In this document: positions 1 through 64,000 of the stretch, one piece after another | How the letters are laid out: each line of letters opens with the position of its first letter | How positions within the stretch are numbered: position 1 is the first letter of the stretch | DNA from: an uncultured Nitrospinota bacterium | GTDB lineage: Bacteria; Nitrospinota; Nitrospinia; Nitrospinales; JAJDAT01 | DNA: 64,000 bases | Reading direction: 5' to 3' | Assembly (NCBI GenBank): GCA_964344185.1 | Contig: CAYFMN010000005.1 | Coordinates: 65,516-129,515, forward strand | Position numbers and translations under genes: made by a program | The notes under the pieces: generated by a model | What the model was told of the DNA's origin: nothing | What the model saw: only the letters and a program-made list of their open reading frames with translations | Databases searched by the model: none

Positions 1-180
1 CAAAGCTATGGCGGCGCAGAATACCCAGATCCTTTTTTTGTAGATATCGCTTCTAAACTAAAACCTGGAAAAAATACCGTACATTTTCAAGTTAACAATT
101 TTGCCAAACCTCAGGCGCAATCTCCAGAAGACAACCCGGTCGGTTTAATTTATCGGCTCCATATAGAATACCAAGAATAA
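1..180 (+). CDS. 3' end of a CDS entering from upstream of the window (59 codons + TAA); hypothetical protein
   Basis: Frame 1 is open from base 1 to TAA at 178-180 (...NTVHFQVNNFAKPQAQSPEDNPVGLIYRLHIEYQE*). It is absent from the ORF track because it has no start inside the window. No family recognised. Confidence 0.35.
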   Translation, partial: QSYGGAEYPDPFFVDIASKLKPGKNTVHFQVNNFAKPQAQSPEDNPVGLIYRLHIEYQE

Positions 181-193
181 AAGCTTTCCTTTC

Positions 194-1321
194 ATGGACA
201 ATCAAACTATAAGGGAAGAGTTTCCCGTAGCGAAAAATAGAATATTTTTCGACCACGCTAAAGTCGCCCCAATTCCTAAAAGAACGCAAGAAGTTGTAAC
301 GGCCTTTGTTCAAGACTCTGCAAACTTTGGAACCGCTAATTACCCTGAGTGGATGGAAAAAGTCCAAAAAGTGCGAGAAAGCTTTGCGCTTTTAATAGGA
401 GCGCTGACCGAAGAAGTAGCCTTTGTGAAAAACACTTCGGAAGGATTGTCCATAGTCGCCAACGGAATTGATTGGAAATCCGGTGAAAATGTCGTCATAC
501 CAGACATTGAATTTCCCGCCAATGTTTATCCCTGGCAAAATTTAAAGCGACATGGAATAGAAACTCGGATGGTTTCTTGTCCAGACGGCAAGGTAGATTT
601 TGAAAAAATCGTCGAAGCTGTCGATGAAAAAACCCGGATTTTATCGATTAGTTCGGTTGAATGCAATAGCGGTTTTCGCAACGACTTAGCGCGCCTTGGA
701 GAGTTTTGCAAAAAAAAGGAAATTTATTTTTGCGTGGATGCTATCCAAAGTTTGGGCGCTCTACAAATAAACGTCAAAGATTACAACATAGATTTCTTAG
801 CCGCAGACGGACACAAATGGTTATTAAGCGTCGAAGGTTTAGGCGGTTTCTATATCAGTTCAAAGATGTTGGATAAAATATATCCCGTCGTTGTAGGTTG
901 GGACAGTATGGTCGACGCCTACAACTTCATGGACTACAATTTTACTTTTCGACCCGACGCTCGACGTTTCGAAGAAGGAACGTTCAACACCATGAGCATC
1001 CAAGCCTTTGGAGCTTCTCTTTCTATTTTCCATGAAATCGGTATGGAAACCGTAGAAACTCGCATTTTAGAGCTCGGTGATTATCTTATGGAGGAACTCA
1101 AAAAACGAGATCTACAAATTTACAATTCAGAAAAAACTAATGAACGCTCCGGCATCGTCGCTTTCTCTTTTGACGATCAAGATATCTTACAATTCATGAA
1201 CCAAAGAAAGGTGTCTCTTACGGTTAGAGACGGTCTTGTGAGGCTTTCGCCACACGTGTATAACACAAAAGAAGACGCTGACAAATTTTTCGAAATTTTA
1301 GACGATTATCTCTCGAGATAA
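194..1321 (+). CDS. class V (cysteine desulfurase / selenocysteine lyase-like) PLP-dependent aminotransferase
   Basis: 375-aa ORF with fold-type I PLP enzyme layout. The segment DFLAADGHKWLL carries the His-Lys PLP-lysine context typical of the class V family. Confidence 0.8.
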   Translation: MDNQTIREEFPVAKNRIFFDHAKVAPIPKRTQEVVTAFVQDSANFGTANYPEWMEKVQKVRESFALLIGALTEEVAFVKNTSEGLSIVANGIDWKSGENVVIPDIEFPANVYPWQNLKRHGIETRMVSCPDGKVDFEKIVEAVDEKTRILSISSVECNSGFRNDLARLGEFCKKKEIYFCVDAIQSLGALQINVKDYNIDFLAADGHKWLLSVEGLGGFYISSKMLDKIYPVVVGWDSMVDAYNFMDYNFTFRPDARRFEEGTFNTMSIQAFGASLSIFHEIGMETVETRILELGDYLMEELKKRDLQIYNSEKTNERSGIVAFSFDDQDILQFMNQRKVSLTVRDGLVRLSPHVYNTKEDADKFFEILDDYLSR

Positions 1322-1342
1322 ATTCTTCCTGGAAACTTAATA

Positions 1343-1831
1343 TTACGCGTTTTTATCTATTTTAGGGTAGGACTCCATGTAAAGAATCAAATCCCGTAAA
1401 CATTGGTAAAACCTATTATAGGAATAGTAATGATATTTTCCTAAATCATCTCTAAACCAAACGACCTTTTGCTTTCCTATTGCGCTTCGATCATCAAGGT
1501 GCAATCCAGGTCGATTCCAATACGGATAAATTCCGATACTCAAAAAAGTCCACTTGTAGGCTAACAACGCCTGTTCGATCACGTTGCGGGGACCAACCGC
1601 TTCAGCGATATGAAGGTCTGCCGCCAACCCATCGTAATGCAAAGAATTTTCTGAATGCCCTGAAATAGCATATCCTCCGTTATTGTGTATATACATCGGC
1701 GAACCAACTTGCGACCTAAAAAGATCAAGTTTTAAAACAAATCCCAAACTCATATCAACTTCGCCTGAATAATTTTTTGGACGGAATTCGCTTTCCGAAA
1801 AATGTTTTACCTCCGACCAGTCAAATGACAT
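1343..1831 (-). CDS. peptidase M15A family zinc peptidoglycan peptidase (endolysin-like)
   Basis: Contains the SxHxxGxAxD motif (SLHYDGLAAD) and a distal H-x-D (GLHLDD). The ORF track extends to a TTG at 1846. I prefer the ATG at 1829-1831 (MSFDWSEV...), which is preceded by AGGAAAAG. Confidence 0.75.
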   Translation of the reverse strand: MSFDWSEVKHFSESEFRPKNYSGEVDMSLGFVLKLDLFRSQVGSPMYIHNNGGYAISGHSENSLHYDGLAADLHIAEAVGPRNVIEQALLAYKWTFLSIGIYPYWNRPGLHLDDRSAIGKQKVVWFRDDLGKYHYYSYNRFYQCLRDLILYMESYPKIDKNA

Positions 1832-1854
1832 AACTTTTCCTAACAATTTTATAG

Positions 1855-1912
1855 ACGTCCCTTACCCTTCAATAATGGGGAAAAGGCAAGGGACGTTCTA
1901 GTTTAGTGGCGG
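1855..1912 (-). promoter_or_regulatory. conserved hairpin + GTTTAGTGGCGG box element, copy 1 (between fibre-like gene stop and M15A peptidase start)
   Basis: Plus-strand arms ACGTCCCTTACC (1855-1866) and GGCAAGGGACGT (1885-1896) pair at 11 of 12 positions with an 18-nt loop. GTTTAGTGGCGG follows at 1901-1912. Read on the gene strand the order is CCGCCAC, then hairpin, then AGGAAAAG, then ATG. Confidence 0.5.
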
Positions 1913-1920
1913 AGGTTTTT

Positions 1921-4176
1921 TTAAGATTTAGCTTGCAATCCCCATGAATGGAGAAATTGATCCTTGCCTTGCATGGATTGATATCGACAACGCAAATCCT
2001 GGCCTGGAGTTTGCACGCTCAAGTCAACAATTCCACGGTAGATGCGGATATCGCCAGAAAGCGGCAATCCCTGTTGAATCATAGGAGCGACTGTCCATTC
2101 TGCCCCTCCATTTCGCGAAACATAGAATGTACCCGATCCATCGAAATCAGTATGCTCAATCCGCGACCAAAGATAACCTTCGGAAGGAATAAATCCAGGA
2201 TCGTAAGTTTTACTTCGAAGATCCATCGCGCCACGCTCAGAATCGTAATTTAAACGATATTGAGAAACTGAAGGATTTTGGGAAGAATTGTTTGAATAAA
2301 GAGTTATACCTCGAACAATTGAATTAACAGCGGTCGACCATCCTCCGGTTTCTTCCCATTGCTCATCTGTTATAGCCGCAAGGTTTGTTCCCGTCATACG
2401 GTTACCAGCTTGAGTTGCAATCGATTGGGATACTGCATGAAGCATGTCGTTAATCGTGGCTGCTGTTCCAGAGTATGTCGAACTGTTGCCGCTATCGTTG
2501 TTGTATTCCCATACGGTACCGTTCTTTTTAGCAATTACGCGCCACACATTATCGATCAAATTAAAGATCTTAACTTCCGTACCGTCTACAAAACCGGAAG
2601 CAGGATCGAATACCAACCAGTAATAAACATTTTGTAAATTGAGAGTTTCCGTAACCAACCCGTTATTGATATCGGACCAAGCGGATGTATCATTAGTTTG
2701 AATCTCAGAGTCGCAAATGGATACATACTCGTTGACCGGATTAAAAATTGCGCTTTCCATAATTTCTAATTCGGTTAATTGCAACCTACTTGGCGCCCCA
2801 TGATTTGCAGTCACATTCCACCTAAGGTACCTATAAGCTGTGGTATTATCAAAGGTATATGTGCGTTTTTCTAAAACGCTCCACATTGGCACATTGGTTT
2901 GAGTATCAAGAATATCCCAACTTGAATCGTTATTAGAGCCTTCAAAAGTCCAACTTTTTGCAGACTCGGTTTGAATTCGGTTTGGATCTCCATTCCAACA
3001 AACCATTGTATACTGGATAGGAATCATCGATTGACCTGCTCCCGCATCAACCTTAATCCAATCGGTTGAAGCCATTGAAACACAAGCTTGGTCGTTTCCC
3101 GTTAAATCGTTAAAGGCTCTTGAAGGCACATAGACCGAGTTTGCGTTACCTGCACTATAAGTTTTTCCTGGGGTGACGTCAGATCCAACTCCGGCGTCTA
3201 CTACATTTAGTTTTATGCTTTCGGAATCAAATTTCGTCAATGTAATAACATAATGGCTAGCGCCAGTTGTTCCCGAAAAATTGGAATACAACGTTAACGT
3301 ATTAGTTCCTTGACCGGCGCTAATATCATAATAAATTTCGTCGCTCGATTTAATCCTCCCATTGTCACAATTGGCCGGAAATGTTCCCGAAATTAAAGTT
3401 ACTTGATTGCTCCCATTAGTAAATGTTGCTAGCGAAGTATTCTGATTCACGTTGGTCCATTCTTGCTGTATATAGTTTGAATCAGTGTCGTAATTTTTAT
3501 CTGAGATTAGACCGATCCCTGGATTCGTTCCTTTGTACAGTTTATTAGTATTGTCATGTTGGTATCCGATAGAGTTTGCCTCGTCTGCTCCCTGTTCGTT
3601 TTCATTTGAAAAAGAATCCGACCAACCCGCTTCCATCAACAACGAACCGCCATGGTTCTCTTGAATTTCTTCAAACGCTCTCATGATATTGCTGGTATTC
3701 AATTCTGTTTGATCTTGATCAACTTTGGGATTGATCAATTGAAAATTGATTCCGTCATAAAACAAAAAACAAACAGCCTCAGATAAAATATCTCCTGGTT
3801 TTAGATTGCTCCCATCGGTTTTTTTTATCGCTTTGACGCCAAGAGAATTTACGTTCAAAGTTGCAGAGCCCGTATTTTGAACATGGGCTTTCATATGAAC
3901 CAGCAAGCCAGTATTTAATGCTGTCGGAGCAGGATTTAAAATAACTTCGTAAGCCGCTCCACTTCCAGTTGAATCCGCATGCCACAAAAAGCCATTTTGG
4001 GTATTTTGAGTTAAAGTAGTTATATCGGTCGAAAGAGTTCCCGTAGTCGCGTATAAATCGTTAATGTCCGTGTCAATGTCGACAAATGCGTCATTTAGCC
4101 GCACAACATCTTCTCTCAATTTATTATCGGCATGCGGTAATGGATAATTGCGATTAGAGGTTTTCTGGTCTATCAT
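1921..4176 (-). CDS. phage-tail-fibre-like modular protein with discoidin (F5/8 type C)-like central module (paralogue A)
   Basis: 751-aa ORF. The N-terminus (MIDQKTSNRNYPLPHADNKL...TLNVNSLGVKAIKK...YDGINFQL) resembles tail-fibre N-terminal regions. The central segment ending YRYLRWNV...LTELEI is discoidin-like. The N- and C-termini are clearly paralogous to 58807..60324 and 56895..58847, and both proteins end in the same ...DQFLHSWGLQAKS. Confidence 0.7.
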   Translation of the reverse strand: MIDQKTSNRNYPLPHADNKLREDVVRLNDAFVDIDTDINDLYATTGTLSTDITTLTQNTQNGFLWHADSTGSGAAYEVILNPAPTALNTGLLVHMKAHVQNTGSATLNVNSLGVKAIKKTDGSNLKPGDILSEAVCFLFYDGINFQLINPKVDQDQTELNTSNIMRAFEEIQENHGGSLLMEAGWSDSFSNENEQGADEANSIGYQHDNTNKLYKGTNPGIGLISDKNYDTDSNYIQQEWTNVNQNTSLATFTNGSNQVTLISGTFPANCDNGRIKSSDEIYYDISAGQGTNTLTLYSNFSGTTGASHYVITLTKFDSESIKLNVVDAGVGSDVTPGKTYSAGNANSVYVPSRAFNDLTGNDQACVSMASTDWIKVDAGAGQSMIPIQYTMVCWNGDPNRIQTESAKSWTFEGSNNDSSWDILDTQTNVPMWSVLEKRTYTFDNTTAYRYLRWNVTANHGAPSRLQLTELEIMESAIFNPVNEYVSICDSEIQTNDTSAWSDINNGLVTETLNLQNVYYWLVFDPASGFVDGTEVKIFNLIDNVWRVIAKKNGTVWEYNNDSGNSSTYSGTAATINDMLHAVSQSIATQAGNRMTGTNLAAITDEQWEETGGWSTAVNSIVRGITLYSNNSSQNPSVSQYRLNYDSERGAMDLRSKTYDPGFIPSEGYLWSRIEHTDFDGSGTFYVSRNGGAEWTVAPMIQQGLPLSGDIRIYRGIVDLSVQTPGQDLRCRYQSMQGKDQFLHSWGLQAKS

Positions 4177-4206
4177 TTTTTAGGTTCCTTTAAATACATA
4201 AAATCA

Positions 4207-4260
4207 TTTTTTGTCATTTAACAAGGGGGAAAAACAAAAAACGATTCAATTTTGTGGCGG
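4207..4260 (-). promoter_or_regulatory. hairpin + GTGGCGG box element, copy 2 (upstream of fibre-like paralogue A)
   Basis: TTTTTTGT (4207-4214) and ACAAAAAA (4234-4241) flank a 19-nt loop containing ACAAGGGGGAAAA. GTGGCGG lies at 4254-4260. This stem is weaker (A/T only) than in the other copies. Confidence 0.35.
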
Positions 4261-4646
4261 GGTTGTTTTATAAATTTTTTTCAATATTGTTTTCTGATGA
4301 AGAGTTTAAATATCCTTATATGGATATTAAAGATTATATTTTTATTTAAATTCATCATTAGTTTCTTCGGTTGATTAAATATAAGCCCTTACCTATTATG
4401 AAAAATTTAGGGTTCGGAATTAAGAAAACCTTTAAAATTAATGAGTTATAATAAAAAAAATAAAGGTAACCCGTCAAAATTGTCAATATTGAAACAATTT
4501 AAGAAAGAACTAAAGGAGGGACTATTATCAAAAACCGTTATAACTTAAAGTAAATGGAGAAATAACTTCATCGGAAAGAATTTTCCAAAAAACTCGTTAA
4601 GTTCAAGGTAGGAAATATGGAAGGATTCTTAAAATTATGCTTTTAA

Positions 4647-5615
4647 CTAAGTTTTTTGATTGGATTCCGCCTGGAAGGACACCAGTTCTGGCTTAAACGT
4701 TTTGAAGTAAAAAAAGACCCCAAACGCGGAAAGGAAAATTACAACAGCTCTAAGGAGCATCACCACTTCCGCCCCTTGGGCCGTGTTAAATAAGGAAAAA
4801 ATTTCAGATCCCACCGTGTCGCTAACTCCCAATCCTAAAGGAGTAACTGGAACAACTCTAGATAAAATAACAAAGGGCATAACGCAAGAAACAATAAGGG
4901 GCCCAATTAATGATCCAAACGTCATGAAACTAAAGTAAGCCGCAAAAATAACGCACACATGCCCCAAAATTGACAACAAAAGAGAAAGCGCTAAAGTCGA
5001 AAAATGATTACGATAACTTTGCATTGCTAACGCAAAATTAGCTACCGCATTGAATCGTTTTAAAAATGGCAGCTTTTTAAATCCTCTTCTGCTACATATC
5101 AAAGCTAATCCAATCACCGAAATAAATAAAAGTAAAACGCTAAACCATAAAAGGTATTCCAGGTTTTTCTGATTACCCTCCACAAACATAAAAATGGCTC
5201 CAGAGATTGGAGCAATAAGCATAAGACCAAGTAATCCAGCTGAGCGATCCATAATAATACTTGAAAGTATTAAACTCTTTCTGGACGCTAAGTTTTCACA
5301 CTTTGATAAATGATAAAATCGAATCGCTTCAATACCAAGACTACCTGGAACAAAGATATTAGCGAAATATCCCATAAAACCAAGATGCATCGTTTCAAAA
5401 AACGTTAAGTAAATGCCATGAGGACGCAGTAATAATTGCCAACGCAACAAGGTGATTATCAGCATAGCCAATTGGCCAATAAATACGCCAAGCAAAGGCA
5501 AACTAAATTGAAGCGTTAAAAACCTTTCAAAATCCAGACGATCAGAAGCCACAAGCCAATAAAGCAAACCCAAAGCGACCGCTAGCCGAAGTATATTTTT
5601 AATTATGGGATTCAT
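4647..5615 (-). CDS. polytopic membrane protein, UPF0104 / lysylphosphatidylglycerol-synthase-TM ('flippase-like') family
   Basis: 322 aa with about 8 hydrophobic spans. The N-terminal region (LAVALGLLYWLV...LRWQLLL) is typical of the family. It is the last gene of the minus-strand glycan operon and is paralogous in architecture to 54241..55281. Confidence 0.6.
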   Translation of the reverse strand: MNPIIKNILRLAVALGLLYWLVASDRLDFERFLTLQFSLPLLGVFIGQLAMLIITLLRWQLLLRPHGIYLTFFETMHLGFMGYFANIFVPGSLGIEAIRFYHLSKCENLASRKSLILSSIIMDRSAGLLGLMLIAPISGAIFMFVEGNQKNLEYLLWFSVLLLFISVIGLALICSRRGFKKLPFLKRFNAVANFALAMQSYRNHFSTLALSLLLSILGHVCVIFAAYFSFMTFGSLIGPLIVSCVMPFVILSRVVPVTPLGLGVSDTVGSEIFSLFNTAQGAEVVMLLRAVVIFLSAFGVFFYFKTFKPELVSFQAESNQKT

Positions 5616-5632
5616 AGGAAAATTAGGTAAGG

Positions 5633-6640
5633 TTAATTAACTCGCATACCGTATTTCTCTTTTTCGACAATAGAAAGCGTTTCTTCGATAGAGTTTCCTT
5701 TATCGCGGGCATTGAAAAGAATTTGGCCCACTTTCAGCCCGCCCGATTGCAACCTAACTATTGGTTCAACTCCTAGAGAAGAGAGAATAAGTCCCATATG
5801 TCCTGGTTCAGGTTCTTGCTCTGGGAGCCAACGCGTTTCAAAATAAGAACGATCAACATCTCCCCAAAGCTGGCAACATAACGGAGGTTTGCCAGGTAAG
5901 TTCAGCGACATAAGATCGAGATTTCCACCGGAAATAGAAGGAGTGTGGGCAAAAACAATTACATCGATGATATGGTCAGAAAAATTCGTTTGGTCCAGTA
6001 CATTAGCGCCCATTCCAGTAAGAGTTTTTCTTACATACGGGCCAAAATCATTATCAGAAATCAAAAGAATATTATTGCCAACAATCTCCAAGCCCGCTTC
6101 CAGTAAAGCTTGGGCAACTACTGGTCCTAGATATTCAAAAACTCCAATGTCTGGATGTCTTTCATTTGTTCCAGCTACAGGAATGCCATGTTCCTTGCAA
6201 GCGTCAAGAGAAACGTCTATTGGTCGAAATTCCCAAGCCTCGTACATAAGAGGAATAACACACCCCGCTTTCATTTTACTTATTTTATTAAAGTCTAAAG
6301 GTCGAAGATGGCCGCTATTAGTAACAATACATGCTTCTTCAAAACTTTTTTCGAGTTTTGCAGGGTCGTTTGTAATCACAAGAGTTTTCTGATTCAACGA
6401 TAAAACATCGGCGAAACTTAAAACATCGGCGCGAGCTTCCTCAAAAGAACCAAATTGACTATCTTTACCAAAAGCGATAACTTTTTCAGCGCCCGCTAAC
6501 AAAGCAATTATCGGAGTGCATGCATATATCCCAGTAGCGCATTCCGTAATAACAGTCATACCTTTCAAATCAATTTGCAAACGAGCGACAGCGGCTTCAA
6601 TCGAGCTTGTCATTCGGAAAAGCAAAAAATTATCTAGCAA
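5633..6640 (-). CDS. hypothetical protein (possible Rossmann-like two-domain enzyme) in the glycan operon
   Basis: 335-aa ORF whose start overlaps the stop of the upstream DegT gene by 7 nt, suggesting coupling. No family recognised. Confidence 0.55.
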   Translation of the reverse strand: MLDNFLLFRMTSSIEAAVARLQIDLKGMTVITECATGIYACTPIIALLAGAEKVIAFGKDSQFGSFEEARADVLSFADVLSLNQKTLVITNDPAKLEKSFEEACIVTNSGHLRPLDFNKISKMKAGCVIPLMYEAWEFRPIDVSLDACKEHGIPVAGTNERHPDIGVFEYLGPVVAQALLEAGLEIVGNNILLISDNDFGPYVRKTLTGMGANVLDQTNFSDHIIDVIVFAHTPSISGGNLDLMSLNLPGKPPLCCQLWGDVDRSYFETRWLPEQEPEPGHMGLILSSLGVEPIVRLQSGGLKVGQILFNARDKGNSIEETLSIVEKEKYGMRVN

Positions 6641-7911
6641 GACGGCGCCTTATGTATTGTTTCAGAAATAGTATTTAAATCTTCTTTTGTCATACCAGGG
6701 AAAAAAGGCAGGAGGACAACATTATCGCGAGCTTCTTCCGAAGATTTTAAATTTTCCCAATGGCCCGCATACGGCAGCTCTTGATGCGCATTCATAATGC
6801 CACGACGCGTTGGAATTCCTTTATCAAGCAGGTACTGCATAAACGCTTTTTGTTTGAGAGGAGCGTTTTCAAGAAGACGAATGGGATAACTCTGCCAATT
6901 AGAACGAACCGTGTTTGGACTTTTTAAAGTAGATAACCAACTGATATCAGAAAGAAGCTTTTCATATTGCGCGGCTAAATTCCTGCGTTCTTTCACAATA
7001 TTTTTAAGCTTTTTTAATTGTTCGATTCCAACTGCGGCTTGAATATCGGTTATTCTAAAATTAAAACCGGTTGTTAAATAGTCTTCGAAAATAACCTCTT
7101 TTGCCTTATGCCGCACAGTATCGGGCACACTCATACCATGTTGCCGCAACAATCGAAATTTGGAATCGTAATCCGAATTGTTGGTAGTCAGCATACCTCC
7201 ATCGCCAGTAGTAATGACTTTACGAGGATGAAAACTAAAGCAAGCAATCTCTCCATGAGGTTTGCCAATTTTGTCCCATGATTTTCCGTCGTCAAGAGAA
7301 ACTTCGCTGCCAATGGCGCAAGCTGCATCTTCAACCACCGGTAATTTAAATTCTTTGGCGATCTCCACAATTCGCTTAATGTCGCAAGGCGTTCCTATCT
7401 GGTGTACTACAAGGATAGCGGTAACACGTCCGAGATTGGATGAGTTTCCCTCAGCAAGTTGAGTTAAAAATTTAAGTGGGGATTCTTCCGAAACAATTCG
7501 ATCTAATCGCTTGTAATAAAATTTTCCATCGCGTTTGATACAATCTTTGGCTAGAAGCTCATTTAGCGCTTCCGGGCACATGTTGTAAGTTGCTGGATCA
7601 ATATCTACAAAAACCGGTTCTGCTCCGCAGAATCGAATAGAATTAGCAGTGGCGATAAAACTATGGCTTACGGTTATAACAACATCGCCTAAACCAACGC
7701 CGATAGTTTTTAAACCCATTTGTAAGGCGGTTGTACAACTAGAAACTGCGCACGCGTAGGAAGCTCCTACAAAATTGGCGAAGTCGTCTTCAAACTGTTT
7801 TACCTTGGGTCCTTGAGTAACCCATTGCGAAAGAATCGCATCGCGAGCGGCGGCGGCTTCTTCTTCCCCTAAATTGGGCCGCGCAAAGGGAATCATTTTT
7901 AAATTTTCCAA
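6634..7911 (-). CDS. DegT/DnrJ/EryC1/StrS family sugar aminotransferase
   Basis: 425 aa. Has the family PLP-lysine context FSFHPRKVITTGDGGML and an N-terminal motif of the form PFARP...E..A......S.W.T.GP.V..FE. Confidence 0.85.
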   Translation of the reverse strand: MENLKMIPFARPNLGEEEAAAARDAILSQWVTQGPKVKQFEDDFANFVGASYACAVSSCTTALQMGLKTIGVGLGDVVITVSHSFIATANSIRFCGAEPVFVDIDPATYNMCPEALNELLAKDCIKRDGKFYYKRLDRIVSEESPLKFLTQLAEGNSSNLGRVTAILVVHQIGTPCDIKRIVEIAKEFKLPVVEDAACAIGSEVSLDDGKSWDKIGKPHGEIACFSFHPRKVITTGDGGMLTTNNSDYDSKFRLLRQHGMSVPDTVRHKAKEVIFEDYLTTGFNFRITDIQAAVGIEQLKKLKNIVKERRNLAAQYEKLLSDISWLSTLKSPNTVRSNWQSYPIRLLENAPLKQKAFMQYLLDKGIPTRRGIMNAHQELPYAGHWENLKSSEEARDNVVLLPFFPGMTKEDLNTISETIHKAPSC

Positions 7912-8903
7912 TTTCGCCCAACTTCCAATTGGTTTAATTTATCGATTCCAAAAGGATGATTGCGAAAATAATTGATCGTTTGATCCAAGCCTGTTTCAAA
8001 ATCTGTCTGCGGAAGCCAGTCGGAAAATTGCATAAATGCAGACGGGTCGGAATAAAGCCGTAAAACGTCTCCAGGTCGGTCGTCGGTAAATGTCATCTTT
8101 ACGTCTGGATTACCAACCTTTTCAACCAATTTTTCTGCCAAATCTTTTATAGAGATTTCAAATCGGCTGCCAATATTAAAAACTTTGCCTGTCATTTTTT
8201 CAGACTCTGCCGCGGCGATCAAACCTCGGGCCGTATCTTCTACGTAGGTAAAATCCCTGGTTTGACTACCATCTCCAAATATCAGTATTTCTTTACCGCC
8301 CAAAGCTCGCACGATAGACTTTGGAATCATCTCTCCAGAATCACCCTCGTAATGTGAACGAGGACCATACGTATTGAAAGGTCTAATCACCATCGTGTTC
8401 ATTCCATAAGTTTCATGGTAGGCCAAAGTGTACTTTTCGCCGGCAAGTTTACTTGCTCCATATACTGTTGACGGCTTTGTCGGATGATTCTCGTCCATTG
8501 GAACTGTTTCAGCCGTTCCATAAACTTCCGAACTAGAACAATAAATAAGCCGTTCCACTCCAACTTGTCGAGCAGCTTCGCAAATCATTAACGTTCCTGT
8601 TCCATTGGTTCGCTGGTTTTCTAAAGGAAAGGAGAGAGAATGACGCACGCCAAGGCAAGCCAGATGAAACACAATATCTATATCCGCTAAAGCGATACTA
8701 GCGTCTTTTTGATCCGCAACGTCTCCTTCAATGAATTCAAAATTTTGATTACCCTCATGATGCACTATATTTGAGTGTTTTCCATTGCTCAAATTATCGA
8801 GGACTCTAACTCGGCAACCTTTTTCCATTAATTTATCTACAAGGTGCGAACCAATGAAACCTGCTCCGCCTGTGACTAAACAATGCTTTTCTTGAAGCGA
8901 CAT
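7899..8903 (-). CDS. NAD-dependent nucleotide-sugar epimerase/dehydratase (extended SDR)
   Basis: Has VTGGAGFIGSHLV (Rossmann GxxGxxG) and catalytic YGASKLAGE (YxxxK). The ORF track starts at 8957. I prefer the ATG at 8901-8903 (MSLQEKHCLVTGG...), which removes the overlap with the upstream acetyltransferase stop at 8909. Confidence 0.85.
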   Translation of the reverse strand: MSLQEKHCLVTGGAGFIGSHLVDKLMEKGCRVRVLDNLSNGKHSNIVHHEGNQNFEFIEGDVADQKDASIALADIDIVFHLACLGVRHSLSFPLENQRTNGTGTLMICEAARQVGVERLIYCSSSEVYGTAETVPMDENHPTKPSTVYGASKLAGEKYTLAYHETYGMNTMVIRPFNTYGPRSHYEGDSGEMIPKSIVRALGGKEILIFGDGSQTRDFTYVEDTARGLIAAAESEKMTGKVFNIGSRFEISIKDLAEKLVEKVGNPDVKMTFTDDRPGDVLRLYSDPSAFMQFSDWLPQTDFETGLDQTINYFRNHPFGIDKLNQLEVGRNWKI

Positions 8904-8908
8904 TTTAA

Positions 8909-9391
8909 TTATCCGGTTTCTACGTTTTTCAAAAATCGAGCTGGGGTACCAACCCAAACTTGCGATGGAGGAACATCCTTAGTTACTACGCTACCCGCTC
9001 CTATAATCGCTTTCTTTCCTATAGTAACGCCGCACATAATCGTTACACTGGAACCTATTGAAACTTCGTCTTCCACGACTATTGGCACGACAGACCAATC
9101 TGCATCAGTTTGCATAGATCCATCGGGATTGGTAGCCGCTGGATATTTATCGTTTATAAAGGTAACATTGTGACCAATAAAAACTCGATTATGAATCGTC
9201 ACTCCCTCGCAAATAAAACTGTGACTGGAAATCTTGCAGTCGGCGCCAATAGAAGCTCCCTTTTGGATTTCAACGAAAGTACCGATTTTTGTGCGATCGC
9301 CGATTTCGCACCCATAAGCGTTAACAAAGTTATAGATCTTTACATCCTTGCCTAACTTAACGTCTTGGGCAATTCCCTGAAACATTTCCAT
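8909..9391 (-). CDS. left-handed beta-helix (hexapeptide-repeat) sugar N-acetyltransferase, WbpD-like
   Basis: 160 aa with repeated [LIV]G-x4 hexapeptide pattern (IGDRTKIGTFVEIQKGASIGADCKISSHSFI...). Confidence 0.8.
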   Translation of the reverse strand: MEMFQGIAQDVKLGKDVKIYNFVNAYGCEIGDRTKIGTFVEIQKGASIGADCKISSHSFICEGVTIHNRVFIGHNVTFINDKYPAATNPDGSMQTDADWSVVPIVVEDEVSIGSSVTIMCGVTIGKKAIIGAGSVVTKDVPPSQVWVGTPARFLKNVETG

Positions 9392-9455
9392 GAAATTTCT
9401 CTCAATTTACCAAGGTTAGGGAAATATCCATTTCAAAAAAGGTTCTAACAATACG

Positions 9456-10457
9456 CTAAACTTCGACTGGAGCTCCGCCAAGTTTTAAAGATTTATCCGC
9501 CGCTTCAAGAGTTTTAACAACTCGCAGACCGGTGGTCGCGTCATTGATCGGCTTTGTTCCATTTTCAATAGAATCCAAAAATTCAGCAACTTCCACCCCT
9601 AAAGCTTCTTTTTGAGGTATTACAGGAACATACATATCGCCAATACGATACTCTGCGATCATATCTAAACCTTCGTCATGGCTTTTCATCTCTACGCCCT
9701 TGTTATAAATCTTAATGGCTTCTTCTTTTTCCAGGTCGTTCCACACTAACATCTGTTTGCTACCGCCTAAAATCGTTTTACGAACTTTGACCGGCGATAG
9801 CCAGTTAACGTGAGCATGTGCCAAAAGATTATCGCCATAATCTAAGGTCAAAAACGCCACATCTACCATTTTATTGTAATGAGAACTACCGGTTGCGCTA
9901 ACTGTCTTGGGGGAAGATCCAATTAGGTAATTCATTATAGAAAGATCGTGAGTTGCAAGATCCCAAAGAACATTAACGTCATGCTGGAATAACCCTAAGT
10001 TAATACGAACGGAATCAAAGTAAAGCAAGTCGCCAAAATCTTCATGGTCAATATATTTTTTGATCATCCTAACCGGATTGGTGAATAAAAAGGTATGATC
10101 AACAATGGCGACAAGTCCAGATTTGTCCGCCAATTCAACAATTTCTTCGGCTTGCTTGGCATTGGAGGCAATGGGTTTTTCAATCCAAACGTGCTTCCCA
10201 TTTTTCAAAGCGTTTATTGCAAATTCATAATGAGTATGGACAGGGGTAGAAATAACCACAATGTCAATATCTTTACCTTCGGTGACCGCTTTGGCGTCGT
10301 CTGTTATCTCTGTATGGGGGTGGAAACGTTGCGCTTCCTTTCGACGTTTTTCTCTTAAATCCGCAATCCGTAATAACTTAACTTTCTGGTTTGCTTGAAA
10401 ATTCCTGGCCAAGTTTGGCCCCCAATATCCATATCCTATTAAACCAACACGAAACAT
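9456..10457 (-). CDS. Gfo/Idh/MocA family NAD-dependent sugar oxidoreductase, WbpB-like
   Basis: 333 aa with N-terminal Rossmann segment VGLIGYGYWGPNLARN and the EKP motif (VWIEKPIA). Confidence 0.8.
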   Translation of the reverse strand: MFRVGLIGYGYWGPNLARNFQANQKVKLLRIADLREKRRKEAQRFHPHTEITDDAKAVTEGKDIDIVVISTPVHTHYEFAINALKNGKHVWIEKPIASNAKQAEEIVELADKSGLVAIVDHTFLFTNPVRMIKKYIDHEDFGDLLYFDSVRINLGLFQHDVNVLWDLATHDLSIMNYLIGSSPKTVSATGSSHYNKMVDVAFLTLDYGDNLLAHAHVNWLSPVKVRKTILGGSKQMLVWNDLEKEEAIKIYNKGVEMKSHDEGLDMIAEYRIGDMYVPVIPQKEALGVEVAEFLDSIENGTKPINDATTGLRVVKTLEAADKSLKLGGAPVEV

Positions 10458-10735
10458 AAAATCTCCATGATAACCAATCTGGTGAAACTGGTTATCTCCT
10501 ATAAGAGCCTATTAAATAATAAGTTTTTTCAGGGATTTAACTTCGGAACCTGAGGACAAATTTCTATTTATGAAAATGCTAATATCTACCGAAGTTTCCA
10601 AAGAGTATAAGCGATTGGACCGTTACTTAAAATACTTCCAAAATTGAAATTATCAAAAAAAACCAACTTTTTCAAGGAAGAGGAAAAAACGAAGCACGAT
10701 TATAAAGCTCAACTTAAATATTGAAAATAAAACTC

Positions 10736-11881
10736 TTAAGCGTTTTTGCTATAAAACTCTTTAATTGAATCGGCGACGTATTTTATCTGCTCAGTTTGCA
10801 ATTCCGGAAACATGGGCAGCGATAATATTTCTGCGCAAAATTTTTCGGCTTTTGGAAAATCTCCTTTTTTATAACCCAAATTGGAATAAGCCTGTTGAAA
10901 ATGCAAAGGAGTAGGATAATGCAGCCCACAGCCAACATCGCGTTCTTTTAAAAACTGTTGTAGTTGATCACGGTCCTTAGCGCGGATAACATAGAGATGA
11001 TATACATGGCAACCATTGTTCGCTTCTGTAGGCGTTTCAATTTCCGCGATATCCCGCAAAGCTTCACCGTACAGCCGGGCGTTTTCTCTCCTTTTATCGG
11101 TACAATCCTGTAAGTATTTTAATTTAATCTTCAGAATCGTCGCTTGTATTCCGCTGATCCGATAATTATGGCCGGGAAATTCATGCTGATATTTTGCGCT
11201 CGATCCGTGATCGGCAATTTTCCTCATTTTTGCCGCTATGGTATCGTCGTTAGTAATCACGGCCCCAGCATCGCCAAAGGCCCCCAGGTTTTTAGCGGGA
11301 TAAAACGAAAAAGCGCCCGCAGCGCCCGTTGTGCCAACGTATTTTTTAGTCGCTCCGCCATCCGAGGACAAATAAGAAAGATGCGCTTGGCAAGAGTCTT
11401 CCACAACGCTCACGCCAAATTCATCGGCAATGGATTTAATAATATCAATTTCGCATGGTTTTCCATATAAATGAACGGGAATAACCGCTTTAACCTTGCC
11501 TGTTTCGCTTCTCTTTTCGAGTTCTTGCCGCAACAAACCGGTATCTAAATTATAGGAATCATCGTGATCAATAAAAACTGGAGTGGCTCCGGTTAAAGAA
11601 ACCGCTTCAGCCGTAGCAATGAAAGTGTTCACCGGAACGATAACTTCGTCGCTTGGTCCCACATCTAGAGCCCATAAGGCCGCATGAAGAGCGGCAGTTC
11701 CTGAATTAACCCCAACGCAGTGTTTTGCATTATGAAGTTTAGCGAACTCAGACTCAAAATCGGCTACCGCAGGACCTCCAACAAACCATCCGGTCGCAAT
11801 AAATTCCAAAATAGCGGAATCAATTTCACTCTTAAGGGAAACGTATTGTTTTTTCAAATCAACGAAGGGAACTTGCATCAT
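10736..11881 (-). CDS. DegT/DnrJ/EryC1/StrS family sugar aminotransferase, WbpE-like
   Basis: 381 aa. Has PFVDLK...E...A......G.FV.GP.V..FE and the PLP-lysine context FSFYPAKNLGAFGDAGAV. Confidence 0.85.
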   Translation of the reverse strand: MMQVPFVDLKKQYVSLKSEIDSAILEFIATGWFVGGPAVADFESEFAKLHNAKHCVGVNSGTAALHAALWALDVGPSDEVIVPVNTFIATAEAVSLTGATPVFIDHDDSYNLDTGLLRQELEKRSETGKVKAVIPVHLYGKPCEIDIIKSIADEFGVSVVEDSCQAHLSYLSSDGGATKKYVGTTGAAGAFSFYPAKNLGAFGDAGAVITNDDTIAAKMRKIADHGSSAKYQHEFPGHNYRISGIQATILKIKLKYLQDCTDKRRENARLYGEALRDIAEIETPTEANNGCHVYHLYVIRAKDRDQLQQFLKERDVGCGLHYPTPLHFQQAYSNLGYKKGDFPKAEKFCAEILSLPMFPELQTEQIKYVADSIKEFYSKNA

Positions 11882-12511
11882 ACTCCTCGGTTTTCAGGTG
11901 CGCAGTTTTAGCGTCATTTTTGTAAGCAATAGACACAAAAACTTAGACTTAATGCGTATTTGGATTTTTTAGATAATGAACTCGCTCTGGTTAGAGCCAA
12001 GAAGAAACTATCGTCGAAAGAATTATCTCGACGAATAGGCTTTTGCTAATACTACACTGGATTTTATATTTGGCCAATACCTTTGAAATCTAAATAATTT
12101 TAGTCTAGTTTTTTTACCCAAATAACAAACCTGTTCATTTTATAATAAGGCCAATTACAACTCTTTACGAGAACCCTACCACTTATCAAAAAAATTAATT
12201 AATCTTTATAAACCAATTAGTTACTGAGGTTCTTAAATTGTTCTTCGTAAGGGTTTTCCGAAAACTTGCATTGAAAATAAAATAAAGAAAACTTATAATT
12301 TAACGATAAGTTTAATAAACTTAAGAAGTTTACTAAAGATTTGAATCAAAAAAAATCTAGCTCCAAAAGTTAAAAATAAGGGATAATAAACAAGTAAACT
12401 CATTAATTAATAGGGAGTTTTCTTAATATTCCCTTTTAAATAGCATATCCTGCCATGAAAATTGGACTTAAAATTGAATTAGTCCATAACGCCATACGAA
12501 AGGTAAATTGA

Positions 12512-14038
12512 ATGCCTACTCAAAATCGACCAAAATTACTCGGAATTGCTGGTAGTTTGCGAAACGCAAGATGGGGTATGGGAAACAAAGAATTGGTTGA
12601 ATCTATTAAGCAAATAAAAAGTGAAGAACAACTTTATGCCTTCTTGGCCGAAGAATCGGAATTACACCTCAATAATTTTATTGAAGCCGGTCGAAAAGAA
12701 GGTAAACCTTTCTTGGAAATTTATAAAAACTTAAAAAGCCAAAAAGGTAACAAAGGCTTAAGCAACTCCGAGGTGGCTTTGGCGGCTGCTTTATGGGCGG
12801 CCCACACAAAAAATGTGGATATCGATCATATTTCGCTTTCTGAATATTTCACAGCGACGGGTCGTTCCCGAAAAATCGGCGAATTAAAGGAAATGATTTT
12901 GGCCGCAGACGGATTATTAATATCAGGTCCTGTTTATTTTGGCGATAGAGGAAGTCTGGTGCATGATCTGATCGAAATGATCCGCCACGACCCAGAAATG
13001 CACGAACAAGTTAAAGGAAAACTTTACGGCGGCATCGCAGTAGGCGCCAAACGTAACGGCGGACAGGAGACAACCTTGATTTACCAAATGTTAGATATGG
13101 TAGCTCTGGGATTCGAAGCCGTTGGTAATGATAGCGATACTACCTCGCAGTATGGAGGAACGGGTCTCGCTGGCGATGTTGGTTCCATGCACAAAGACCA
13201 ATACGGTTTAAACACCTCAATGGGAACTGGACGCCGGATGGGAAACCTTCTTAGAAGACGTAGTTATAACAGAGAAATCAATGGACCTGTGAACGTTGCG
13301 TTTTTAATTCTCCAAGAATCTGAAAATATCGCCAAGCGCGGAATAGAAGATCTCTTAAAACATTGTGATGGTAAAATCGCCCCGACAATTGTAGATATTT
13401 CCACTAAAAACATTATTCGCTGTCTTGCATGCGACATCTGCCCAACGGATATTGATATCGACGAAGTTTATCGGTGCATTATCACTTCTGAGCAAGACGA
13501 TTTCGAAGCCCTACATCCAAGTCTTCTCGACTACGACGCTATCATTCCCGTAGCGGTGTCGGTGCATAACACTGATAAAGTAACTAGCAACTACCAAACT
13601 TTCGTCGAGCGCACCCGATACTTACGACGAGGAGACTACGTATTTTCAGATATGTTAACCGCTCCTTTAACGTTTGAAGAAATTGGCGTAAGAGAACATT
13701 ATTCTATTAGAATGCTGACATCAATGATCCGTCACCATACAGTAATGACCAAACCTATGATTGGTCACTTACACAATGGTGAATTATTAAACAAGGAACA
13801 ATTTTTCGCAGAGTTTAATGATTTTGTAAGCTCGGCGCATAGACTGACTTCCGCGCGACTGGCAGAAATCGACGCAGAAGAAACCGTCAAATATAATCCT
13901 GTCGGCTATGTTCTCAGCGCAGATAAAGATAAAGAAGACGAACGACTTCAAAAAAGAAAATCGATGACGGAAGACCGCAAAGCCAAGATGATCAAACAAG
14001 CCAAAGAACGTCTGAAACCAAATGAGGCTTTAGTTTGA
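12512..14038 (+). CDS. tandem flavodoxin-fold (NADPH-dependent FMN reductase-like) protein with CxxCxxC motif and Lys/Glu-rich tail
   Basis: 508 aa. The first half has LLGIAGSLRN...LLISGPVYFGDRGSLVHDLIEMI. The second half has NVAFLIL...CLACDICP...DDFEAL...YDAIIPVAV. The stop overlaps the TTG start of the next gene. Confidence 0.6.
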   Translation: MPTQNRPKLLGIAGSLRNARWGMGNKELVESIKQIKSEEQLYAFLAEESELHLNNFIEAGRKEGKPFLEIYKNLKSQKGNKGLSNSEVALAAALWAAHTKNVDIDHISLSEYFTATGRSRKIGELKEMILAADGLLISGPVYFGDRGSLVHDLIEMIRHDPEMHEQVKGKLYGGIAVGAKRNGGQETTLIYQMLDMVALGFEAVGNDSDTTSQYGGTGLAGDVGSMHKDQYGLNTSMGTGRRMGNLLRRRSYNREINGPVNVAFLILQESENIAKRGIEDLLKHCDGKIAPTIVDISTKNIIRCLACDICPTDIDIDEVYRCIITSEQDDFEALHPSLLDYDAIIPVAVSVHNTDKVTSNYQTFVERTRYLRRGDYVFSDMLTAPLTFEEIGVREHYSIRMLTSMIRHHTVMTKPMIGHLHNGELLNKEQFFAEFNDFVSSAHRLTSARLAEIDAEETVKYNPVGYVLSADKDKEDERLQKRKSMTEDRKAKMIKQAKERLKPNEALV

Positions 14039-15138
14039 ATCAACGCCATAGGCGTATAGTCCGTTTCGAGTTTGGAACACTTGCTTGTCCTCTTCATAAA
14101 CCCTACGAGTTATCGTTTGCCACTCTCTCGAATTTTGATGTGGTATGGGTTTTTATAGAGGACGATGAAGGCAAAATAGGAATTGGCGAAACCGTTCCCC
14201 TGCTAGGTTACGGCCACGAAACATTGGAAGACGTTCTCGGTTGTATCCAAAATTTAAACAAAGACGCCAATTCGCTCACCGCTGAAGAACTAAAAGAAAG
14301 ATGTTTCGCAGTCAGAAACGAATTTCCTTTTTCAGCTTCGGCAGTGATGATGGCTTTAGAGTTTCCAGACTGGGCAACTTCCGCTTCTAAAATTCTTCCA
14401 ACCTCTTTAGTTTATCCTCTGGCCGCAGGCCAACAGAAAGAACTTCTTTCGCAAACCATAGAAGAAGCTCTATCTCTAGGATATAAATATTTTAAAATGA
14501 AGGTCGGTCGAGATATCGACCAAGATTTGAAAAGCGCAGAATTTGCTCTGAACCTTTTTCCGCAAAAAACTTTCCGGATCAGTTTTGACGCTAATCAAGC
14601 TTACAAGCTAGACGACGCCTTGGCTTTGTGCCGGTTTCTAGAAAACAAATCGCGAGCGCATTGTGTGGAACAACCTTTACCGCAACTAGATTGGGATAGC
14701 ATGGCCAATCTTTGCAGACAAACCTCTTTTCCATTAATGTTGGACGAAAGTATTTACAACGAACAAGATATCCGAAAAGCCAAAGAAATAGGATGTTCTG
14801 CCGTTAAATTAAAATTATGCAAACATCCCGGATTGGAAGAAACTCTATCCCTGGCGCAATTAGCAAAGGATTTAGGTCTGGAAGTTGTTATCGGCAACGG
14901 AGTTTCTACAGATATTGGAAATTTAGCGGAAGCTTTGGTAATATCCAAAACGCCTCAACTATTTGGCGAAGGAGCGGAATGCAACGGTTTTTTAAAGATT
15001 AAGCGCCCAATAACCTTCCCTCAGCTCTATTTAGACAACGCTGGTTGTATGGCCTGGAAAAAAGACGACCGGTCTCTTAGCAATCAACTAATTCAATCAA
15101 TTCAAGAATCAATATTCAATTTAGCGGGAAAAAAATGA
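14035..15138 (+). CDS. enolase-superfamily enzyme (MR/MLE subgroup; dipeptide/amino-acid epimerase-like)
   Basis: 367 aa with ordered motifs FKMKVG (KxK), FDANQAY (metal Asp), VEQPL (Glu), LMLDES (Asp) and KLKLCK (Lys). The TTG start at 14035 overlaps the upstream TGA. Confidence 0.8.
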   Translation: MNQRHRRIVRFEFGTLACPLHKPYELSFATLSNFDVVWVFIEDDEGKIGIGETVPLLGYGHETLEDVLGCIQNLNKDANSLTAEELKERCFAVRNEFPFSASAVMMALEFPDWATSASKILPTSLVYPLAAGQQKELLSQTIEEALSLGYKYFKMKVGRDIDQDLKSAEFALNLFPQKTFRISFDANQAYKLDDALALCRFLENKSRAHCVEQPLPQLDWDSMANLCRQTSFPLMLDESIYNEQDIRKAKEIGCSAVKLKLCKHPGLEETLSLAQLAKDLGLEVVIGNGVSTDIGNLAEALVISKTPQLFGEGAECNGFLKIKRPITFPQLYLDNAGCMAWKKDDRSLSNQLIQSIQESIFNLAGKK

Positions 15139-16214
15139 AACGCACCATCTTAGTACAGGGAGCCGGCTCGGGCGGGGGAAACAACGTAATCAATTCTTTA
15201 CGAAGAAGCGGCATGGATACAAGAATTTTAGGATCTAATTGCCTCCATCATTCAGTATTAAAATCTACCGCCGATCAAACATTCCTGCTTCCAGAATCTT
15301 CTCAACCCGATTACCTTTCCGCTCTACAAGATTTGATAGTAAAAGAAAAGATCGACATGGTGGTTCCGCAAAGCGATAGAGAAGTCAACGCTGTATCTCT
15401 TAACAGAGACCAATTAAATTGCCGCGTGTTTTTGCCTGAACATGATGTTGTAGAAACATGCCAGGACAAGCACAGCATGTTTTTGAAATTAAATAAAGCA
15501 AAGGTAAGAACCGCCTCTGCGGTTCCTCTAGAAACTTTGGACGATGTAGACAAAGCGTTTGAAACTCTACCCGATTCACCAAAATATTGGGTTCGGCTGC
15601 GAAGAGGATCGGGCAGTAAAGGCGCTACATGGGTAAAAACTCCACAACAAGCCAAAGCATGGATCGAACTTTGGGTAGATTTAAGAGAGCAAAAAGTTTC
15701 TGATTTTCATATTCTACCGTTTCTCCCCGGGCGAGATTACGCTTTTCAAAGTGTTTGGAAAAACGGCGAATTGGTCGTCGCTAAAATGTGCGAACGATTA
15801 CAATATTTTATGGGTTCTTTGCGTTTAAGCGGTATGTCAAGCACCCCAGAAATCGCCCGAACATTAAGAGACGATAAAGCTTTGGAAACTATATTTAAAG
15901 CTATAAACACCGTCGCCGACAAACCCAACGGGAATTTTAATTTGGATCTCAAAGCCGATGCAGACGGCGAAATGAACGTAACAGAATTTAACGTGGGTCG
16001 TTTCTGTATGATCACGCCAATTTTCGATAGAACCGGCGTCGCCAATACCGTCGAAGCTCACGTGCGCTGCGCTTTTGACGAAAACTTTAAAATTAAAGAA
16101 CCTATCGACATTGTGGAAGATTACTATTTAATTCGGGAATTGGATACAGAACCTTTGGTAATTCATAAAAGCGAATGGGACAAACTAACAGAAACTTCGC
16201 AAAGATCTCTTTAA
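15135..16214 (+). CDS. ATP-grasp family ligase
   Basis: 359 aa with ATGA start/stop overlap to the epimerase gene. The N-terminal pre-ATP-grasp segment (ILVQGAGSGGGNNVINSLRR) and overall length and layout resemble carboxylate-amine ligases. The family call is by resemblance only. Confidence 0.6.
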   Translation: MKRTILVQGAGSGGGNNVINSLRRSGMDTRILGSNCLHHSVLKSTADQTFLLPESSQPDYLSALQDLIVKEKIDMVVPQSDREVNAVSLNRDQLNCRVFLPEHDVVETCQDKHSMFLKLNKAKVRTASAVPLETLDDVDKAFETLPDSPKYWVRLRRGSGSKGATWVKTPQQAKAWIELWVDLREQKVSDFHILPFLPGRDYAFQSVWKNGELVVAKMCERLQYFMGSLRLSGMSSTPEIARTLRDDKALETIFKAINTVADKPNGNFNLDLKADADGEMNVTEFNVGRFCMITPIFDRTGVANTVEAHVRCAFDENFKIKEPIDIVEDYYLIRELDTEPLVIHKSEWDKLTETSQRSL

Positions 16215-16298
16215 TTTAACTTAAAAATTTCCCCGCCAAATTAAGGTTGACGCTTCCGTTGACAAAAATCTCCTTAATAAATTCACCTAACTTTTATT

Positions 16299-17951
16299 AT
16301 GGCTAAGATTATGGCAAGTCTTAAGTCCAATAACCAACACAGCGTTTGGTTTATTTTGCTTGCGATTTCTCTAGTCGTTATAAAACGTCTTCTCATATCT
16401 CAATATGGAATCAACCGAGAAGCCGGAATTGAATTAGAAGCTGTTTTTTCGGTATTGGACGGTCGCTTAATATACCGAGACTTTTATTGGTATCACGGAT
16501 TCTTTCCCATATATTGGCATGCGTTGATGTTCAAAATTTTTTCGCCGGAAATTTATTATCTCCGGCTTTTCGTCACCGTATTTTCCGGAATCGCTTCCTT
16601 TTTTGCCTACCGGGTTGCGGCGTATTTTCTAAGTCCCGGCTATGCCGTTGCCGCCGTTATTTTAAGTTTTTCAGGATTGTTGATGCCGGAACATGTAACT
16701 GGCGAAATGGTAGCGTTTTGTTGTCTCATTGCTTCTCTTTACTATTTAATCGATTATTGTAAAACGTCGCGCTCGCAATCCTTGTTCTTCGCCGGACTGG
16801 CAGGAGGTTTCTGTACGCTATCGCAAGTTCTGCCATTGGGTGTTGGAGCGTTGTTGGCAGGTTTTTGTTCCATTACTTTTTACGGTATTTTTGGAGGCAG
16901 GGGGTTCGTAAAAAACAGCAAAGCTTTTCTGATAGGTTATTTACCAATTCCACTATTAGCCTACGGAATCTTAGCGATAATAATGCCGGCAAAAAAAATG
17001 CTTTTTAACATTTTTCCGATTTTTGCGGGCTACGCTCCTTTATCCACAAAACTCACGAAATACGGGTTTCCATCGTTACTGCCTAATATCGGTTTCGACC
17101 AAACTCTTACACAATTAGTCGCTCATCTAAATCAATACGTCGTTCTAAACATTCGCTACTGGCTTATAGTCTTTGTTACGCTGTGGGGAATAATTTATTT
17201 TTTTTTAAAATATCGGAAAAAAGAATCCAAGCAAGATTCTCTTCTGGTCTTAGGAACTTTGGTTATTTTCAGTCCCTTATTTGAAGCCAAATTTTTGTTG
17301 CAGTTAGGTCGTATGGGATTGACTCCCAATTACATAAATATGCTGCCGACTTATGTTTTATTCTTTTACTTATTAAAAGAAAGTAAGATACTAAGTCGCG
17401 TTAGACCTTTTTTGGCGATAGGATTAGTATCCGTTTATTTTTTATATCCACTCGGAAATTATTTTCAATATTTTTCAAAGAACGCGGTACCGCTGAACTT
17501 ACCATATACTCGGTGGATTTCGGTAACGCCCTATAAAAAAGATCTATATGTTAAGACAACGAACTTTATTAAATCTAACACCAAACCCACGGATCAAATT
17601 ATTTTTACAGGAATCAATCGATATTTCTCAATTTTTTCGGGCCGGAACGATGTGTTTCGCGATAATATTTTAATGTTCACACGCGCTCCATTTTATCCGC
17701 CAATCGCGGCGCATACGCCAAACGCCCGTTCGCCAGAATTTGAAATGGATCTAGAAAACAAAATGAAAACAGAAAGTCCCAAACTTATTTTATTTCCGGA
17801 AAAATTTCGCAAGTTGGCGAAGTCGGAAAATTCCCATTTTATTTCTACATTAGACAATGATTGGCGTGTACTGGCTCATTATGGCGACGAATCCCTAAAA
17901 AATTTCTATGAATACGAGTCTCCCATTTTGATATACGGGAGAAAAGGTTAA
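16299..17951 (+). CDS. GT-C fold polytopic membrane glycosyltransferase (GT39 / ArnT / PMT_2-like)
   Basis: 550 aa with at least 10 hydrophobic spans in the first 400 aa followed by a soluble C-terminal domain. The N-terminal pattern (...YWYHGFFPIYW...IFSPEIYYLRLFVTVFSGIASFFAYRVA) resembles the ArnT/PMT_2 family. Confidence 0.55.
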   Translation: MAKIMASLKSNNQHSVWFILLAISLVVIKRLLISQYGINREAGIELEAVFSVLDGRLIYRDFYWYHGFFPIYWHALMFKIFSPEIYYLRLFVTVFSGIASFFAYRVAAYFLSPGYAVAAVILSFSGLLMPEHVTGEMVAFCCLIASLYYLIDYCKTSRSQSLFFAGLAGGFCTLSQVLPLGVGALLAGFCSITFYGIFGGRGFVKNSKAFLIGYLPIPLLAYGILAIIMPAKKMLFNIFPIFAGYAPLSTKLTKYGFPSLLPNIGFDQTLTQLVAHLNQYVVLNIRYWLIVFVTLWGIIYFFLKYRKKESKQDSLLVLGTLVIFSPLFEAKFLLQLGRMGLTPNYINMLPTYVLFFYLLKESKILSRVRPFLAIGLVSVYFLYPLGNYFQYFSKNAVPLNLPYTRWISVTPYKKDLYVKTTNFIKSNTKPTDQIIFTGINRYFSIFSGRNDVFRDNILMFTRAPFYPPIAAHTPNARSPEFEMDLENKMKTESPKLILFPEKFRKLAKSENSHFISTLDNDWRVLAHYGDESLKNFYEYESPILIYGRKG

Positions 17952-17955
17952 ACGC

Positions 17956-18903
17956 ATGGATAAAAGTATAGACCTTTCAATAATCACTTCCTGTTATCGA
18001 GAAAAAGATAATTTACAAAATCTGTGGGAACAATTGCATCCAGTTATAGATAGTCTGGATATTGAATGGGAATGGATTCTTATAGACGACGGTTCGCCCG
18101 ATGAAACTTGGGAAGAAATAAAAACACTTTCCAATCAAGTCGAAAAAATAAAAGGAATACGCTTAACCTCAAACAGAGGTTCTCATATAGCCTTGTCTGC
18201 CGGAATAGAACACGCGCAAGGAAATTGGATCACTAAAATACCCGCCGACGCGCAAGACCCGCCGGAACTCATCGTGGACGAATGGAATAACAAAGACGAC
18301 GTTGATATTGTTTGGGGAGTTAGAAAACAACATCCAGGTAAAGGATTGGAAGCGCTTTTCTCCGATCTTTATCACAAAATGTTCCGAAGAGTTGTCATGC
18401 CGCATTTTCCAAAGGAAGTGGTCGACGGATTTCTTATCAGTCGTCGAACTGCACAATGGATGCTGCAAAGCCCACGATATAATGCTTCCATTTTTGGGAG
18501 GTTGTTAGAACTCGATCTTCCAAGTCGAAAAGTTTATTTCGAAAAAAGAAAACGTAAAAAAGGCGTTTCGGGATGGACACTAGAGAAAAAAATCAAATTG
18601 GTATTGGATTCTTTAGTTTCTTTCTCTTGCCGGCCTTTAAGGTTAATATGCGTGATTGGTTTATTTTTAATGTTATGCGGAATCGTCTCAACCATCGCTA
18701 CAGGAATATTTGGCGACAACTCGCAAATCAGCTTTTGGAAAATGATTTTAACTTTAGTCCCTTTATTAGGCGGACTACAAATGTTTCTAACCGGATTCCT
18801 TGGCGAGTACGTTTGGCGGGTATTCAACACAGCCCAAGGCGGCTCAGCTTATTACATAAGAGAGTGCGTGGGTAAAGTAGAAAAACAAAACTACGATGAA
18901 TAA
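17956..18903 (+). CDS. GT2 polyprenyl-phosphate glycosyltransferase (ArnC / DPM1-like) with C-terminal TM helices
   Basis: 315 aa with LSIITSCYREKDNL, ILIDDGSPDET (DxD region) and two C-terminal hydrophobic helices. Confidence 0.8.
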   Translation: MDKSIDLSIITSCYREKDNLQNLWEQLHPVIDSLDIEWEWILIDDGSPDETWEEIKTLSNQVEKIKGIRLTSNRGSHIALSAGIEHAQGNWITKIPADAQDPPELIVDEWNNKDDVDIVWGVRKQHPGKGLEALFSDLYHKMFRRVVMPHFPKEVVDGFLISRRTAQWMLQSPRYNASIFGRLLELDLPSRKVYFEKRKRKKGVSGWTLEKKIKLVLDSLVSFSCRPLRLICVIGLFLMLCGIVSTIATGIFGDNSQISFWKMILTLVPLLGGLQMFLTGFLGEYVWRVFNTAQGGSAYYIRECVGKVEKQNYDE

Positions 18904-19193
18904 GAATACATAAGCTAATCTAACAAATTAACTCAAACTGAAGATAATGAAAGCAGCTAGACTTGAAATATTTTTCAAGGTCTCTAGCAATCTTTTCTGT
19001 CTCGACAACCACATAAGGTCTAGGCTTAAGAGGCAGTAATGGTTTCGTGGAAATTATTTCCCCTTTACCGTGAAACCGTTTAAGCCCGTAAATATTGCAA
19101 TTGGCTAGTTCCAGTACTAAATATTACCAAGCGATCTCTCTAGGATTAATATATTAAGCCAAAGCTGCAGCCCGAAGCGACGAAGAACGTAGG

Positions 19194-19284
<91 letters not shown>

Positions 19285-19349
19285 AATGTGGTATCTCTTT
19301 TAGGAAGGATAAAGATCTCTCGTTCTTTCCCGTTGCTTTCACCCTGCAA

Positions 19350-19436
19350 CGGAGAGAGAGGGATTCGAACCCTCGGTACCCGAATGGGTACAATAGATTT
19401 CGAGTCTATCGCCTTCGACCTCTCGGCCATCTCTCC
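19350..19436 (-). tRNA. tRNA-Ser(CGA), class II, no encoded CCA
   Basis: Reverse complement is GGAGAGATGGCCGAGAGGTCGAAGGCGATAGACTCGAAATCTATTGTACCCATTCGGGTACCGAGGGTTCGAATCCCTCTCTCTCCG. Anticodon loop is CTCGAAA. Confidence 0.9.
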
Positions 19437-19450
19437 AACGAACGAATGAG

Positions 19451-19524
19451 CACGCCCAAGAGGACTCGAACCTCCGACCTTCGGTTCCGCAAACCGACGC
19501 TCTATCCAGCTGAGCTATGGGCGC
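19451..19524 (-). tRNA. tRNA-Arg(GCG)
   Basis: Reverse complement is GCGCCCATAGCTCAGCTGGATAGAGCGTCGGTTTGCGGAACCGAAGGTCGGAGGTTCGAGTCCTCTTGGGCGTG. Stem TCGGT/ACCGA closes the loop TTGCGGA, giving anticodon GCG. A20 is present in the D-loop. Positions 1:72 form a G:U pair. Confidence 0.75.
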
Positions 19525-19647
19525 TTAATATTCGATATAAATTTAACTAAACCTATTTATAAAACCAAGGCTTTGGGAACTAAAATCAAAATGATTCCTA
19601 AGAAACTAACTCTAATTTAAGAGGAAACAACACTCCTACGGAACGTT

Positions 19648-19675
19648 GAGATCTCCCCACTTCGGTCGAGATGAC
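19648..19675. repeat. short intergenic hairpin repeat (GTCAT...GAGATCTC family)
   Basis: gagatctccccacttcggtcgagatgac. Its reverse complement is gtcatctcgaccgaagtggggagatctc, the same design as the copies at 45.2, 45.4 and 63.0-63.3 kb. Confidence 0.5.
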
Positions 19676-19726
19676 GTTAGGGAGTTAGTTCCTAAATCAA
19701 CAAACTAAAAATCCCAATAAAGAGTT

Positions 19727-20326
19727 TTAAGAGACTCCCATAGGAATATAATCGGTCAACAAAATTTCATACCGCTCATGTTCAAAACCGTAAAGTTTGG
19801 GAAACCGCTTAAACGCCCAACCTTCAAAAATCCGTTTGTCCTTTTCATGAACAATAAATTGAACGGCCGGGTTAGTAGGTTCATTACCCAAAGATGTATA
19901 GTATACCTTATCCATCACAAAGTTTGGAAAAAACGCCCCAACAGTAACCGTCAAATCGGAACCAGTCAAAACAAACGACTCGCCTAAATTAACGGTTTTG
20001 ACTTCGGTTTTTTCCTCGTCTTGTTTATCCTTTATTATAAACTTTACGGCTTTCCACTTTCCTTCAACTTCTTTGGGAATTTGTATTGCGCGTTGTTGTT
20101 TTTGATTCTCGGTAATTTCCGGATGATTTTCCACCTCGGTACGCGAACCTTCGGCGTAAGCCGAACTCTCAGCTTTAACCATTGGCTTTGGGGCCATACC
20201 CGGTAAATTAACCTCGCTTAAAGGGATTTCCCTTGGCTTTTGGTTTCTCTTGGCTAAATCCGCTTCCGAACAACCAAAAGAAACAAAAGCGATAATTAAT
20301 AAAAGAGTTTTCAGTCCTTGCATCAA
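19727..20326 (-). CDS. hypothetical lipoprotein embedded in the tRNA array
   Basis: 199 aa with signal peptide and lipobox (LLIIAFVSFGC|SE). No family confidently recognised. Confidence 0.65.
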   Translation of the reverse strand: MMQGLKTLLLIIAFVSFGCSEADLAKRNQKPREIPLSEVNLPGMAPKPMVKAESSAYAEGSRTEVENHPEITENQKQQRAIQIPKEVEGKWKAVKFIIKDKQDEEKTEVKTVNLGESFVLTGSDLTVTVGAFFPNFVMDKVYYTSLGNEPTNPAVQFIVHEKDKRIFEGWAFKRFPKLYGFEHERYEILLTDYIPMGVS

Positions 20327-20347
20327 GCGGTTTTATCCTAAGTTTTA

Positions 20348-20441
<94 letters not shown>

Positions 20442-20470
20442 TTATAATTCTCAATCAATAATAGCAACAA

Positions 20471-20553
20471 CGGAGGGAGTAGGATTCGAACCCACGGAAC
20501 TTTCGTTCAACGGTTTTCAAGACCGCCGCCTTAAACCACTCGGCCATCCCTCC
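20471..20553 (-). tRNA. tRNA-Ser(TGA), class II, no encoded CCA
   Basis: Reverse complement is GGAGGGATGGCCGAGTGGTTTAAGGCGGCGGTCTTGAAAACCGTTGAACGAAAGTTCCGTGGGTTCGAATCCTACTCCCTCCG. Anticodon loop is CTTGAAA. Confidence 0.85.
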
Positions 20554-20679
20554 TTGCTATTTCTTTAGCAATTACAGACCTGGTTCAGTCGATTTTTCTT
20601 TATTTATTTTTTAGTGGCCTTATTTTATATGGAGACCTCTTCTAGGACAATAAAAAAAAACTTTAAATATTCCAATAAT

Positions 20680-21966
20680 TTAAGAACCTAATTCTATTTT
20701 CTTACTCCCTCTCATATAAGATTGAAGCGGTTCAGGAATCATTATCGAACCGTCGGGCTGTTGAAAATTTTCTAATAGCGCCACAAACAACCTGCCAACA
20801 GCCAATCCGGAACCATTAAGAGTATGAACAAAAGCGGTTTTACCATCTTCTTTCTTTTTGTAACGAATTTTTGCTCTACGCGCTTGATAATCGGAAAAAG
20901 TACTGCAAGAAGAAATTTCTCGATACGCGTTTTGACTGGGAATCCAAACCTCCAAATCAAACGTTTTTGCCGCCGAAAAACCAAGATCGCCTACGCATAA
21001 AACCACAACCCTGTATGCCAACCCAAGTTTTTGCAAAATTCCCTCAGCGTTGGCTAACAAACTATCAAGCTCATCAAAAGCTTTTTCGGGTTCTACAAAC
21101 TTGACTAACTCAACCTTATCAAACTGATGTTGACGAATTAACCCATGAGTGTCTTTTCCATAAGAACCCGCTTCTCTTCTAAAACAAGGCGTAAAAGCAG
21201 TGTACTTTATCGGCAACGAGTCTTGACCTAGAATCTCATCGCGATGAAAATTTGTTACAGGCACCTCGGCTGTAGGAATTAAATAATACGGATCGTCGTT
21301 TAATTTAAATAAATCCTCTTCAAATTTAGGTAATTGTCCGGTTCCAGTCATGGATTCGCGATTGACCATAAATGGAGGATACAACTCTTCATACCCGTTT
21401 TCTTGAGTGTGGGTATCAAGCATAAAAGAGGTTAAAGCCCGCATTAATCGCGCCCCTTGCCCCTTAAATACTGAAAAGCGCGATCCTGCCAACTTAACGG
21501 CTCGTTTCATATCGATAATTCCAAGAGCCTCGCCTAATTCCACATGGTTCTTTATTTCAAAATCAAATTGAGGAACTTCGCCCCAAGTTCTAATAATCTC
21601 ATTGGCGGTTTCGTCTTTTCCATCTGGAACAGAATCATGGGGAATATTCGGAATTTCTAACAACGTATCTTGAATTTCTTTTTCGCTCGATTGGGCTTTT
21701 TCATCCCATTCTTTTATGGACGCGTTGATTCTTTTCACTTCTTCCATTTGCGCGGTCGCGTCTTTTCCTTCCTTCTTAAGTTTTCCTACTTCAGCGGAGA
21801 GCGTTTTTTTACGATTCTTCAGAGATTCCGACTCAGATAAAGCTTTTCGTCTTTCAACATCAATCTCAATTAATCGGGAAACTTTTTCGGAGAAACCATC
21901 TCCTCTTCTAGTTAAACGATTTTTTATGTCGTCAGGATTCTCGCGGATTTGTTTAATATCGAGCAT
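20680..21966 (-). CDS. serS: seryl-tRNA synthetase
   Basis: 428 aa. Has the N-terminal coiled-coil arm (MLDIKQIRENPD...) and class II motifs (...FRREAGSYGKDTHGLIRQHQFDKVE..., ...TLNGSGLAVGR...). Confidence 0.95.
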   Translation of the reverse strand: MLDIKQIRENPDDIKNRLTRRGDGFSEKVSRLIEIDVERRKALSESESLKNRKKTLSAEVGKLKKEGKDATAQMEEVKRINASIKEWDEKAQSSEKEIQDTLLEIPNIPHDSVPDGKDETANEIIRTWGEVPQFDFEIKNHVELGEALGIIDMKRAVKLAGSRFSVFKGQGARLMRALTSFMLDTHTQENGYEELYPPFMVNRESMTGTGQLPKFEEDLFKLNDDPYYLIPTAEVPVTNFHRDEILGQDSLPIKYTAFTPCFRREAGSYGKDTHGLIRQHQFDKVELVKFVEPEKAFDELDSLLANAEGILQKLGLAYRVVVLCVGDLGFSAAKTFDLEVWIPSQNAYREISSCSTFSDYQARRAKIRYKKKEDGKTAFVHTLNGSGLAVGRLFVALLENFQQPDGSIMIPEPLQSYMRGSKKIELGS

Positions 21967-21999
21967 GAGCTGTTAGAGTTTGCAAAAATAATTGATTAA

Positions 22000-22848
22000 T
22001 TAACGACTTCGGCGGGTTAGATTGCTTGCGACTTTTCCAGATTTCTTAAGGCGAGTTTCAATTCCTTTTAATTTCATGTTTAAGATAGAAGCATATGGAT
22101 ATCCGCCAACAAGAGAATTAAAAGAAGCGTACGCTTCTTTTAATTTGCCTTCATCCTCTTGGCAACTAGCCATTACGAAATCCATCTCGCTTAAAAAAGG
22201 GCTTTCGGGAAACTTTTCTATAAACAATTCATACTTCTTTTCCGCTTCGGGGCAACGATTTAAAGCGTATAAAATCTCCGTCATTTTAAAAAAAGATTCT
22301 TCTACCCTTTTGCTATCCTTATATTTTTCTAAAAGAATTTCTAATTCAACCAGCGATTGTTCGTACTCTTGCTTCTTATAGTAAATAGAAGCAATGCGAA
22401 ACTGATGATCTCCGTTTTCCTCGGTTACATTAAAATTATGGATCAATTTCTGATATTCAATAATAGATTGATCGTAATCTTTTAGCGAAAATTCGACTAT
22501 CTCAGAAATATACTTTTGAGCAGCGTAAGCAAATTTTCCGTGTTTAGCTACTTTGAGTAGTTCTTTAAAATATATTAACGCTTGAGAACTATTACCAATA
22601 CTAAAATAGGTGATCTCCCCCAATCTAAATAAAGCTTCTTCAGCTTGAGGACCTTTTGGCCTTTCCTCCAAAACCGTTTTTAAGATCTCGATCGCGCTAT
22701 GGTTATGCCCTTTAATCCATTCCTCGTCGGCTTCTTTGAACAAATTTTCGATTCTATCTTCAGTGCAAGCGCAAAGAAAAAGAAAAAAGAAAAAAAAACA
22801 AAATCTAAAATTTGCTTCTAGCCAAACTGATTTAACAGCTTTTTTCAT
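22000..22848 (-). CDS. TPR-repeat lipoprotein (BamD/YbgF-like architecture, unassigned)
   Basis: 282 aa with a hydrophobic leader ending in Cys (FLFLCAC|TE) and several TPR-like helical pairs. Its start overlaps the gyrA stop. Confidence 0.6.
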   Translation of the reverse strand: MKKAVKSVWLEANFRFCFFFFFLFLCACTEDRIENLFKEADEEWIKGHNHSAIEILKTVLEERPKGPQAEEALFRLGEITYFSIGNSSQALIYFKELLKVAKHGKFAYAAQKYISEIVEFSLKDYDQSIIEYQKLIHNFNVTEENGDHQFRIASIYYKKQEYEQSLVELEILLEKYKDSKRVEESFFKMTEILYALNRCPEAEKKYELFIEKFPESPFLSEMDFVMASCQEDEGKLKEAYASFNSLVGGYPYASILNMKLKGIETRLKKSGKVASNLTRRSR

Positions 22849-25265
22849 TCAACCAATTTTTCGAAACTTACTACTTTATTGGAGTCTTTTAACACCACTA
22901 ATCGCACGCCTTGCGTATTTCTGCCAATAACTGAAATACCGCTGGCTGCCGTCCGTATAATATTGCCATCGGTAGAAATAATTAGAATCTCGTCGCTATC
23001 AGAAACTTGTCGGATACCAACCAACGATCCCGTTTTCTCATTAGATTTTAAAGTAATAACTCCATATCCACCTCGACCTTGCACGGGATAGTCTTCTACA
23101 GCCGTTCGTTTTCCTAAACCAGATTCGGTCACAATTAAAACGGTTTTATCCGGTTCCACAATTTCTGCGCCAACCACGCGATCACCTTCCCTTAACCGAA
23201 TTCCCATAACGCCTCGACCTGTTCTCCCAATGGCTCGCACTTCCGTTTCTTTAAAACGAATGGACATGCCATTGCGGGTGGCTAGCAATAAATCCTGAGA
23301 ACCGTCGGACAATCGCGCCGCTATCAGTCGATCTCCTTCATCAATCGATAAACCTATAATACCGCCTTGACGCGGTCGGCTATATGCGGAAAGACTAGTC
23401 TTTTTAACGATTCCATTTTCAGTGATTAAAACAATAAACTTGTCTTCTAATTCTTTGAGCGATAAAGAAAGGATTCCGGCAATTTGTTCACCCTGTTGAA
23501 GATTCAATAAATTTACGATGGGTTTACCTTTTGCCGTTCTGCTCGCTTCTGGAATTTGATAAACTTTCAACCAATGCACTTTTCCCAGATTGGTAAATAC
23601 TAACAAATCGGAAAGACTGCTAGCAATTAGCAGTTCTTGAACAACATCTTCCTCTCTTAAACTAAAACCTCTAACGCCTTTACCGCCGCGTTTTTGCGCT
23701 CTGTAGTTTTCCAGATTATCTCTTTTTATGTAACCGCTTCTTGAAAGCGTAACCACCATATCCTCATCGGCAATCATGTCTTCAATTGAGATATCGGCTT
23801 CCTCAATTTGAACAATCTCGGTTCTACGGTCATTTCCGTATTTATCCCGAATTGCGGTGAGTTCCTCAGTAATGATTTTTAACTTCACGCTTTCGTTGGC
23901 TAATATATTTTCAAGCTCTTTAATTTGTTTTCTGATCTCTTCCAACTCATCAACTATCTTTTGCCTTTCTAATCCAGTCAATCTTTGCAACCGCATTTCT
24001 AAAATAGCTTTCGCTTGAGCTTCAGATAATCCAAACCGTTCCGTCAACCCTTCTTTAGCGGTTGCTGGATCGGCGGATTCTCTTATCAGAGCAACCACTT
24101 CATCCATGTTGTCGATTGCAATCTTTAACCCTTCAAAGATGTGTTCTCTTTCTCGAGCCTTTCGTAAATCAAACTCGGTTCGTCTGGTAACAACTTCTTT
24201 TCGAAATAAGACGAAATAATTTAAAACATCTTTCAGATTAAGGACCTTCGGCTGGTTATTGATTAAGGCGAGCATATTGATGCCGAAAGTTTCCTGCAAT
24301 TGAGTGTGTTTATATAAATTATTTAAAACAACTTCTGCTATAGTTCCTTTTTTTAGTTCAACAACTATACGAATCCCTTCACGGTCGGACTCGTCTCGAA
24401 GATCCGAAATTCCTTCCAGTTTTTTCTCTCGAACCAACTGTGCAATCTTTTCAACAACTCTTGCTTTATTAACCTGATACGGAATTTCCTTAACGATCAA
24501 GGTGGATCGATCATCTTTCTCGTTAGTCTCTATTTCGACTTTGGCGCGCATTTTAATTACGCCTCGACCGGTTCTATAAGCCGTTCTGATTCCAGCTGAG
24601 CCCATTATTAATCCAGAAGTCGGAAAGTCAGGTCCTGGCATGATCTGAATTAACTCTTCAACCGGACATTCTGGGTTTTCAATCAAATGAATAACGGCGT
24701 TCACAGTTTCAGTTAGGTTGTGAGGAGGAATATTTGTCGCCATTCCAACGGCGATTCCCGAAGCCCCATTTACTAACAAATTAGGAAACGCCGCAGGCAG
24801 TAGAGTAGGTTCCTCCATAGAATCGTCGTAATTAGGAACAAAAGGAACCGTTTCCTTCTCAAGATCCCGAAGCATCTCCTGAGATATTTCCGCCATCCTA
24901 ACTTCTGTATATCTCATGGCGGCGGCGGAATCGCCGTCAATGGAACCAAAGTTTCCTTGACCGTCAACCAAAGGAAATCTCATTGAAAAATCTTGCGCTA
25001 ATCGTACAATTGTATCGTAAGCCGCCGTTTCACCATGTGGATGGTATTTACCTATAACATCCCCAACAATACGCGCAGATTTTTTATAGGGACGATTGAA
25101 AACGTTGGATTGTTCATGCATTGCAAAAAGAACTCGTCGATGAACTGGTTTGAGTCCATCGCGAACATCCGGCAAAGCTCGACCTACAATTACACTCATG
25201 GCGTAATCGAGGTAAGAGTTCCTCATTTCATCTTCAATATCTATTTGCTCAATAATTTCAGGCAT
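22845..25265 (-). CDS. gyrA: DNA gyrase subunit A
   Basis: 806 aa with NSYLDYAMSVIVGRALPDVRDGLKPVHRR, the active-site region AAMRYTE and a C-terminal beta-pinwheel repeat region. Confidence 0.97.
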   Translation of the reverse strand: MPEIIEQIDIEDEMRNSYLDYAMSVIVGRALPDVRDGLKPVHRRVLFAMHEQSNVFNRPYKKSARIVGDVIGKYHPHGETAAYDTIVRLAQDFSMRFPLVDGQGNFGSIDGDSAAAMRYTEVRMAEISQEMLRDLEKETVPFVPNYDDSMEEPTLLPAAFPNLLVNGASGIAVGMATNIPPHNLTETVNAVIHLIENPECPVEELIQIMPGPDFPTSGLIMGSAGIRTAYRTGRGVIKMRAKVEIETNEKDDRSTLIVKEIPYQVNKARVVEKIAQLVREKKLEGISDLRDESDREGIRIVVELKKGTIAEVVLNNLYKHTQLQETFGINMLALINNQPKVLNLKDVLNYFVLFRKEVVTRRTEFDLRKAREREHIFEGLKIAIDNMDEVVALIRESADPATAKEGLTERFGLSEAQAKAILEMRLQRLTGLERQKIVDELEEIRKQIKELENILANESVKLKIITEELTAIRDKYGNDRRTEIVQIEEADISIEDMIADEDMVVTLSRSGYIKRDNLENYRAQKRGGKGVRGFSLREEDVVQELLIASSLSDLLVFTNLGKVHWLKVYQIPEASRTAKGKPIVNLLNLQQGEQIAGILSLSLKELEDKFIVLITENGIVKKTSLSAYSRPRQGGIIGLSIDEGDRLIAARLSDGSQDLLLATRNGMSIRFKETEVRAIGRTGRGVMGIRLREGDRVVGAEIVEPDKTVLIVTESGLGKRTAVEDYPVQGRGGYGVITLKSNEKTGSLVGIRQVSDSDEILIISTDGNIIRTAASGISVIGRNTQGVRLVVLKDSNKVVSFEKLVE

Positions 25266-25374
25266 TCATTTCTCCAAAAAACTCTGGAATTTTCAAAGAA
25301 GTTTTAGCGCTATTTTAAAGAATTGTTATTTTTAGGTCTGCGAAGAAAACCAAGAGAACTTCAAAAAAACCCGC

Positions 25375-27975
<2,601 letters not shown>

Positions 27976-28036
27976 TTACTTTAATTAGTAAAAAAAGTCT
28001 TATATATATTTTAAGAAGAAGAAGGGCTTGTTAAAA

Positions 28037-28198
28037 TGTGGAAAAGCTAGCTAAGTACTCAAAATATAAAGGAAAATTCTATGAATAAATTGTTAGACAA
28101 AATGATACTTTTTTCGGACACGGAAGGATGTAACTTTTTTTACAATATTATACCTTATTTTCCACAAGGATTCACAATTAATTAACAGGTTATCCACG
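28037..28198. promoter_or_regulatory. cluster of four DnaA-box-like 9-mers in the dnaA-gyrB spacer
   Basis: tgtggaaaa at 28037-28045 (reverse complement TTTTCCACA), ttttccaca at 28158-28166, ggattcaca at 28168-28176, and ttatccacg at 28190-28198 (overlaps the dnaA stop). Consensus is TTATNCACA. Confidence 0.4.
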
Positions 28199-29524
28199 TT
28201 CTATTTTTTCGATTAAAGTTTGCACTGACCTGGATATTTCGTTGTTTTCTTTCAATAGCTTACCTATTTTTGTGTGCGAATAAATTACGGTGGTATGATC
28301 CTTCCCACCAAACTCTTTTCCGATCTCCGGTAAGGAGGATTTGGTGCGTTCCCTACACAGGAACATTGCAATTTGTCTTGGAACGGAAATATCACGAGAA
28401 CGCTTCTTGGATTTTAAATCAGAAACCTTTAAATTATAATGAGATGCGACTTGTTTCAGGATGTTTTGAATTGTAAAATTTTCTAAATGATCCTGGGAAA
28501 ACTTCTTGAAGACATTTTTGGCCAAATCCATATTTATAGGTTTTGAAGTAAAAGAAGAATATGCGATTAATCTCAATAGTATTCCTTCCAATTCCCTAAT
28601 GTTTGAGCGGATATTATTTGCTATATAAATCGCCACATCCTCGGATAGATTTATTCCTTGAATTTCTGCTTTTTTTAATAAAATCGCAACCTTAGTTTCC
28701 AAATCTGGAGGTTCCATATCCGCTATCAAACCGCATTCAAAGCGAGATCGGAGCCTTTCCTGAATTTTTTTCATTTCTTTTGGAATCGCGTCGCTTGTAA
28801 TAATAACCTGCTTGTGCGCCTCATATAGCGAATTAAACGTATAAAAAAACTCTTCCTGAGTTCGGTCCTTGCCTTCGATAAACTGAATATCGTCGACTAG
28901 TAGAACGTCTAAAGGTCGGTATCGGTCACGAAAAGCGTTCATACCATCCTTTTTCAATGACTGAATTAAATCGATAGTAAATCCTTCGGTGGAAACATAT
29001 CTGATTTTTAATTTTTTATTTTTTTCGTGAATAGCGTTACCAATAGCATGAAGGAGATGAGTTTTCCCTAAGCCAACAGAACCATAAATAAACAAGGGGT
29101 TATAGGCCATGGCGGGATTAGAGGCCACGGCTTTTGCCGCCGCGTGAGCGAATTGGTTGCAACCGCCCACTACAAAGTTTTTGAAAGTATATTTTTGATT
29201 AAGCGAGGAATTAAAACCTAAATGGTCTTGTTCGTTCGTTTCAATATAGTTGTGTTTTTCATATGAAATTTTTGTTCCGTTTCTTGCGGAATAAACTTTA
29301 AATTTAACGCGAAGCGGAGCTCCTGAAACGGTTTTTAGAGAGTTTTCTATTATATCTAGATAATTTTCTTTCAGGTATTTTTTGAAAAACTCATTGGGTA
29401 CGCCCAGAGTGAAAACCTGGCCGTCGTACGAAATTGGGGAGGTAGGGGTGAACCAGGTGTTATAGTTTTCTGGAACAACCTGATTTACTATTTCTTCTAA
29501 ACATTTGCTCCAGAGAACTTCCAT
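28190..29524 (-). CDS. dnaA: chromosomal replication initiator protein DnaA
   Basis: 444 aa with AAA+ Walker A (GSVGLGKTHLLHAIG), Walker B (LLVDDIQF), sensor region and the C-terminal domain IV HTH (...GGKDHTTVIYSHTKI...). Confidence 0.97.
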   Translation of the reverse strand: MEVLWSKCLEEIVNQVVPENYNTWFTPTSPISYDGQVFTLGVPNEFFKKYLKENYLDIIENSLKTVSGAPLRVKFKVYSARNGTKISYEKHNYIETNEQDHLGFNSSLNQKYTFKNFVVGGCNQFAHAAAKAVASNPAMAYNPLFIYGSVGLGKTHLLHAIGNAIHEKNKKLKIRYVSTEGFTIDLIQSLKKDGMNAFRDRYRPLDVLLVDDIQFIEGKDRTQEEFFYTFNSLYEAHKQVIITSDAIPKEMKKIQERLRSRFECGLIADMEPPDLETKVAILLKKAEIQGINLSEDVAIYIANNIRSNIRELEGILLRLIAYSSFTSKPINMDLAKNVFKKFSQDHLENFTIQNILKQVASHYNLKVSDLKSKKRSRDISVPRQIAMFLCRERTKSSLPEIGKEFGGKDHTTVIYSHTKIGKLLKENNEISRSVQTLIEKIERG

Positions 29525-30313
29525 AGATCTCCATTTTCTCAGGTCTAAAGACGAGGCGAAAAATTAACTGTTTTTTGAGGAATGGGAGCTATAGTAATGA
29601 AGCTCCAATTCAAAATCAATACAAAAATTTTTTTCTTTTATTTTAGATAACTATTTGATTTTAAATTGATTATTTTAAATTTCGGATTGATAAAAACTTA
29701 AAATAATTGATTTTCAACGACTTAAAATTAGAAATTTTTTTAAAAATTAGGTAATTCTAATCTGGTATATAAATTAGGTTTTTGAGCATATGTTATGAAA
29801 AATCAGCGTAATTTTATTATTTGTTTTAGTTAATTATGATAATAAATTTCATTTTCATATTTTTGTTTTTCAGAATGGCCACTGAAAAACTTTATTTAAG
29901 ACCGTCACTATTCATGAAAGTTTTCTAAAATTTGTTTTTTGAACCGATACCTACCTAAAAAACCTTGTTAAAGATTTTTTTTCAATAAGATACAAAAACA
30001 ATATCCTTCATTCTCCATAATAGGTAAGGGCAGTTTAAATCGCCTATAGATTTTTTTAAGGGAAGAACCCTTTTTTCTCCAAAGCAGAGGTTTACCTCCT
30101 TCCTCTGATTACTTGTCTAAATCGAATGTAAACCCCCTCCCTTACATTCGGTTTAGTGGTGGAAAAGGGTTCTTCTCTTTCCTACTAAATTTTGGAAAAG
30201 ATGAATTGTTTTATTTCTAAATATTGCGCGATTTAAAATTGGAATATCTATATTAAATCCGTAATTTGGGAGGAATTTTTTAAACTAACAATTAATTAGA
30301 AAGGAATTTCAAT
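29525..30313. other. AT-rich non-coding region upstream of dnaA at a gene-orientation switch; candidate oriC / DNA-unwinding region
   Basis: About 790 bp without a credible ORF. ATTGAT(T/A) repeats lie at about 29655-29715. Genes to the left (19.7-29.5 kb) are all on the minus strand and genes to the right (30.3-32.2 kb) are on the plus strand. I found no perfect TTATCCACA box here. Confidence 0.3.
30123..30162. promoter_or_regulatory. hairpin + GTTTAGTGGTGG box element, copy 3
   Basis: CGAATGTAA (30123-30131) and TTACATTCG (30142-30150) form a perfect 9-bp stem with loop ACCCCCTCCC. GTTTAGTGGTGG follows at 30151-30162. The element is nested inside an outer 13-bp inverted repeat, gaagaaccctttt (about 30062) and aaaagggttcttc (about 30164-30176). 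Confidence 0.45.
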
Positions 30314-30541
30314 ATGGCAGTAAATTTAATCAGTCGTCCTGACGTAGCTTTAAAAAATAAATCCATTAAAGAAAAGGAAACCGTAATTTCCGAGTATTTA
30401 TCAAAATATCCTGACTCGGAATCTGCGGTAAACGCTGTAAAAACCAAAATAGATTCGGCTCAAGATTTATCTCAGATTAAGTCAAATTTAAACGAGGTAT
30501 TTGCCGAAATTATAAAAGTTATGTATGCCTTAGGAAAATAG
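30314..30541 (+). CDS. hypothetical small protein (75 aa)
   Basis: The ATG is preceded by AAAGGAA. The stop lies 1 nt before the next gene start. No family recognised. Confidence 0.5.
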   Translation: MAVNLISRPDVALKNKSIKEKETVISEYLSKYPDSESAVNAVKTKIDSAQDLSQIKSNLNEVFAEIIKVMYALGK

Positions 30542-30542
30542 A

Positions 30543-30905
30543 ATGTCAAACTCGGAAGCAAATACTGATCGGATTGACCGCATGTCAGTTCGATTAGAAA
30601 AAACAAATGAAAACATAAATGATTTAACCCATGCCGTAACAGAAAATACCGCAGAGATGAAAGAGCTATGTCGAAGAATAGACGGTATTCACAGCACTCT
30701 TTATGGAAATGATGGTATGAGCGGTTTAGTTGATATTGGAAGATTCTCTAAAGAAAAAGTGGAAGAACACGAAACTTTGTTAAGAGGCAAAAATAAAAAC
30801 AATGGGTTAGTCCATGAAGTGCAAATGTTCAAGAGGGTGGCGACATACCTCGGAGGCGGAGGTATTATCGGAGCTTTTTTGGAGTTTTTTAAAAGACAAA
30901 CATAA
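30543..30905 (+). CDS. hypothetical coiled-coil protein with C-terminal hydrophobic anchor (holin-like architecture is speculative)
   Basis: 120 aa. The N-terminal half is charged and helical, and the C-terminus VATYLGGGGIIGAFLEFF is a single hydrophobic segment. Tightly coupled to 30314..30541. Confidence 0.5.
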   Translation: MSNSEANTDRIDRMSVRLEKTNENINDLTHAVTENTAEMKELCRRIDGIHSTLYGNDGMSGLVDIGRFSKEKVEEHETLLRGKNKNNGLVHEVQMFKRVATYLGGGGIIGAFLEFFKRQT

Positions 30906-31221
30906 AATTTTTAGAGAGTTGAAAGTTTTTAGGACGCTTCTAAAAATTGTCATTTTTATTGGCTTGTTATCGCCTAGCCATTGAATTTAAGAGTTAGGCT
31001 CCTGGAAAATCGGAGTTTTTAGAGGTTCCCTTTATTTAAAACCTCTCTGAATATTTTTATGAATTTAAATCTTAAAAGTTTAGAAAATATTTTTAAGCGC
31101 ATTGATTTAAGGTGAAATGCCGTTTGGAGCTTATTGAAATATCGCTTCAAATTTATATCGAGTAATTTTCAATAGGTTCTAGCGGCGTTTTTTTGAAGTC
31201 CTCTGCCATTCAAGGAGGTCT

Positions 31222-32247
31222 TTGTTAACCAAACTTAACCTTCGAGATTTTTTGTCTCGAAGGTTTTTTTATGGAGATGAAGTGATGGCTGTTTTATGCG
31301 ACTTTATTGGGAAATCGGAAAATTTGTCTAATATTTATAAAGAAAAACATATGGAGGTTGATAGCTTTAAATTAACAAAAAATAATAAGTTTAAAGCAAT
31401 AAGTAATTACGATCTTGGAATAAATTTTGTTCAACAAGAATACACGGAAAATAATCAATTTACTTCAGAAGCCGTAGTGAGGGAAGACACGGCAGTTCTA
31501 GCTTGGGGAAAATGGCCTAAAAATTGCGAAAATGGTCGAATTAGTTTCGACTCTGGAAAAAACTTTTTTTACATCATTTCGCGCGAATCAGATAAAAAAT
31601 TGATTTTAGATGGAGTCCCACGAAAAGGAAAGTTTGGTTATTCTATCCGCTTAACTGAATTTGATTTAGGAGAAGTCAAACTTTGCGCGAATAGAAGTTC
31701 TAATTTGAAATTTGAAGAATGGTCGATCAGTTTAGATGAAATTTCTAAAAATGTAGCGAATGAATATGTATCAGTTAGCGATGCCAAAGCTATTTCGACA
31801 GTAACCTGCTCTAATGTAGTTTCCGCTTCAGTCGTGGAAAATAAAGACGCGGAAAGTGTTTATTACTGGTTGGTCTTCTATCTACATCCAAATATCGATG
31901 AAAATGCAGAAGTAAAAATTTTTAACAAAGAGAATAAATTATGGAGAATAATAGCTAGAAGCAGAGCCGGCTTTTGGGAATATAACAATTCGCCTAACGC
32001 TAAAACGGAAACTTGGGTTTTAGCGTCGGCAAATGATTTTCTTCATGCTGTTTCTGAAGCTATATCTTCAAAAAAAGTAAATAGAATGGCAGGAGAAGAT
32101 TTAGTCGGAATAACAGAACAGGAGTGGAGTTTACTGAACGGTAGCTTGGTAGAAGCCGAATACTTTTCTAAAGGCATTACGTTAAATTCCGCAGATCCTA
32201 AAAATAATCCAGCCGTGTCTCAATTTTGCCTGGATTGTGAAAAATAA
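31222..32247 (+). CDS. truncated, diverged paralogue (B) of the tail-fibre-like family, lacking the conserved N- and C-terminal domains
   Basis: Shares several blocks with paralogues A and C: NFVQQEYTEN...WPKNCENGRISFDSG...IRLTEFDLGEVKL, EYVSVSD...VYYWLVF...AEVKIFNKENKLWRIIA...WEYNN, and NDFLHAVSEAIS...NRMAGEDLVGITEQEW...KGITLNS...NPAVSQF. The TTG start sits only 3 nt after AGGAGG, so the true start is uncertain. This may be a gene remnant. Confidence 0.55.
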   Translation: MLTKLNLRDFLSRRFFYGDEVMAVLCDFIGKSENLSNIYKEKHMEVDSFKLTKNNKFKAISNYDLGINFVQQEYTENNQFTSEAVVREDTAVLAWGKWPKNCENGRISFDSGKNFFYIISRESDKKLILDGVPRKGKFGYSIRLTEFDLGEVKLCANRSSNLKFEEWSISLDEISKNVANEYVSVSDAKAISTVTCSNVVSASVVENKDAESVYYWLVFYLHPNIDENAEVKIFNKENKLWRIIARSRAGFWEYNNSPNAKTETWVLASANDFLHAVSEAISSKKVNRMAGEDLVGITEQEWSLLNGSLVEAEYFSKGITLNSADPKNNPAVSQFCLDCEK

Positions 32248-32321
32248 TTGCGCGTCATTCAAAAGAATTTGTCAGATTAGCGGTAAGCCAAAATAATGTT
32301 TCAAGGAAAATTTTTTCGAGT

Positions 32322-32714
32322 TTAACTATTTTCAAGGATAACTTTTTGAATGGTTGGAATTACTTCTTTGATGCTGAGAGGTTTACTAATAAAACCGTTC
32401 ATCCCTGCGTCAAAACAATTTTGCTGATCGCTTTTATCTTCATTGGCGGTCATGGCAATGATTGGGGTTAGTTTTTTCGACGTTTCTTTTTCTAAGCGGC
32501 GGATTTCCCTAGTCGCCTCTAACCCATCCATTTCAGGCATTTGCATATCCATTAAAATTGCGTCGAACTCATTTTTTTGAAACTCTTCGAGAGCCAGTTT
32601 GCCATTTTCGACGGCAACGACATTATGTCCTTTCCGGGTGAGCAACTTTGTCGCTAGGGTTAGATTCAATGGGGTATCGTCGACTAACAATAGTTTTAAG
32701 TTTTCTTGGTCCAT
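32322..32714 (-). CDS. stand-alone response-regulator receiver (CheY-like) protein
   Basis: 130 aa with LLVDD, phospho-acceptor context [12 protein letters not shown], and the T (AMTA) and K (SKP) motifs. Confidence 0.85.
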
Positions 32715-32843
32715 GGCGGCAATTTATTAATAAAAAATAAGCAATTTTAAAGTTAAAAAATTTAATTCGAATTGCTCCCTAATGTTAACACGGGTTTGAA
32801 GGAAGTTGATTGAAAAAACCAACTTTAAAAAATAGAAATAAAG

Positions 32844-33740
32844 TTAGAATGATTTCCAAGCGCCAATTATTCTACCCACTACTGGGTCGGGATATTCTTT
32901 TAAGTTTACGATTTGAATTTGTGCGGAGGGGTTAAGAGGTCGAAGAATCAAGAAACTTTTTCCCACTTCTACATATTTTGCCGTTAAGCCATTTTCATGA
33001 AAGATTGCGTACATTTGATTTTTTTCTATGGTTTTATCATTTCGGTCAATAATTACTATGTCTCCCGAGTGTAATGTAGGTTCCATAGAATCTCCTTCAA
33101 CACGGCTGGCTACAAGGTTATTACGTCGACCTGTGGCGCGGGTATGTAATAAGACATAGTCTTCGATATTCTCATGCTGAATGATGGGTTGTCCCGCCGC
33201 AATAGAAGAATCGGTTAGAGGAATTGAAATATAATCTTCTTGGTTAATTGCGGGGCCTCTTTGATCCGGATAGCTATTGTAAACTTTTAGCTGAGGAAGA
33301 ACTCGCTCTGATTCAGGTTTATCGTCGGTTAATATATTTTGAATTGAGGTTCCCAAACTAGTGCAAATTTTATTTATTAATTCTGTCGAAAATGACCAGG
33401 TCCCTTTTTCATAAAACTCCAAAGAAAGTTCGGGAATATCGATTTTTTGAGCGAGTTTTTTAACGGAAAACCCTTTTTGTTCTCTCAAATTCTTAATCTT
33501 CTTTGCGATTTTTTTATCCCATTGAGAAGATGACTTTTTGCCTGTCAGGAGCCAATTGAAATCCGCATGAAAATATGAAGAAATAGTCAACAATATTTCA
33601 GAAGATGGAACCGTTCTCCGCTGTTTCCATTTTTTAAGAGTGTCGTAGTTAAGATCGGTAACCTGCGAAAAAGATCGCAGAGAATTCCCTTCCAATAATT
33701 GAAAAAACCGATCAAAAATTTCCCCACCATTAAGCTTCAT
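32844..33740 (-). CDS. LexA/CI-like autocleavable repressor: two N-terminal HTH domains + S24 peptidase domain
   Basis: 298 aa. Carries two Cro/CI-XRE-type HTH segments (...LRSFSQVTDLNYDTLKKWKQ... and ...GFSVKKLAQKIDIPELSLEFYEKG...), an Ala-Gly cleavage-site context IAAGQP, and S24 motifs GDSMEPTL (Ser) and GLTAKYV (Lys). Confidence 0.8.
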   Translation of the reverse strand: MKLNGGEIFDRFFQLLEGNSLRSFSQVTDLNYDTLKKWKQRRTVPSSEILLTISSYFHADFNWLLTGKKSSSQWDKKIAKKIKNLREQKGFSVKKLAQKIDIPELSLEFYEKGTWSFSTELINKICTSLGTSIQNILTDDKPESERVLPQLKVYNSYPDQRGPAINQEDYISIPLTDSSIAAGQPIIQHENIEDYVLLHTRATGRRNNLVASRVEGDSMEPTLHSGDIVIIDRNDKTIEKNQMYAIFHENGLTAKYVEVGKSFLILRPLNPSAQIQIVNLKEYPDPVVGRIIGAWKSF

Positions 33741-33760
33741 AAAAACCCATCAAAAAATTC

Positions 33761-33815
33761 TTGACAAAAAGGGACAATTGTCCCATATTTAATATCATGC
33801 GGGGACAAATGTACC
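33761..33815. promoter_or_regulatory. divergent promoter/operator region: TTGACA -35-like hexamer plus two palindromic operator sites
   Basis: TTGACA lies at 33761-33766. GGGACAATTGTCCC at 33771-33784 is a perfect 14-bp palindrome. GGGACAAATGTACC at 33802-33815 matches it at 12 of 14 positions. The operator centres are 31 bp apart. Confidence 0.55.
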
Positions 33816-34053
33816 TATAAATTGCCATAATATCTGGTTACCAAAAATTATTTTGGTTGTTTTCAATTGCCAAACTTATTGTTTTTTGGGTATTTGATTC
33901 GCCAAATACATTATGGCTCAGACTCTTTTAGGAATTATACCATCGATTGTTTTATTGCAAAGGACCTTTATGAAAATATTCGAAATTTTTAGACCAAAGG
34001 TAGGAATGTTTTTAAGAGATTGTCGTATTCCAATTTAATTCAGTTTTTAGAGA

Positions 34054-34077
34054 GGCAGACAACTTCTGCCATTTTTT
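34054..34077 (+). terminator. weak hairpin + T-run upstream of 34101 ORF
   Basis: ggcaga caact tctgcc followed by atttttt. The stem is only 6 bp. Confidence 0.3.
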
Positions 34078-34100
34078 GAAAGAAACATAGAAGTGGTGGA

Positions 34101-34550
34101 ATGCGACGGATGAAAAAATTGAAAATAAGAAGAGATAATTCTGCAATAAATCGTATGCAAATTTGTGGATCGCCTCGAGAAAATAAACAAAAAAGCAAAA
34201 AAGGAAAGGGATGTGGAGCTAGGGGAATGGTTCCAACTGTCGCAGGTTGGAAGTGTCTCTACTGCGGATTTTTTCGTTATTTTCCTCGCGTTGATGAAGA
34301 TCGGTTATGGGCGCACTTTAAGTGGGCTCGGGAATATTGGAAAGCGTACTATTTTAATGGCAATTATTACATAAATGGCTGTCCTGTATCTTTCGGTGTC
34401 GATCCTATTCCGCCATATCTATATGATGATTTAATGGAAGTTGAAACGCCAATTTGGTTTCGAGCCTTTGCTAATTTGGATGAAGATGATTTTGATCAGT
34501 ATCTGGATTTATATACCCGTAGTAGTTATTTTGTGGATTTGAAAGAGTAA
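34101..34550 (+). CDS. hypothetical protein with basic N-terminus and Cys-pair (zinc-ribbon-like) motif
   Basis: 149 aa. Cys pairs occur in QICGSP...KGCGARG...WKCLYCGFF. An alternative ATG lies at 34110. No family recognised. Confidence 0.5.
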   Translation: MRRMKKLKIRRDNSAINRMQICGSPRENKQKSKKGKGCGARGMVPTVAGWKCLYCGFFRYFPRVDEDRLWAHFKWAREYWKAYYFNGNYYINGCPVSFGVDPIPPYLYDDLMEVETPIWFRAFANLDEDDFDQYLDLYTRSSYFVDLKE

Positions 34551-34567
34551 AGCAGGGAGAAAAGTTT

Positions 34568-34912
34568 GTGAAAAAAAAAGGTTTAGATAATTGGAACGAA
34601 GATGAGGCAGTGTTAGATAGTAAACTGCAATTTTTCCAGAATGAGCATTTGGATCTAATGATTCAATCCAGATTGGCTCAATATATTCCCAATAGTGGGA
34701 GTAAAGAAAGTTGCTATCGATATTTGAAAAAAGAGCCTATTGATTTGGAAGACGCAAAATTAACGGATAAACAAATGATTGCTATTAGCTTGGTATTTTA
34801 TGGAAATATCCCGAAATCAAGAGCTGCTCGAGCTATGAAAATTACTTATCAATCGCTGAACGATCATATCAACGGAGCTTTAAAGAAGATCGAAAGAAGC
34901 TTATCTTGTTAA
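34568..34912 (+). CDS. small HTH protein resembling sigma-70 region 4 only
   Basis: 114 aa with a GTG start. LTDKQMIAISLVFYGNIPKSRAARAMKITYQSLNDHINGALKKIERSL matches the L(T/S)xxQRxV..L.Y.....EIA..LG.S...V...L.RA..KL pattern of sigma-70 region 4. Regions 2 and 3 are absent. Confidence 0.55.
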   Translation: MKKKGLDNWNEDEAVLDSKLQFFQNEHLDLMIQSRLAQYIPNSGSKESCYRYLKKEPIDLEDAKLTDKQMIAISLVFYGNIPKSRAARAMKITYQSLNDHINGALKKIERSLSC

Positions 34913-34949
34913 GGCTCTTTTGGTGATTTTGGTTTAGTTAATTTGTTTG

Positions 34950-36473
34950 TTATCCAGGAAACATGTACGACGGTGGAACGCTACGGTTTATTAGATTTTT
35001 GTTGGTAAATTTCTTAATGATTTGTTCGTTGCGTTTGTTTTGTTTTAGATAAACTATGGAAATAAGATCTTGATATATTTTTTTCCATTCAGGTGAGTTA
35101 TCAAGACCTTTACCGCTTTGATTGGTCTTTTTTACGATTAAAATATCAGATTCTTTTAGAATTTTTTTCCAATCCCGTTTCCTCTCCCAAAAGTTCCAAG
35201 CTTGACGAATAATAGGCTCGGGGTAAACGGTACGAAATCTTCCATCTAAAGCTACTTTCGACTTAGGCCTTTTCCATATTAAATATTCTCCCCAATCGAA
35301 AGGAGAGACAATATTGCCGTTGATATCGTTGTCTTCCAGAAACTGGGCTAAGTAAACAGGGTACACTGTCGGCTCAACGACTATTTGAAAATTATAATGC
35401 GCGTAAGAATGACTTGTAAATCCAATCTGGAGAACGATGAATAAACCTAAAGCGGTCTGCGACATTTTTCTGAATGGAGCAGAAAGAGTTTCCAAATTTT
35501 TTCTTATTTGTGGGTTGCTTAGGGTTGTTGCGATGAAATCGGCAAAGTACGGCGCTGAAATAATGGCTGCTAGTACGGTGTGTCTTTGACTTTTAAACGC
35601 AAAGAATATTGATATTGCTATAATTCCTATTTCCCATAATCGCTTTTTTTTGTTAAAGATAAGCGATATAAGAAACATGAAAGTTAAAGTTTTAAACGGC
35701 AAATGACTTGAATCAAACAATTGAATAGACCCCCACTCGTTAATTTTTCTGGGTAAAGACAGTGATTCAATAAAAAATGTCCAGAGTTTTATTCCGTAGG
35801 GATTTACTAAAACGGCAAAACAAGATCCGATGCAAATAATCGCTAATGATTTCCAAGAATGAAACTCCTCTCGTTTCGCGCGGAACGATTGGATAATCGT
35901 AACTGTCGTTAGAATTCCTAACCCCGCAATTACCCCGCCATGGCAATTAACCCATAAAAGAAAAACTCCAGGAATCCAGAAAATCCATTTATTATTATTT
36001 TCAAAAAATCGTTTTAGGATAAAAATTAATATTGCGGAAAATAAGAAGGTCATGAGTTGTGGTCGAACCATAAAACCTGGGCCCATGACTGGTATGATAA
36101 CGATTGACGATATCGCAAAAGGGTAGGGGTTTTTTCTAGAAGATCCAGATTGGCTTAATAAATAAATGACGGTCCAGCCAAGAGTTATTTTAAAGAATAG
36201 CAGGCCGCCCGATCCGAAGTTTGCGTATAATAAGTAAAATAAAACTTCGGTAAGCCATTCATGGTTTATCCATCGCTCTCCATTTGCAGTGAAAGAGTAT
36301 GAATCCGTTCCAGGAATTGAGCCTGATTCCCAAATTTCTCTACCAAATAAAATGTGACCCCATAGGTCTGGATCTGCCGATAAATATGAAAACTCCTTAA
36401 AAGCTAAAACGTAAACGAAAATAATACTTAATGTTTTTAATAGCGACAGATTACCCATGATTTTTTTAATCAA
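34950..36473 (-). CDS. large polytopic membrane protein (GT-C-like / O-antigen-ligase-like, unassigned)
   Basis: 507 aa with at least 10 hydrophobic spans, the periplasmic-loop motif ERWINHEWLTEV and a soluble C-terminal domain of about 130 aa. Confidence 0.5.
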   Translation of the reverse strand: MIKKIMGNLSLLKTLSIIFVYVLAFKEFSYLSADPDLWGHILFGREIWESGSIPGTDSYSFTANGERWINHEWLTEVLFYLLYANFGSGGLLFFKITLGWTVIYLLSQSGSSRKNPYPFAISSIVIIPVMGPGFMVRPQLMTFLFSAILIFILKRFFENNNKWIFWIPGVFLLWVNCHGGVIAGLGILTTVTIIQSFRAKREEFHSWKSLAIICIGSCFAVLVNPYGIKLWTFFIESLSLPRKINEWGSIQLFDSSHLPFKTLTFMFLISLIFNKKKRLWEIGIIAISIFFAFKSQRHTVLAAIISAPYFADFIATTLSNPQIRKNLETLSAPFRKMSQTALGLFIVLQIGFTSHSYAHYNFQIVVEPTVYPVYLAQFLEDNDINGNIVSPFDWGEYLIWKRPKSKVALDGRFRTVYPEPIIRQAWNFWERKRDWKKILKESDILIVKKTNQSGKGLDNSPEWKKIYQDLISIVYLKQNKRNEQIIKKFTNKNLINRSVPPSYMFPG

Positions 36474-36595
36474 AAATAGCTATTGAAAATGAGACTTTGT
36501 GTTTTAGCGAGCGTTTTTGTATTTAATTAAAAAGCGTTTTAAATTTCGAGTACTTTGTTATGCTATATTAACAAAAATTATTTAGAGGATATGTT

Positions 36596-37372
36596 TTGAA
36601 AATAGTCGTTTGCATTAAACAAGTGTTAGACACAGCCGCTAAGATAAACGTTCAAGACGGAAGGATAGATCCTTCCGGCATTCCTAGAATTATTAATCCT
36701 TATGACGAGTTCGCTATTGAAGAAGCGATTCGTATAAAAGAGAAAAAAGAAAACGTAGAGGTAGCGATTGTTTCATTAGGACCGGAAAACTCAAAAGAGG
36801 TTCTCCGATCTGGTTTGGCAATGGGCGCAGATAACGCAACTCATTTAATTGATCCTGAGTTTGAAACGCTCGATAATCTCGGGGTGGCTCATGTTTTAAG
36901 TTCTTATATAAAATCTATTCCTTTTGATTTAATTTTATGTGGTCGCCAAGCTGTGGACGATGATATGGGACAAGTTGGAGGCGCTTTGGCCGCTATTCTT
37001 GGACTGCCTTTGGCTACGGTCATGACCAAGTTAGATTTTTCAGAAGACGGTTCTAAAGCAATTGCAACTCGACAAATTGAAGGAGGTTCTGAAACTCTTG
37101 AATTGGGATTGCCTGCTTTGTTAACTTGTCAAAAGGGTTTAAACGAGCCTAGATTGCCTTCGCTTAAGGGTATTATGAAAGCAAAGAAAAAAGAAATTAA
37201 AATAATGGATTCTTCGGCGCTGGGATTGGAAAAGCTTCCTAAATCTACGGTAACTCTAGGGGATGCGTCGCTACCGCCTAAAAGGTCTGGTGGTTCTATT
37301 CTAGAGGGGTCCTCCGCAGAGAAAGTTTCTAAACTGGCTCGATTATTAAGAGACGAAGCTAAAGTTGTCTGA
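36596..37372 (+). CDS. etfB: electron transfer flavoprotein beta subunit (EtfB/FixA family)
   Basis: 258 aa with a TTG start. Has MKIVVCIKQVLDT...INPYDEFAIEEA...LILCGRQAVDDDMGQVG...LPSLKGIMKAKKK. Confidence 0.85.
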   Translation: MKIVVCIKQVLDTAAKINVQDGRIDPSGIPRIINPYDEFAIEEAIRIKEKKENVEVAIVSLGPENSKEVLRSGLAMGADNATHLIDPEFETLDNLGVAHVLSSYIKSIPFDLILCGRQAVDDDMGQVGGALAAILGLPLATVMTKLDFSEDGSKAIATRQIEGGSETLELGLPALLTCQKGLNEPRLPSLKGIMKAKKKEIKIMDSSALGLEKLPKSTVTLGDASLPPKRSGGSILEGSSAEKVSKLARLLRDEAKVV

Positions 37373-37440
37373 CAAAGCTCATTTAGGTAATATAAATCTG
37401 TTAAGCGGGAAAAATAAGAATTTAAACTTAATAAAAGATT

Positions 37441-37614
37441 ATGACTAATATCGTAAACCGCGCTAAAGAAATTGGAACTCGTTACAAAGGCGAGATAGGA
37501 CTTACTGTTCTTATCTTATATGTCTTTTTACTTGGTCTTGGAACTATTGGCGAGTTGTGGGAAATAGAATGGATTCTTGACCTTCCTCTCTTCCGACCTC
37601 CAGGAAAATATTAA
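37441..37614 (+). CDS. possible small membrane protein (57 aa; below ORF-track cutoff)
   Basis: ATG at 37441 to TAA at 37612-37614, translating to MTNIVNRAKEIGTRYKGEIGLTVLILYVFLLGLGTIGELWEIEWILDLPLFRPPGKY with one hydrophobic helix. It occupies the position where etfA would be expected. Confidence 0.3.
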   Translation: MTNIVNRAKEIGTRYKGEIGLTVLILYVFLLGLGTIGELWEIEWILDLPLFRPPGKY

Positions 37615-37805
37615 GGAAGAAAAGCGCAGAAGTTTTTTCCCTTGCCCTTTAAAGTTAATAAAACTCCTTAAATATTATCTATTTCCGTTTAATCGGATAT
37701 ATCTGCCTTTGTTTGTTATTGATTGTTCCTTTAGTGGAATTTTTGTTGCATTTTTATTAAAAAAAGCGAAAATAAAACGAAAATCATTTTAATAAAAATT
37801 ACACA

Positions 37806-38864
37806 ATGGCAAGTATTCCAAAAACAATTAGTGGAAGAGGGACTTCACAAAATCTACCCAACCGCTTTAAACCGTTTTCTCGAACAATAGACGGTTATTG
37901 CCATGAAACAGAAACTTCTGATCCTCAAACCGTTTTTTTTAAAGACGTTTCCCGATCAATTCTGTCCAAGAACGATAGCCCGGACATTCCTTTTGAATTG
38001 AGTTTAAATCCTTATAGAGGCTGCGAGCATGGGTGTGTTTACTGCTATGCGCGACCTATGCACGAATATTTAGAATGGTCAGCGGGATTGGATTTTGAAA
38101 CGAAAATATTAGTTAAAGAAAATGCGCCAGAGTTGCTTGAAAAAGCTTTTTCTTCTAAAACTTGGAAACCTCAAACGGTTGCGCTCAGCGGAGCTACAGA
38201 TCCTTACCAACCCGCTGAACGAAAATTCGAGATTTCCAGAAAGTGTCTTAAAGTTTTCCTAAAGTTTCGAAATCCGGTTGTCGCTATTACAAAAAATTAT
38301 TTAGCGATGCGAGATATCGATCTTTATTCACAATTAGCGCAACATAATTTAGCGGCTATATATATTTCGCTGAATAGTTTGGACGTTTCCCTTGCTCGCA
38401 AGATGGAACCTAGAGCTTCGTCTCCGGAGCGTCGATTAGAAGCTATTCGGAAATTGAGTGAAGCCAAAATTCCTGTTGGCGTCTTGGCGGCTCCGATTGT
38501 TCCGGGATTAAACGATTCTGAAATACCGGTTGTTCTAAGCGCAGCGGCGGAAGCAGGAGCAAAATTTGCGGGTTATGTTGTACTTAGGTTGCCACTCGCC
38601 GTCGAAGATTTATTTACCGAATGGTTAGAAGACGCTTATCCAAATAAAAAGGAAAAGGTTTTAAATCGTTTGCGTTCTTTGCGAGACGGCGAACTTTATA
38701 ATTCTGATTTTAGAACGCGCATGGTAGGGCAGGGAGTTTTTGCAAAACAAATTGCCGACTTGTTTAAACTCGCAAAGAAAAAAGCTGGGCTTTACAACAC
38801 AGGCCCAAAATTAGACGCCGATCAATTTATCCCGCCAAAAGGTCGTCAACTTTCATTATTTTAA
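37806..38864 (+). CDS. radical SAM protein (PA0069 / SplB-like COG1533 family)
   Basis: 352 aa with NPYRGCEHGCVYCYARP (CxxxCxxC) after a conserved N-terminus RGTSQNLPNRF. Confidence 0.8.
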   Translation: MASIPKTISGRGTSQNLPNRFKPFSRTIDGYCHETETSDPQTVFFKDVSRSILSKNDSPDIPFELSLNPYRGCEHGCVYCYARPMHEYLEWSAGLDFETKILVKENAPELLEKAFSSKTWKPQTVALSGATDPYQPAERKFEISRKCLKVFLKFRNPVVAITKNYLAMRDIDLYSQLAQHNLAAIYISLNSLDVSLARKMEPRASSPERRLEAIRKLSEAKIPVGVLAAPIVPGLNDSEIPVVLSAAAEAGAKFAGYVVLRLPLAVEDLFTEWLEDAYPNKKEKVLNRLRSLRDGELYNSDFRTRMVGQGVFAKQIADLFKLAKKKAGLYNTGPKLDADQFIPPKGRQLSLF

Positions 38865-38882
38865 CGGTTAAATTTTAACCTT

Positions 38883-39752
38883 TTAATTTTGCGGTTTATC
38901 CCAAGCGTCTTGAATTAACGTTAAAGGTTGATGGACCAGATGACATTTTTTACACGATTGTATTCCAATAGTTTCGACGCTTTGCCAGAATTTTTCGGGG
39001 TCTGGTTCTCCCGTTGCTAAATCCTTTTTCAGATCTTGAATAACTTCCAATATATCGTCGTTCACAAAAAATTGGCGAACGGATACCGCAGATCGAGACC
39101 ACTCTGAAACATGGCACTTGGAACATACTGATCGGAGTTCTTTTATCCTTTTTTGAAAATGATTAGCCGCTTGAAAAACTTTCATATATTGTTCTTGGGA
39201 AAAATTAACCGTCATTTCTTTAAAGTTTGACGATAAACGATACATGTAAGCTTTATAATCCATTTCTTCTTCGGAAATGGGATCTGCGACTTTTATTTTC
39301 TTTACGGACGGCATATGAAACTTTGCCCATACGGGTAAATAGTTTTGAGAATGGCATTTAGCGCAAGTTTTTGATACGGGACCAGACGCTTTTTTAATTT
39401 GTTTTGGATCGTGACTTTTCACGGATTCGTAGAAAGTTTCAGCCGCTTTTAAATCAAAAAGATCTTTCCATTCAGGAATCCATTTAGAAGCTTCGGTGTA
39501 ATTTTCCAAAAAACTTTTGGCTCCAGCTTCGGCATTTTTCCAATCGTTTTCTTTCATATCAACGAAAACTCCTCCGAAGGTCCCGCTAATTTTATGCATT
39601 TGTTGAATCCAGCGTGGAGTTTTGCTTTCCGGTGGATAGAACTTTTCTAATGATTTGGGCGGGGGAGAAATCACGTAATCGGCGGCTAAACTATAATTTG
39701 GAGCCAAAAACGCCAATATAACGGCAGCGGTCAAAATCATTCGGGTTTTCAT
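38883..39752 (-). CDS. exported tri-haem c-type cytochrome
   Basis: 289 aa with a signal peptide (MKTRMILTAAVILAFLAPNYSLA) and three CxxCH motifs (CAKCH, CSKCH, CKKCH). Confidence 0.75.
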   Translation of the reverse strand: MKTRMILTAAVILAFLAPNYSLAADYVISPPPKSLEKFYPPESKTPRWIQQMHKISGTFGGVFVDMKENDWKNAEAGAKSFLENYTEASKWIPEWKDLFDLKAAETFYESVKSHDPKQIKKASGPVSKTCAKCHSQNYLPVWAKFHMPSVKKIKVADPISEEEMDYKAYMYRLSSNFKEMTVNFSQEQYMKVFQAANHFQKRIKELRSVCSKCHVSEWSRSAVSVRQFFVNDDILEVIQDLKKDLATGEPDPEKFWQSVETIGIQSCKKCHLVHQPLTLIQDAWDKPQN

Positions 39753-39871
39753 GGGTCCTCTAATAGAAAACGATGAGACTATTTGTGAATACAGGAAAAG
39801 ATTTTTGTTTATTGTATTACATCAAAAAACCTATTTCCTGGTATTTTATTAATCAAAAGGAGATCATAAGT

Positions 39872-42661
39872 TTAGTCATAGAAGGTCTCTCTGGCGTTGT
39901 AATAGGCTGATCTGTTTTTTCTTTCTTCCATTCTCACAGGTTTTTGGTGCGTTTCATCCAGATGTTTAGAACCTAATTTAACTATAATGGCGCCTCGGAC
40001 GCGAGCGTCCTTTTTCCGAGCAATTTTATAGTTTTTTTCGTCTATTACCGCTTCATTAAGGTTTGCGTGATGGAGAATCGTCGTGCCAAACTCTACGCCC
40101 CTCAAATCCGCTCCAGTGAGATCAGCGGCTCTCAAGTTTGCCATTGAAAAATCGGCTCTGCTAAAATCGGCCTCATGAAAAATAGATTCTGAAAGGTCCG
40201 CGCGTTTAAAACTGGATCTAGAAAAATTAGCCTCGGAAAAATCTAATCGTTTATTTGGATTGTTTTTCGTTAAAATCTGGTTATCAAAATTTAAATCGTG
40301 AAGAAATTGAAATACAAGTCGCGCTGGTAGTTTTTTATATAGAGCAATTCGTTTCAACAATGAAATAAATCCCCGAGGATCTCCCCATTCCACTTTAGTG
40401 GGGTTTTGAACGCTATTTCCACAATGAGCGGAAAAAGCCAGCAACGCCGTTGTTGTATTTGAGAAAAACCGATCCAAATTACCGGGATTATTTTCCATTT
40501 GCAGTTCGGTTAACGCCTCGCGCAATGGAAGATTGTTCCGAACGGCCTCTGACAAAAATAAACCGAATCTAAGTTGTAATGCTTTTATCGCTTCTTGATC
40601 GTGGCGAAATCGTTTTTCTTCGCCTTTTAATAATCTTATAATTTGGTTGTCTAAGAGAATTGGCCCCGTTAGTTTGATCCATTTCAATAAGGCTTGGTTC
40701 AAATTCCAGCCTTCATTGCCGCTAGATTCTTCGTGTCGTATTGTTTGCAATCTCATTTGCCATGCGGTGCCCGATAAACATCTCGCCACTAAATATTTTT
40801 GTAGATTCGGGAAAGAAAAATAGAATAAACGTTCGCCCGTCGGTGTCCATTCTGTTTCAAAAAAACAAGTTGTCATTAAACCTAGAATTGGATCGTCGCA
40901 AGAAAAAACGTTTGATAAAGATTCTAAAGATTCTTTACGATCAGAATCGTGAATGTGGTCTCGAATTTGATTTAAAGTCGCTGCGCCGCCATGGTTATTA
41001 CAGGCGACGGCGATATCCTCTAACAGCCGAAAATAATCTTTTTCTCGAAGAGGCCAGGATTGTTTTAAGAACTTCTTGAATAAATTAAATAACCGCGAAA
41101 AAATTTTTTCATAAATATTGTTGGCATTTTTTTCGCTTATTCCTTCATTTATCGCAATATCCGTCAATGTTTGGTTCATCCAGGGATTGCGAGAGATATC
41201 TTCAAACGGAATTGAATTGAATTTAGATAAGATTTCATCCGCTTTGGTCTCCAGTTGTTTTTGTAACGCGCTTTGCCATTTAATTCGGTTATCAAACGCT
41301 AAAGATTTTGACGCGTTAGCTCTGGTTTTTCGGATATCAAATTCAAATGGCAACAAAGAAAGGCATAAAGCTTTTTCTTTTAACGCTTCAGCGAGCCATT
41401 GCGCTGGAATATTATGAGAAGAAATTGCTATTTTTAAATTTTTGTTTTTATCTTCTTCAATCAATTGAATTATTTTTTTTGCAAACATATCTAAAGAAGA
41501 ACTTGATTCGGAGCTCAACCAAAGATCTTCAAGAAATTCTAAAATCAGGACAGTTTTTCTATCAGGTGGAAATAATCGGGTTTGTTCTTTTTGAAAAAAA
41601 CCTTGCGCTTGTAGACTTTCTAAAACCCCGTTTGCCGGTCCGCTTGTAGAGAGTATTTTTGACGCTGGCACAATAATGGGAAGGTGACTTCCAAACGGAT
41701 TGTTTGGGGAAGCCAGGGAAGCCGCCCATTTTCTAAACATGGTTGACTTTCCTGATCCAGGGGTTCCGGATACAAGAAAAAAAGGCGGAGAATCTTCGCT
41801 TTGAAGCCATTCATCTAAACAATTTTGAGCGTCTTCGATGAAACAAGGTTCCGACCAGGTTTCTTTTGTCATACCAGTTCCTGGATTTGGCCAATACTCC
41901 GCCATAGGGGGTATATAAATTTCTTTTTTTAAGTTAACCGATGGAACTTTATAAGAAACCAGGTTTTTTAAATAGGAAGCAAAATCTTCCTCGATCATGC
42001 GAGCGGAATTAATTTCCGATTTGCAAAAATTAAGAAAAGAACGATATCTGTTAAAATTTTTTGAAGCAATATTGAATAAATTGGATAAAAATAAGTTTTC
42101 GCAAACGGAAATAAAAATTTTGGTCTTCGCTTTTTCAAGGCCGAATTTTTCGATTTGAGCGCCTAACAATCGCCCCAATTCAGGAATGGGAGGATAGCTT
42201 CTTGGTCTGGATTCAATTACCGTCGAAAAAGAATAACTTTCGGCTTTTAAAGAAAGACTTTCAAGTTCTTTGTTGAACTCTATCCAATCACAATTTTCTA
42301 ATTGCGACTTATCCAGCGTTTCTTTGGAAATTCTTGATAAGGCTGTTTGAAAACTTTGGCGGTAGGCGTCTAGTAGCAGAAAAGTATAGGCTTCGCCAGG
42401 TTCTTCCAGTTTGTTTTCCGAAAGTTTTTCAAGAAAAGGTTCGTTTGATTTTTCAAAATTATGAGGTAATTGGAAAAGGCTTCCGGAGGCTATGGTTTTA
42501 CAAAATGCCTTTAAAGGATTTGCAATAGCCAAATCGAAACCGATTAACCATAATTCCTTGCCGGGTAATTCGGTTTTTCCTACTTTATCTTGAAGTGGAA
42601 CGTCTATGGCGAATATCTCCAAATAGGATTGAGAGATAAAATTTTTTAACCGCTTCGTCAA
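39872..42661 (-). CDS. STAND-type P-loop NTPase (NACHT-like) with unknown N-terminal domain and C-terminal pentapeptide repeats
   Basis: 929 aa. Walker A is SGTPGSGKST (encoded at about 41741-41767) and a Walker-B-like segment is VLILEFLEDL. A helical middle region follows. The C-terminus carries pentapeptide (A[DN]LxX) repeats, LDFSEANFSRSSFKRADLSESIFHEADFSRADFSMANLRAADLTGADLRGVEFGTTILHHANLNEA, encoded at about 40030-40270. Confidence 0.75.
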   Translation of the reverse strand: MTKRLKNFISQSYLEIFAIDVPLQDKVGKTELPGKELWLIGFDLAIANPLKAFCKTIASGSLFQLPHNFEKSNEPFLEKLSENKLEEPGEAYTFLLLDAYRQSFQTALSRISKETLDKSQLENCDWIEFNKELESLSLKAESYSFSTVIESRPRSYPPIPELGRLLGAQIEKFGLEKAKTKIFISVCENLFLSNLFNIASKNFNRYRSFLNFCKSEINSARMIEEDFASYLKNLVSYKVPSVNLKKEIYIPPMAEYWPNPGTGMTKETWSEPCFIEDAQNCLDEWLQSEDSPPFFLVSGTPGSGKSTMFRKWAASLASPNNPFGSHLPIIVPASKILSTSGPANGVLESLQAQGFFQKEQTRLFPPDRKTVLILEFLEDLWLSSESSSSLDMFAKKIIQLIEEDKNKNLKIAISSHNIPAQWLAEALKEKALCLSLLPFEFDIRKTRANASKSLAFDNRIKWQSALQKQLETKADEILSKFNSIPFEDISRNPWMNQTLTDIAINEGISEKNANNIYEKIFSRLFNLFKKFLKQSWPLREKDYFRLLEDIAVACNNHGGAATLNQIRDHIHDSDRKESLESLSNVFSCDDPILGLMTTCFFETEWTPTGERLFYFSFPNLQKYLVARCLSGTAWQMRLQTIRHEESSGNEGWNLNQALLKWIKLTGPILLDNQIIRLLKGEEKRFRHDQEAIKALQLRFGLFLSEAVRNNLPLREALTELQMENNPGNLDRFFSNTTTALLAFSAHCGNSVQNPTKVEWGDPRGFISLLKRIALYKKLPARLVFQFLHDLNFDNQILTKNNPNKRLDFSEANFSRSSFKRADLSESIFHEADFSRADFSMANLRAADLTGADLRGVEFGTTILHHANLNEAVIDEKNYKIARKKDARVRGAIIVKLGSKHLDETHQKPVRMEERKNRSAYYNARETFYD

Positions 42662-42777
42662 CGTAGTTAAAATTTGTTATTCCAATGCTTATTTATTTTA
42701 TATTAGAAACTGGTAAAAACGAAAAAAAAGCGGCGTATTGATTTTGTATTCTTGGAGATTTAAAGTCGTTAAAAACT

Positions 42778-42830
42778 TAAAAAAAAACGGATTCTCTGCT
42801 TCCTTTTGTTTGGAAGAGGAATCCGTTTTT
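42778..42830 (-). terminator. Rho-independent terminator downstream of tRNA-Asn (hairpin flanked by A9 and T5, potentially bidirectional)
   Basis: acggattctctgcttcc (42787-42803) pairs with ggaagaggaatccgt (42812-42826) as 8 bp + 5 bp around an internal loop. On the minus strand the hairpin is followed by a run of about 9 T. Confidence 0.65.
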
Positions 42831-42834
42831 ATAA

Positions 42835-42909
42835 TGGCTCCGGAGACAGGACTCGAACCTGTAACACAGCGGTTAACAGCCGCTTGCGCTACCATTGCGC
42901 CACTCCGGA
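42835..42909 (-). tRNA. tRNA-Asn(GTT), CCA encoded
   Basis: Reverse complement is TCCGGAGTGGCGCAATGGTAGCGCAAGCGGCTGTTAACCGCTGTGTTACAGGTTCGAGTCCTGTCTCCGGAGCCA. Anticodon loop is CTGTTAA. Confidence 0.9.
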
Positions 42910-43181
42910 ATGGTATTTGCTAAATCCCTTAAATAGAGATTATTTTTTTTAAGAATTAAAAAAACGACTTAAGTTTGTTTCGTAAGGTCTGTTTTTTTGA
43001 AGTCAAGATGGTATTTCAAACGTAAGCGGTTGTCAAGCGGATTCCTTGAGCCTATATGGAGGATTAAAGGCTGGCGAGCTTTTTAATTAGAGATTTTTAA
43101 ATATTTAATAATTTGTCGCATCGCATAGGTGAAAATAGAGGACCAACTGTTTTAAAGTTGACCCTCTACCGCCACCATGCC

Positions 43182-43382
43182 TCAGTTTGCGGAACAATAA
43201 TTATCAAAGTAAAACTCCAATTCCTTTTTTTTCTTACGATTTTGTTGAGCGGTTGCTTTTGGTTTGCTTTCTCCATTAACGTCTTCAAAAAAAGCGTTCC
43301 AATAGCGTTTACTCAATTCATTACTTGAAATAACTTTTTTTAATTTTCCTTTTCCATCCAACACCTTCACTTGATAAAACAT
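43182..43382 (-). CDS. hypothetical small basic protein (66 aa)
   Basis: The ATG at 43380-43382 is preceded by GGAGGG at 4-nt spacing. Translation is MFYQVKVLDGKGKLKKVISSNELSKRYW...RKKKKELEFYFDNYCSAN. The ORF-track start at 43442 is probably too long. Confidence 0.5.
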   Translation of the reverse strand: MFYQVKVLDGKGKLKKVISSNELSKRYWNAFFEDVNGESKPKATAQQNRKKKKELEFYFDNYCSAN

Positions 43383-43763
43383 AAGACCCTCCGTTCCATT
43401 AGCAGATAACGTACCGATAGATAAAGAGAACCAGAAAAACAAATGATATTATCAATCGTCACTGTAAATGTAGCCTATGTAGAAAAAATCCGGCAAATAG
43501 ATTATATATTAATTTTATTAAATTTAAAGTCTTTTGTTAAAATTAATATATAATTTTTTTCTGATTAAAATTTTGCTTCCATCCTTTCTCAAAATTGTGG
43601 GACAAAGTTTGGCTAGCAATTAAATATTCGTTAGAATAACTATATTATGAGACCTAAAAAAATTTTTGCCAGCTTTATTTACATTTTGTGACAATCTTTT
43701 ATATTTGTAACATATGTGAATTTAAAGGACTTATCTAGATTTTGGAAATAAATGGAGCGTCTG

Positions 43764-44996
43764 ATGAATGAGTTTAAATCGTTTTTAGCAGTAATATTGT
43801 CTTTCGGATTATTTTTATTAATAGGTTGTGAAAAAGAATTAAAAGAACATCCGCTTCCCGAATCCGTTAAGCGGCGTTTAGAAATGGCCAATGATCCGGA
43901 AGTCCAAAAGAAAAAAGTAACGGGAACAATTCAATTACCCGCTGAGATTTCTCAAAAAATTTCTCGGACCGCTTCATTATTTATTTTTGCGCGACCTATT
44001 GGCGTTGAAAGTGGGCCGCCTTTAGCTGTTAAGCGATTAGGCGTGGTAAATTTTCCATTTGAGTTTAATATTGGTCAAATGGATACCATGCTGCAAGGCG
44101 CAGATTTTTCAGGAAAAGTCACTATCTCAGCAAGATTAGATACCGACGGAGTTGCAGGAGGCGGTCCAGGAGATGTGGAAGGAAAAGTCGACGCCACTGT
44201 TGGGGATACTGGAGTTGAAATTATTTTAAATCAAATAGTTGGCGGTGAAAAACAATCAGTAGAAGCAAGTCTTGGCGGCAATCAAGCTATTTTGGGTAAG
44301 ATAGTCTTAGATCCTAAGATAAAAGATTCTGTTCCAAAAGAAGGCTCGCTTTTTGTTTTTGTTAGACCAGAGGGAGTTTTTGGCGGTCCTCCGCTTGCGG
44401 TTAAACGCATGGCGTTTACGGGTTTTCCTCAAAATTTTTCTATTAGCGAGAAGGACGCAATGAGGTCCACGGCTCGTTTTGAAGGAAATCTAACGTTGGC
44501 AGTTCGTTTGGACCAAGATGGCGACGCCCGGTCCGCTCCTGGAGATGTTGAAGGTTCGATGATAACCAAAGGGGGAGTCGACGGACTTGAGTTGGTTTTG
44601 GATAAAGTGATCGGCGCTCCGGTAGAAGATAAAGGCGGTTCTATGGAACCCGTAGAACCTAAATCGATAACGGGCGTTATTGAATTAGATCCAAAAATCG
44701 CAAAAGAGATTCCAATAGAGGATTTAAGATTGTTTATCTTATTGCGTCCTGAAGGGCAGACAAGCGGACCGCCAATGGCCGTTCAGTTGTTTGGCGCAGT
44801 CGAGTTTCCGTTATCATTTGAGATTGGTCAGAAAGATGCGATGATGCCTGGCACGACTGTGGAGGGTCCGGTTGAAGTGATCGTCCGCGTTGATAGAGAT
44901 GGCAACGCCAAATCTTCCCCAGGTGATTTAGAAGGACAAACCAATGCGGTTGTTGGCGATAAAAATATTAAGATCGTATTGGATAAAAAAGTTTAA
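43764..44996 (+). CDS. lipoprotein made of three tandem ~110-aa repeats resembling the C-terminal domain of cytochrome c maturation protein CcmI/CycH
   Basis: Lipobox LLIGC|E. Each repeat reads ...LF(I/V)F(A/V)RP.G...GPP(L/M)AV(K/Q)...FP..F.I...DAM.......G.V.(I/L)..R(L/V)D.DG.A...PGD(V/L)EG... The ORF track starts at 43752, but the ATG at 43764 has a GGAG 6 nt upstream. Confidence 0.65.
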   Translation: MNEFKSFLAVILSFGLFLLIGCEKELKEHPLPESVKRRLEMANDPEVQKKKVTGTIQLPAEISQKISRTASLFIFARPIGVESGPPLAVKRLGVVNFPFEFNIGQMDTMLQGADFSGKVTISARLDTDGVAGGGPGDVEGKVDATVGDTGVEIILNQIVGGEKQSVEASLGGNQAILGKIVLDPKIKDSVPKEGSLFVFVRPEGVFGGPPLAVKRMAFTGFPQNFSISEKDAMRSTARFEGNLTLAVRLDQDGDARSAPGDVEGSMITKGGVDGLELVLDKVIGAPVEDKGGSMEPVEPKSITGVIELDPKIAKEIPIEDLRLFILLRPEGQTSGPPMAVQLFGAVEFPLSFEIGQKDAMMPGTTVEGPVEVIVRVDRDGNAKSSPGDLEGQTNAVVGDKNIKIVLDKKV

Positions 44997-45020
44997 GAGC
45001 TAAAAGCAAAAATAAAAAAT

Positions 45021-45047
45021 GTCACATTGAGGTTCTCGAAATGTGAC
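45021..45047. repeat. short hairpin repeat (TCACATTGAG...CGAAATGTGA type)
   Basis: gtcacattgaggttctcgaaatgtgac, with inverted ends gtcacat/atgtgac. A related copy lies at 45261-45284. Confidence 0.55.
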
Positions 45048-45098
45048 TCCCTTATTTTAGTTCCTTGGAATGTTCTCGAAGTACGACCACCTTTAAAA

Positions 45099-45120
45099 AG
45101 CCGGGCATTCTAGCCCGGCT
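45099..45120. terminator. GC-rich hairpin (possible bidirectional terminator)
   Basis: agccgggc attcta gcccggct, preceded by aaaaa and followed by ttcttcc. The T-run is better on the minus strand, where no gene ends. Confidence 0.35.
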
Positions 45121-45205
45121 TTCTTCCTCTATAATTGAAATAGAAATTAGATTTTAGGTTTATTCGTAAAACAAAGTTTCGCCTAAAGTGATCGGCCAAT
45201 CCGAC

Positions 45206-45244
45206 GTCATTCTGGAGGAGCTTTGAAAAAGCGACGAAGAATCT
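45206..45244. repeat. short intergenic repeat (GTCATTCTG...CGAAGAATCT type)
   Basis: gtcattctggaggagctttgaaaaagcgacgaagaatct. It has the same termini as the copies at 63017-63081 and 63301-63339. Confidence 0.55.
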
Positions 45245-45260
45245 AGGTATCAAAAAAATA

Positions 45261-45284
45261 TCACATTGAGCTTGTCGAAATGCA
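45261..45284. repeat. short hairpin repeat (TCACATTGAG...CGAAATG type), degenerate copy
   Basis: tcacattgagcttgtcgaaatgca. By hand alignment it matches 45022-45045 at about 20 of 24 positions. Confidence 0.5.
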
Positions 45285-45370
45285 ACTTCTTCCATCAGTT
45301 ATCTCGACTGAAGTGAATAGATCCCGTTTTTAGTTTAACAATCCGTTTTGTTTATAACCATCCCTACCGC

Positions 45371-45424
45371 GCGTTATTCCGAGCCCTTCGGCTTTGCTCA
45401 GAATAAACTCCGTCGAGGAATCTC
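45371..45424. repeat. short intergenic repeat (GTTATTCCGAG...GAGGAATCTC type)
   Basis: gcgttattccgagcccttcggctttgctcagaataaactccgtcgaggaatctc, with inner inverted repeat ttattc/gaataa. Confidence 0.5.
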
Positions 45425-45773
45425 GCTTAGATTCAAATAATTGTTATACCAAGGATCTCTTACTTAATTGCGCGACCATAACCAATTTTGTTTTCCAATT
45501 TTTTATTATCAGATCAACTTGGATTTGGCAGGGCAAAGTCTAAGTTAAGCCAATTTTCGTGAGCCCGAGCTTGATTCGGGTATTTTGGAAAACTAAAAGC
45601 AATGGACTATTTTCAGTTTGGTTAAAATATTGAAAGTTTTCCCCTTAATCTTAAAAAACCCTGAATTTCCTCTAGTTATTTTCCTTCCATGTAAAAAGTG
45701 TTTTTCACTGTCCTTCCTCTAGGTTACAATTGTTTCACAACTAAATTTTGTTAATTCCTTTCCAATCATCGCT

Positions 45774-48700
45774 ATGAAACCACTTCGCAAAATCTATTCG
45801 CTTGTTTTCATTCTATTGTTAATCGGAAATTTTGGATGTGGGGCGCCGCATTCAAAACCATATGCTGTTGCTTTAAATAAAGAAGCAAATGAAGCCGAAA
45901 CTTTAGCCGCCTCTGGAAATTATCGTAAAGGAGCGGAAGCATACGAAACCGCTTTAGAAAATTATAAGAAACAAAACAACAACGCAGGTATTTTATATTC
46001 TCTGGGACAAATGGGAATTATGCAAAAACGGGCTGGCGACTACGACGCGGCTTTAAAAACATTTAATGAAGCTAAAAATGTTGGCGTGAAAGTGAATGGC
46101 GATGCGGCGGAAATTGACGCTCATATTGGCGATGTTTATATGTTTATGGGCGATTTTAATAAAGCTCGGACCCAATACAATAACGCTTTGCAAACTCATA
46201 GCGGTTTTGTTTTTCCGACATCCTATGCGGGTCCTCCAAGTAAGGAAGAACTTTCTGAATTGATTCGTAAATCTAGCGCGATTGTCCGTTCGCAAGTTAA
46301 TTTGGGAGCTTTGAATTTATTTGAAGGCAAATTGGACGCCGCCGAAGCCGAGCTTAAAAAAGCGGAAAAATTGACCAAAGATATTTTATACGTTGGTAAT
46401 CATCCTATTTATGGGATGGTGTATAAGCCTGATACAGACGTATTCGAAGGAACAGGTTTTGCTAAAACTTTCCTGGGAGCTGTATACAAAGAAAAAGGCG
46501 ACGCACAAAAAGCGAAAGGCTATTTGCGCGAGGGTATGGCTTCTTTTGAAAAAGGAAACTCCGCTTTTGGAAAATCCGTCAACAGCGCCCTTTCGTTTCA
46601 ATTTGATTGGTTATCCGATTCCCAAAACGCTGAACGAAGAGTCGCCGCTGGCGATTATCCTTCTGCCGTTGCAGAGTATCAAAAACTAATCGGTCGTTAT
46701 AAAGAAAAAGGCGATTTTCGTCGTCAATTGATGGCTATCGAGAGAGCCGGTTGGCTTTTGCGAGAAATGGGTCAATACAGCGACGCCCTGGAATTACTGG
46801 CTCAAGGGGCTGAAATAGGCAGGCAGAAAAACGGCGACGCAGCGGAAATTGACGCTAATATTGGGGACGTTTATTTGTTTGCGGGAAACCGGCAGCGGGC
46901 TATGGAATATTTTGAAAAATCTTTAGCGCCTCACCAAGGATTTTCCATGCCAACGGGTAAAGCCGTTGAAGTTCCTAAAAAAGGCCAAATGTATAACTGG
47001 ATGAGAATCGCAAAAGCGATTATCCACGCTCAGGTCAATCGAGGAACGGTTTATTACTTTAATAAAAATCCGAATAAGGCTCTTGAGGCTTTGGACGAAG
47101 CAAAACAAATGGTTGACGCCGTTTTAGAAACCGCGAACCATCCAATCCGTGGCGTGTTTTATAGAGCCGATTCGGATTTGTATGAGGGTATTGGATTTTA
47201 CCGCGCAATTCGCGGCGCCGTTTTTGGCGAATTGAAACGGTTTGATCAATCTTCCAAGGAATTTGATTTGGCCTTAAAAATGTTTGTGCAGGCTGGCAGA
47301 CCCTATGGAGCTTTGATTACGCGTGCGCTTCGAATTCAAACAGAAACCTTGCAACCTGGCAAGAAGTTTTCCCAATCAGATATTTCCCGATATCAAGGTT
47401 TTTTAGTGGAAGCAGAAATGTTTGGAGCTTTAGATCTAGTTTGGCGAGTGGGTTATAGAGCCGGTTCCCTGTTGGCAAAAAACAAAAATTATGCGGAGGC
47501 AAAAAACTTTTTGGTCAAAGCCGTTGACGCTATTGAAAAGACTCGCTCGAACATTCGCGAAGATACAGTAAAGCAAATGTTCTCCGGATCGGTTCAAGAC
47601 GTTTATGAGGCCATTGTCGGTTTACTATTTGACATGGGAGAATTTTCTGAAGGTTTTAATTATTTAGAAAGAGGGAAAGCAAGAGCTTTCCTGGATATGC
47701 TGGCCGGTAGATCCTTAAAACCGAAAGTCGCCGCCGATCCGCAGATTATTCGTCAAATTGCCGACTTGGATAAACAAATTGAAAAAACGGCGCGAAGTTT
47801 AAAAGCTTTAAAAGGCGCAGAAAAACTTGGCGTTTACAAAAAGTTTAAGAGTTTATTAAAAGAAAAAAGTCGAGCGTTAGAGAAAATTAAAGATCAAAGC
47901 TTAAGTTACGCTTCTTCAATGTCGGTAGCTACCGCTTCGGCGAAAAAAATTCAAAGCTCATTGCCTAAAGGTGCGCTATTGATTTCTTATTTCCTGGAAG
48001 ATTCCCGCGCTGTTATTTGGACTGTCGAGCAAAGTTCGATTGAAGCGACCCTGGCAAAAAACGGCGGAAAGAAGATTGCTCAATGGGCTGCAGATTATAG
48101 AGAAGCTCTAGCTTCTGGCCAAATGCAGTTGGCAGAATCATTGGGAAGCAAACTTTATGATAGTTTAATTCAACCTGTCCGAAGTCGTTTGGACCCAAAA
48201 CAAAAACTTATTTTGGTTCCTTCCGGCGCTTTACATTACTTGCCATTTGCCGGACTTCATGGAAAGGACGGCAAATACCTGATAGAAAATCAAACAGTTT
48301 CTGTGCTTCCAAATGCGTCAAGTTTATTTTACGTTGAAGGGATTATTAAGACCGATAAAGGGAAGATACTTGCTTTTGGAGATCCTCAAAGAGACCAAAA
48401 AGAATCGCGTCTAAAATACGCTAATAAAGAAGTTGAAGCGGCTAGTAAATTATTTCCTAAAAAAATTACTTTAACCGGCGAAAGCGCTAAAGAATCCGTT
48501 TTAAAAAACTTATCAAAAATTGACGCAGAAGTATTACACTTTGCCGTACACGGACGTTTTGATGAACGAGATCCTTTGAAATCTGCATTATTATTAGCTA
48601 AAGATTCTAACGAAGACGGGGATTTAGAAACTTACGAGATATATGGATTGAATTTAAATTCCAATCTTGTGGTTTTAAGCGCTTGCGAATCTGGAATCGG

Positions 48701-48953
48701 TAAGCTTACGCGCGGCGATGAAGTGCAGAGTTTGAATCGCGCTTTTATTTATGCTGGAGCTGGCGGCGTGATAGCCAGTTTGTGGAAAGTTTCCGACGAA
48801 TCCACATTTAAACTAATGACTTATTTTTACGAAGAATTGTCCAAACGCGGACCGGCGGATGCCTTGCGTTTGGCTCAAATAAAATTAATGAAAGAGTTTC
48901 CTTCACCCTATCATTGGGCGGCTTTTTATTTAACCGGTAGATTGGATTCTTAG
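45774..48953 (+). CDS. exported TPR-repeat protein with C-terminal CHAT (caspase-like) protease domain
   Basis: 1059 aa. The N-terminal leader is LVFILLLIGNFGCGAP. Multiple TPR-like pairs follow. The CHAT domain carries a His/Cys dyad context: LHFAVHGRF (His) and LVVLSACESGIG (Cys). Confidence 0.8.
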   Translation: MKPLRKIYSLVFILLLIGNFGCGAPHSKPYAVALNKEANEAETLAASGNYRKGAEAYETALENYKKQNNNAGILYSLGQMGIMQKRAGDYDAALKTFNEAKNVGVKVNGDAAEIDAHIGDVYMFMGDFNKARTQYNNALQTHSGFVFPTSYAGPPSKEELSELIRKSSAIVRSQVNLGALNLFEGKLDAAEAELKKAEKLTKDILYVGNHPIYGMVYKPDTDVFEGTGFAKTFLGAVYKEKGDAQKAKGYLREGMASFEKGNSAFGKSVNSALSFQFDWLSDSQNAERRVAAGDYPSAVAEYQKLIGRYKEKGDFRRQLMAIERAGWLLREMGQYSDALELLAQGAEIGRQKNGDAAEIDANIGDVYLFAGNRQRAMEYFEKSLAPHQGFSMPTGKAVEVPKKGQMYNWMRIAKAIIHAQVNRGTVYYFNKNPNKALEALDEAKQMVDAVLETANHPIRGVFYRADSDLYEGIGFYRAIRGAVFGELKRFDQSSKEFDLALKMFVQAGRPYGALITRALRIQTETLQPGKKFSQSDISRYQGFLVEAEMFGALDLVWRVGYRAGSLLAKNKNYAEAKNFLVKAVDAIEKTRSNIREDTVKQMFSGSVQDVYEAIVGLLFDMGEFSEGFNYLERGKARAFLDMLAGRSLKPKVAADPQIIRQIADLDKQIEKTARSLKALKGAEKLGVYKKFKSLLKEKSRALEKIKDQSLSYASSMSVATASAKKIQSSLPKGALLISYFLEDSRAVIWTVEQSSIEATLAKNGGKKIAQWAADYREALASGQMQLAESLGSKLYDSLIQPVRSRLDPKQKLILVPSGALHYLPFAGLHGKDGKYLIENQTVSVLPNASSLFYVEGIIKTDKGKILAFGDPQRDQKESRLKYANKEVEAASKLFPKKITLTGESAKESVLKNLSKIDAEVLHFAVHGRFDERDPLKSALLLAKDSNEDGDLETYEIYGLNLNSNLVVLSACESGIGKLTRGDEVQSLNRAFIYAGAGGVIASLWKVSDESTFKLMTYFYEELSKRGPADALRLAQIKLMKEFPSPYHWAAFYLTGRLDS

Positions 48954-48956
48954 CGC

Positions 48957-51017
48957 TTGGAACCGAATAAAAAAAGCGCAAGGCAGTTGGTTTCTGCAAG
49001 CGTCGCGATTTTAGCGTGCTTATTGGCGATAGTCTTTTCTAATTGGTCGCCGATAGAAACGCTTGAAAATAAAACCATCGATTGGCGGCTTCGGTTTCGT
49101 CTTCCTAACTTTGAGGCGGGTAAAGAAGTGGCGGTCGTTTTGATAGACGATGCGGCGTTGGACGTGTATCCATATCGAAGCCCTGTGCCTCGCGATTTAC
49201 TAGCAAAATTAATAGATGTTCTTTCCGAAGCGGGCGTTAAACGAATTGGGTTGGATGTTTTTCTAAAAGATTTGACCTGGGAAGACGAGGACGAAGCGCT
49301 TGCGGAATCTTTAAGAGCTAATGGCCGAACGACGCTTGTATCTACTTTTCGCGAAGAAGACGGCAAAATAGTATGGGATTTACCTCATCCAAAATTTTTA
49401 GATTCTGTAGACTCCACAGGCTTGGCGGATTTACCGATAGATCCAATCGATCAAATTGTGCGGGAAGCGACGGCTCTAAAAAATAATTCGGAAACAATTG
49501 TTCCAACGCTTTCCGCCGCAATGCTTTTGGCTTCTAAAACATCGGAAGTGGGGAAACCGGAAGCTCCGAAAATTTTACAAGAAGCATTGCCGTCTTTTGC
49601 CCGTAAAGGTCAAAAGTTTATTGTTGATTTTTTAGGACCGCCTTCTTCCGTTAGCCGTGAAAAATATGCGATTAAGACGTTTCCGGCATCAGGCGTTCTT
49701 ACGGGATTTTTACCTAAGGAATGGTTTGCAGGCAAGTACGTTTTTATTGGCGCCGGTTTTTCCGATAACACGGACACCTTTCGCACTCCTTATTATAGTG
49801 GAAAATACAATTATCCCTTAACGCCTGGAGTGGAAATTCATGCGAACGTTTTGGCCACGCTTTTGAGCGGGGGAAAAATAAAAGCTTCTACAAATGTTCA
49901 AAAATTCGGGACAATTTTTCTAGGGGCTTTAGTGTCGGTAATTATCTCTTTTGTTTTTTCGCCGGTAATAGCGGCTTTTTTTGAAATTGTTTTCATTGCC
50001 GGGTTTGTTTTTGCAACGTTTGCAATGTTTGAAAAGGCGAATCTGCTTTTGCCAATGATACCCGTTGGCTTGGCGGTAGGTTTTGCTTTTATTGGAGCTA
50101 TAATTTATAAGCTAACCTGGGAAGGACGCCAAAAGCGGTGGATAAAAAACGCTTTTCAAATGTACCTGTCGCCAGAGTTCGTAGAAACCTTGTCCAAAAG
50201 CCCTGAACAGCTAAATTTGGGAGGGGAGGAAAGAGAACTCACTATAATGTTTACCGATCTGCAAGGATTTACCGCTATTTCGGAAACAGTCGAACCGAAA
50301 GAATTGGTGAACCTCCTGAGCGATTATTTTGATGGTATGACAGAAATTATTTTTAGGTACGGAGGCACTCTTGATAAATACGTTGGCGACGCTATTATGG
50401 CCTTTTGGAACGCTCCAACAGATCAAACGGACCATGCCGAAAGATCGGTTTTAGCGGCTATAGATATGATTGAGTTTACTGAAAATATGAGCCATTCGTT
50501 TCGAAAAAGAGGGAATCCTGAGATTCGAACGCGTATTGGAATCAACACGGGAAAAGCTGTTGTTGGTAATGTTGGTTCCAGAAAGAGGTTTAACTATACG
50601 GTAATGGGCGACGTGGTTAATACAGCGGCGAGATTGGAAAGCGTTAACAAGCAATATGGAACCTTTTTAACAATAAGCGAATCAACTTTTGATCGCGTAC
50701 GGGATAAAGTTCGAGCCAGGAAACTGGATGTTGTTCGAGTTAAAGGAAAAACCCAGCCGGTTGCTATTTATGAATTAATTGGTAGAAAAGGAAGGTCTTT
50801 AGACAGCGAGCGCGAACAGGTTATGGAGGCTTACTGCGAAGGGTTGGAGGCATATAATCGCCGGCATTGGGAAACCGCCATTCATCATTTTATATCGGCT
50901 CTCCAAATTGATCCAAACGACGGCCCGAGTAAAATTTATTTAGAGAGATGTAGAACGCTACGCGATAACCCACCTAAGAAAAGTTGGGATGGAGTTTTTA
51001 ATTTATTATCCAAATAA
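48957..51017 (+). CDS. CHASE2 sensor-domain class III adenylate/guanylate cyclase
   Basis: 686 aa with a TTG start 3 nt after the CHAT gene stop. An N-terminal TM is followed by a periplasmic CHASE2-like region and 3 TM helices. Cyclase motifs are MFTDLQGFT, YVGDAIMAFWNAP, IGINTGKAVVGNVGS and YTVMGDVVNTAARLES. The tail is TPR-like. Confidence 0.85.
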   Translation: MEPNKKSARQLVSASVAILACLLAIVFSNWSPIETLENKTIDWRLRFRLPNFEAGKEVAVVLIDDAALDVYPYRSPVPRDLLAKLIDVLSEAGVKRIGLDVFLKDLTWEDEDEALAESLRANGRTTLVSTFREEDGKIVWDLPHPKFLDSVDSTGLADLPIDPIDQIVREATALKNNSETIVPTLSAAMLLASKTSEVGKPEAPKILQEALPSFARKGQKFIVDFLGPPSSVSREKYAIKTFPASGVLTGFLPKEWFAGKYVFIGAGFSDNTDTFRTPYYSGKYNYPLTPGVEIHANVLATLLSGGKIKASTNVQKFGTIFLGALVSVIISFVFSPVIAAFFEIVFIAGFVFATFAMFEKANLLLPMIPVGLAVGFAFIGAIIYKLTWEGRQKRWIKNAFQMYLSPEFVETLSKSPEQLNLGGEERELTIMFTDLQGFTAISETVEPKELVNLLSDYFDGMTEIIFRYGGTLDKYVGDAIMAFWNAPTDQTDHAERSVLAAIDMIEFTENMSHSFRKRGNPEIRTRIGINTGKAVVGNVGSRKRFNYTVMGDVVNTAARLESVNKQYGTFLTISESTFDRVRDKVRARKLDVVRVKGKTQPVAIYELIGRKGRSLDSEREQVMEAYCEGLEAYNRRHWETAIHHFISALQIDPNDGPSKIYLERCRTLRDNPPKKSWDGVFNLLSK

Positions 51018-51050
51018 GAGAAAAGATTTAAAAATTGCCGGAGCGATATT

Positions 51051-51944
51051 ATGGGGAAAAAATTACAATTTATTATGAGCGTTGTTTTAATTTCCACAGT
51101 TTTAATTTTTTCGTTATGGGGATTATGTAGCGCGAATTCAGGCGTTTTAATTTCTGTGAAAGGGAAAGTCGAAATTGTTTCAGACGGAAAAACAACTACG
51201 GCAAAGCCTGGTCAAACGTTGGCTTCTGGGGATTTAATTAAAAGTATGGGCGGGACGGCGGTTTTGGTTTTGGCTTCCGGGAAAACTCAAGCGATAAATG
51301 CATCACAAGAATATAGAATATCCAAAGGAGCGGACGTTAAAAAAAATGGTTTGGGAACGCGTTTAGCTTCTGCTTTAAGCGAAGCAAAAGAAAAGGGAAA
51401 AACTCCGTTCGTTCGTGGAATGGTTAGGGCTGGAGAAGGTTTTAAACTTCTCTACCCTTCAAATTCGACGGTATTACCCAATCGTTTAATGTTTGACTGG
51501 ATTGGACGCGAAAATACAGCCGAGGCTAAAATAATAGTTAAATCTGAGGATTCTGATTTTAACTTTTCTTTTAGTCCCGATTTAGACGCGGAAACAATTA
51601 TCTGGCCTGAGAATGGTCCGGAATTAACCGCTAATCAGCGGTATTACTGGAAAGTTACAGGTATGAATTTGGAGTCGATGGAAGAAAGTTCGAGCGGGTT
51701 GCGGTGGTTTCGCGTCTTATCCCCAAGCGAGTCAAATGAACTGGAAAAGGGGATTCAAAGTATTTTACGGATAAAAGGTATTGAGTCCCCAGATAAAGAG
51801 CTTTTAAAAGCGGCCTTATTTTATTCATTCCAACTGGATCACGAAGTTTTGGATTTATTGCAAGCCGTTAGCAAATCGGGAGAATTGGGCGAAAGTGGGA
51901 AAGAGTTGTTGGTGGCAGTTAAAAAGCGAATGGAAGGCGTTTGA
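51051..51944 (+). CDS. exported FecR-domain-like protein
   Basis: 297 aa with a signal peptide (...LWGLCSA|NS). The N-terminal beta-rich segment GVLISVKGKVEIVSDGKTTTAKPGQTLASGDLIKSMGGTAVLVLASGKTQAINASQEY matches the FecR-type pattern. Confidence 0.6.
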   Translation: MGKKLQFIMSVVLISTVLIFSLWGLCSANSGVLISVKGKVEIVSDGKTTTAKPGQTLASGDLIKSMGGTAVLVLASGKTQAINASQEYRISKGADVKKNGLGTRLASALSEAKEKGKTPFVRGMVRAGEGFKLLYPSNSTVLPNRLMFDWIGRENTAEAKIIVKSEDSDFNFSFSPDLDAETIIWPENGPELTANQRYYWKVTGMNLESMEESSSGLRWFRVLSPSESNELEKGIQSILRIKGIESPDKELLKAALFYSFQLDHEVLDLLQAVSKSGELGESGKELLVAVKKRMEGV

Positions 51945-51987
51945 CATGGCGGTAAAATTTTCCTTAATTTACGGTGAAATTAGGAAA

Positions 51988-52015
51988 TTGGGTAAATTTT
52001 TACCCAATTATTTTT
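51988..52015 (+). terminator. Rho-independent terminator closing the CHAT-CHASE2-FecR operon
   Basis: ttgggtaa attt ttacccaa (8-bp perfect stem) followed by ttattttt. Confidence 0.55.
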
Positions 52016-52174
52016 GCATTAAATTTTAGAATATTTTGTTAACTGCATAATTTATTATAAAATAAAGCGTTAAGGGGCTTGGTTAATTTGACTCGAAAAT
52101 GGCGCTGAGTTTGCTTTATATAACGATAATTACTAACTCATTCAAATTTTTGTCGTTATTTTAAGGAGACCGCC

Positions 52175-52405
52175 ATGACAAAAAATCCAATTTCCGATTT
52201 TTGGGATAATTACGATTGCTTGTTGCAACGCGATTCGTTTGGATCGGCGATTGATATTTTACTTGAAGAATTTCGATTATTAATTGAAGATAATTCCAAG
52301 ACTGCGCAAGCGATTGATAAACGCGAACCTTTGGATTTAATCGCTAATTATGCCAAAGAGGAAAATTATTACGATTTAGCCGAAATTCTGGGATTGGCAA
52401 CTTAA
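52175..52405 (+). CDS. hypothetical small acidic protein (76 aa)
   Basis: The ATG is preceded by AAGGAGA. No family recognised. Confidence 0.5.
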   Translation: MTKNPISDFWDNYDCLLQRDSFGSAIDILLEEFRLLIEDNSKTAQAIDKREPLDLIANYAKEENYYDLAEILGLAT

Positions 52406-52452
52406 ACCTGGTTTTTTATTTTGCCCCCCAGCGCTTTTGGCGAAGGGGATTT

Positions 52453-52980
52453 ATGGCAAAAAAACTAACTTTTAAATCCGTTTTTGTTGGATTAGTTGTT
52501 TCGTCAGCGCTCATTTTTTGTTCCGGTTTTCTAACCTGGGATCTCTCTGATCCCGGTGGCAAAGATGAAAAAAAAGGAGAATTGTACCTTACCAAGGTAG
52601 ATCCTTTTCAACCTGCATGCATGCCCTGTGAAGATATTTACTATCTACGATTTGGCGAAAATAGAAAGAATTTTCGCGAATACCCGCTTTATTTCCAATC
52701 TGGTTACTACAAAATAGATTTATTTGGTCCCGAAGGAACCGAGATTTCTTTTTTCGGCGCTGAAAACTTTCAAACCTCTATGGGTTATTTAAAGGTAATT
52801 AAGCGCGATGGAGAAAGAGCGACCATTTACAATTTAGAAGATTTAAAGCCAGAAACTTGGGTTGAAATACCTGCCCAGCCTGGAGTGACAGGCGCTTACG
52901 CAATTTATTTTAGTCCGTATCCTAGCTTTCAAGAAAACATTGCGTCTATTTCCTGGAATTTAGAAAGTCAGGATCAATGA
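52453..52980 (+). CDS. hypothetical exported/lipoprotein (175 aa)
   Basis: N-terminal hydrophobic leader with Cys (SSALIFCSG). No family recognised. Confidence 0.55.
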   Translation: MAKKLTFKSVFVGLVVSSALIFCSGFLTWDLSDPGGKDEKKGELYLTKVDPFQPACMPCEDIYYLRFGENRKNFREYPLYFQSGYYKIDLFGPEGTEISFFGAENFQTSMGYLKVIKRDGERATIYNLEDLKPETWVEIPAQPGVTGAYAIYFSPYPSFQENIASISWNLESQDQ

Positions 52981-53018
52981 GATCGTTCCTTAATTAAAAA
53001 CCAAAATGGAATACTTTT

Positions 53019-53450
53019 ATGAAACGTTTCATTCTTTTTAGTTTTTTATTAACGTTGTTAGGGTGTAGCGGTTCTTTGCCATCTACTATTGGCGACTTTG
53101 CTCCTTGTCCAAAAAGTCCACGCTGCGTCTCCACAAAAAGTTCCATTGAGGAAAAAAGGATACAGCCTTTTAAATATTCAATATCTAAAGAAAAAGCAAA
53201 GAAGGAAGTAGTAAAAATTGTTCGGAAGATGCCGGGGGCGGAAATCAAGATAAATCGAGATAACTTTGTGCATGCAGAATTTACCACTCCATTAATGCGT
53301 TTTGTGGACGATGTAGAGTTTTATTTCGAAGGAGATGGAGTTATAAATTTTAGATCGTCTTCTCGGATGGGTTATTACGATTTTGAAACAAATCGAAACC
53401 GTATGGAAGAGATTAGGAAAAGTTTTTCCTCTGTTTCGGGCCTTAAATAG
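53019..53450 (+). CDS. DUF1499-family lipoprotein
   Basis: 143 aa with lipobox LLTLLGC|SG. Has CPKSPRCVST and FVDDVEFYF...RSSSRMGYYDFETNRNRMEEIR, which match my memory of the DUF1499 pattern. Confidence 0.65.
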   Translation: MKRFILFSFLLTLLGCSGSLPSTIGDFAPCPKSPRCVSTKSSIEEKRIQPFKYSISKEKAKKEVVKIVRKMPGAEIKINRDNFVHAEFTTPLMRFVDDVEFYFEGDGVINFRSSSRMGYYDFETNRNRMEEIRKSFSSVSGLK

Positions 53451-54078
53451 AGATTATTTCGGCAGCTATTTCATCCAAAGTTAAAACTTTGTCAATTGCA
53501 CCTTCCTCAATAGCTATTTTATTCATTCCAAAAACGGAGCTGGTTTTTTCTTCTTGAGCAATAGTAAGTCCGCCGTTGTTTCGAATAGTTATCATTCCTT
53601 CCACTCCATCGTCTCCCATTCCATTTAATATAATACCGATGACATTTTTTTTATAAGAACAAGCTAAAGAAGACAATAAAACGTCGCAAGAAGGACTGTA
53701 TAAATGAACAGATTCCTTTGAAATAGGTAATGCTGAATTTGAAGAGTTAATTTCCCAATCGCTTTCGGAAGGGCAAACGTAGACTTTTCTTCTTTCCAGC
53801 GTTTTATTTTCCTGAATGATTTCAACAGGCAATTTTGATTTAGAATTCAACCAGTGAGTGAAAGTATGAGCTGAATTCAACGCCATATGTTGAGCGATTA
53901 TTATAGTTTGGTTAAAGCTTTTTGGGAGCTGACCCAAAATAACTGATAATGCTTTTGGTCCGCCTGCAGAGCAAGCTATAGCAACGATTTTTTCGGGGAG
54001 AATACAGTTGCCGGTGTTTATCTGATGGTTTAGATTTTGGGCGCTCAAAAAGTCTTGTTTTTCAGCTAGATTTAACAT
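53443..54078 (-). CDS. CheB-type protein-glutamate methylesterase catalytic domain only (no receiver domain)
   Basis: Has VAIACSAGGPKAL (Ser), IIIAQHM (His) and LNGMGDDGVEG (Asp). The ATG at 54076-54078 is preceded by GGAG. The ORF track extends to 54120. Confidence 0.7.
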   Translation of the reverse strand: MLNLAEKQDFLSAQNLNHQINTGNCILPEKIVAIACSAGGPKALSVILGQLPKSFNQTIIIAQHMALNSAHTFTHWLNSKSKLPVEIIQENKTLERRKVYVCPSESDWEINSSNSALPISKESVHLYSPSCDVLLSSLACSYKKNVIGIILNGMGDDGVEGMITIRNNGGLTIAQEEKTSSVFGMNKIAIEEGAIDKVLTLDEIAAEIISI

Positions 54079-54240
54079 TTTTGAAACTCCAAATATTTTT
54101 AAATAGCAAAAAATATACATAGAAAGCTAATGTTATATGTATTAATATACAGACAATTTTGCTCAATGTCAAATGTCAATCGAGCCTAGAGTCCTAATTT
54201 TTTTTTAAAAAAGATTATGAATAAATGGTGAGTTGAAATG

Positions 54241-55281
54241 TTAAGCCATTTCTTTTTCGGATTGTTCGCTTATCTCGGTAAGTTGACTGGGAGAAAGATG
54301 ATCGGTCAGAATATAATAAATTCCGATAGCGCTAACGATGCCCATATTTAAGGCCCATAGAACCATTCCATAGCTTAAAGCCACCACTTCGTTTTCTCCC
54401 ATAATATGATGGAGCGCCACAGATACGCCTAAATGGAAGGAACCAACAAATCCAGGAGTTGGGAATGCCGCAATGAAAATACAGACCATCACCAACAAAA
54501 TACCCACGGATTCAGGCGATTTATCTTGAAGGTCAAATGCCCAATATAGTGGGTAGTAACTTAATGCGACCAAGAACCAAACGACAGCAGAATAAAAAGT
54601 GATTTTAATGAGGGAATTTTTGTCTTTAACAACTTCGAGTCCTTGATTAAATTTCTCAATCAAAGTTTGAATTTTTTCTCCCCATCCATCCGGCAGTATT
54701 TTAGAAATCCAGGTAATTATTTGGGCAACTAAGTTTTTTTGAAAACACATCATGTAGACAAAGACCGTTAAAATAACAGCCCCAGCACATCCTAAGACCC
54801 CAAATTTAAAAGCGAGTTCGTCTAATGTCATTCCTGAAAACTTGGCTTCCGAGCTAAAAATATGGGAGTTAAAAAGCAATAGCCAGCAAAACAAACCCAT
54901 CAACATAAAAGTATCAAAAATACGTTCCACGACAATAGAAGCAAACGCTCCAGGAAAAGGAACTTCTTCGCGTTTGGCTAATAAGTAAGCTCTGATAAAT
55001 TCTCCGGCCCGAGCGGGTAACATATTTCCCATAAATCCAATCATCAATGGCGATAAAATTTGCGAAGTTTTAACTTCTTTAATAGGGGATAGCAAAATTT
55101 TCCAGCGAATACCGCGAACCGCAAAACTCACGACGACCAGAATGCCCGCCGGTATTAAATAAATAAAATTAACGTCTGAAAAAGAGTCCAAAAGCTCCTT
55201 TAACGAAACGTTTCGAAAAGTAAAATAGATGGCAAGGATGGCGACAACTACGCCAATAATGAATTGTTTTAGGTTTTTCAA
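54241..55281 (-). CDS. polytopic membrane protein, UPF0104 / 'flippase-like' family (second copy in window)
   Basis: 346 aa with ...FRNVSLKELLDSF....Y......L...SF..RG.RWKILL... and 8 hydrophobic spans. Confidence 0.6.
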   Translation of the reverse strand: MKNLKQFIIGVVVAILAIYFTFRNVSLKELLDSFSDVNFIYLIPAGILVVVSFAVRGIRWKILLSPIKEVKTSQILSPLMIGFMGNMLPARAGEFIRAYLLAKREEVPFPGAFASIVVERIFDTFMLMGLFCWLLLFNSHIFSSEAKFSGMTLDELAFKFGVLGCAGAVILTVFVYMMCFQKNLVAQIITWISKILPDGWGEKIQTLIEKFNQGLEVVKDKNSLIKITFYSAVVWFLVALSYYPLYWAFDLQDKSPESVGILLVMVCIFIAAFPTPGFVGSFHLGVSVALHHIMGENEVVALSYGMVLWALNMGIVSAIGIYYILTDHLSPSQLTEISEQSEKEMA

Positions 55282-55393
55282 ATTATGGGGACCTTGAGAA
55301 GATTAAAATTAGAAGCTGGTAATTTTAACCAGTTTTGAGAATCTAGGAAGAAAAGTGAATAATATCTAATATCGACAAAATGTTCGAGCGGCT

Positions 55394-56320
55394 TTAGATT
55401 CCGGCAAGAATTGTCTTTGCTGTTTGTATATCTTTTTGTATTTGAGAGGTTAGTGCATCAACATTTGGAAACGCTTTTTCGCTTCGGATTCTTCTAACAA
55501 AACCTATTTCAATTTCCTGACCGTACAATTGTTTGTTAAAATCAAAAATATGAGCTTCGATAACCAACTGGTTTCGATTAAAAGTTGGGTTGTTGCCAAC
55601 GTTAACAACTCCGTTTAAAATTTCTCCTTCAACTTGCACGGTACAAGCGTAAACGCCGCATGCAGGGGTCAAAAGTTCTCCTGTTTCAATATTAGCGGTA
55701 GGAAATCCAATTTTGTTGCCTCTTTGTTTTCCTTTTACTACGACGCCGGAAACACAATAATTCCTTCCAAGTAATCTGTTAGCGTTTTCTAAATCGCCTT
55801 CTGCAACCAACTTTCGAATACGCGTGCTGCTAACGGGTTTTCCTCCAAATTGAATTGGATTAATCATCTCAACCGAAAAACCAAACTTTTTTCCTAATGT
55901 TTCCAATGTCTGAACGTTACCTTTTCGCCCCTGGCCAAATGAGAAACCGGAACCAACAATAACAACGCGGGTTTTTAACTTATCGACCAGGATCGTTTCA
56001 ACAAAAGCTTCTGCGGTTAAGTCGGCCAACTTCCACGTAAACGGTTCAATCGCCAATAGATCAATGCCGCATTCTCCGATTTTTTTGGCTTTGTCGGAGA
56101 GTTTCATCAAAAAGCGCGGGCTTCTTTCGGGATCGAGTAGTTTAATGGGATGAGGATCAAAGGTAAGAGCGATGGCGGTTCCATTTTTTTCGCGGGCCAG
56201 ACGAGCCGCTTGGCTGAAAATGCTTTGATGACCTATATGGACCCCGTCAAAGTTGCCTATAGCGACAACAGCGTATTCCAACGGTTCGTTTAAATTTTCA
56301 ACACCCTTAACGACTTTCAT
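55394..56320 (-). CDS. ribF: bifunctional riboflavin kinase / FMN adenylyltransferase
   Basis: 308 aa with GNFDGVHIGHQ, the riboflavin kinase region GFPTANI and ...EAHIFDF...LYG..I.I.F..RIR.EKAF. Confidence 0.93.
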   Translation of the reverse strand: MKVVKGVENLNEPLEYAVVAIGNFDGVHIGHQSIFSQAARLAREKNGTAIALTFDPHPIKLLDPERSPRFLMKLSDKAKKIGECGIDLLAIEPFTWKLADLTAEAFVETILVDKLKTRVVIVGSGFSFGQGRKGNVQTLETLGKKFGFSVEMINPIQFGGKPVSSTRIRKLVAEGDLENANRLLGRNYCVSGVVVKGKQRGNKIGFPTANIETGELLTPACGVYACTVQVEGEILNGVVNVGNNPTFNRNQLVIEAHIFDFNKQLYGQEIEIGFVRRIRSEKAFPNVDALTSQIQKDIQTAKTILAGI

Positions 56321-56547
56321 TGATCACAATTTAGATAGGCCAATCTTTATATTTGGAATAGTATCCAACCTCAAAAAGGGTGTCAACAAAGATACTTGGG
56401 GCAGAATTCTTAAAAAATAATGCCAATGAGAGTATTTTATTAAAAGACAGCTGATAATGCCAATTTTTAAGTCGCTATTGCGCTAAAAAAAACAGTTTGT
56501 TAGAATTAGATATTATTTCATTACAATTTCCCAGAAAAGGAAACGTT

Positions 56548-56826
56548 ATGTTCGATATTGGGTTTTTCGAATTAATGATTATTATGGCAATCGGCGTGGT
56601 TGTTATTGGACCGAAAAACCTGCCTAAATTGGCCCGCGCAATAGGCAAAGGTTGGGGAGAGTTTCAGTCGACCTTTAATGAGCTTAAAGACGATATAATG
56701 GAAGAAGCGGACAATTTAAAGGGCACCGTTAATGTCGATCAACTAGAACAAGACGTTTCCGCCGCAACCAAAGTAGATGTCGACGTTAATTTAAGCGACA
56801 TTAACGATACGCCCAAAGCTACTTAA
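56548..56826 (+). CDS. twin-arginine translocase TatA/TatB-family subunit
   Basis: MFDIGFFELMIIMAIGVVVIGPKNLPKLARAIGKGWGEF, a TM helix with Gly-Pro hinge and amphipathic helix. The N-terminus is like E. coli TatB (MFDIGF). The ATG at 56548 is preceded by AAGGAAA. The ORF track starts at 56497. Confidence 0.8.
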   Translation: MFDIGFFELMIIMAIGVVVIGPKNLPKLARAIGKGWGEFQSTFNELKDDIMEEADNLKGTVNVDQLEQDVSAATKVDVDVNLSDINDTPKAT

Positions 56827-56894
56827 CAGACTCGGTTTTTAAAAAAGCGTCGAGCTAAAAACTAGCCCAACGCTTTTCACTTGCTTCGTTTGTT

Positions 56895-58847
56895 TTAAGA
56901 TTTAGCCTGTAATCCCCACGAGTGTAAGAATTGGTCTTTACCTTGCTCCGTTTCATAACGACAACGTAAATCTTGGCCGGATGCCTGACCAGTTATGTCA
57001 ACAGTTCCACGAAAGATATGCTGATCTCCAATCAACGGAAGACCTTGTTGGGTCATAGGAACGGATGTCCATTCGGAACCGCCGTTTCTGCTGACGTAGA
57101 AATTTCCTGGTCCATCTGAATCAGAATGTTCAATTCGCGACCAAATGTAACCTTCAGATGGAATGAATCCAGGATCATAAGCTTTACTGCGCAAATCCAT
57201 ACCGCTGCGCACAGAGTCGTAATTCAAGCGATATTGGGCTACGAAAGGATTTTGAGAAGAATCGTTAGAGTAAAGCGTTACTCCACGGACTACTGAATTG
57301 ACTGAGTTGGACCATCCGCCGGATTCTTCCCATTGTGCGTCCGTGATAGCCGCGAGATTGGTTCCTGACATGCGATTAGCGGCCTGCACTGAAATAGCTT
57401 GCGATACAGCGTGAAGCATTTCGTTGGTTTCGGCTTGTACGCCGGTGTAATCGTTTGCAGCGCTGCTAATATAGGTATGTGGACTCGTTGGAGGCGTAAA
57501 GTTTGAAGTCCACAGTGCGGATTTAGTAAAACGCACTTCATCGAGCCAACCGTCAAAATAATTTCCGGAAGGGGTCGCAAGAGGTTTAGTGCCTAAGAAT
57601 AATTTACTGCTGCTATGGACGCCACAATCTGCGTCGCCTAAAGGACCGCTGGTAACTTTTAGGATTCCATCTTCAAATATTCTATATAATCGTCCTTGTC
57701 GTACAAACGCTATATGGTACCACTGGCCCGTGGCGAGCGTGGATTCTCTGGTAAAATGAAAACTAAAATTAGTGTGAGAAGGATGAGCATAAGTTAATTG
57801 ATATATATTTCCACTCGCATTAAAGATTTCCCAAGAATCATTTGCAGAATCACCAACCCCTAAAATATTTGATCCTCCACTTGTAGTATTAAACCTAATC
57901 CAAAAATCGATTGTGAAATCATTAGCACCGAAAGAAAAATCGTCCGAAGCAGAATCGGATCGGATATAATCTCCTGTTCCGTCAAACAATAGCGACGATC
58001 CTCCGAACTTACTTTGCGTAGTGTCTATCTGAGCGTTGCCGTAAGTTGTAAAAGCATGTCCTGAAGGTCCGTTATCAATAATTGTTGTACTTGCATCAGC
58101 GCCGTCCCCATGAATCAACAGTTTCGTTGTGTCGTGGATTGCATTGTTATATTCCCAAGTACTGCCATTATTCTTAGCGATAGTTCTCCAAACGGAGCCA
58201 TCTTGGTTGAAGATTTTAATTTCGGTTCCGTCTCCAAAATTGGAAACAGGGTCGAGAGCTAACCAGTAATAGACACTTTGAGAATTAAGCGTTTCTGTAG
58301 CCGAGCCGCTATTAATATCTGACCAAGAGGATGTATCTGTCTTCTGAATTTCAGAATCGCACAGTGAAACATATTCAGAGGCTACGTTTGTCTGATCGGC
58401 TATTAATTCAATTTCGTGAATTCTGCAGTAATCTTGACTCCAAACGGCTGTTATCACGAGGTAATACCACCGAAAATTAGTACTATTAGAAAACGGAATG
58501 GCGGTCATTGGCCCAACTGTAACTGAATCTTCAGAATCATAAATTACTTCTGGAAAATTTGTTTCTGTATGCAATGACGTCGCCCCATTAGCTATTGGAT
58601 TTTGATTTTCTATTGGAGTTGTATTGGATCCGTAGATTTTAAAATCTTTCAAGGAACCTCCACCACTATCCGCAGAACTGTTCAGAACAATTTTGTTAAC
58701 TTTTCGAGCCTCTCCAATATCGATTGCAACCCACCTTAGATCTCCGCCTGTTGATATGCTATACCAAATTGCTGATTCTGTTGATGCACTATCGTTGTCT
58801 ATAGCCTTAGAACCGCCTCCAGTCGGAATGTGCGTTAGAATGAACAA
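56895..58847 (-). pseudogene. tail-fibre-like family paralogue C, downstream (C-terminal) reading frame: discoidin-like + LamG-like + conserved C-terminal modules
   Basis: 650-aa frame with no plausible independent N-terminus. It continues the alignment to paralogue A exactly where 58807..60324 stops. The LamG/ConA-like module (...FGGSSLLFDGTGDYI...FTIDFWIRF...WYHIAFV...LDEVRF) is encoded at about 57482-58142. The C-terminal 250 aa are highly similar to paralogue A. Confidence 0.6.
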
Positions 58848-60324
58848 ACGCGCTTCCAGGGCTAGTTAGATCCCCCGAACTTGGATGGTGATTAAGTTGC
58901 ACAAAACCAGAATCAAACTCGCTCATTCGAATTATGTAGTCAGATGTTCCATTAGCCGCTATGGAAGCCAGAGTCAGCGTCGTGTCTGAGTCTCTGGAAA
59001 GAATATTGTGCCAGCTAGAACCGGAATCAAAACTAATACGACCGCCCGCGCAATTAGTGGGAAAGACACCTGACGATAGTGAAACGGTTGAATTACTTTC
59101 TGTAAATATTTTGAACCATCTATCGTGGCTGGTATTTGATGTAGTAAGCGGGGCAATAGCGGAGCCATCTGCATAAATCGAAGGCGTTGTAGAATCTTGA
59201 TTCCAATAGTTTGAAGCGTCGAAAGAACCGGTTCTACTAATAACGACACAATAATAAGTTCCAGCGTTAACGGTGTATCTTTCACTTCCAGAAAATTGAA
59301 AAGTTACTTCTTCATAAGAAGTTCCTATGGCGCTTCCGCTAACTGTATCAGAAGTCGCTAACAGGGTACTGCCGGCTCCTGTTGCGCTTTGCGGACTTAA
59401 GTTATATAAATAACCTATGAGGTCGTCTGTTGGAGATCCGACTTTTTTTAATTTAAAAACGAATTTATCTAAAATACCGGTAGATTTACAAAGAAATGAT
59501 TGACCGGTATTATCTTGTCCTGCGGCAGTGCCCACAGTCGTGTCTGTGCCGCCTATGAAACTACTTTGATCAACTGATGAAATTTCTATTACTGTAGCTT
59601 GAGATGTTGATTGATTAGAGTTCGTCCATTCCTGTTGAAGATAATTAGATTCTGTATCGTAATTTCTATCAGAAATTAAATTAGTTCCAGGATCGGTTCC
59701 TTTATAGAGCTTGTTTGTGTTGTCATGTTGAAAGCCGGTGGAGTTTGCCTCGTCCGCTCCTTGTTCGTCTGGATTGGAAAAAGAATCGGACCATCCCGCT
59801 TCCATCAGCAACGCTCCGCCATGATTTTCCTGAATCTCATCAAACGCCCTCATGATATTACTTGTATTGACGGAAGTCTGTTCGTTGTCTGTCGTTGAAT
59901 TTGCCAATTGGAAATCGGTTCCGTCGTATACTAAAGTCACTATTCCACTTTCAGGAATATCGCCTTGCTTCAAATCGCTTCCGTCAATTTTTTTTATGCT
60001 CTTTACTCCCAATGAGTTAACGTCGCCGGTGGCGGGACCTGTGTTTGTTGTATGAGCTTTCATGTAAACAAACAAACCCTCGCTCAAAACTGTGGGAGCG
60101 GGATTCAAAGTTACGTTATAAGCCGCTCCAGAGCCGGTGGAATCCGCAAACCAATAAGCGCCTGCCTGAGTGTTTTGATTTAGTTGATCGGCTGATGTAT
60201 ATAAATCGTTTACATCTATATCGATCTTGTCAAAAGAATCTTTGATTCTGGTAACGTCGTCCTCCAGCATATTGTCGGGATGAGGCATTGGATATTCGCG
60301 ATTTACGGTTTTTTGATCGATCAT
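58807..60324 (-). pseudogene. tail-fibre-like family paralogue C, upstream (N-terminal) reading frame
   Basis: 505-aa frame. The first roughly 245 aa are highly similar to paralogue A (MIDQKTVNREYPMPHPDN...SNYLQQEWTN). A paralogue-specific insert of about 170 aa (about 59070-59589) precedes the shared FPTNCAGGRISFDSG...SEFDSGFVQLN block. The frame overlaps the downstream frame by 41 nt. Confidence 0.6.
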
Positions 60325-60348
60325 ATTGCTATTTCCTTTGAGTATGAA

Positions 60349-60404
60349 ATCGCCCCTTGTCTTTTATTATCAAAAATACAAGGGGCGATGTGGTTAAGTG
60401 GCGG
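60349..60404 (-). promoter_or_regulatory. hairpin + AAGTGGCGG box element, copy 4 (upstream of paralogue C)
   Basis: ATCGCCCCTTGT (60349-60360) and ACAAGGGGCGAT (60378-60389) form a perfect 12-bp stem with a 17-nt loop. GTGGCGG lies at 60398-60404. On the gene strand the order is CCGCCAC, 8 nt, hairpin, AAAGGAAA, ATG. Confidence 0.5.
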
Positions 60405-60714
60405 AAACGTTTAAGGAAAATTTTTAAAAATTTAAAATTGCAAAAATCTGTTCTTAGAAACAAGACTTGGCTAAATCAAATTATTAAAAATTTCCATAAG
60501 ATAAATAAAAAAAATCTTTTTCGAGCTTTAGAAAATTAAAGTCTAGTTGAGATATTTTTAAATACTCCCTTATATATTGCAGGAAATTTAGGTAAGATTT
60601 TTTTAACTCATTGAAACTTAAGAGAAAATAATAATAAAAGGAGAGGTATGGGCAGAAAAGTTGAATGAATTGGGAAGGGATTATTAATTTATGATTTGCT
60701 AAAAACTTGCCTTT

Positions 60715-62481
60715 TTAAAATAAACCTATAGAGCCGTTTGCATAGACAATACCGTTACTTCTGTCCGACGGATTAGGGCCAGTAATAGGAAGACCGTAGC
60801 TGATTGAAAACGATATTGGAGGACGGTATTCGGAGGTTCCAAACTCGCCGCCCTTGGGAACGTTTATTTGCACGCCAAATCCGGCGCCGGTAATGGATTC
60901 CATTTTTGTTTCCCCGATTAATAAACCGCGAGTAAATACTTTTCCGTATTCAAGGAATCCGGTAAACGATATTATGTCGGCGATAGTGAATTTATCGATT
61001 CCGAAAGGAAATTTGGAAGGAAAGGGCAATACGTATTCAGTAGCTAAGTTATATCCCCAGTCGCCCGATTGCGCCGCTAATGGAAAACCCCGCACCGTGC
61101 CAAAGCCGCCAACAGCAAATTGGTCTGGAGAAAGCGTGCGATTGCTGACCAATTGCGTGTTTGCTTTCCATATAAAATAACTGTTTAGAAAAGGAGTCGC
61201 TTGATATCGAGTTAGATTAACGGAAGTAAGAAAAATATCGGCGCTTCCGTTGACGCGAGAAGGTAGAGCGGCGCTATCGTTGGGGAAAATTCCATATTGA
61301 ACTTTCCAGTCGAAAATATTATTGCCAAGATACGAATCGCTGAAATTGCCGCTAAAGCCAAAATAGATATCGCGAATTACGTCGTTGCTGGTAGTGGAAC
61401 CCAAGGCAAAGTTGACGAACTTTTTATGATCGAAACCCATCCTGAATTTAAGTCCCGAAGTTTTATCTCGCAACAGAGCCTGGGAATATTCCATATTGAA
61501 AAGCCGCGTTCGACCGCCGCCTCTTAGAGCCTCCAAGCTGGCGCCTAAAGTTTGTTCCGAATAAGTATAGCTAAACTTGAGGTTTTTTCTTCCTATATCG
61601 TCAAGCGGGTATTGATAGGAAAAAGTTAAAGACTGCTGGTCTAATTCTGACGCCACTCCGCGAAAGAGAAAAAAATCTCCCAATACCGCAGTGTTTGCGG
61701 CGGTTGCCGTAACCCCGGCCCGGTTGGCTCCCGTAAATTCTGAACCAAAATTATCCACGTCGAAGCTGAAAGAATAAGGGCTGGTTTCGGTAACTTCAAG
61801 AATCAAGTCCGAAGTTCCCGGCTCCTTGCCTGGGCGCAAAATTGATCGAGCTTTGATTCCGGCTAGATCGTTGATTTCAAGGAGGGTTCGTTCTAAAGTT
61901 TCTTCTTTTAGAATATCCTCATCCGCAACAGGTTGCATTCGTTTTAACAGATCTTCTGCTTTGGTTCGTTTATTTTTTTCGATGGAGATTTTGCCAATTT
62001 TTCCTTCGTCGATTTTCATGATCACGGTGTCGTCGATCAACTCTTGTTCCGGGATGTAAGCCTTGGCCAGGAAATAGCCAGCTTGCGAGTAATGAGCGGA
62101 AACTTCTTGCGCCATGAGAGACAACAGGCCAAGAGTTAATTCCAAGCCTTCGGGGCCTAAATCGACAATCGGATCTAGGATCTCGTTGCTAAAAAGAGTG
62201 TTTCCCTCGATCTTTACTTTTTTTACGAAAAATGAAGGACCTGCGCCAGGATCAACTAGTTCTCTACTGTCTTCTATAGTGATGATTTCCGCTTTTTCTT
62301 GAAATTGGGGGTTGAATGGTTTTGGCTGTGATTGCCGCAAAGATTTTTCGGCAATACCGGCTTCACCGGCTGGCGGAATAGCCACTTGAGCCGCGCTGGG
62401 AGCGGTCCATCCAAGAAAAATTAATAATGTGAAAACCAGTAGATTCATCAATCGCTCAATTTTTGGACAAAGATTGGCCAA
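60715..62481 (-). CDS. ShlB/FhaC/HecB-family two-partner-secretion outer-membrane transporter (TpsB)
   Basis: 588 aa with a signal peptide (possible start at Met-12, 62448). Has a POTRA region (FFVKKVKIEGNTLFS...) and a C-terminal 16-strand-type beta-barrel with alternating pattern, ending ...YANGSIGLF (terminal aromatic). Confidence 0.8.
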   Translation of the reverse strand: MANLCPKIERLMNLLVFTLLIFLGWTAPSAAQVAIPPAGEAGIAEKSLRQSQPKPFNPQFQEKAEIITIEDSRELVDPGAGPSFFVKKVKIEGNTLFSNEILDPIVDLGPEGLELTLGLLSLMAQEVSAHYSQAGYFLAKAYIPEQELIDDTVIMKIDEGKIGKISIEKNKRTKAEDLLKRMQPVADEDILKEETLERTLLEINDLAGIKARSILRPGKEPGTSDLILEVTETSPYSFSFDVDNFGSEFTGANRAGVTATAANTAVLGDFFLFRGVASELDQQSLTFSYQYPLDDIGRKNLKFSYTYSEQTLGASLEALRGGGRTRLFNMEYSQALLRDKTSGLKFRMGFDHKKFVNFALGSTTSNDVIRDIYFGFSGNFSDSYLGNNIFDWKVQYGIFPNDSAALPSRVNGSADIFLTSVNLTRYQATPFLNSYFIWKANTQLVSNRTLSPDQFAVGGFGTVRGFPLAAQSGDWGYNLATEYVLPFPSKFPFGIDKFTIADIISFTGFLEYGKVFTRGLLIGETKMESITGAGFGVQINVPKGGEFGTSEYRPPISFSISYGLPITGPNPSDRSNGIVYANGSIGLF

Positions 62482-63016
62482 TTTAGCAAATCTACGCAGT
62501 ATACCACTTTTGCAAGCGGTAAATGAGCGACCGTTTTGGAAGAAACGACTTAATTTTTGAAGGTAAAATTAAAGCGAAAAATAATATGAATTTAAGAGAT
62601 TTTCGCTAGATTTTACGGAAAGGAAAGTAAGCCCGAAGGCGATTTGTTATTTAACGGAAAAAAGAAGAGTTCCATGAAGAGGGATTCTTTTGAAAGGATT
62701 CAAAGGAAGAGCAACAACGTCTATTTAATAACATTCTTGGAGGATATAAACAAGGAATTCTTAATGAGGGTTAATCTAGTTTGGTATGAAAAAAATGCGA
62801 GGTCTTTTTTTTGAGATATGAGTTTATAGCGAGAATATTTTGATAAATCAGAGGAACAGAAAAAACAGAATCTACTTTTGCGGAAAGTTTTAAAGTTGTT
62901 AAGAAAACCAGGGATCAAATGATTACTTTGGTTTACCAAGTCTCGCTTTGCGTGACGAGTCGTAGGATTTGCAGGGAACTAACGTTTACATTTTCGAAGA
63001 CAAAAAACTAAAGTGC

Positions 63017-63081
63017 GTCATTCAGAACCGAAACTTCTTTGATGAGCCTACACTGAGCCTGTCGGAGGGGTGAAGAATCTC
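63017..63081. repeat. composite short intergenic repeat (GTCATTCAG...GAAGAATCTC with nested CACTGAGCCTGTCGGAGGGGTGA unit)
   Basis: gtcattcagaaccgaaacttctttgatgagcctacactgagcctgtcggaggggtgaagaatctc. Its flanks (acaaaaaactaaag... and ...atcaagaac) are repeated around 63301-63339. Confidence 0.55.
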
Positions 63082-63212
63082 ATCAAGAACCGTGAGTTTC
63101 TAATAGATTTTATTTTTTTAAAGTTGAGTTTTTTTAAGTAAGTGATTCACGGTGATTGCTTTTTTAACGAGAGTTTATTGTCACGGTTGTTTTGTAAAAC
63201 CACCGGTAAAAT

Positions 63213-63239
63213 GAGATCCCTCGGCAAGCTCGGGAGGAC
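63213..63239. repeat. short hairpin repeat (GAGATCCCTCGG...CGGGAGGAC type)
   Basis: gagatccctcggcaagctcgggaggac, with inverted repeat ccctcg.../...cgggagg. Confidence 0.45.
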
Positions 63240-63300
63240 AATTTGGTGAGTTCAGTTAGAGACTACCGTTAATGTTTGCGGAAAACAAAAACCAAAGCAT

Positions 63301-63339
63301 GTCATTCTGAAGCGATACGAAGTATCGGTGAAGAATCTC
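63301..63339. repeat. short intergenic repeat (GTCATTCTG...GAAGAATCTC) with perfect inner hairpin
   Basis: gtcattctgaagcgatacgaagtatcggtgaagaatctc, with inner stem cgatac-gaa-gtatcg. Confidence 0.55.
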
Positions 63340-63420
63340 ATTAAGAACTATGAATCGTTTTGAAAATTATTTTATTCGAAGTCGAAGGTTTTTAAGAAGC
63401 GATTGCCTACCATACTATCA

Positions 63421-64000
63421 CTAACAACCGCCGCCGCTACTGCTACCGTTGCTGGTAAAACTTGAGACAAAGGTACTTTGAATAGCTTGAGAGAAATCCG
63501 CTTGCTGTTGTTGTGGGACAATTGTCGGTGGTAGCACTGTTTCAACCACTGGAGTTACCACTGTTTCAATCACTGGGGTTACCTCTACCACTGGTGCAGT
63601 ACAAAGCCCAGCTTCTTGCTCGGCTTCGTCGCAAACTCCATCTGCAAATGGATCTGGCTCAACATCGCCTACTGTTATTGTGCCGCTAGCTGTGATATTT
63701 CCTTCATTCGATAGGTTTCCTGGCGTGCTGACAGTAACGTCTCCACCTTGATTGTTAATTTTTATCACTGAAATATCGTCAGTTTCGTTGAAATTGACGT
63801 TCCCAGAAGTTGTATTATCGACGTCAATGGATGCTACTTGGATATCGATCGCGTCATCCGCCGCATTGGCTCCTTTTGAACCGTCATTTCCAATTCCCGT
63901 TACGACATCGATCACCAAGCGCCCAGTTTTAGCTTCGATATCAGGACTACCGGCGTCGCCGTTATCAATAATTCCTCCGCTGGTGGATGTCAAAACCACC
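63421..64000 (-). CDS. C-terminal end of a large beta-helical exoprotein (filamentous-haemagglutinin / TpsA-like), truncated by window edge
   Basis: The frame is open to the window end. It has G/N/D/T-rich beta-helix-like repeats (...DIEAKTGRLVIDVVTGIGNDG...VDNTTSGNVNFNETDDISVIKINNQGGDVTVSTPGNLSNEGNITASGTITVGDV), then TPV(V/I)ETV repeats and a Ser/Gly tail ending in Cys. It lies upstream of and is co-oriented with the TpsB gene. Confidence 0.6.
   Translation of the reverse strand, partial: VVLTSTSGGIIDNGDAGSPDIEAKTGRLVIDVVTGIGNDGSKGANAADDAIDIQVASIDVDNTTSGNVNFNETDDISVIKINNQGGDVTVSTPGNLSNEGNITASGTITVGDVEPDPFADGVCDEAEQEAGLCTAPVVEVTPVIETVVTPVVETVLPPTIVPQQQQADFSQAIQSTFVSSFTSNGSSSGGGC

Follow-up and report, generated by a model that had tools for sequence, protein, structure and literature searches.

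Zinc peptidases of the M15A or Peptidase_M15_3 type serve phages as endolysins, as in Burkholderia phage ST79 (PMC5025407) and in the Faecalibacterium phages FP_Taranis and FP_Brigit. They belong to the superfamily that includes MepK (YcbK, DUF882/PF05951), and a relationship between M15A enzymes and Hedgehog proteins has been published (PMC6027127, PMC8052667). A host-owned LAS zinc peptidase, ChiX, is part of the holin-endopeptidase (type 10) secretion of ChiW in Serratia marcescens (PMC4259817, PMC5778951), and an association with O-antigen has been described for tailocin fibres (PMC12208367). The locus presented here, from an uncultured Nitrospinota bacterium, lies in a 64,000-nucleotide stretch of DNA that was analyzed as a whole and is referred to as the window; its features are listed in Table 1.

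Table 1 Positions of the fibre and peptidase genes, their leaders and their neighbours in the window
Feature	Position	Strand	Remarks
Class-V aminotransferase, convergent	194..1321	+	Core-genome anchor adjoining the peptidase gene in all marine relatives
Signal-less zinc peptidase, predicted LAS/M15A fold, 162 aa	1343..1831	-	Last cistron of the unit
Spacer with leader element, 89 nt	1832..1920	-	CCGCCAC 1906..1912, hairpin ~1852..1900, AGGAAA ribosome-binding site, no T-run
Fibre-like gene, paralogue A, 751 aa	1921..4176	-	Phage-type N-terminal adaptor, shaft, discoidin-like lectin, conserved C-terminal domain
Fibre A leader	4177..4260	-	CCGCCAC 4254..4260, 12-bp hairpin, AGGAA ribosome-binding site, ATG at 4176
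tRNA-Ser(GGA)	19194..19284	-	Other boundary of the variable island
Truncated fibre-family fragment	31222..32247	+	Adjoins convergent response-regulator and S24 (LexA/CI-like) genes
Paralogue B with leader	56895..60409	-	Leader 60325..60409, CCGCCAC 60398..60404

A preliminary description of this DNA had reported a fibre-like ORF followed on the same strand, after 89 nt, by a small peptidase ORF without signal peptide, and both parts of this statement hold. Read from a TTG codon the peptidase ORF would comprise 167 aa (1343..1846, minus strand); the ATG at 1831, which gives 162 aa, has its ribosome-binding site 6–8 nt upstream, and the sequence M[ST][FL][DN]W that forms the N-terminus of all orthologues favours this start. 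An in-frame stop seven codons upstream of the TTG means that there is no hidden N-terminal extension, a search for export signals revealed neither a lipobox nor a twin-arginine motif, and the Kyte-Doolittle 19-residue mean of the protein peaks at 1.01. Between the peptidase stop and the convergent gene there are just 21 nt.

Standard family models do not yield the M15A label given in the preliminary description, which is, however, upheld by profile and structure evidence. Pfam and NCBIfam searches with the 162-aa sequence returned nothing, even at E ≤ 10 or E ≤ 1; in particular, the protein fails the gathering threshold of Pfam Peptidase_M15_3 (PF08291), with no match even at E ≤ 10, and a PDB search with the single sequence also found nothing. 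Distant homologues do carry PF08291 or PF05951: weak PF08291 matches were obtained for 7 of 29 relatives and for 26 of the 50 nearest cluster representatives, and weak PF05951 matches for 33 of the latter 50. A profile of the peptidase family matches the N-domain of Sonic hedgehog (Shh; E 1.3e-4) and the M15A holotype 1lbu, the Streptomyces albus DD-peptidase (E 2.6e-3), with a weak match to ChiX (E 0.39). The AlphaFold model, for which 29 sequences including distant homologues were aligned, has a pLDDT of 92.5; it replaced a first model based on 15 close homologues (pLDDT 62.7), the Foldseek matches of which were meaningless. With the accepted model Foldseek assigns a probability of 1.0 to Hedgehog N-domains and 1lbu and gives weaker matches to Ply500, MepA and LysB4, and the comparison with phage peptidases that had been proposed beforehand yields 24 phage proteins at E ≤ 1e-3, of which many bear the name Peptidase M15A, with a best E of 2e-7. 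The predicted LAS fold agrees with that of solved members; the TM-scores are moderate (0.41–0.60).

The two motifs of the enzyme, SLHYDGLAAD (residues 63–72) and GLHLDD (residues 109–114), contain H65-x6-D72 and H111, which are invariant in the 29- and 50-sequence alignments reaching PF08291 and PF05951 members and are the predicted zinc ligands. Conservation extends to H59, S63 and D113, and by these alignments the complete metal and active-site set, H59, H65, D72, H111 and D113, is retained. Transitive homology and the predicted fold together support the assignment of the 162-aa protein as an M15A-type LAS zinc peptidase. Its best PDB matches by both profile and fold are Hedgehog N-domains, bacterial Hedgehog-like DD-peptidases and 1lbu, and its motif GH-S-x-x-SLHY-x-G-x-A-x-D is nearly identical to HSEESLHYEGRAVD of Shh; however, the TM-scores to these proteins are only 0.41–0.46, the peptidase reads G-L-H-L-D-D and has no H-x-H pair, and evidence for a calcium site or a secretion signal is absent from it. 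The Hedgehog resemblance reflects common superfamily membership and not signalling.

Fibre A, the product of paralogue A, possesses neither a transmembrane segment nor a signal peptide. It matches a PHROG tail protein with E 7.9e-19, in addition to N-terminal PHROG matches, the central discoidin-like lectin domain gives a weak F5/8 type C match, and the fibre family profile matches the solved ‘gp47 Tail fiber’ 9b45 (E 1.3e-7). On phage contig L040 the final structural gene encodes a protein that is 46% identical to fibre A over residues 64–326 and 62% identical over residues 483–750 (the C-terminal 268), and the T7-type fibre of contig L037 shows 30% identity. Viral contigs scanned with the single fibre A sequence gave nothing, whereas an alignment-based scan succeeded and located related domains in 36 IMG/VR contigs. 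At the level of sequence, homology with co-occurring phage fibres along most of its length makes fibre A a true tail-fibre homologue. GC content is 0.40–0.41 compared with ~0.39 for the window, i.e., there is no compositional anomaly. Neither the 64-kb window nor the loci of the marine relatives contain virion structural genes. Nor are there holin, spanin or other phage genes at the window locus, and a holin search of the coding strand between 1321 and 4646 gave no ORF with a hydrophobic span. Paralogue B is split into overlapping ORFs in different frames (58807..60324 and 56895..58847), and in place of a downstream peptidase gene it has a T-run terminator.

The spacer between fibre A and the peptidase gene contains, as previously described, a hairpin with a GTGGCGG element (CCGCCAC on the minus strand) and no T-run terminator. 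The hairpin stretch, folded as a 106-nt spacer, has an energy of −28.8 kcal/mol (z = −4.4), and none of 200 shuffled sequences was as stable. Exactly three copies of this leader are present in the window, each 80–84 nt upstream of an ATG, i.e., those of fibre A, paralogue B and the peptidase, and RNAalifold applied to eight leader copies returned 15 pairs, 7 of which show compensatory double changes. The leader hairpin is thus covariation-supported and common to the three genes. An Rfam search of spacer and leader gave no family. Two sigma-70-like sites precede fibre A at 4486..4448. The hairpin could also act as a terminator without a U-tract and thereby uncouple the fibre and peptidase genes. 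The CCGCCACTAAA core of the leader may resemble phage promoters of the T3/T7 type; since the leader was looked for in the phage contigs L010, L040 and L037 and is absent from them, a promoter for a phage RNA polymerase is retained only as a low-probability speculation. A phage attachment site was considered as well and rejected: the CTCCGCCAC leader core, taken as a duplicated 3′ end of tRNA-Ser(GGA), is a 9-nt match no better than chance (E 7.2), and equal matches are numerous.

In the marine relatives the peptidase gene occupies a fixed position beside the aminotransferase gene and is always the last of the array, which contains 0, 1, 2 or 5 fibre genes and lies at one end of a tRNA-linked surface-glycan island. 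In the window this variable island spans ~1.3–19.2 kb and ends with fibre A and the peptidase. Fibre and peptidase genes adjoin in five of seven marine relatives; the arrays comprise 1, 2, 2 and 5 fibre genes and, at a contig edge, at least 1. The preliminary description had tied its phage reading to conservation of the pair, which is found in these five and in a distant groundwater lineage of Nitrospinota (L021), where two fibre genes followed by the peptidase gene occupy a different chromosomal locus, corresponding in the window to the site of the truncated fibre-family fragment. The pair is not obligatory. In two marine relatives the peptidase occurs without a fibre gene: in L009 it is decaying, with a premature stop and only an acetyltransferase gene between tRNA-Ser(GGA) and the peptidase, and in L019 it is intact and conserved, with neither fibre gene nor CCGCCAC leader, so the enzyme has a value independent of the fibres. 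Across the six intact orthologues the peptidase dN/dS is 0.03–0.10, with dS at ~1 (saturated), and these sequence comparisons demonstrate strong purifying selection. Selection, together with the retained position and active site, indicates that the module is kept by the host rather than decaying.

A peptidase copy with 77% identity lies in a phage replication module (L010), between primase and HNH genes and beside DNA polymerase A, and a 49-aa transmembrane ORF overlaps its stop. On the T7-like contig L037 a fibre gene and two small ORFs precede an M15 endolysin of phrog_894, and the window peptidase likewise matches the PHROG 894 endolysin. Its best deposited relatives are annotated as endolysins, with 28–33% identity to deposited phage proteins. 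The peptidase thus resembles M15A phage endolysins in being a small, signal-less, single-domain LAS-fold zinc peptidase with the pattern H-x6-D ... H-x-D, and in its placement after tail-fibre genes or inside phage modules, the phage copies being followed by a small membrane ORF. It differs from them in its low identity to deposited proteins and in falling below Pfam thresholds; furthermore, it is chromosomal, keeps to a fixed locus and experiences purifying selection in several genomes. The homologue in L010 has the transmembrane ORF and that in L037 the two small ORFs, but the window copy has no holin, membrane ORF or phage genes nearby. The phage-derived origin that had been proposed for the family is supported by L010, L037, the PHROG matches and the fibre homology. 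Since no holin or phage gene is present at the locus, a lysis or penetration function retained by the host, also raised in the preliminary description, is something that we only infer.

On balance, we favour with moderate confidence the view that the pair represents, with a single fibre gene, a conserved chromosomal unit of marine Nitrospinia, in which an array of tail-fibre homologues is closed by a LAS/M15A peptidase that is made in the cytoplasm and is of the kind used by phages as endolysins. The ancestor of the unit would be a Nitrospinota phage, specifically its tail-fibre/lysin end, and the host would have taken the unit over, with array and peptidase co-transcribed or co-regulated through the common leader. 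The peptidase would cut murein peptide stems or cross-links, which could happen only when the inner membrane is breached, be it by a holin encoded elsewhere, by an infecting phage or by membrane damage, and the cut would open a way out of the cell for the fibre proteins, which bear lectin domains and lack signal peptides, or for particles that include them.

A further step, which we regard as improbable, would make the fibre array and its terminal lysin a host-owned device for the release of soluble phage-type receptor-binding proteins. Lectin fibres would pile up in the cytoplasm and be freed at a membrane breach, with the M15A-type peptidase opening the murein; the freed fibres would cover the matching glycans of kin cells, so that phages could no longer adsorb, or would alternatively be picked up by phage or by gene-transfer-agent (GTA)-like particles, and the whole set would be switched on together by the CCGCCAC-hairpin leader.

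The locus resembles that of ChiX, also a host-owned, signal-less LAS zinc peptidase encoded beside signal-less proteins of extracellular type, and by this analogy fibre proteins might be secreted here. However, the window peptidase has no holin or spanin gene beside it, as a type 10 system would, and ChiX has a catalytic D-x-x-H (D120, H123) where the peptidase has a proline three residues before H111. Against lysin-assisted release as the general logic of the pairing stand the groundwater fibre-like proteins, which carry Sec-type signal peptides.

Against the favoured view of a phage-derived unit stands, as an explanation that we consider rather unlikely, an independent host enzyme of the cytoplasm. 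VanX and DdpX are cytoplasmic M15 enzymes, and the peptidase could be a D-Ala-D-Ala dipeptidase of this type or a muropeptide-recycling peptidase, with fibre genes as its neighbours because the variable island ends there. Its lack of an export signal, its fixed position next to upstream sequence that varies throughout, and the fibre-less L019 copy, intact and under the same constraint, would all fit. Yet two fibre genes plus peptidase recur at another locus in a distant lineage, the peptidase has the fibre-specific leader, and a membrane mini-ORF comes after the copy in the phage module. Close family members are restricted to Nitrospinota and phage-like contigs; among 185,579 species, each represented by one genome, they occur at only 7 loci, all in Nitrospinota, which would be odd for a recycling enzyme.

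Unlikely, too, and slightly more so, is that these are satellite loci of a GTA-like or tailocin-like particle, the head and tail genes of which reside elsewhere in the genome. In Rhodobacter capsulatus the tail-fibre and lysis genes of RcGTA are unlinked from the main cluster, and, as in RcGTA and tailocin satellite loci, phage-derived receptor-binding genes and a lysin are here kept in the chromosome beside a variable surface-glycan locus. A link is provided by L021, in which the fibre-like genes and peptidase come directly after an RcGTA/phiJL001-type tail module (a PF09931 plus PF09356 hub, NlpC/P60, Phage-tail_3 plus Rcc01698_C, and DUF2793); the phage-type adaptor of the marine fibres and the alternative receptor-binding domains within one array, next to a glycan island, point the same way. 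The window has no counterpart to these tail proteins, however, and neither the window nor the marine loci contain structural genes of a particle. The signal peptides of the L021 fibre-like proteins are unlike virion proteins, and both the tandem arrays of up to five fibre genes, unusual for a single particle, and the dedicated intercistronic leader set the marine clade apart.

It is very improbable that the locus is an inert, decaying prophage remnant without present function: the frameshift of paralogue B, the truncated fragment, the premature stop in L009 and the lack of other adjacent phage genes would suit such a remnant, but the low dN/dS at saturated dS in six intact orthologues, the conserved position, leader and active site, and a base composition matching the host speak against it. 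Hardly credible is a housekeeping periplasmic murein endopeptidase of the MepK/YcbK type, a grouping that would have spoken against the phage reading, since the weak PF05951 (Peptidase_M15_2, DUF882) matches of neighbouring clusters and the shared superfamily are outweighed by the lack of a PF05951 match in the window protein itself, by the absence of a Tat/Sec signal and of room for one, by the very narrow taxonomic range and by the copies in phage contexts.

Nitrospinota perform much of the nitrite oxidation in the ocean, and to our knowledge almost nothing is known about their phages and cell-surface biology. The locus points to an exchange of tail-fibre and lysin genes between Nitrospinota and their phages, to an expandable array of receptor-binding-type lectins that is kept beside the host's own variable surface-glycan genes, and to a signal-less putative murein peptidase conserved as the final gene of the fibre array. 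The peptidase represents a clade that current family models miss and that lies between Peptidase_M15_3, DUF882 and the Hedgehog N-domain. The locus may thus provide a testable handle on phage–host recognition in a clade dominated by uncultured members, and is a candidate case of protein release of the holin/lysin type beyond those known from enterobacteria and clostridia.

The fibre gene of paralogue A (fibre A) and the phage-lysin-type LAS peptidase gene that follows it make up the smallest form of a chromosomal unit that is conserved, under selection and co-led, and that lies at one edge of a glycan island. The ORF coordinates bear out the preliminary description of a fibre-like gene followed on the same strand, after exactly 89 nt, by a 162-aa ORF, and place its motifs SLHYDGLAAD and GLHLDD at residues 63–72 and 109–114. 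Starting from a TTG at 1846, the peptidase would be five residues longer; the downstream ATG is the likely start, since an AGGAAA ribosome-binding site lies 6–8 nt ahead of it and all orthologues start at the equivalent methionine. The protein lacks a hydrophobic segment (maximum 19-residue Kyte-Doolittle mean 1.01), a lipobox and a twin-arginine motif, and with an in-frame stop seven codons upstream of the TTG there can be no hidden signal peptide; the absence of such a peptide, claimed earlier, holds. The spacer contains CCGCCAC (GTGGCGG on the plus strand) and after it a strong hairpin (a 106-nt stretch folding at −28.8 kcal/mol, z = −4.4) with no T-run after it, and was correctly read as a copy of the hairpin/GTGGCGG element. 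The peptidase stop is 21 nt away from a convergent gene.

Coordinates of features in the window and in related loci
Feature	Sequence	Position	Strand	Remarks
Fibre A ORF, 751 aa	window	1921..4176	-	ORF call
Peptidase ORF, 162 aa	window	ATG 1831, stop 1343..1345	-	ORF call
Leader of fibre A	window	4177..4260	-	CCGCCAC-WWAA, hairpin, AGGAA ribosome-binding site
Leader of peptidase	window	1832..1917	-	CCGCCAC-WWAA, hairpin, AGGAA ribosome-binding site
Leader of paralogue B	window	60325..60409	-	CCGCCAC-WWAA, hairpin, AGGAA ribosome-binding site
Paralogue B	window	56895..60324	-	ORFs 58807..60324 and 56895..58847, 41-nt overlap, different frames
ShlB/FhaC-type transporter gene	window	60715..62481	-	
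Convergent small ORF	window	56497..56826	+	
LPG_synthase_TM-family genes	window	4647..5615; 54241..55281		near fibre A; near paralogue B
Fibre-family fragment, 341 aa, and convergent response-regulator/S24 genes	window	31222..33740		close to dnaA
Glycan-biosynthesis and sugar-modifying genes	window	~1.3-19.2 kb		DegT, epimerase, hexapeptide transferase, GFO/IDH
Replaceable island	window	~1343..19284		
Replaceable island	L009	8634..10336		
Peptidase orthologue	L009	9866..10342		
Tail module	L021	12..4981		
Fibre-like genes	L021	5154..7448; 7933..9765		
49-aa ORF	L010	5956..6105		
61-aa ORF	L005	2807..2992		

The earlier assignment of the peptidase to M15A is upheld by profile, homologues and predicted fold, but not by the standard family models: Pfam gave no match even at E ≤ 10 and NCBIfam none, and among family models only PHROG 894 ('endolysin') responds (1.4e-6). 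A single-sequence search of PDB chains likewise gave no match. The close family, clustered at 90% identity, comes to ~19 clusters in a set of 5.8 billion proteins, whose members are called just 'hypothetical protein' at source and, where an organism is given, derive from Nitrospinota MAGs; at one genome per species (185,579 species) it occupies seven loci, all in Nitrospinota. Among 1.84 billion, three cluster representatives are related at E ≤ 1e-30, 176 at E ≤ 1e-10 and 797 at E ≤ 1e-3, and it is this halo of distant homologues, bearing PF08291 (Peptidase_M15_3) or PF05951 (DUF882/MepK), that identifies the superfamily. PF05951 was matched by 33 of the 50 nearest representatives, PF08291 by 26 and the Hedgehog N-domain by two, every match being weak. 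A profile built from 29 sequences matches Sonic hedgehog N-domains (E 1.3e-4) and the M15A holotype, the S. albus zinc DD-peptidase 1lbu (E 2.6e-3); ChiX is not significant (E 0.39). A first AlphaFold model with close homologues as input was poor and of no use in fold search. The model from a deeper alignment (pLDDT 92.5, pTM 0.87) has an LAS/M15A fold, for which Foldseek gave Hedgehog N-domains and 1lbu with a probability of 1.0 (TM 0.41–0.46), weaker matches to Ply500, MepA and LysB4, and 24 phage proteins at E ≤ 1e-3 (best 2e-7, TM 0.5–0.6), many named 'Peptidase M15A, C-terminal'. In the alignments H65, D72 and H111 are invariant, and H59, S63 and D113 nearly so. The Hedgehog resemblance is the known Hh/M15A relationship (PMC6027127, PMC8052667) and nothing new. 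ChiX and Ply500 have a D-x-x-H arrangement (PMC5778951), whereas the window peptidase has H-x-D in its place. The protein is predicted to be a LAS zinc peptidase of M15A type whose divergent clade escapes current models; it adds a new, unmodelled member to a known superfamily.

Fibre A is, judged by homology, a real tail-fibre homologue. It has a PHROG tail-protein match and N-terminal phage matches, and the family profile matches the solved 'gp47 Tail fiber' 9b45 (E 1.3e-7). Residues 64-326 and 483-750 are 46% and 62% identical, respectively, to an 845-aa protein that comes after the structural genes of the IMG/VR phage contig L040, which also carries genes for a tail protein, an amidase and a virion structural protein; the same regions are 30% identical to the T7-type tail fibre of phage contig L037. 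Fibre-related domains are present in 36 viral contigs. The central lectin-type module is discoidin in fibre A and LamG in paralogues. Marine copies carry a phage-type N-terminal adaptor (MIDQKT.NR.YPLPH...) without signal peptide, whereas the fibre-like proteins of the groundwater relative L021 have N-terminal Sec-type signal peptides (MKKFKLWTAIIFLSIPVLAWA..., MQKIGIWFSWIAVFLISVLG...); one domain family therefore has two targeting solutions.

Paralogue B, also in the window, is followed by a T-run terminator and not by a peptidase. Its counterparts in relatives are single genes of about 1100 aa, and its split into two ORFs means that the gene is a pseudogene with a frameshift or else that the assembly is wrong here. 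Upstream lies a ShlB/FhaC-type two-partner-secretion transporter gene, and downstream a small convergent ORF that, by eye, has a TatA/TatB-like N-terminus (MFDIGFFELMIIMAIGVVVIGPKNLP...). LPG_synthase_TM-family genes occur near both fibre A and paralogue B.

In the marine clade (GC 37–40%), the peptidase is always tail-to-tail with the same class-V aminotransferase gene. Upstream of it there is one fibre gene in the window, at least one in L017 (contig edge), two each in L001 and L018, and five on the 1.18-Mb contig of L076/L077 (1103, 1270, 742, 756 and 779 aa). In L019 HisF/HisH-like genes stand in place of the fibre genes and the peptidase is intact; in L009 an acetyltransferase does so, and the peptidase has a premature in-frame stop at about codon 142 and a G58V replacement of an invariant residue, the gene caller giving just a 96-aa product. 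In the window and L009 the variable region is bounded at its far end by a conserved cluster of tRNA genes, the last being tRNA-Ser(GGA). Between this tRNA and the aminotransferase gene lies a replaceable island, which in the window holds ~17 kb of glycan-biosynthesis genes together with the fibre gene and the peptidase, and in L009 one acetyltransferase gene with the decaying peptidase; no direct-repeat att site was found there.

The groundwater lineage (L021, GC 60%) has two fibre-like genes and then the peptidase (65% identical) at a different locus, where they directly follow an RcGTA/phiJL001-type tail module (PF09931 + PF09356 hub, NlpC/P60, Phage-tail_3 + Rcc01698_C, DUF2793) of either a prophage or a GTA-like element, and precede convergent response-regulator and S24 repressor genes. 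The window holds a truncated fibre-family fragment beside a response-regulator/S24 (LexA/CI-like) pair, 50% identical to that of L021, with no peptidase at this locus; this shared arrangement suggests that an older copy of the module has eroded here. The fibre-peptidase adjacency occurs in two lineages with different flanks and is not universal: the M15A neighbour goes with fibre genes in five of the seven marine loci and with fibre-like genes in L021, but the peptidases of L019 and L009 stand without a fibre gene.

Peptidase copies also occur in phage-like contigs. The phage-like, low-GC (29%) contig L010 has a 77%-identical copy next to DNA polymerase A, flanked by primase/helicase and HNH endonuclease genes, a placement reminiscent of T7 gene 3.5; a strongly hydrophobic 49-aa ORF (Kyte-Doolittle mean 2.66) overlaps its stop. 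In Nitrospinales L005-L007 (and L022, same contig) the ORF after the peptidase has 61 aa and a hydrophobic N-terminus; this ORF and that of L010 are candidate holin- or spanin-like partners; the flanks of the window peptidase contain no hydrophobic mini-ORF. In the T7-like L037 the fibre is followed by two small ORFs and then by a phrog_894 peptidase that is less closely related. Among deposited phage proteins the nearest come from Faecalibacterium phages and carry the annotation endolysin (32% identity, E 3e-7).

The window contains exactly three leader copies, each 80–84 nt ahead of an ATG, of fibre A, paralogue B and the peptidase; given these positions, a terminator remnant was rejected. 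In relatives the leader is present at each fibre-fibre and fibre-peptidase junction (two- and five-gene arrays of L001, L018 and L077), and is lacking ahead of the first gene in multi-gene arrays and ahead of the peptidase in fibre-less genomes. The consensus hairpin from eight copies has 15 pairs, seven with compensatory double changes; this covarying, family-specific element (12–15 bp) matches no Rfam family. Its core, CCGCCACTAAA, perhaps resembles T3/T7-type promoters. Sigma-70-like sites on the coding strand occur only upstream of fibre A, and the simplest reading would be one transcription unit with a conserved intercistronic/leader hairpin and the peptidase as last cistron.

Pairwise dN/dS is 0.03–0.10 at dS ~0.7–2.8 among six intact chromosomal peptidase orthologues, fibre-less L019 included, and the interrupted L009 copy is more diverged (dN ~0.2). 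The base composition of the gene pair is host-like. The peptidase gene is being maintained and is not in decay. The main rival sees in the peptidase a cytoplasmic enzyme acting on its own and in the fibres mere neighbours, a view that the intact peptidase of L019 supports; however, the recurrence of the pair at the second locus in L021, the leader common to fibre and peptidase genes, and the phage copies of the peptidase make this unlikely. A GTA/tailocin satellite formed by the fibre array and lysin would be another, rather unlikely reading. An inert remnant is effectively excluded, as is a MepK-type enzyme, since the protein has neither an export signal nor a PF05951 match.

The fibre-peptidase unit would go back to the fibre/lysin end of a phage of Nitrospinota. 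The inner membrane may be breached by a factor encoded elsewhere, after which the peptidase would cut murein and so may aid release of the signal-less lectin fibres, or of fibre-carrying particles. Fibre-plus-lysin layouts are well known in phages, and the domestication of phage genes is likewise well known. Less ordinary are an expandable array of 0–5 fibre genes with a lysin as its last gene, a dedicated covarying leader within the unit, and its fixed position by a variable glycan island, in a phylum that is ecologically important and poorly studied.

What the first reader, a model, noticed from the sequence alone, without database searches (positions are those of the whole stretch)
12512..16214. 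Translationally coupled module of tandem flavodoxin-fold protein, enolase-superfamily epimerase and ATP-grasp ligase inside the glycan cluster
The three genes overlap at their junctions (a TTG start overlapping TGA at 14035-14038, and ATGA at 15135-15138). That implies stoichiometric co-expression.

The enolase-superfamily member has the full KxK/D/E/D/K catalytic set of MR/MLE-type epimerases, the family that includes L-Ala-D/L-Glu epimerase. Pairing it with an ATP-grasp carboxylate-amine ligase suggests synthesis of a D-amino-acid-containing amide, either a dipeptide or an amino acid amide-linked to a uronic acid or amino sugar made by the neighbouring genes.

The 508-aa partner is unusual. 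It has two flavodoxin/FMN-reductase-like halves, a large insert in the first half, a CLACDICP motif in the second half, and a highly charged K/E tail. I do not recognise this trio as a described pathway.
Basis: partly seen in the sequence, partly recalled or inferred. Interest (0 to 1): 0.55.

Follow-up and report, generated by a model that had tools for sequence, protein, structure and literature searches.

The report
Conserved flavoprotein–enolase–ligase sugar-decorating gene trio
Three tightly packed genes in a cell-surface sugar cluster of a Nitrospinia bacterium form a cassette that recurs in at least 13 bacterial phyla and has no described function; it most likely builds an unusual amide-linked side group on an amino sugar.

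Summary
The ORFs 12512-14038, 14035-15138 and 15135-16214 overlap as TTGA and ATGA.

The 508-aa protein (F) has two flavodoxin-like halves. The N-half is WrbA-like with a roughly 60-residue helical insert. The C-half carries four invariant cysteines and an Isf-like Fe-S motif.

The second protein is an MLE-subgroup enolase-superfamily member. Its K154-x-K156, D185, E212, D237 and K260 are invariant in 37 relatives. The third protein is an ATP-grasp ligase.

The trio is not unique to this genome. In 80 non-redundant loci that encode F, the enolase gene is adjacent in 46 and the ATP-grasp gene lies within 3.5 kb in 42. The full trio is present in 41. One metagenomic protein fuses F to the enolase.

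The conserved core is the F-enolase pair. The ligase partner is much more divergent and can be replaced.

The surrounding genes make amino sugars or nonulosonic acids. A sugar 6-dehydrogenase motif occurs in only 3 of 80 loci and not in the window, so a uronic-acid amide is not favoured.

No curated family, solved structure or paper describes F or the trio. The function is inferred, not shown. The most likely one is synthesis and amide attachment of a non-standard acyl or aminoacyl group.

The parts
12271..12299 (+). Promoter-like site (TTGAAA-17-TATAAT) in the 630-bp AT-rich divergent intergenic region
   Evidence: 11 of 12 consensus match. This is a consensus match only. No Rfam element was found in 11700-12700.
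12512..14038 (+). F: 508-aa tandem flavodoxin-fold protein. The N-half is WrbA-like and probably binds FMN. The C-half is an Isf-like FMN_red fold with invariant C304, C307, C310 and C322. It ends in a charged C-terminal helix.
   Evidence: Pfam FMN_red 48 bits over aa 84-188. Profile hits to WrbA/PnpB. AF2 models with pLDDT 79 and 82. Foldseek hits to WrbA for the whole protein, and to SP1951 and ArsH for the C-half. Invariant residues.
14035..15138 (+). Enolase-superfamily enzyme, MLE subgroup (K154-x-K156, D185, E212, D237, K260). TTG start overlapping the stop codon of F.
   Evidence: Pfam MR_MLE_C 94 bits. PDB hits 2p88, 1jpm and 3jva. Residue conservation in 37 homologues. Junction sequence.
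15135..16214 (+). ATP-grasp carboxylate-amine ligase (PylC-like N domain; invariant K112, E284-x-N286, R289). ATGA overlap with the enolase gene.
   Evidence: Pfam PylC-like_N 29.8 bits. NCBIfam PRK12767 hit below cut-off. Profile hits to PDB 2pn1, a PurD-like protein, LysX and BacD. Junction sequence.
16299..17951 (+). Polytopic PMT_2 / ArnT-like GT-C glycosyltransferase, same operon
   Evidence: Pfam PMT_2 26.6 bits, cut-off 26.1.
17956..18903 (+). GT2 polyprenyl-phosphate glycosyltransferase (ArnC/PgfS-like), same operon
   Evidence: Pfam Glycos_transf_2. NCBIfam PgfS 121 bits and ArnC 91 bits, both below equivalog cut-offs.
10736..11881 (-). DegT-family sugar aminotransferase (Lys retained), first gene of the divergent operon
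   Evidence: Pfam DegT_DnrJ_EryC1 369 bits.
9456..10457 (-). GFO/IDH/MocA sugar 3-dehydrogenase (WbpB / UDP-GlcNAc 3-dehydrogenase-like)
   Evidence: NF040723, 146 bits, below cut-off.
8909..9391 (-). Hexapeptide-repeat N-acetyltransferase (WbpD/NeuD-like)
7899..8957 (-). SDR sugar 4,6-dehydratase/epimerase (LegB-like)
   Evidence: TIGR04180, 244 bits, below cut-off.
6634..7911 (-). Second DegT-family aminotransferase (PseC/LegC-like; FSFHPRK lysine retained)
5633..6640 (-). 335-aa protein of unknown family. Its homologues lie next to the window-type ATP-grasp gene in L037 and L043.
   Evidence: No Pfam, NCBIfam or PDB hit. tblastn co-occurrence.
4647..5615 (-). Flippase-like membrane protein (LPG_synthase_TM / TIGR00374)

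Best explanation
The trio is a conserved, horizontally mobile tailoring cassette for surface glycans. It prepares a non-standard carboxylic or amino acid and attaches it by an amide bond to an amino group of an amino sugar.

Proposed sugar in this window: a di- or tri-amino hexose made by the divergent GFO/DegT/acetyltransferase/SDR/DegT operon. The ArnC-like GT2 would then load it onto a polyprenyl phosphate, and the ArnT-like GT-C enzyme would transfer it outside the membrane.

Proposed division of labour:
- The ATP-grasp enzyme makes the amide through an acyl-phosphate intermediate.
- The MLE-type enolase enzyme abstracts the proton alpha to a free carboxylate of the acyl or amino-acid moiety. 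This gives either epimerisation (L to D) or beta-elimination.
- F takes a hydride from NAD(P)H onto FMN in its WrbA-like half and passes electrons through a [4Fe-4S] cluster in its Isf-like half. It thereby performs the redox step coupled to the enolase reaction, most plausibly reduction of the unsaturated (enoate or dehydro-amino-acid) product.
- F and the enolase probably work as a physical pair.

Shown: the anatomy, the residue conservation, the gene linkage and the glycan context. Inferred: all the chemistry.
For: Linkage:
- In 80 non-redundant F loci, the enolase is within 300 bp in 46 and within 3.5 kb in 50.
- The ATP-grasp is within 3.5 kb in 42.
- The trio is present in 41 loci, on one strand in 36.
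- All gene orders occur, but F and the enolase stay adjacent in most trio loci (46 of the 50 loci with an enolase).
- Tight junctions or overlaps are seen in Desulfobaculum, Tumidithrix, Pseudodesulfovibrio and Verrucomicrobiota.
- One 922-aa protein fuses F to the enolase. Its C-terminal part is 34% identical to the window enolase, E = 5e-45.

Enolase:
- The full catalytic set is invariant.
- The nearest solved relatives include dipeptide epimerases, and 2p88, which I recall to be an N-succinyl-amino-acid racemase; that name is from memory, as the database calls it only an MR/MLE family protein.
- The nearest NCBIfam models are OSBS, a dehydratase, and DgcA, an N-acetyl-D-Glu racemase. These enzymes carry out either racemisation or dehydration, so both are within reach.

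F:
- The WrbA motifs SGPVYFGDRGS and GAKRNGGQETT are conserved.
- Both halves have a flavodoxin fold.
- The four cysteines are invariant.

Ligase:
- Profile hits to amino-acid and carboxylate-amine ligases: LysX, BacD and a PurD-like protein.

Context:
- DegT, GFO or NeuB genes are present in 21 of 31 fully flanked enolase-containing loci.
- An ArnC-like GT2 occurs only in enolase-containing loci.

Divergence pattern:
- Against the window proteins, F is 45-65% identical and the enolase 28-44%.
- The ATP-grasp is detectable by tblastn in only about 9 loci.
- This fits a constant acid-making pair combined with an acceptor-specific ligase.
Against: - There are no biochemical data for any member.
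- F also occurs without the enolase or the ATP-grasp in 28 of 80 loci. There it sits beside a DltA-like adenylating enzyme plus MBOAT, beside chemoreceptor genes, or beside TauE/TauD. F therefore need not be tied to this chemistry.
- An epimerase needs no reductase, and nothing distinguishes epimerase from dehydratase by sequence.
- FMN and Fe-S binding are predicted only. The Cys spacing is CX2CX2CX11C, not the Isf spacing CX2CX2CX4-7C.
- The fusion protein is a singleton from a 5.6-kb metagenome contig and could be an assembly or frameshift artefact.
- An ATP-grasp of this family occurs in a similar cluster without F or the enolase (L088).
- The acceptor and the acid are both unknown.
Confidence: 0.45

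Rival explanations
1. The ATP-grasp links an L-amino acid through its amine to a uronic-acid carboxylate, or makes a dipeptide. The enolase enzyme then epimerises the alpha-carbon of the resulting N-acyl amino acid to the D form. F is an accessory protein.
For: An N-(uronoyl) amino acid is chemically an N-acyl amino acid, the substrate class of the closest solved relatives. These include dipeptide epimerases (1jpm, 3jva) and 2p88, which I recall to be an N-succinyl-amino-acid racemase (from memory, not the database name). WbpB/WbpE/WbpD-like genes, known from the UDP-diacetamido-uronic acid pathway, flank the trio in the window and in about 13-15 other loci. AsnB-like amidotransferases, which act on carboxylates, are frequent neighbours.
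Against: The UDP-sugar 6-dehydrogenase catalytic motif is absent from the whole 64-kb window. It is found in only 3 of 80 loci within 10 kb. None appears in the six loci with Pfam annotation. The model gives no role to F, which is the most conserved and most tightly linked partner. Scores against the L-Ala-D/L-Glu epimerase models are far below cut-off: 68 against 500, and 57 against 343. The region where dipeptide epimerases carry a DxD ammonium-binding motif reads GEGAEC here. That alignment was made by eye and the motif is recalled from the literature.
Confidence: 0.2
2. F is a generic NAD(P)H-driven electron donor or redox sensor, like KefF or a flavodoxin reductase, rather than a pathway enzyme. 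It supplies electrons to, or regulates, whatever is encoded beside it. The enolase-ATP-grasp chemistry is redox-independent.
For: The conserved residues listed are invariant across 15 family members drawn from several different contexts. F sits beside chemoreceptor genes in 8 loci and directly beside APS/PAPS reductase in 4-5 loci. It also sits beside TauE/TauD. A WrbA-like domain plus an Fe-S domain is an electron-transfer architecture.
Against: The F tree shows the chemoreceptor-linked members nested as two small derived clades inside the enolase-linked group. The DltA/MBOAT-linked members form a separate clade, so the ancestral and dominant partnership is with the enolase. Enolase-superfamily and ATP-grasp enzymes have no known need for an electron donor. 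Overlapping genes and one fusion with the enolase argue for a specific partnership.
Confidence: 0.15
3. The cassette makes a sulfonated substituent. Locally produced sulfite is added to an unsaturated intermediate generated by the enolase enzyme, for example dehydroalanine to cysteate. F handles the sulfite or redox step.
For: A bona fide APS/PAPS reductase (ECGMH motif and CC...CxxC cysteines) lies within 25 bp of F or the F-enolase pair in L005, L034 and L041, and close by in L081 and L044. TauE-family permease genes flank F in L001 and L031, TauD in L001, and an SsuA-like binding protein in L031.
Against: This applies to only about 7 of 80 loci. The window has no APS reductase, TauE or TauD near the trio. 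No sulfite-handling cofactor such as sirohaem or molybdopterin is predicted in F.
Confidence: 0.07

Closest known systems
N-succinyl/N-acyl amino acid racemases and L-Ala-D/L-Glu (dipeptide) epimerases of the MLE subgroup, enolase superfamily (2p88, 1jpm YkfB, 3jva)
   Same: Same barrel and the same catalytic set: KxK, Asp/Glu/Asp metal ligands and a second Lys. These are the best sequence matches among solved structures, E = 1e-17 to 1e-19.
   Different: Identity is only about 20-25%. Scores are below every NCBIfam equivalog cut-off. The genomic context is glycan biosynthesis, not murein-peptide recycling or menaquinone synthesis. The gene is obligately paired with a flavoprotein. The DxD motif appears absent.
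WrbA NAD(P)H:quinone oxidoreductase and the iron-sulfur flavoprotein Isf
   Same: The N-half aligns with the WrbA signature motifs and fold. The C-half has an FMN_red/Isf-like flavodoxin fold with a compact Cys cluster after the second strand.
   Different: The two domains are fused in one 508-aa chain. There is a roughly 60-residue helical insert after strand 1, a different Cys spacing (CX2CX2CX11C), an Arg/His-rich conserved patch (R367, R369, R372, R373, R400, R407, H408, H409) and a charged C-terminal helix. There is no PDB sequence hit at E < 0.01 with the single sequence.
Campylobacter jejuni capsule glucuronamide system (ATP-grasp amidoligase Cj1438 with UDP-glucose dehydrogenase Cj1441). 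Recalled from the literature, not tested here.
   Same: An ATP-grasp ligase inside a surface-glycan locus forms an amide on a sugar.
   Different: That system amidates a uronic acid and has no enolase or flavoprotein partner. Here no sugar 6-dehydrogenase is present. Homology of the ligases was not tested.
VanH-VanA logic (a reductase makes the acid that an ATP-grasp ligase then installs) and LanJ-type dehydroalanine reduction (L-Ser to Dha to D-Ala). Analogies from established knowledge.
   Same: A redox enzyme, with or without an elimination step, produces a non-standard acid or D-residue that is then incorporated.
   Different: The enzyme families are unrelated. These are analogies of logic only.
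Arn pathway (ArnB/ArnC/ArnT) for undecaprenyl-phosphate-linked amino-sugar decoration
   Same: The window combines DegT aminotransferases, an ArnC-like GT2, a flippase-like protein and an ArnT-like GT-C enzyme.
   Different: Scores are far below the Arn equivalog cut-offs. Additional enzymes are present (GFO, a second DegT, SDR, the trio). The acceptor is unknown.

Membership tests
Enolase superfamily, MLE subgroup | C-terminal (beta/alpha)7-beta barrel domain (Pfam MR_MLE_C) above the gathering score | tested here: met
   94.1 bits against a cut-off of 29.4.
Enolase superfamily, MLE subgroup | KxK at the end of strand 2, three carboxylate metal ligands, and a Lys at the end of strand 6 | tested here: met
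   K154/K156, D185, E212, D237 and K260 align with YkfB K160/K162, D191, E219, D244 and K268. The alignment is; the YkfB residue numbers are recalled from the literature. All are 100% conserved in 37 homologues.
L-Ala-D/L-Glu (dipeptide) epimerase | Score above the curated equivalog cut-off | tested here: not met
   NF041118: 68 bits against 500. NF011708: 57 bits against 343.
L-Ala-D/L-Glu (dipeptide) epimerase | DxD motif after strand 8 that binds the dipeptide ammonium group (feature recalled from the literature) | tested here: inconclusive
   The corresponding region reads FGEGAECNG, with E315 conserved. The HMMER alignment to 1jpm stops at residue 300, so the register was set by eye.
o-Succinylbenzoate synthase (MenC) | Score above the equivalog cut-off, and men-gene context | tested here: not met
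   TIGR01927: 92.8 bits against 130.55. NF002739: 91.7 bits against 259. No men genes lie nearby.
ATP-grasp carboxylate-amine ligases | ATP-grasp domain hit and conserved ATP/Mg residues (Lys, the E-x-N motif) | tested here: met
   PylC-like_N: 29.8 bits against 27. K112, D271, K273, E284, N286 and R289 are invariant in 24 homologues. The profile hits 2pn1 at 2e-11, and also a PurD-like protein, LysX and BacD.
ATP-grasp carboxylate-amine ligases | ATP-dependent amide formation | not testable with these tools
   Needs an enzyme assay.
WrbA / NADPH-dependent FMN reductase (flavodoxin-like) family | Pfam FMN_red above cut-off, WrbA-type FMN-binding motifs and the fold | tested here: met
   48.1 bits against 24. 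The profile aligns PTRFG and GGQETT of WrbA with GPVYFGDRG and NGGQETT of F. Foldseek to WrbA 2a5l gives E = 9e-6 and TM(target) 0.71.
Iron-sulfur flavoprotein (Isf) | Compact CX2CX2CX4-7C motif ligating a [4Fe-4S] cluster in a flavodoxin-like domain (feature recalled from the literature) | tested here: inconclusive
   Invariant C304-X2-C307-X2-C310-X11-C322 lies after strand 2 of the C-half. The fold matches the FMN_red proteins SP1951 and ArsH. The last spacing is longer than in Isf. Cluster binding is not testable here.
Uronic-acid amide (Cj1438-type) decoration systems | A UDP-sugar 6-dehydrogenase in the locus to supply the carboxylate | tested here: not met
   The catalytic motif GG.C..[KVI]D is absent from all six frames of the window. 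It is present in only 3 of 80 loci. This is a motif scan, not a profile search.

The most novel reading that the evidence does not exclude
The F-enolase pair is an undescribed two-enzyme unit. An MLE-type enolase enzyme performs a beta-elimination on an ordinary amino or hydroxy acid. An NAD(P)H-FMN-[4Fe-4S] tandem-flavodoxin reductase then reduces the resulting enoate or dehydro-amino acid. This would be a PLP-independent route to a D- or deoxy-acyl group. Interchangeable ligases (ATP-grasp, AsnB-like, DltA-like) would install that group on surface glycans in at least 13 bacterial phyla and possibly in haloarchaea.
Probability: 0.25. Interest if true: 0.75.

Novelty: new variant of a known kind. 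Interest (0 to 1): 0.6.

Why it matters
Non-carbohydrate substituents on O-antigens, capsules and flagellin glycans determine serotype, phage and antibody recognition, and surface charge. The genes that install many of them are unassigned.

This cassette is widespread: more than 1,100 F clusters at 90% identity, in many phyla. One of its components is a large, highly conserved protein family with no curated model and no structure, and the closest solved relative of the ligase is a structure of unassigned function.

Assigning it would annotate hundreds of glycan loci at once. It could also reveal a new pairing of enolase-superfamily chemistry with flavin/Fe-S redox chemistry. Cultured carriers exist for direct testing: Desulfobaculum xiamenense, Tumidithrix helvetica PCC 7403, Fundidesulfovibrio agrisoli and Roseivirga sp. 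E12.

Tried and rejected
1. E1/E3-type (PMP plus Fe-S reductase) sugar deoxygenation, with F as the reductase. Rejected: both DegT proteins keep the Schiff-base lysine (FSFHPRK and SFYPAK) and are ordinary aminotransferases.
2. Uronic-acid acceptor. Not favoured: no 6-dehydrogenase motif.
3. A riboswitch or other known RNA in the 630-bp leader. None found.
4. The 335-aa ORF 5633-6640 as a cryptic ATP-grasp. hhalign probability below 1%. In contrast, the 284-aa neighbour family c11 in other loci is a remote ATP-grasp relative at 92% probability.
5. Plasmid-borne copies with annotation. None found.
6. Literature searches with eight term sets found no description. The 'WbmS' query returned only unrelated acronyms. 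The Iyer et al. 2009 amidoligase survey (PMC3268129) is not held, so prior in-silico mention of this ATP-grasp family cannot be excluded.
7. Single-sequence PDB searches for F and the ligase returned nothing.
8. The enolase homologue P0345 (39% identity) lies beside glutamate mutase genes. It was treated as outside the family.

Full report
**Observation**

The three ORFs exist exactly as described: 12512-14038 (508 aa), 14035-15138 (367 aa, TTG start) and 15135-16214 (359 aa). The junctions read gtTTGAat, with GAGG 7 nt upstream, and aaATGAaa.

Two further genes follow on the same strand: a PMT_2/ArnT-like GT-C glycosyltransferase at 16299-17951 and an ArnC/PgfS-like GT2 at 17956-18903. No + strand terminator-like site lies in between.

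A 630-bp AT-rich spacer separates this operon from a divergent one. That operon encodes DegT, a GFO/WbpB-like 3-dehydrogenase, a hexapeptide acetyltransferase, a LegB-like SDR, a second DegT, an unknown 335-aa protein and a flippase-like membrane protein.

The window comes from a Nitrospinia genome: locus L007 is 82-95% identical across the cluster. Four-base overlaps are common and prove little by themselves. The conservation described below is what puts the finding above chance.

**The 508-aa protein (F)**

Pfam recognises only an FMN_red segment, aa 84-188. NCBIfam has no model for it, and a single-sequence PDB search finds nothing.

- F belongs to a large full-length family. More than 1,100 clusters at 90% identity were found, at 53-67% identity to the window protein among the best 120, across distant phyla. 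At 50% clustering there are 348 representatives.
- A family profile aligns the N-half with WrbA/PnpB, including the PTRFG-like and GGQETT motifs.
- AlphaFold models have pLDDT 79 for the whole protein and 82 for the C-half alone.
- Foldseek places the N-half with WrbA. It places the C-half with the FMN_red-fold proteins SP1951 and ArsH.
- A roughly 60-residue helical insert follows strand 1.
- Four cysteines are invariant: C304-X2-C307-X2-C310-X11-C322. They lie after strand 2 of the C-half, where Isf proteins carry their [4Fe-4S] motif (the Isf comparison is from memory).
- An Arg/His-rich patch and a charged terminal helix are also conserved.

Cofactor binding is predicted, not shown.

**The enolase-superfamily protein**

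MR_MLE_C scores 94 bits. The best solved relatives are dipeptide epimerases (1jpm, 3jva) and 2p88, which the database calls only an MR/MLE family protein and which I recall to be an N-succinyl-Arg/Lys racemase. The best NCBIfam models are OSBS, DgcA and A-E epimerase, all far below their cut-offs.

K154-x-K156, D185, E212, D237 and K260 are present and invariant in 37 homologues taken from the related loci. The protein is a catalytically competent MLE-subgroup member that belongs to no defined isofunctional family. Sequence cannot tell an epimerase from a dehydratase.

**The ATP-grasp protein**

The PylC-like_N hit is just above the Pfam cut-off. The family contains only 'hypothetical' or 'CPSase-like' names. 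K112, D271, K273, E284-x-N286 and R289 are invariant. Profile matches go to the structural-genomics protein 2pn1 and, more weakly, to a PurD-like protein, LysX, BacD and other amino-acid ligases.

**Conservation of the module**

I fetched 80 genome loci through F and analysed them with ORF clustering and family HMMs. I added further loci found through the ligase and the enolase.

In 80 non-redundant loci:

| Feature | Loci |
|---|---|
| Enolase gene within 300 bp of F | 46 |
| Enolase gene within 3.5 kb of F | 50 |
| ATP-grasp family within 3.5 kb of F | 42 |
| All three genes together | 41 |
| All three on one strand | 36 |

The window's ATP-grasp scores 301 bits against that family's HMM.

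- Every gene order occurs, but F and the enolase are adjacent in most trio loci.
- Starting from the ligase, the trio turns up in a Pseudodesulfovibrio and on a 5.9-kb contig binned as the haloarchaeon Halorientalis. The binning of that contig is unverified.
- Starting from the enolase, the order ATP-grasp-F-enolase, with 1-4 nt overlaps, is found in Desulfobaculum xiamenense and Tumidithrix helvetica PCC 7403.
- One 922-aa metagenomic protein fuses F to an enolase domain of this family. It is a singleton.
- Carriers span Nitrospinota, Planctomycetota, Spirochaetota, Bdellovibrionota, Pseudomonadota, Desulfobacterota, Bacteroidota, Myxococcota, Verrucomicrobiota, Acidobacteriota, Omnitrophota, Nitrospirota and Cyanobacteriota.

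**What varies**

F is the most conserved component, at 45-65% identity to the window protein. The enolase is intermediate at 28-44%. The ligase is so divergent that tblastn detects it in only about 9 loci.

Nine F-enolase loci lack the ATP-grasp. They often have an AsnB-like amidotransferase or an AMP-binding enzyme nearby instead. A window-type ATP-grasp also occurs in a similar cluster without F or the enolase (L088).

Twenty-eight loci have F but neither the enolase nor the ATP-grasp. There F lies next to one of the following:

- a DltA-like adenylating enzyme plus an MBOAT (at least 11 loci);
- a chemoreceptor gene (8 loci);
- TauE/TauD or TauE/SsuA-like genes.

An APS/PAPS reductase abuts F in 4-5 loci.

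A neighbour-joining tree of F puts the DltA/MBOAT-linked proteins in a separate clade. The chemoreceptor-linked ones form two small clades nested inside the enolase-linked majority. The enolase partnership is therefore the dominant one, and probably the ancestral one, in the main clade.

**Glycan context**

Of 31 enolase-containing loci with at least 8 kb on both sides, 21 carry DegT, GFO or NeuB genes within 10 kb. These mark amino-sugar or nonulosonic-acid pathways.

The catalytic motif of UDP-sugar 6-dehydrogenases is absent from the whole window. It is present in only 3 of 80 loci. The handle shared across the loci is therefore an amino group, not a uronate.

Both DegT proteins in the window keep the catalytic lysine. 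This excludes an E1/E3-type deoxygenation role for F.

**Interpretation**

The best-supported reading (confidence about 0.45) has three parts:

- The F-enolase pair prepares a non-standard acid.
- A ligase, here an ATP-grasp, attaches it as an amide to an amino sugar.
- In this window the ArnC-like and ArnT-like enzymes then transfer that sugar by way of a polyprenyl phosphate.

An epimerase needs no redox partner. The obligate pairing, the overlapping genes and the fusion therefore point to a two-step elimination-then-reduction sequence, or to some other redox-coupled reaction. This is inference.

The rivals are:

- F as a generic electron donor or redox sensor (0.15);
- a sulfite/sulfonate route suggested by the APS-reductase and TauE links (0.07).

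**Novelty**

No curated family, solved structure or paper in the held library describes F or the trio. One relevant survey could not be read.

All three proteins belong to known superfamilies, and amide-forming tailoring enzymes are known in glycan loci. I therefore class this as a new variant of a known kind, containing one large uncharacterised protein family.

Noticed in passing
window 22845-31221: gyrA (22845-25265, -), gyrB (25375-27975, -) and dnaA (28190-29524, -) sit together. The cumulative GC-skew minimum, a GC drop to 0.33 and a switch of coding strand all fall at about 28-31 kb. The chromosomal replication origin probably lies in 29525-31221, only about 11-17 kb from the glycan cluster.
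   Followed up: partly
L052, L064, L075-L078, L081-L084 (F at about 10001 in each): A separate clade of F proteins heads operons that encode a DltA-like AMP-binding enzyme and an MBOAT acyltransferase. This resembles D-alanylation or O-acylation systems. It suggests that F serves other acyl-transfer pathways as well.
   Followed up: partly
L001, L026, L028, L038, L042, L044, L055, L063: F genes lie next to methyl-accepting chemotaxis protein genes in Cyanobacteria, Nitrospirota, Alphaproteobacteria and a deltaproteobacterium. In L001, F also lies between TauE and TauD genes. No explanation.
   Followed up: partly
L005 9589-10314; also L034, L041, L081, L044: An APS/PAPS reductase (ECGMH motif, CC...CxxC cysteines) lies directly beside F or the F-enolase pair in several unrelated loci. 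This hints at sulfite chemistry in a subset.
   Followed up: partly
L092 6001-7071: An enolase-superfamily protein 39% identical to the window enzyme (MenC_N plus MR_MLE_C) follows glutamate mutase genes (B12-binding subunit, MutL, MutE). That is the position where methylaspartase is normally expected. It may be a distinct amino-dicarboxylate enzyme.
   Followed up: no
window 5633-6640 (-) and 1921-4176 (-): Two ORFs in the divergent operon (335 aa and 751 aa) have no Pfam, NCBIfam or PDB match. Homologues of the 335-aa protein lie next to the window-type ATP-grasp gene in L037 and L043.
   Followed up: partly
L005 11640-12494 and 12 other loci: A 284-aa family without Pfam hits (cluster c11) sits beside the ATP-grasp gene in 13 loci. 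It is a remote relative of the C-terminal half of the ATP-grasp (hhalign 92%). It may be a degenerate paralogue or a partner subunit. It is absent from the window.
   Followed up: partly
window 32844-33740 (-): A LexA/CI-like repressor (HTH plus S24 peptidase) lies just beyond the putative origin region.
   Followed up: no

Follow-up and report, generated by a model that had tools for sequence, protein, structure and literature searches.

Switches of the lambda CI/LexA type are in themselves textbook biology. In the R/F pyocin system of Pseudomonas (PrtR/PrtN), a damage-cleaved S24 repressor frees an adjacent small activator gene, which acts on a domesticated phage-derived cluster. In the gene transfer agent (GTA) of Caulobacter crescentus, the repressor RogA binds the core promoter of the two-gene operon gafYZ, and the two small products act together, as activators and anti-terminators, on a head-tail cluster of vertical inheritance and on dispersed accessory genes (PMC11150451). 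The locus analyzed here, located in a 64-kb window (the whole 64,000-nt stretch under study) from an uncultured marine Nitrospinota bacterium, shares features with both systems. Its proposed wiring, an S24 repressor placed over adjacent activator genes, resembles that of PrtR/PrtN; as in the RogA/GafYZ system, the repressor is predicted to sit on the promoter of a two-gene operon. In contrast to PrtR/PrtN, two unrelated activator candidates of 149 and 114 aa are present, neither of which shows a PrtN-type family match in Pfam. Unlike the repressor described here, RogA is not an S24 protein, and neither of the two small proteins has a family match suggesting GafY or GafZ.

We favor the view, with a probability of roughly 0.55, that the cassette is the immunity and early-regulator part of an ancient element of phage origin, transmitted vertically beside dnaA across the Nitrospinota, and that it was kept here, most likely exapted, after the structural genes had been lost from the locus. 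An exapted immunity and activator cassette of the prophage or GTA type thus constitutes the best reading of the module. What is unusual is that the switch behaves as a core gene set of a phylum, with a constant dnaA locus, a constant operator, and two orphan partner genes. Nitrospinota are the main marine nitrite oxidizers, and a literature search returned no report of a domesticated phage or GTA in this phylum. Should the pattern prove real, it would open the way to testing whether DNA damage induces gene transfer or lysis in globally important nitrifiers, and would provide a new pair of small transcription factors for study and a clean natural case of a regulatory cassette outliving the element that it served. 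For the window itself the gain is one of annotation, since three "hypothetical" genes and an intergenic region receive a specific, testable role.

Architecture of the repressor

The 298-aa repressor (positions 32844..33740, minus strand) belongs, by domain content, with the Peptidase S24 autocleaving repressors of the LexA/CI/UmuD superfamily, and self-cleavage is predicted. Like lambda CI and LexA (MEROPS S24), it combines an N-terminal HTH with an S24 domain bearing an Ala-Gly site and a Ser/Lys dyad. Residues 174-280 match Peptidase_S24 (PF00717; 67.6 bits against a gathering cutoff of 23.3), and the protein matches the transcriptional repressor family phrog_4 in PHROG (E 6e-37). In contrast to lambda CI and LexA, it carries two unrelated HTH domains in tandem, Phage_CI_repr-like HTH1 at residues 34-70 (26.8 bits, Pfam cutoff 22) and XRE/HTH_3-type HTH2 at residues 81-139 (HTH_3 match at 82-134, 34.4 bits, Pfam cutoff 23), between which no similarity could be detected. 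When the protein is aligned with E. coli LexA, A182-G183 within IAAGQP falls on A84-G85 of LexA, and S218 of the GDSMEP motif and K255 fall on S119 and K156. These four residues are invariant in all 16 orthologues of a phylum-wide sample, and the S24 domain as a whole is nearly invariant. The original prediction of a dual-HTH repressor of the S24 autocleavage type is borne out by the Pfam matches, the LexA alignment, and the orthologues. Canonical LexA was considered as an identity for the protein and rejected: the TIGR00498 model yields 35.4 bits, on the S24 part only, where the cutoff is 110.95, and the LexA_DNA_bind winged helix was not found by Pfam, the N-terminus being made up of Phage_CI_repr and HTH_3.

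A further difference from lambda CI and LexA is that the repressor is chromosomal, confined to a single locus, vertically inherited across the phylum, and probably co-transcribed with a receiver-domain protein. The latter, a 130-aa response regulator consisting of a CheY-like receiver only (32322..32714, minus strand; Response_reg, E 1e-30), is encoded on the same strand, immediately after the repressor gene. As the terminator scan detected no terminator-like site between the two genes, they are probably co-transcribed. Orthologues of 50-56% identity directly follow the repressor gene in relatives (L011, L013, L014, L015, L016, L022, L053, L063, and L064).

Operators and promoters in the divergent intergenic region

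Similar to the lambda CI and LexA systems, palindromic operators lie about three helical turns apart over a divergent promoter, an arrangement in which autoregulation is probable. The perfect palindrome O1, GGGACAATTGTCCC, occupies positions 33771..33784, and O2, GGGACAAATGTACC, a 12/14 match, occupies 33802..33815, both as originally predicted; their centers are 31 bp apart. By our own arithmetic, a site with at most one mismatch has a chance of 37/4^12 per position, so that ~0.14 sites are expected in 64 kb, compared with the two observed 31 bp apart. At up to two mismatches, the only further match in the window is found at 63515. O1 fills the 17-nt spacer of a predicted sigma-70-type promoter, TTGACA-17-CATATT (33761..33789, plus strand), which points at the operon of the 149-aa and 114-aa genes, and O2 lies just downstream of its predicted start. 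This promoter is proposed from a consensus match (10/12) and from conservation: both hexamers are invariant in six close loci, and the arrangement of -35, operator, and -10 recurs in distant Nitrospinota, at a protein identity of ~50%. The hexamer TTGACA (33761-33766) had been described as immediately preceding the palindrome; both elements are real, yet AAAA stands between them. The half-sites of O2 are invariant across the six close loci, and Nitrospina watsonii (L009) and L014 likewise have a weaker second site at 31-32 bp from O1. The operators are therefore well placed for repressing the rightward promoter, as had been supposed.

The palindrome also stands beside TTGACA upstream of the repressor orthologue in five close and four distant loci, and it is degenerate in a fifth distant locus. 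O1 was recovered ahead of each repressor orthologue that was inspected. A pattern scan of metagenomes returned eight more Nitrospinota contigs with the palindrome, in each case just upstream of the repressor. The same promoter-operator was found at two unrelated XRE proteins whose HTH resembles HTH2, which makes HTH2 the probable operator-reading domain. These distributions bear on the possibility that the repressor is a non-canonical LexA of the Nitrospinota acting as global SOS regulator, with GGGACA-N2-TGTCCC as the SOS box and the 149/114 operon as one member of the regulon. All Nitrospinota genomes sampled contain full-length orthologues of 46-60% identity, with apparently a single one at each locus, the cleavage site and the Ser/Lys dyad are intact, and several sources annotate orthologues as "LexA family" or "SOS-response repressor LexA". 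We nevertheless regard a global SOS regulator as unlikely, since the DNA-binding part is of the XRE/CI type rather than a LexA winged helix (with an equivalog score of 35 versus 111), no SOS genes were found near the repressor in the window, and the perfect box is confined to the promoter of the repressor itself, with no other copy in 251 kb (window plus loci) and with all 8/8 Nitrospinota matches of the pattern scan at this position.

For transcription of the repressor gene, a candidate leftward promoter, TTTGCA-16-TGgTATAAT (33934..33961, minus strand; consensus scan 10/12, extended -10), lies within a nearly invariant block, face-to-face with the rightward promoter. The leftward site (33961-33934) would face the rightward one (33761-33789) across ~130 nt of convergent transcription, as in switches of the P2/186 type, on the strength of consensus matches only. 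In contrast to P2/186, an alternative proximal leftward site exists, a -10-like hexamer that abuts O1 in all lineages, and the intergenic regions of distant lineages are too short for a face-to-face layout. A third palindrome, CCAAAA-N4-TTTTGG (33841..33856), the only perfect match in the window, is kept in the six close loci and was not seen in the distant loci examined.

The 5′ leader of the 149/114 operon contains a possible 22-codon ORF (MKIFEIFRPKVGMFLRDCRIPI; 33970..34038, plus strand), the AAGGA Shine-Dalgarno and ATG of which are invariant in six loci. Its coding is doubtful because a 1-nt indel in L003 and L004 shifts the C-terminal reading frame. The terminator scan further identified a terminator-like hairpin, GGCAGA...TCTGCC followed by a T-run (34054..34077, plus strand), as a candidate attenuator ~30 nt ahead of the 149-aa ORF, with a folding energy of -13.3 kcal/mol (z -2.7). 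A C-G pair of the hairpin is T-A in relatives, a compensatory change as judged by eye.

The 149-aa and 114-aa proteins

The 149-aa protein (34101..34550, plus strand) is a putative metal-binding partner or regulator with a conserved Cys/His pattern. The ATG at 34110 probably serves as the conserved start. C38, C52-x2-C55, W70, F73, and E78 are conserved, H72 is nearly invariant, and C22 is kept in most aligned relatives. Only 15 clusters of relatives at 50% identity were found among 1.84 billion proteins, and by this distribution the protein is an orphan restricted to the Nitrospinota; its orthologues adjoin the repressor in all distant loci. There is no match in Pfam, PHROG, NCBIfam, or PADLOC, nor does any of 15 family members match Pfam. 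Foldseek returned no match for the fold (best E 1.3 in PDB and 1.0 among viral structures), the AF2 model having a mean pLDDT of 62. A zinc-ribbon activator of the Ogr/Delta type was considered and is not borne out, as the protein has one CxxC and neither a family nor a fold match. Of the "Cys pairs" originally predicted, the conserved Cys/His pattern stands, while the number of CxxC pairs is reduced to one (C52/C55), and the designation as a Zn-ribbon is not upheld, given the lack of a fold match. Metal binding may still be possible, the AF2 model being of low confidence.

The 114-aa gene (34568..34912, plus strand) always follows the 149-aa gene, with a 4-nt overlap in relatives. AF2 models residues 60-114 of its product as a three-helix HTH (pLDDT 74-91) resembling sigma region 4, and gives no usable model for the N-terminal 56 residues. 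In PDB, the top Foldseek matches of the C-terminal domain come from ECF sigmas and FliA, in each case from region 4. Superposition on region 4 of ECF sigmas yields an rmsd of 0.8-1.5 A over 55-57 residues, exemplified by SigD (3vfz; 0.8 A over 55 residues, TMt 0.82) and sigma-E (2h27; 1.5 A over 57 residues), and SigL region 4 (3hug) also superposes; the E-values of these matches are weak (0.04-0.5), and the HTHs of LuxR/NarL and KorA match too. The HTH arrangement of residues 60-114 is thus like that of sigma-70 region 4 or ECF domain 4, DUF134/UPF0251, and YlxM/SP_1288, and the motif LTDKQ...VFYG....AA.AMKIS.QA...H...ALKKI resembles region 4.2. In Pfam, the window protein matches neither Sigma70_r4 (PF04545) nor Sigma70_r4_2 (PF08281), and relatives score below threshold (E 0.0027 and 0.018, respectively). 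The score against DUF134/UPF0251 is 13.8 bits, below the Pfam cutoff of 27, and 7/8 family members match DUF134 below threshold (best E 0.0012). The JGI annotation calls relatives of the protein UPF0251. In contrast to sigma factors, the protein has no regions 2 or 3 and its N-terminal 56 residues have no counterpart; Pfam found no sigma region 2 in this half, and a role as a sigma factor by itself was rejected. The isolated sigma-70 region 4 originally proposed therefore holds for the modeled fold of the C-terminal half, although the family scores remain sub-threshold.

Proposed mechanism of the switch

Under the reading favored here, repressor dimers bound to O1 and O2 would occlude RNA polymerase and silence the 149/114 operon, and the same operators would overlap or block transcription of the repressor gene, resulting in autoregulation. 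Upon DNA damage, RecA filaments would stimulate self-cleavage of the repressor at A182-G183, as the conserved catalytic residues suggest. Cleavage would part the HTH domains from the dimerizing S24 domain, and the rightward promoter would open. The conserved leader of ~300 nt with its terminator-like hairpin may provide a second checkpoint. Next, the 149-aa and 114-aa products could jointly activate transcription from distant promoters or counteract its termination, the target in other Nitrospinota conceivably being the head-tail cluster described below. The single-domain response regulator, probably co-transcribed with the repressor, might supply a phosphorelay input.

Phage-like head-tail clusters in related Nitrospinota

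The window and its relatives have a common dnaA...ETF neighborhood. In other Nitrospinota, a phage-like head-tail cluster comprising terminase, portal, protease, tube, and fibre genes lies between the switch module and dnaA. Its products include TerL (E 1.5e-111), a portal (E 7.6e-77), a head protease, a head-tail adaptor, a tail fibre (phrog_4492, E 1e-85), and Phage-tail_3, along with the domains Phage_tube_2, Phage_connect_1, and Phage_portal. One relative contig carrying the cluster appears in IMG/VR. In contrast to pyocins, the relatives' cluster has heads plus tails, and it is absent here, where three small lineage-specific genes take its place between the module and dnaA. A structural cluster may exist elsewhere in this genome, and the repressor may have more targets.

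In cultured relatives (N. watsonii and Ca. Nitrohelix), the switch flanks a head-tail cluster whose divergence keeps pace with that of the host, a pattern that would be expected of a domesticated phage such as a GTA. Sequence comparison shows how closely the structural genes track host genes: the 1009-aa cluster protein is 40-50% identical, as compared with 53-60% for the repressor and 56-66% for ETF-beta, and between L013 and L015 the identity is 82% for TerL and 86% for both the repressor and ETF-beta. The cluster occupies a conserved site and, within a flank of ~10 kb on each side, is accompanied by neither integrase nor replication genes. The 149/114 operon points away from the structural cluster, and neither an operator nor a shared motif was found ahead of the structural genes in the stretches scanned; the regulatory link between the switch and the phage-like genes is hence one of adjacency and co-inheritance only. 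Some structural clusters are visibly decaying, with a 184-aa portal fragment in L013 and only a head module in L015, while the switch module is intact in these lineages. The module may therefore have a host function unrelated to particles, or it may always have been a host regulator.

The latter alternative holds that the module never belonged to a phage-like element and that its adjacency to one reflects an insertion hot spot close to dnaA. It would account for the integrity of the module where the cluster is absent or decaying and for the transcription of the module away from the cluster, and it agrees with the fact that the relatives' loci examined showed neither an integrase nor an att site. 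Yet independent insertions are disfavored by the structural genes, which have orthologues in different genera and have diverged about as far as host genes; L009, L011, L014, and L016 all keep the order fibre - (response regulator) - repressor; and CI-type S24 repressors with divergent promoters, to which the phrog_4 match assigns this protein, are typical of prophage immunity regions. A host regulator from the outset is thus decidedly improbable, and we retain the reading of a vertically inherited, phage-derived cassette. When the module is compared with known anti-phage defence systems in PADLOC, only generic HTH and receiver matches are obtained.

Conservation and selection

The core of response regulator, repressor, operator, 149-aa gene, and 114-aa gene is kept phylum-wide at 35-60% identity and with the same promoter-operator design, including N. 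watsonii, Nitrohelix, and three other genomes. The description of the switch as an "orphan" was accordingly misleading, since it represents a phylum-wide, vertically inherited cassette that flanks a head-tail cluster in other Nitrospinota. The inference that the locus is not a complete prophage proved correct: no integrase, structural, or replication genes of phages occur anywhere in the 64-kb window. This lack of phage genes is also what would be expected of a non-functional, decaying prophage remnant, an explanation that is effectively refuted by the selection data and is left with a negligible likelihood. The dN/dS ratios amount to 0.03-0.06 for the repressor, 0.04-0.06 for the response regulator, 0.07-0.10 for the 149-aa gene, and 0.07-0.11 for the 114-aa gene. 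Because all module genes fall within 0.03-0.11, the same as ETF-beta, the module is not a decaying remnant. Moreover, the reading frames are intact in six close loci as well as in at least 13 distant ones, the S24 domain has hardly changed, and the intergenic region is still 77% identical while synonymous sites are saturated. The switch is under strong purifying selection despite the absence of phage genes from the window.

Lectin-like paralogues

The original prediction linked the switch to dispersed "fibre/peptidase" loci. As stated, this link does not hold: the paralogues of 341, 751, 650, and 505 aa have lectin-like domains of the Laminin_G_3 and F5/8-type-C kinds, none matches a phage fibre family in PHROG, and by their domains they are lectin-like surface proteins. 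The upstream box attributed to these loci, CCGCCAC, is found upstream of the 751-aa and 505-aa genes and is absent upstream of the 341-aa paralogue B. A modified version of the proposal, in which the switch governs the lectin-like loci (751 aa; 75-120-341; 505/650 aa) here through the region-4-like 114-aa protein, deserves consideration. Paralogue B is located two genes away from the repressor, where other lineages have phage structural genes. The 75-120-341 operon, to which it belongs, and the 751-aa gene (paralogue A) have in common the exact 16-mer CATAATAGGTAAGGGC, a promoter-like element with a good -10 and no recognizable -35, as expected of activator-dependent promoters. There is also a weak similarity (E ~0.005) between the 120-aa protein and the gene that closes the phage-like cluster in L011 and L016. 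On the other hand, no motif common to the upstream regions of the paralogues and the switch region was found, the CCGCCAC box is missing at paralogue B, and every test speaks against the paralogues being phage fibres. No homologues of the 75-, 120-, and 341-aa proteins were detectable in the relatives' stretches examined, although the 149/114 pair is kept there; because the pair persists without them, these genes cannot be its ancestral targets. Control of the lectin-like loci by the switch is accordingly an improbable arrangement.

Extending the favored reading of an exapted phage-derived cassette, one may tentatively suppose that the Nitrospinota carry a vertically inherited, GTA-like head-tail element beside dnaA, run by an SOS-type dual-HTH repressor through a new pair of a Cys/His orphan and a free-standing region-4-like protein. 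This pair would serve as activator or anti-terminator, possibly as a split or appropriated sigma module. In the present genome the particle genes would have been lost and the switch exapted to host genes, e.g., the lectin-like loci with CATAATAGGTAAGGGC. In this more detailed form the proposal is speculative and somewhat doubtful. One set of the lectin-like paralogues adjoins a ShlB/FhaC transporter gene.

A dual-HTH repressor of the CI/LexA type

The repressor is encoded by a 298-aa ORF on the minus strand (32844-33740) and contains three domains recognized by Pfam above the gathering threshold: a Phage_CI_repr-type helix-turn-helix (HTH1, residues 34-70), an XRE-type HTH_3 domain (HTH2, residues 82-134) and a Peptidase_S24 domain (residues 174-280). 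In PHROGs it is classified as a transcriptional repressor (phrog_4, E 6e-37). Pairwise alignment with E. coli LexA places A182-G183 on the scissile A84-G85, S218 on S119 and K255 on K156. Identity with canonical LexA was rejected, the equivalog model scoring 35 bits vs a cutoff of 111 and covering the S24 part only. The two HTH domains share no similarity and did not arise by recent duplication. Searches of PDB sequences with the repressor and its profile returned XRE HTH domains only and missed the S24 part, which was assigned by Pfam, NCBIfam and the pairwise LexA alignment. The S24 half is nearly invariant in relatives with 81-89% overall repressor identity. Full-length orthologues (46-60% identity) are spread over the whole of Nitrospinota, among them those of Nitrospina watsonii, Ca. 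Nitrohelix vancouverensis and Ca. Nitromaritima. All 16 orthologous sequences sampled share the AAG site, S218 and K255, and each of them retains the two HTH domains.

Operators within a near-consensus promoter

A consensus scan of the intergenic region predicted a rightward promoter with a -35 TTGACA (33761-66, plus strand) and a -10 CATATT (33784-89, plus strand) at a 17-nt spacing. Given this pairing, the palindromic operator O1, GGGACAATTGTCCC (33771-84), fills the spacer of a near-consensus promoter. The second palindrome, O2, GGGACAAATGTACC (33802-15), lies just downstream of the predicted transcription start, 31 bp from O1 centre to centre. The TTGACA and the two palindromes are present exactly as the original prediction described them, save that hexamer and palindrome are not immediately adjacent, AAAA standing in between. 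One further copy of the operator motif, with two mismatches, occurs in the 64-kb window at 63515, and in 251 kb comprising the window and the fetched loci the perfect palindrome was found only at the repressor's own promoter.

Within the window's clade the 360-bp intergenic region is 77% identical, with the -35, O1, -10 and O2 invariant or almost so. In five distant loci an operator is likewise found just upstream of the repressor, beside an opposite-strand TTGACA that is followed by a -10-like hexamer. It reads GGGACACTTGTCCC in N. watsonii, GGGACATTTGTCCC in the Nitrospinota loci L013 and L015, AGGACATTTGTCCT in a third such locus, L014, and, in degenerate form, CGGACATTTATCCG in Nitrohelix. 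A second, weaker site is located 31-32 bp from the operator in N. watsonii and L014.

A scan of metagenomes with the pattern TTGACA-N2-4-GGGACA-N2-TGTCCC found 51 loci, eight of which are additional Nitrospinota repressor loci with the site at the same position in each. Two others, on metagenome contigs L024 (1800-2471) and L062 (560-1314), encode unrelated XRE-family proteins that lack an S24 domain, one apparently with a cupin-like C-terminus as judged by eye, behind the same promoter-operator arrangement; in L024 a partner palindrome, GGTACAATTGTACC, is positioned 27 bp from the operator. The HTH of both proteins matches HTH2 of the repressor (E about 1e-9), so that the pairing of HTH2 with this operator exists outside Nitrospinota. 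These similarities point to HTH2 as the operator-reading domain of the repressor. Nearly half of the non-Nitrospinota matches (21/44) fall inside ORFs, the remainder of the scan looks like background, and no further regulon members were revealed by this promoter-operator scan.

The leader of the 149/114 operon

About 300 conserved nucleotides separate the rightward promoter from the 149-aa ORF. A third palindrome, CCAAAA-N4-TTTTGG (33841-56), lies in this stretch, as does a strong promoter-like site pointing leftward, TTTGCA-16-TGgTATAAT (33961-33934, minus strand), which is embedded in an almost invariant block. Next comes a putative leader ORF of 22 codons (33970-34038, plus strand), whose Shine-Dalgarno sequence and ATG do not vary. 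In two relatives (L003 and L004) an indel disrupts its C-terminal frame, which suggests constraint at the nucleotide level. Fifteen nucleotides after this ORF lies a terminator-like hairpin (34054-70, plus strand, with a T-run to 34077; -13.3 kcal/mol, z -2.7), one base pair of which is compensatorily changed in relatives. RNAalifold detected no convincing covariation in the leader (covariation term +0.65), and its pairing of O1 with O2 was dismissed as an artefact of their similarity. Rfam gave no match, either to the switch region or to the sequence preceding the 75-aa gene. If the distal leftward site is real, it would stand face-to-face with the rightward promoter, the layout known from P2 and 186. 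The distant lineages offer too little space for such a layout and would have to use a -10 abutting O1.

The 149-aa and 114-aa partner proteins

The 114-aa protein had been predicted to be an isolated sigma-70 region 4. Its own family hits are weak (DUF134, E 0.09; sigma-factor models, E 0.006-0.07), and those of its relatives are all below threshold (DUF134 in 7/8, Sigma70_r4 in 3/8, Sigma70_r4_2 in 4/8); the family profile retrieved only spurious cyanovirin matches from PDB sequences. An AlphaFold2 model built on 11 close homologues yields three confidently predicted helices for residues 60-114 (pLDDT 74-91) and leaves the N-terminal half without a model. The top Foldseek matches of this C-terminal domain in the PDB are region 4 of ECF sigmas and of FliA (3vfz, rmsd 0.8 Å over 55 residues; 2h27, rmsd 1.5 Å over 57); LuxR/NarL, SP_1288 and KorA HTH domains also match, and the E-values are weak. 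We accept a sigma-region-4-like HTH in the C-terminal half, but the protein itself is no sigma factor.

The 149-aa protein is a true orphan: four libraries hold no family for it, and an exhaustive search of 1.84 billion representatives returned homologues in 15 clusters only. Among its invariant residues are G37-C38-G39, C52-x-Y-C55-G, W70, F73 and E78, with H72 nearly so, and a C/CxxC/H metal site is a reasonable guess from this pattern. The structure model, for which the 15 sequences of that search were used, is of middling quality (pLDDT 62), and no significant fold match turned up among PDB or viral structures; the Zn-ribbon proposed originally is unproven. The 149-aa and 114-aa genes are adjacent in the window and overlap by 4 nt in relatives, which suggests that their products work together.

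Neighbourhood and selection in the window's clade

The closest genomes to the window are marine Nitrospinota MAGs. The gene order begins with gyrA, gyrB and dnaA (28190-29524, minus strand). After a gap of 790 bp come three genes for proteins of 75, 120 and 341 aa, the response-regulator gene (32322-32714) and that of the repressor; beyond the repressor lie the 149/114 pair, the gene of a 507-aa membrane protein, and those of ETF-beta and a radical-SAM enzyme. Five related contigs show the same order, at 76-89% protein identity. No phage-like genes were found in the 64-kb window, its other large ORFs being housekeeping, cell-envelope or signalling genes. Neither Pfam nor PHROG has a match for the 75-, 120- or 341-aa protein, and the 507-aa protein has none in Pfam, PHROG, NCBIfam or PADLOC.

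Nei-Gojobori dN/dS ratios between the window and five relatives are 0.03-0.06 for the repressor, 0.07-0.10 and 0.07-0.11 for the 149-aa and 114-aa genes and 0.04-0.06 for the response regulator, compared with 0.04-0.07 for the ETF-beta control, at synonymous sites that are saturated (dS about 1-2). The reading as a decaying remnant is rejected, given these ratios (0.03-0.11) and the 77% intergenic identity against saturated synonymous sites; the genes of the module and its sites are in use.

The stretch between dnaA and the 75-aa gene shows no enrichment of DnaA boxes, and no oriC claim is therefore made. The window's only local group of DnaA-box-like 9-mers, three with one mismatch each, is found at 27976-28200, between gyrB and the 3′ end of dnaA, rather than in the 790-bp gap that lies upstream of dnaA. 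No ORF separates dnaA from gyrB, so dnaN and recF do not occupy their usual positions there. Five minus-strand tRNA genes form two groups (19197-19524 and 20353-20553) with a 199-aa ORF (19727-20326) between them, and one more lies at 42838-42909 (minus strand). None adjoins the module, so that there is no tRNA-type attachment site at its locus.

A phage-like cluster beside dnaA in distant Nitrospinota

Orthologues of the 149-aa (34-47% identity) and 114-aa (37-43%) proteins are encoded on the divergent side of the repressor in all five distant loci, and the response regulator directly follows the repressor in four of them. In these genomes, the space from the response regulator or repressor to dnaA is filled by phage-like genes transcribed towards the module. 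L015 carries a large terminase (phrog_38, E 1.5e-111), a portal (E 7.6e-77) and a partial head protease, ending at dnaA. The same genes are truncated in L013, with a portal fragment of 184 aa (11685-12239). In L014 they comprise Phage_connect_1 and Phage_tube_2 genes together with a gene for a 749-aa protein. N. watsonii and Nitrohelix share a head-tail adaptor (phrog_442), a tail fibre (phrog_4492, E 1e-85), Phage_tube_2 and a 1009/976-aa protein with a weak, sub-threshold Phage-tail_3 match; IMG/VR lists one contig of this cluster type. No integrase was seen in any distant locus with phage-like genes.

The structural genes are orthologous between genera. Identities between genera are 40-50% for the large tail protein, 53-60% for the repressor and 56-66% for ETF-beta; between L013 and L015 they are 82% for TerL, 86% for the repressor and 86% for ETF-beta. 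On these values the structural genes diverge in step with host genes. The portal is a full 406 aa in L015 (15353-16573) vs 184 aa in its close relative L013, and L015 is without tail genes, an outer-membrane beta-barrel gene being found in their place. By gene content, the cluster is eroding independently in these sister lineages. The simplest reading would be a single ancient phage-derived element, inherited vertically at a fixed site beside dnaA and eroded to lineage-specific degrees, the regulatory end always being kept. At this site the window's clade no longer has the structural genes, and three lineage-specific genes stand in their place. HMMs of the 341-aa and 75-aa families gave zero matches in the distant loci, and the product of another of the three, the 120-aa coiled-coil/TM protein, weakly resembles the last cluster gene in Nitrohelix and in locus L016 (E about 0.005). 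A literature search found no paper describing a dnaA-linked Nitrospinota phage-derived element with a switch.

Several Nitrospinota also carry a large, poorly conserved gene of no family (401-830 aa) between the repressor and the 149-like gene (L011 5590-7821, L013 8415-9953, L015 8612-9817, L016 888-3380). It is absent in the window's clade and N. watsonii.

Proposed mechanism

Taken together, sequence and comparison establish an intact S24 repressor, operators inside a predicted consensus promoter and the co-inheritance of the four genes and the operator across the phylum. Repressor dimers bound to O1 and O2 would silence the 149/114 operon and control their own gene; the operon would be opened by RecA-stimulated self-cleavage, and the leader hairpin would attenuate read-through. 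The 149-aa and 114-aa proteins may activate or anti-terminate distant promoters, the target in other Nitrospinota possibly being the head-tail cluster, and the receiver protein could add a phosphorylation input. This wiring parallels that of PrtR/PrtN of the pyocins and of RogA/GafYZ; homology of the proteins is not claimed. In the gene transfer agent of Caulobacter, the repressor RogA occupies the promoter of the two-gene GafYZ activator/anti-terminator operon, which controls the head-tail cluster and dispersed genes (PMC11150451).

The switch is of a known kind, the CI/LexA type, in an unusual form and evolutionary setting: a dual-HTH repressor is combined with two orphan partners and a receiver predicted to be co-transcribed, and the whole is fixed beside dnaA phylum-wide and has outlived the phage-like cluster it accompanies elsewhere. 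The repressor, operators and 149/114 genes of the original prediction were confirmed; its interpretation found partial support, in that the S24 dual-HTH switch and the region-4-like HTH stood, the Zn-ribbon was unproven and the link to fibre loci lacked support in its stated form.

Lectin-like paralogues and their upstream elements

That the 341-aa neighbour, the 751-aa protein and the 650/505-aa pair are paralogues was borne out. The group had been taken for fibres; it carries Laminin_G_3 and F5/8-type-C domains, and a ShlB/FhaC transporter adjoins one set. In appearance the paralogues are lectin-like proteins, secreted or on the surface, and not phage fibres. The CCGCCAC box proposed as their shared upstream element is found within 60325-60420, the minus-strand upstream region of the 505-aa gene, and at 4250-4260, upstream of the 751-aa gene, followed in both by CCCCTTGT; it is absent before the 341-aa gene and its operon. 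The 505-aa copy is part of a 10-bp inverted repeat, CGCCCCTTGT...ACAAGGGGCG.

A 16-mer, CATAATAGGTAAGGGC, occurs in exactly two identical copies in the window: one (30016-30031, plus strand) precedes the 75-120-341 operon by about 300 nt, the other (4385-4400, minus strand) precedes the 751-aa paralogue by about 220 nt. The 16-mer is conserved within the clade, has a good -10 and no recognisable -35, and looks like a -10 element with start region. Nothing ties this 16-mer to the switch; being shared, it may nevertheless keep alive a version of the link between switch and paralogues.

A TPR-CHAT protease-like protein of 1059 aa, which may be the peptidase that the prediction meant, is followed by a CHASE2-adenylate/guanylate cyclase (45774-51017, plus strand); the pair was unrelated to the switch by any test made. 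In the interval between dnaA and the 75-aa gene lies a strongly structured element of about 125 nt (30058-30182, plus strand; MFE -52 kcal/mol, z -7.2), closed by the long helix AAGGGAAGAACCC / GGGTTCTTCTCTTTCC. It matches no Rfam family and may be a leader or small RNA. The element is kept in L001, L003 and L004 and missing in L002 and L005, and in L001 a CCC/GGG pairing is replaced by CTC/GAG in a compensatory change.
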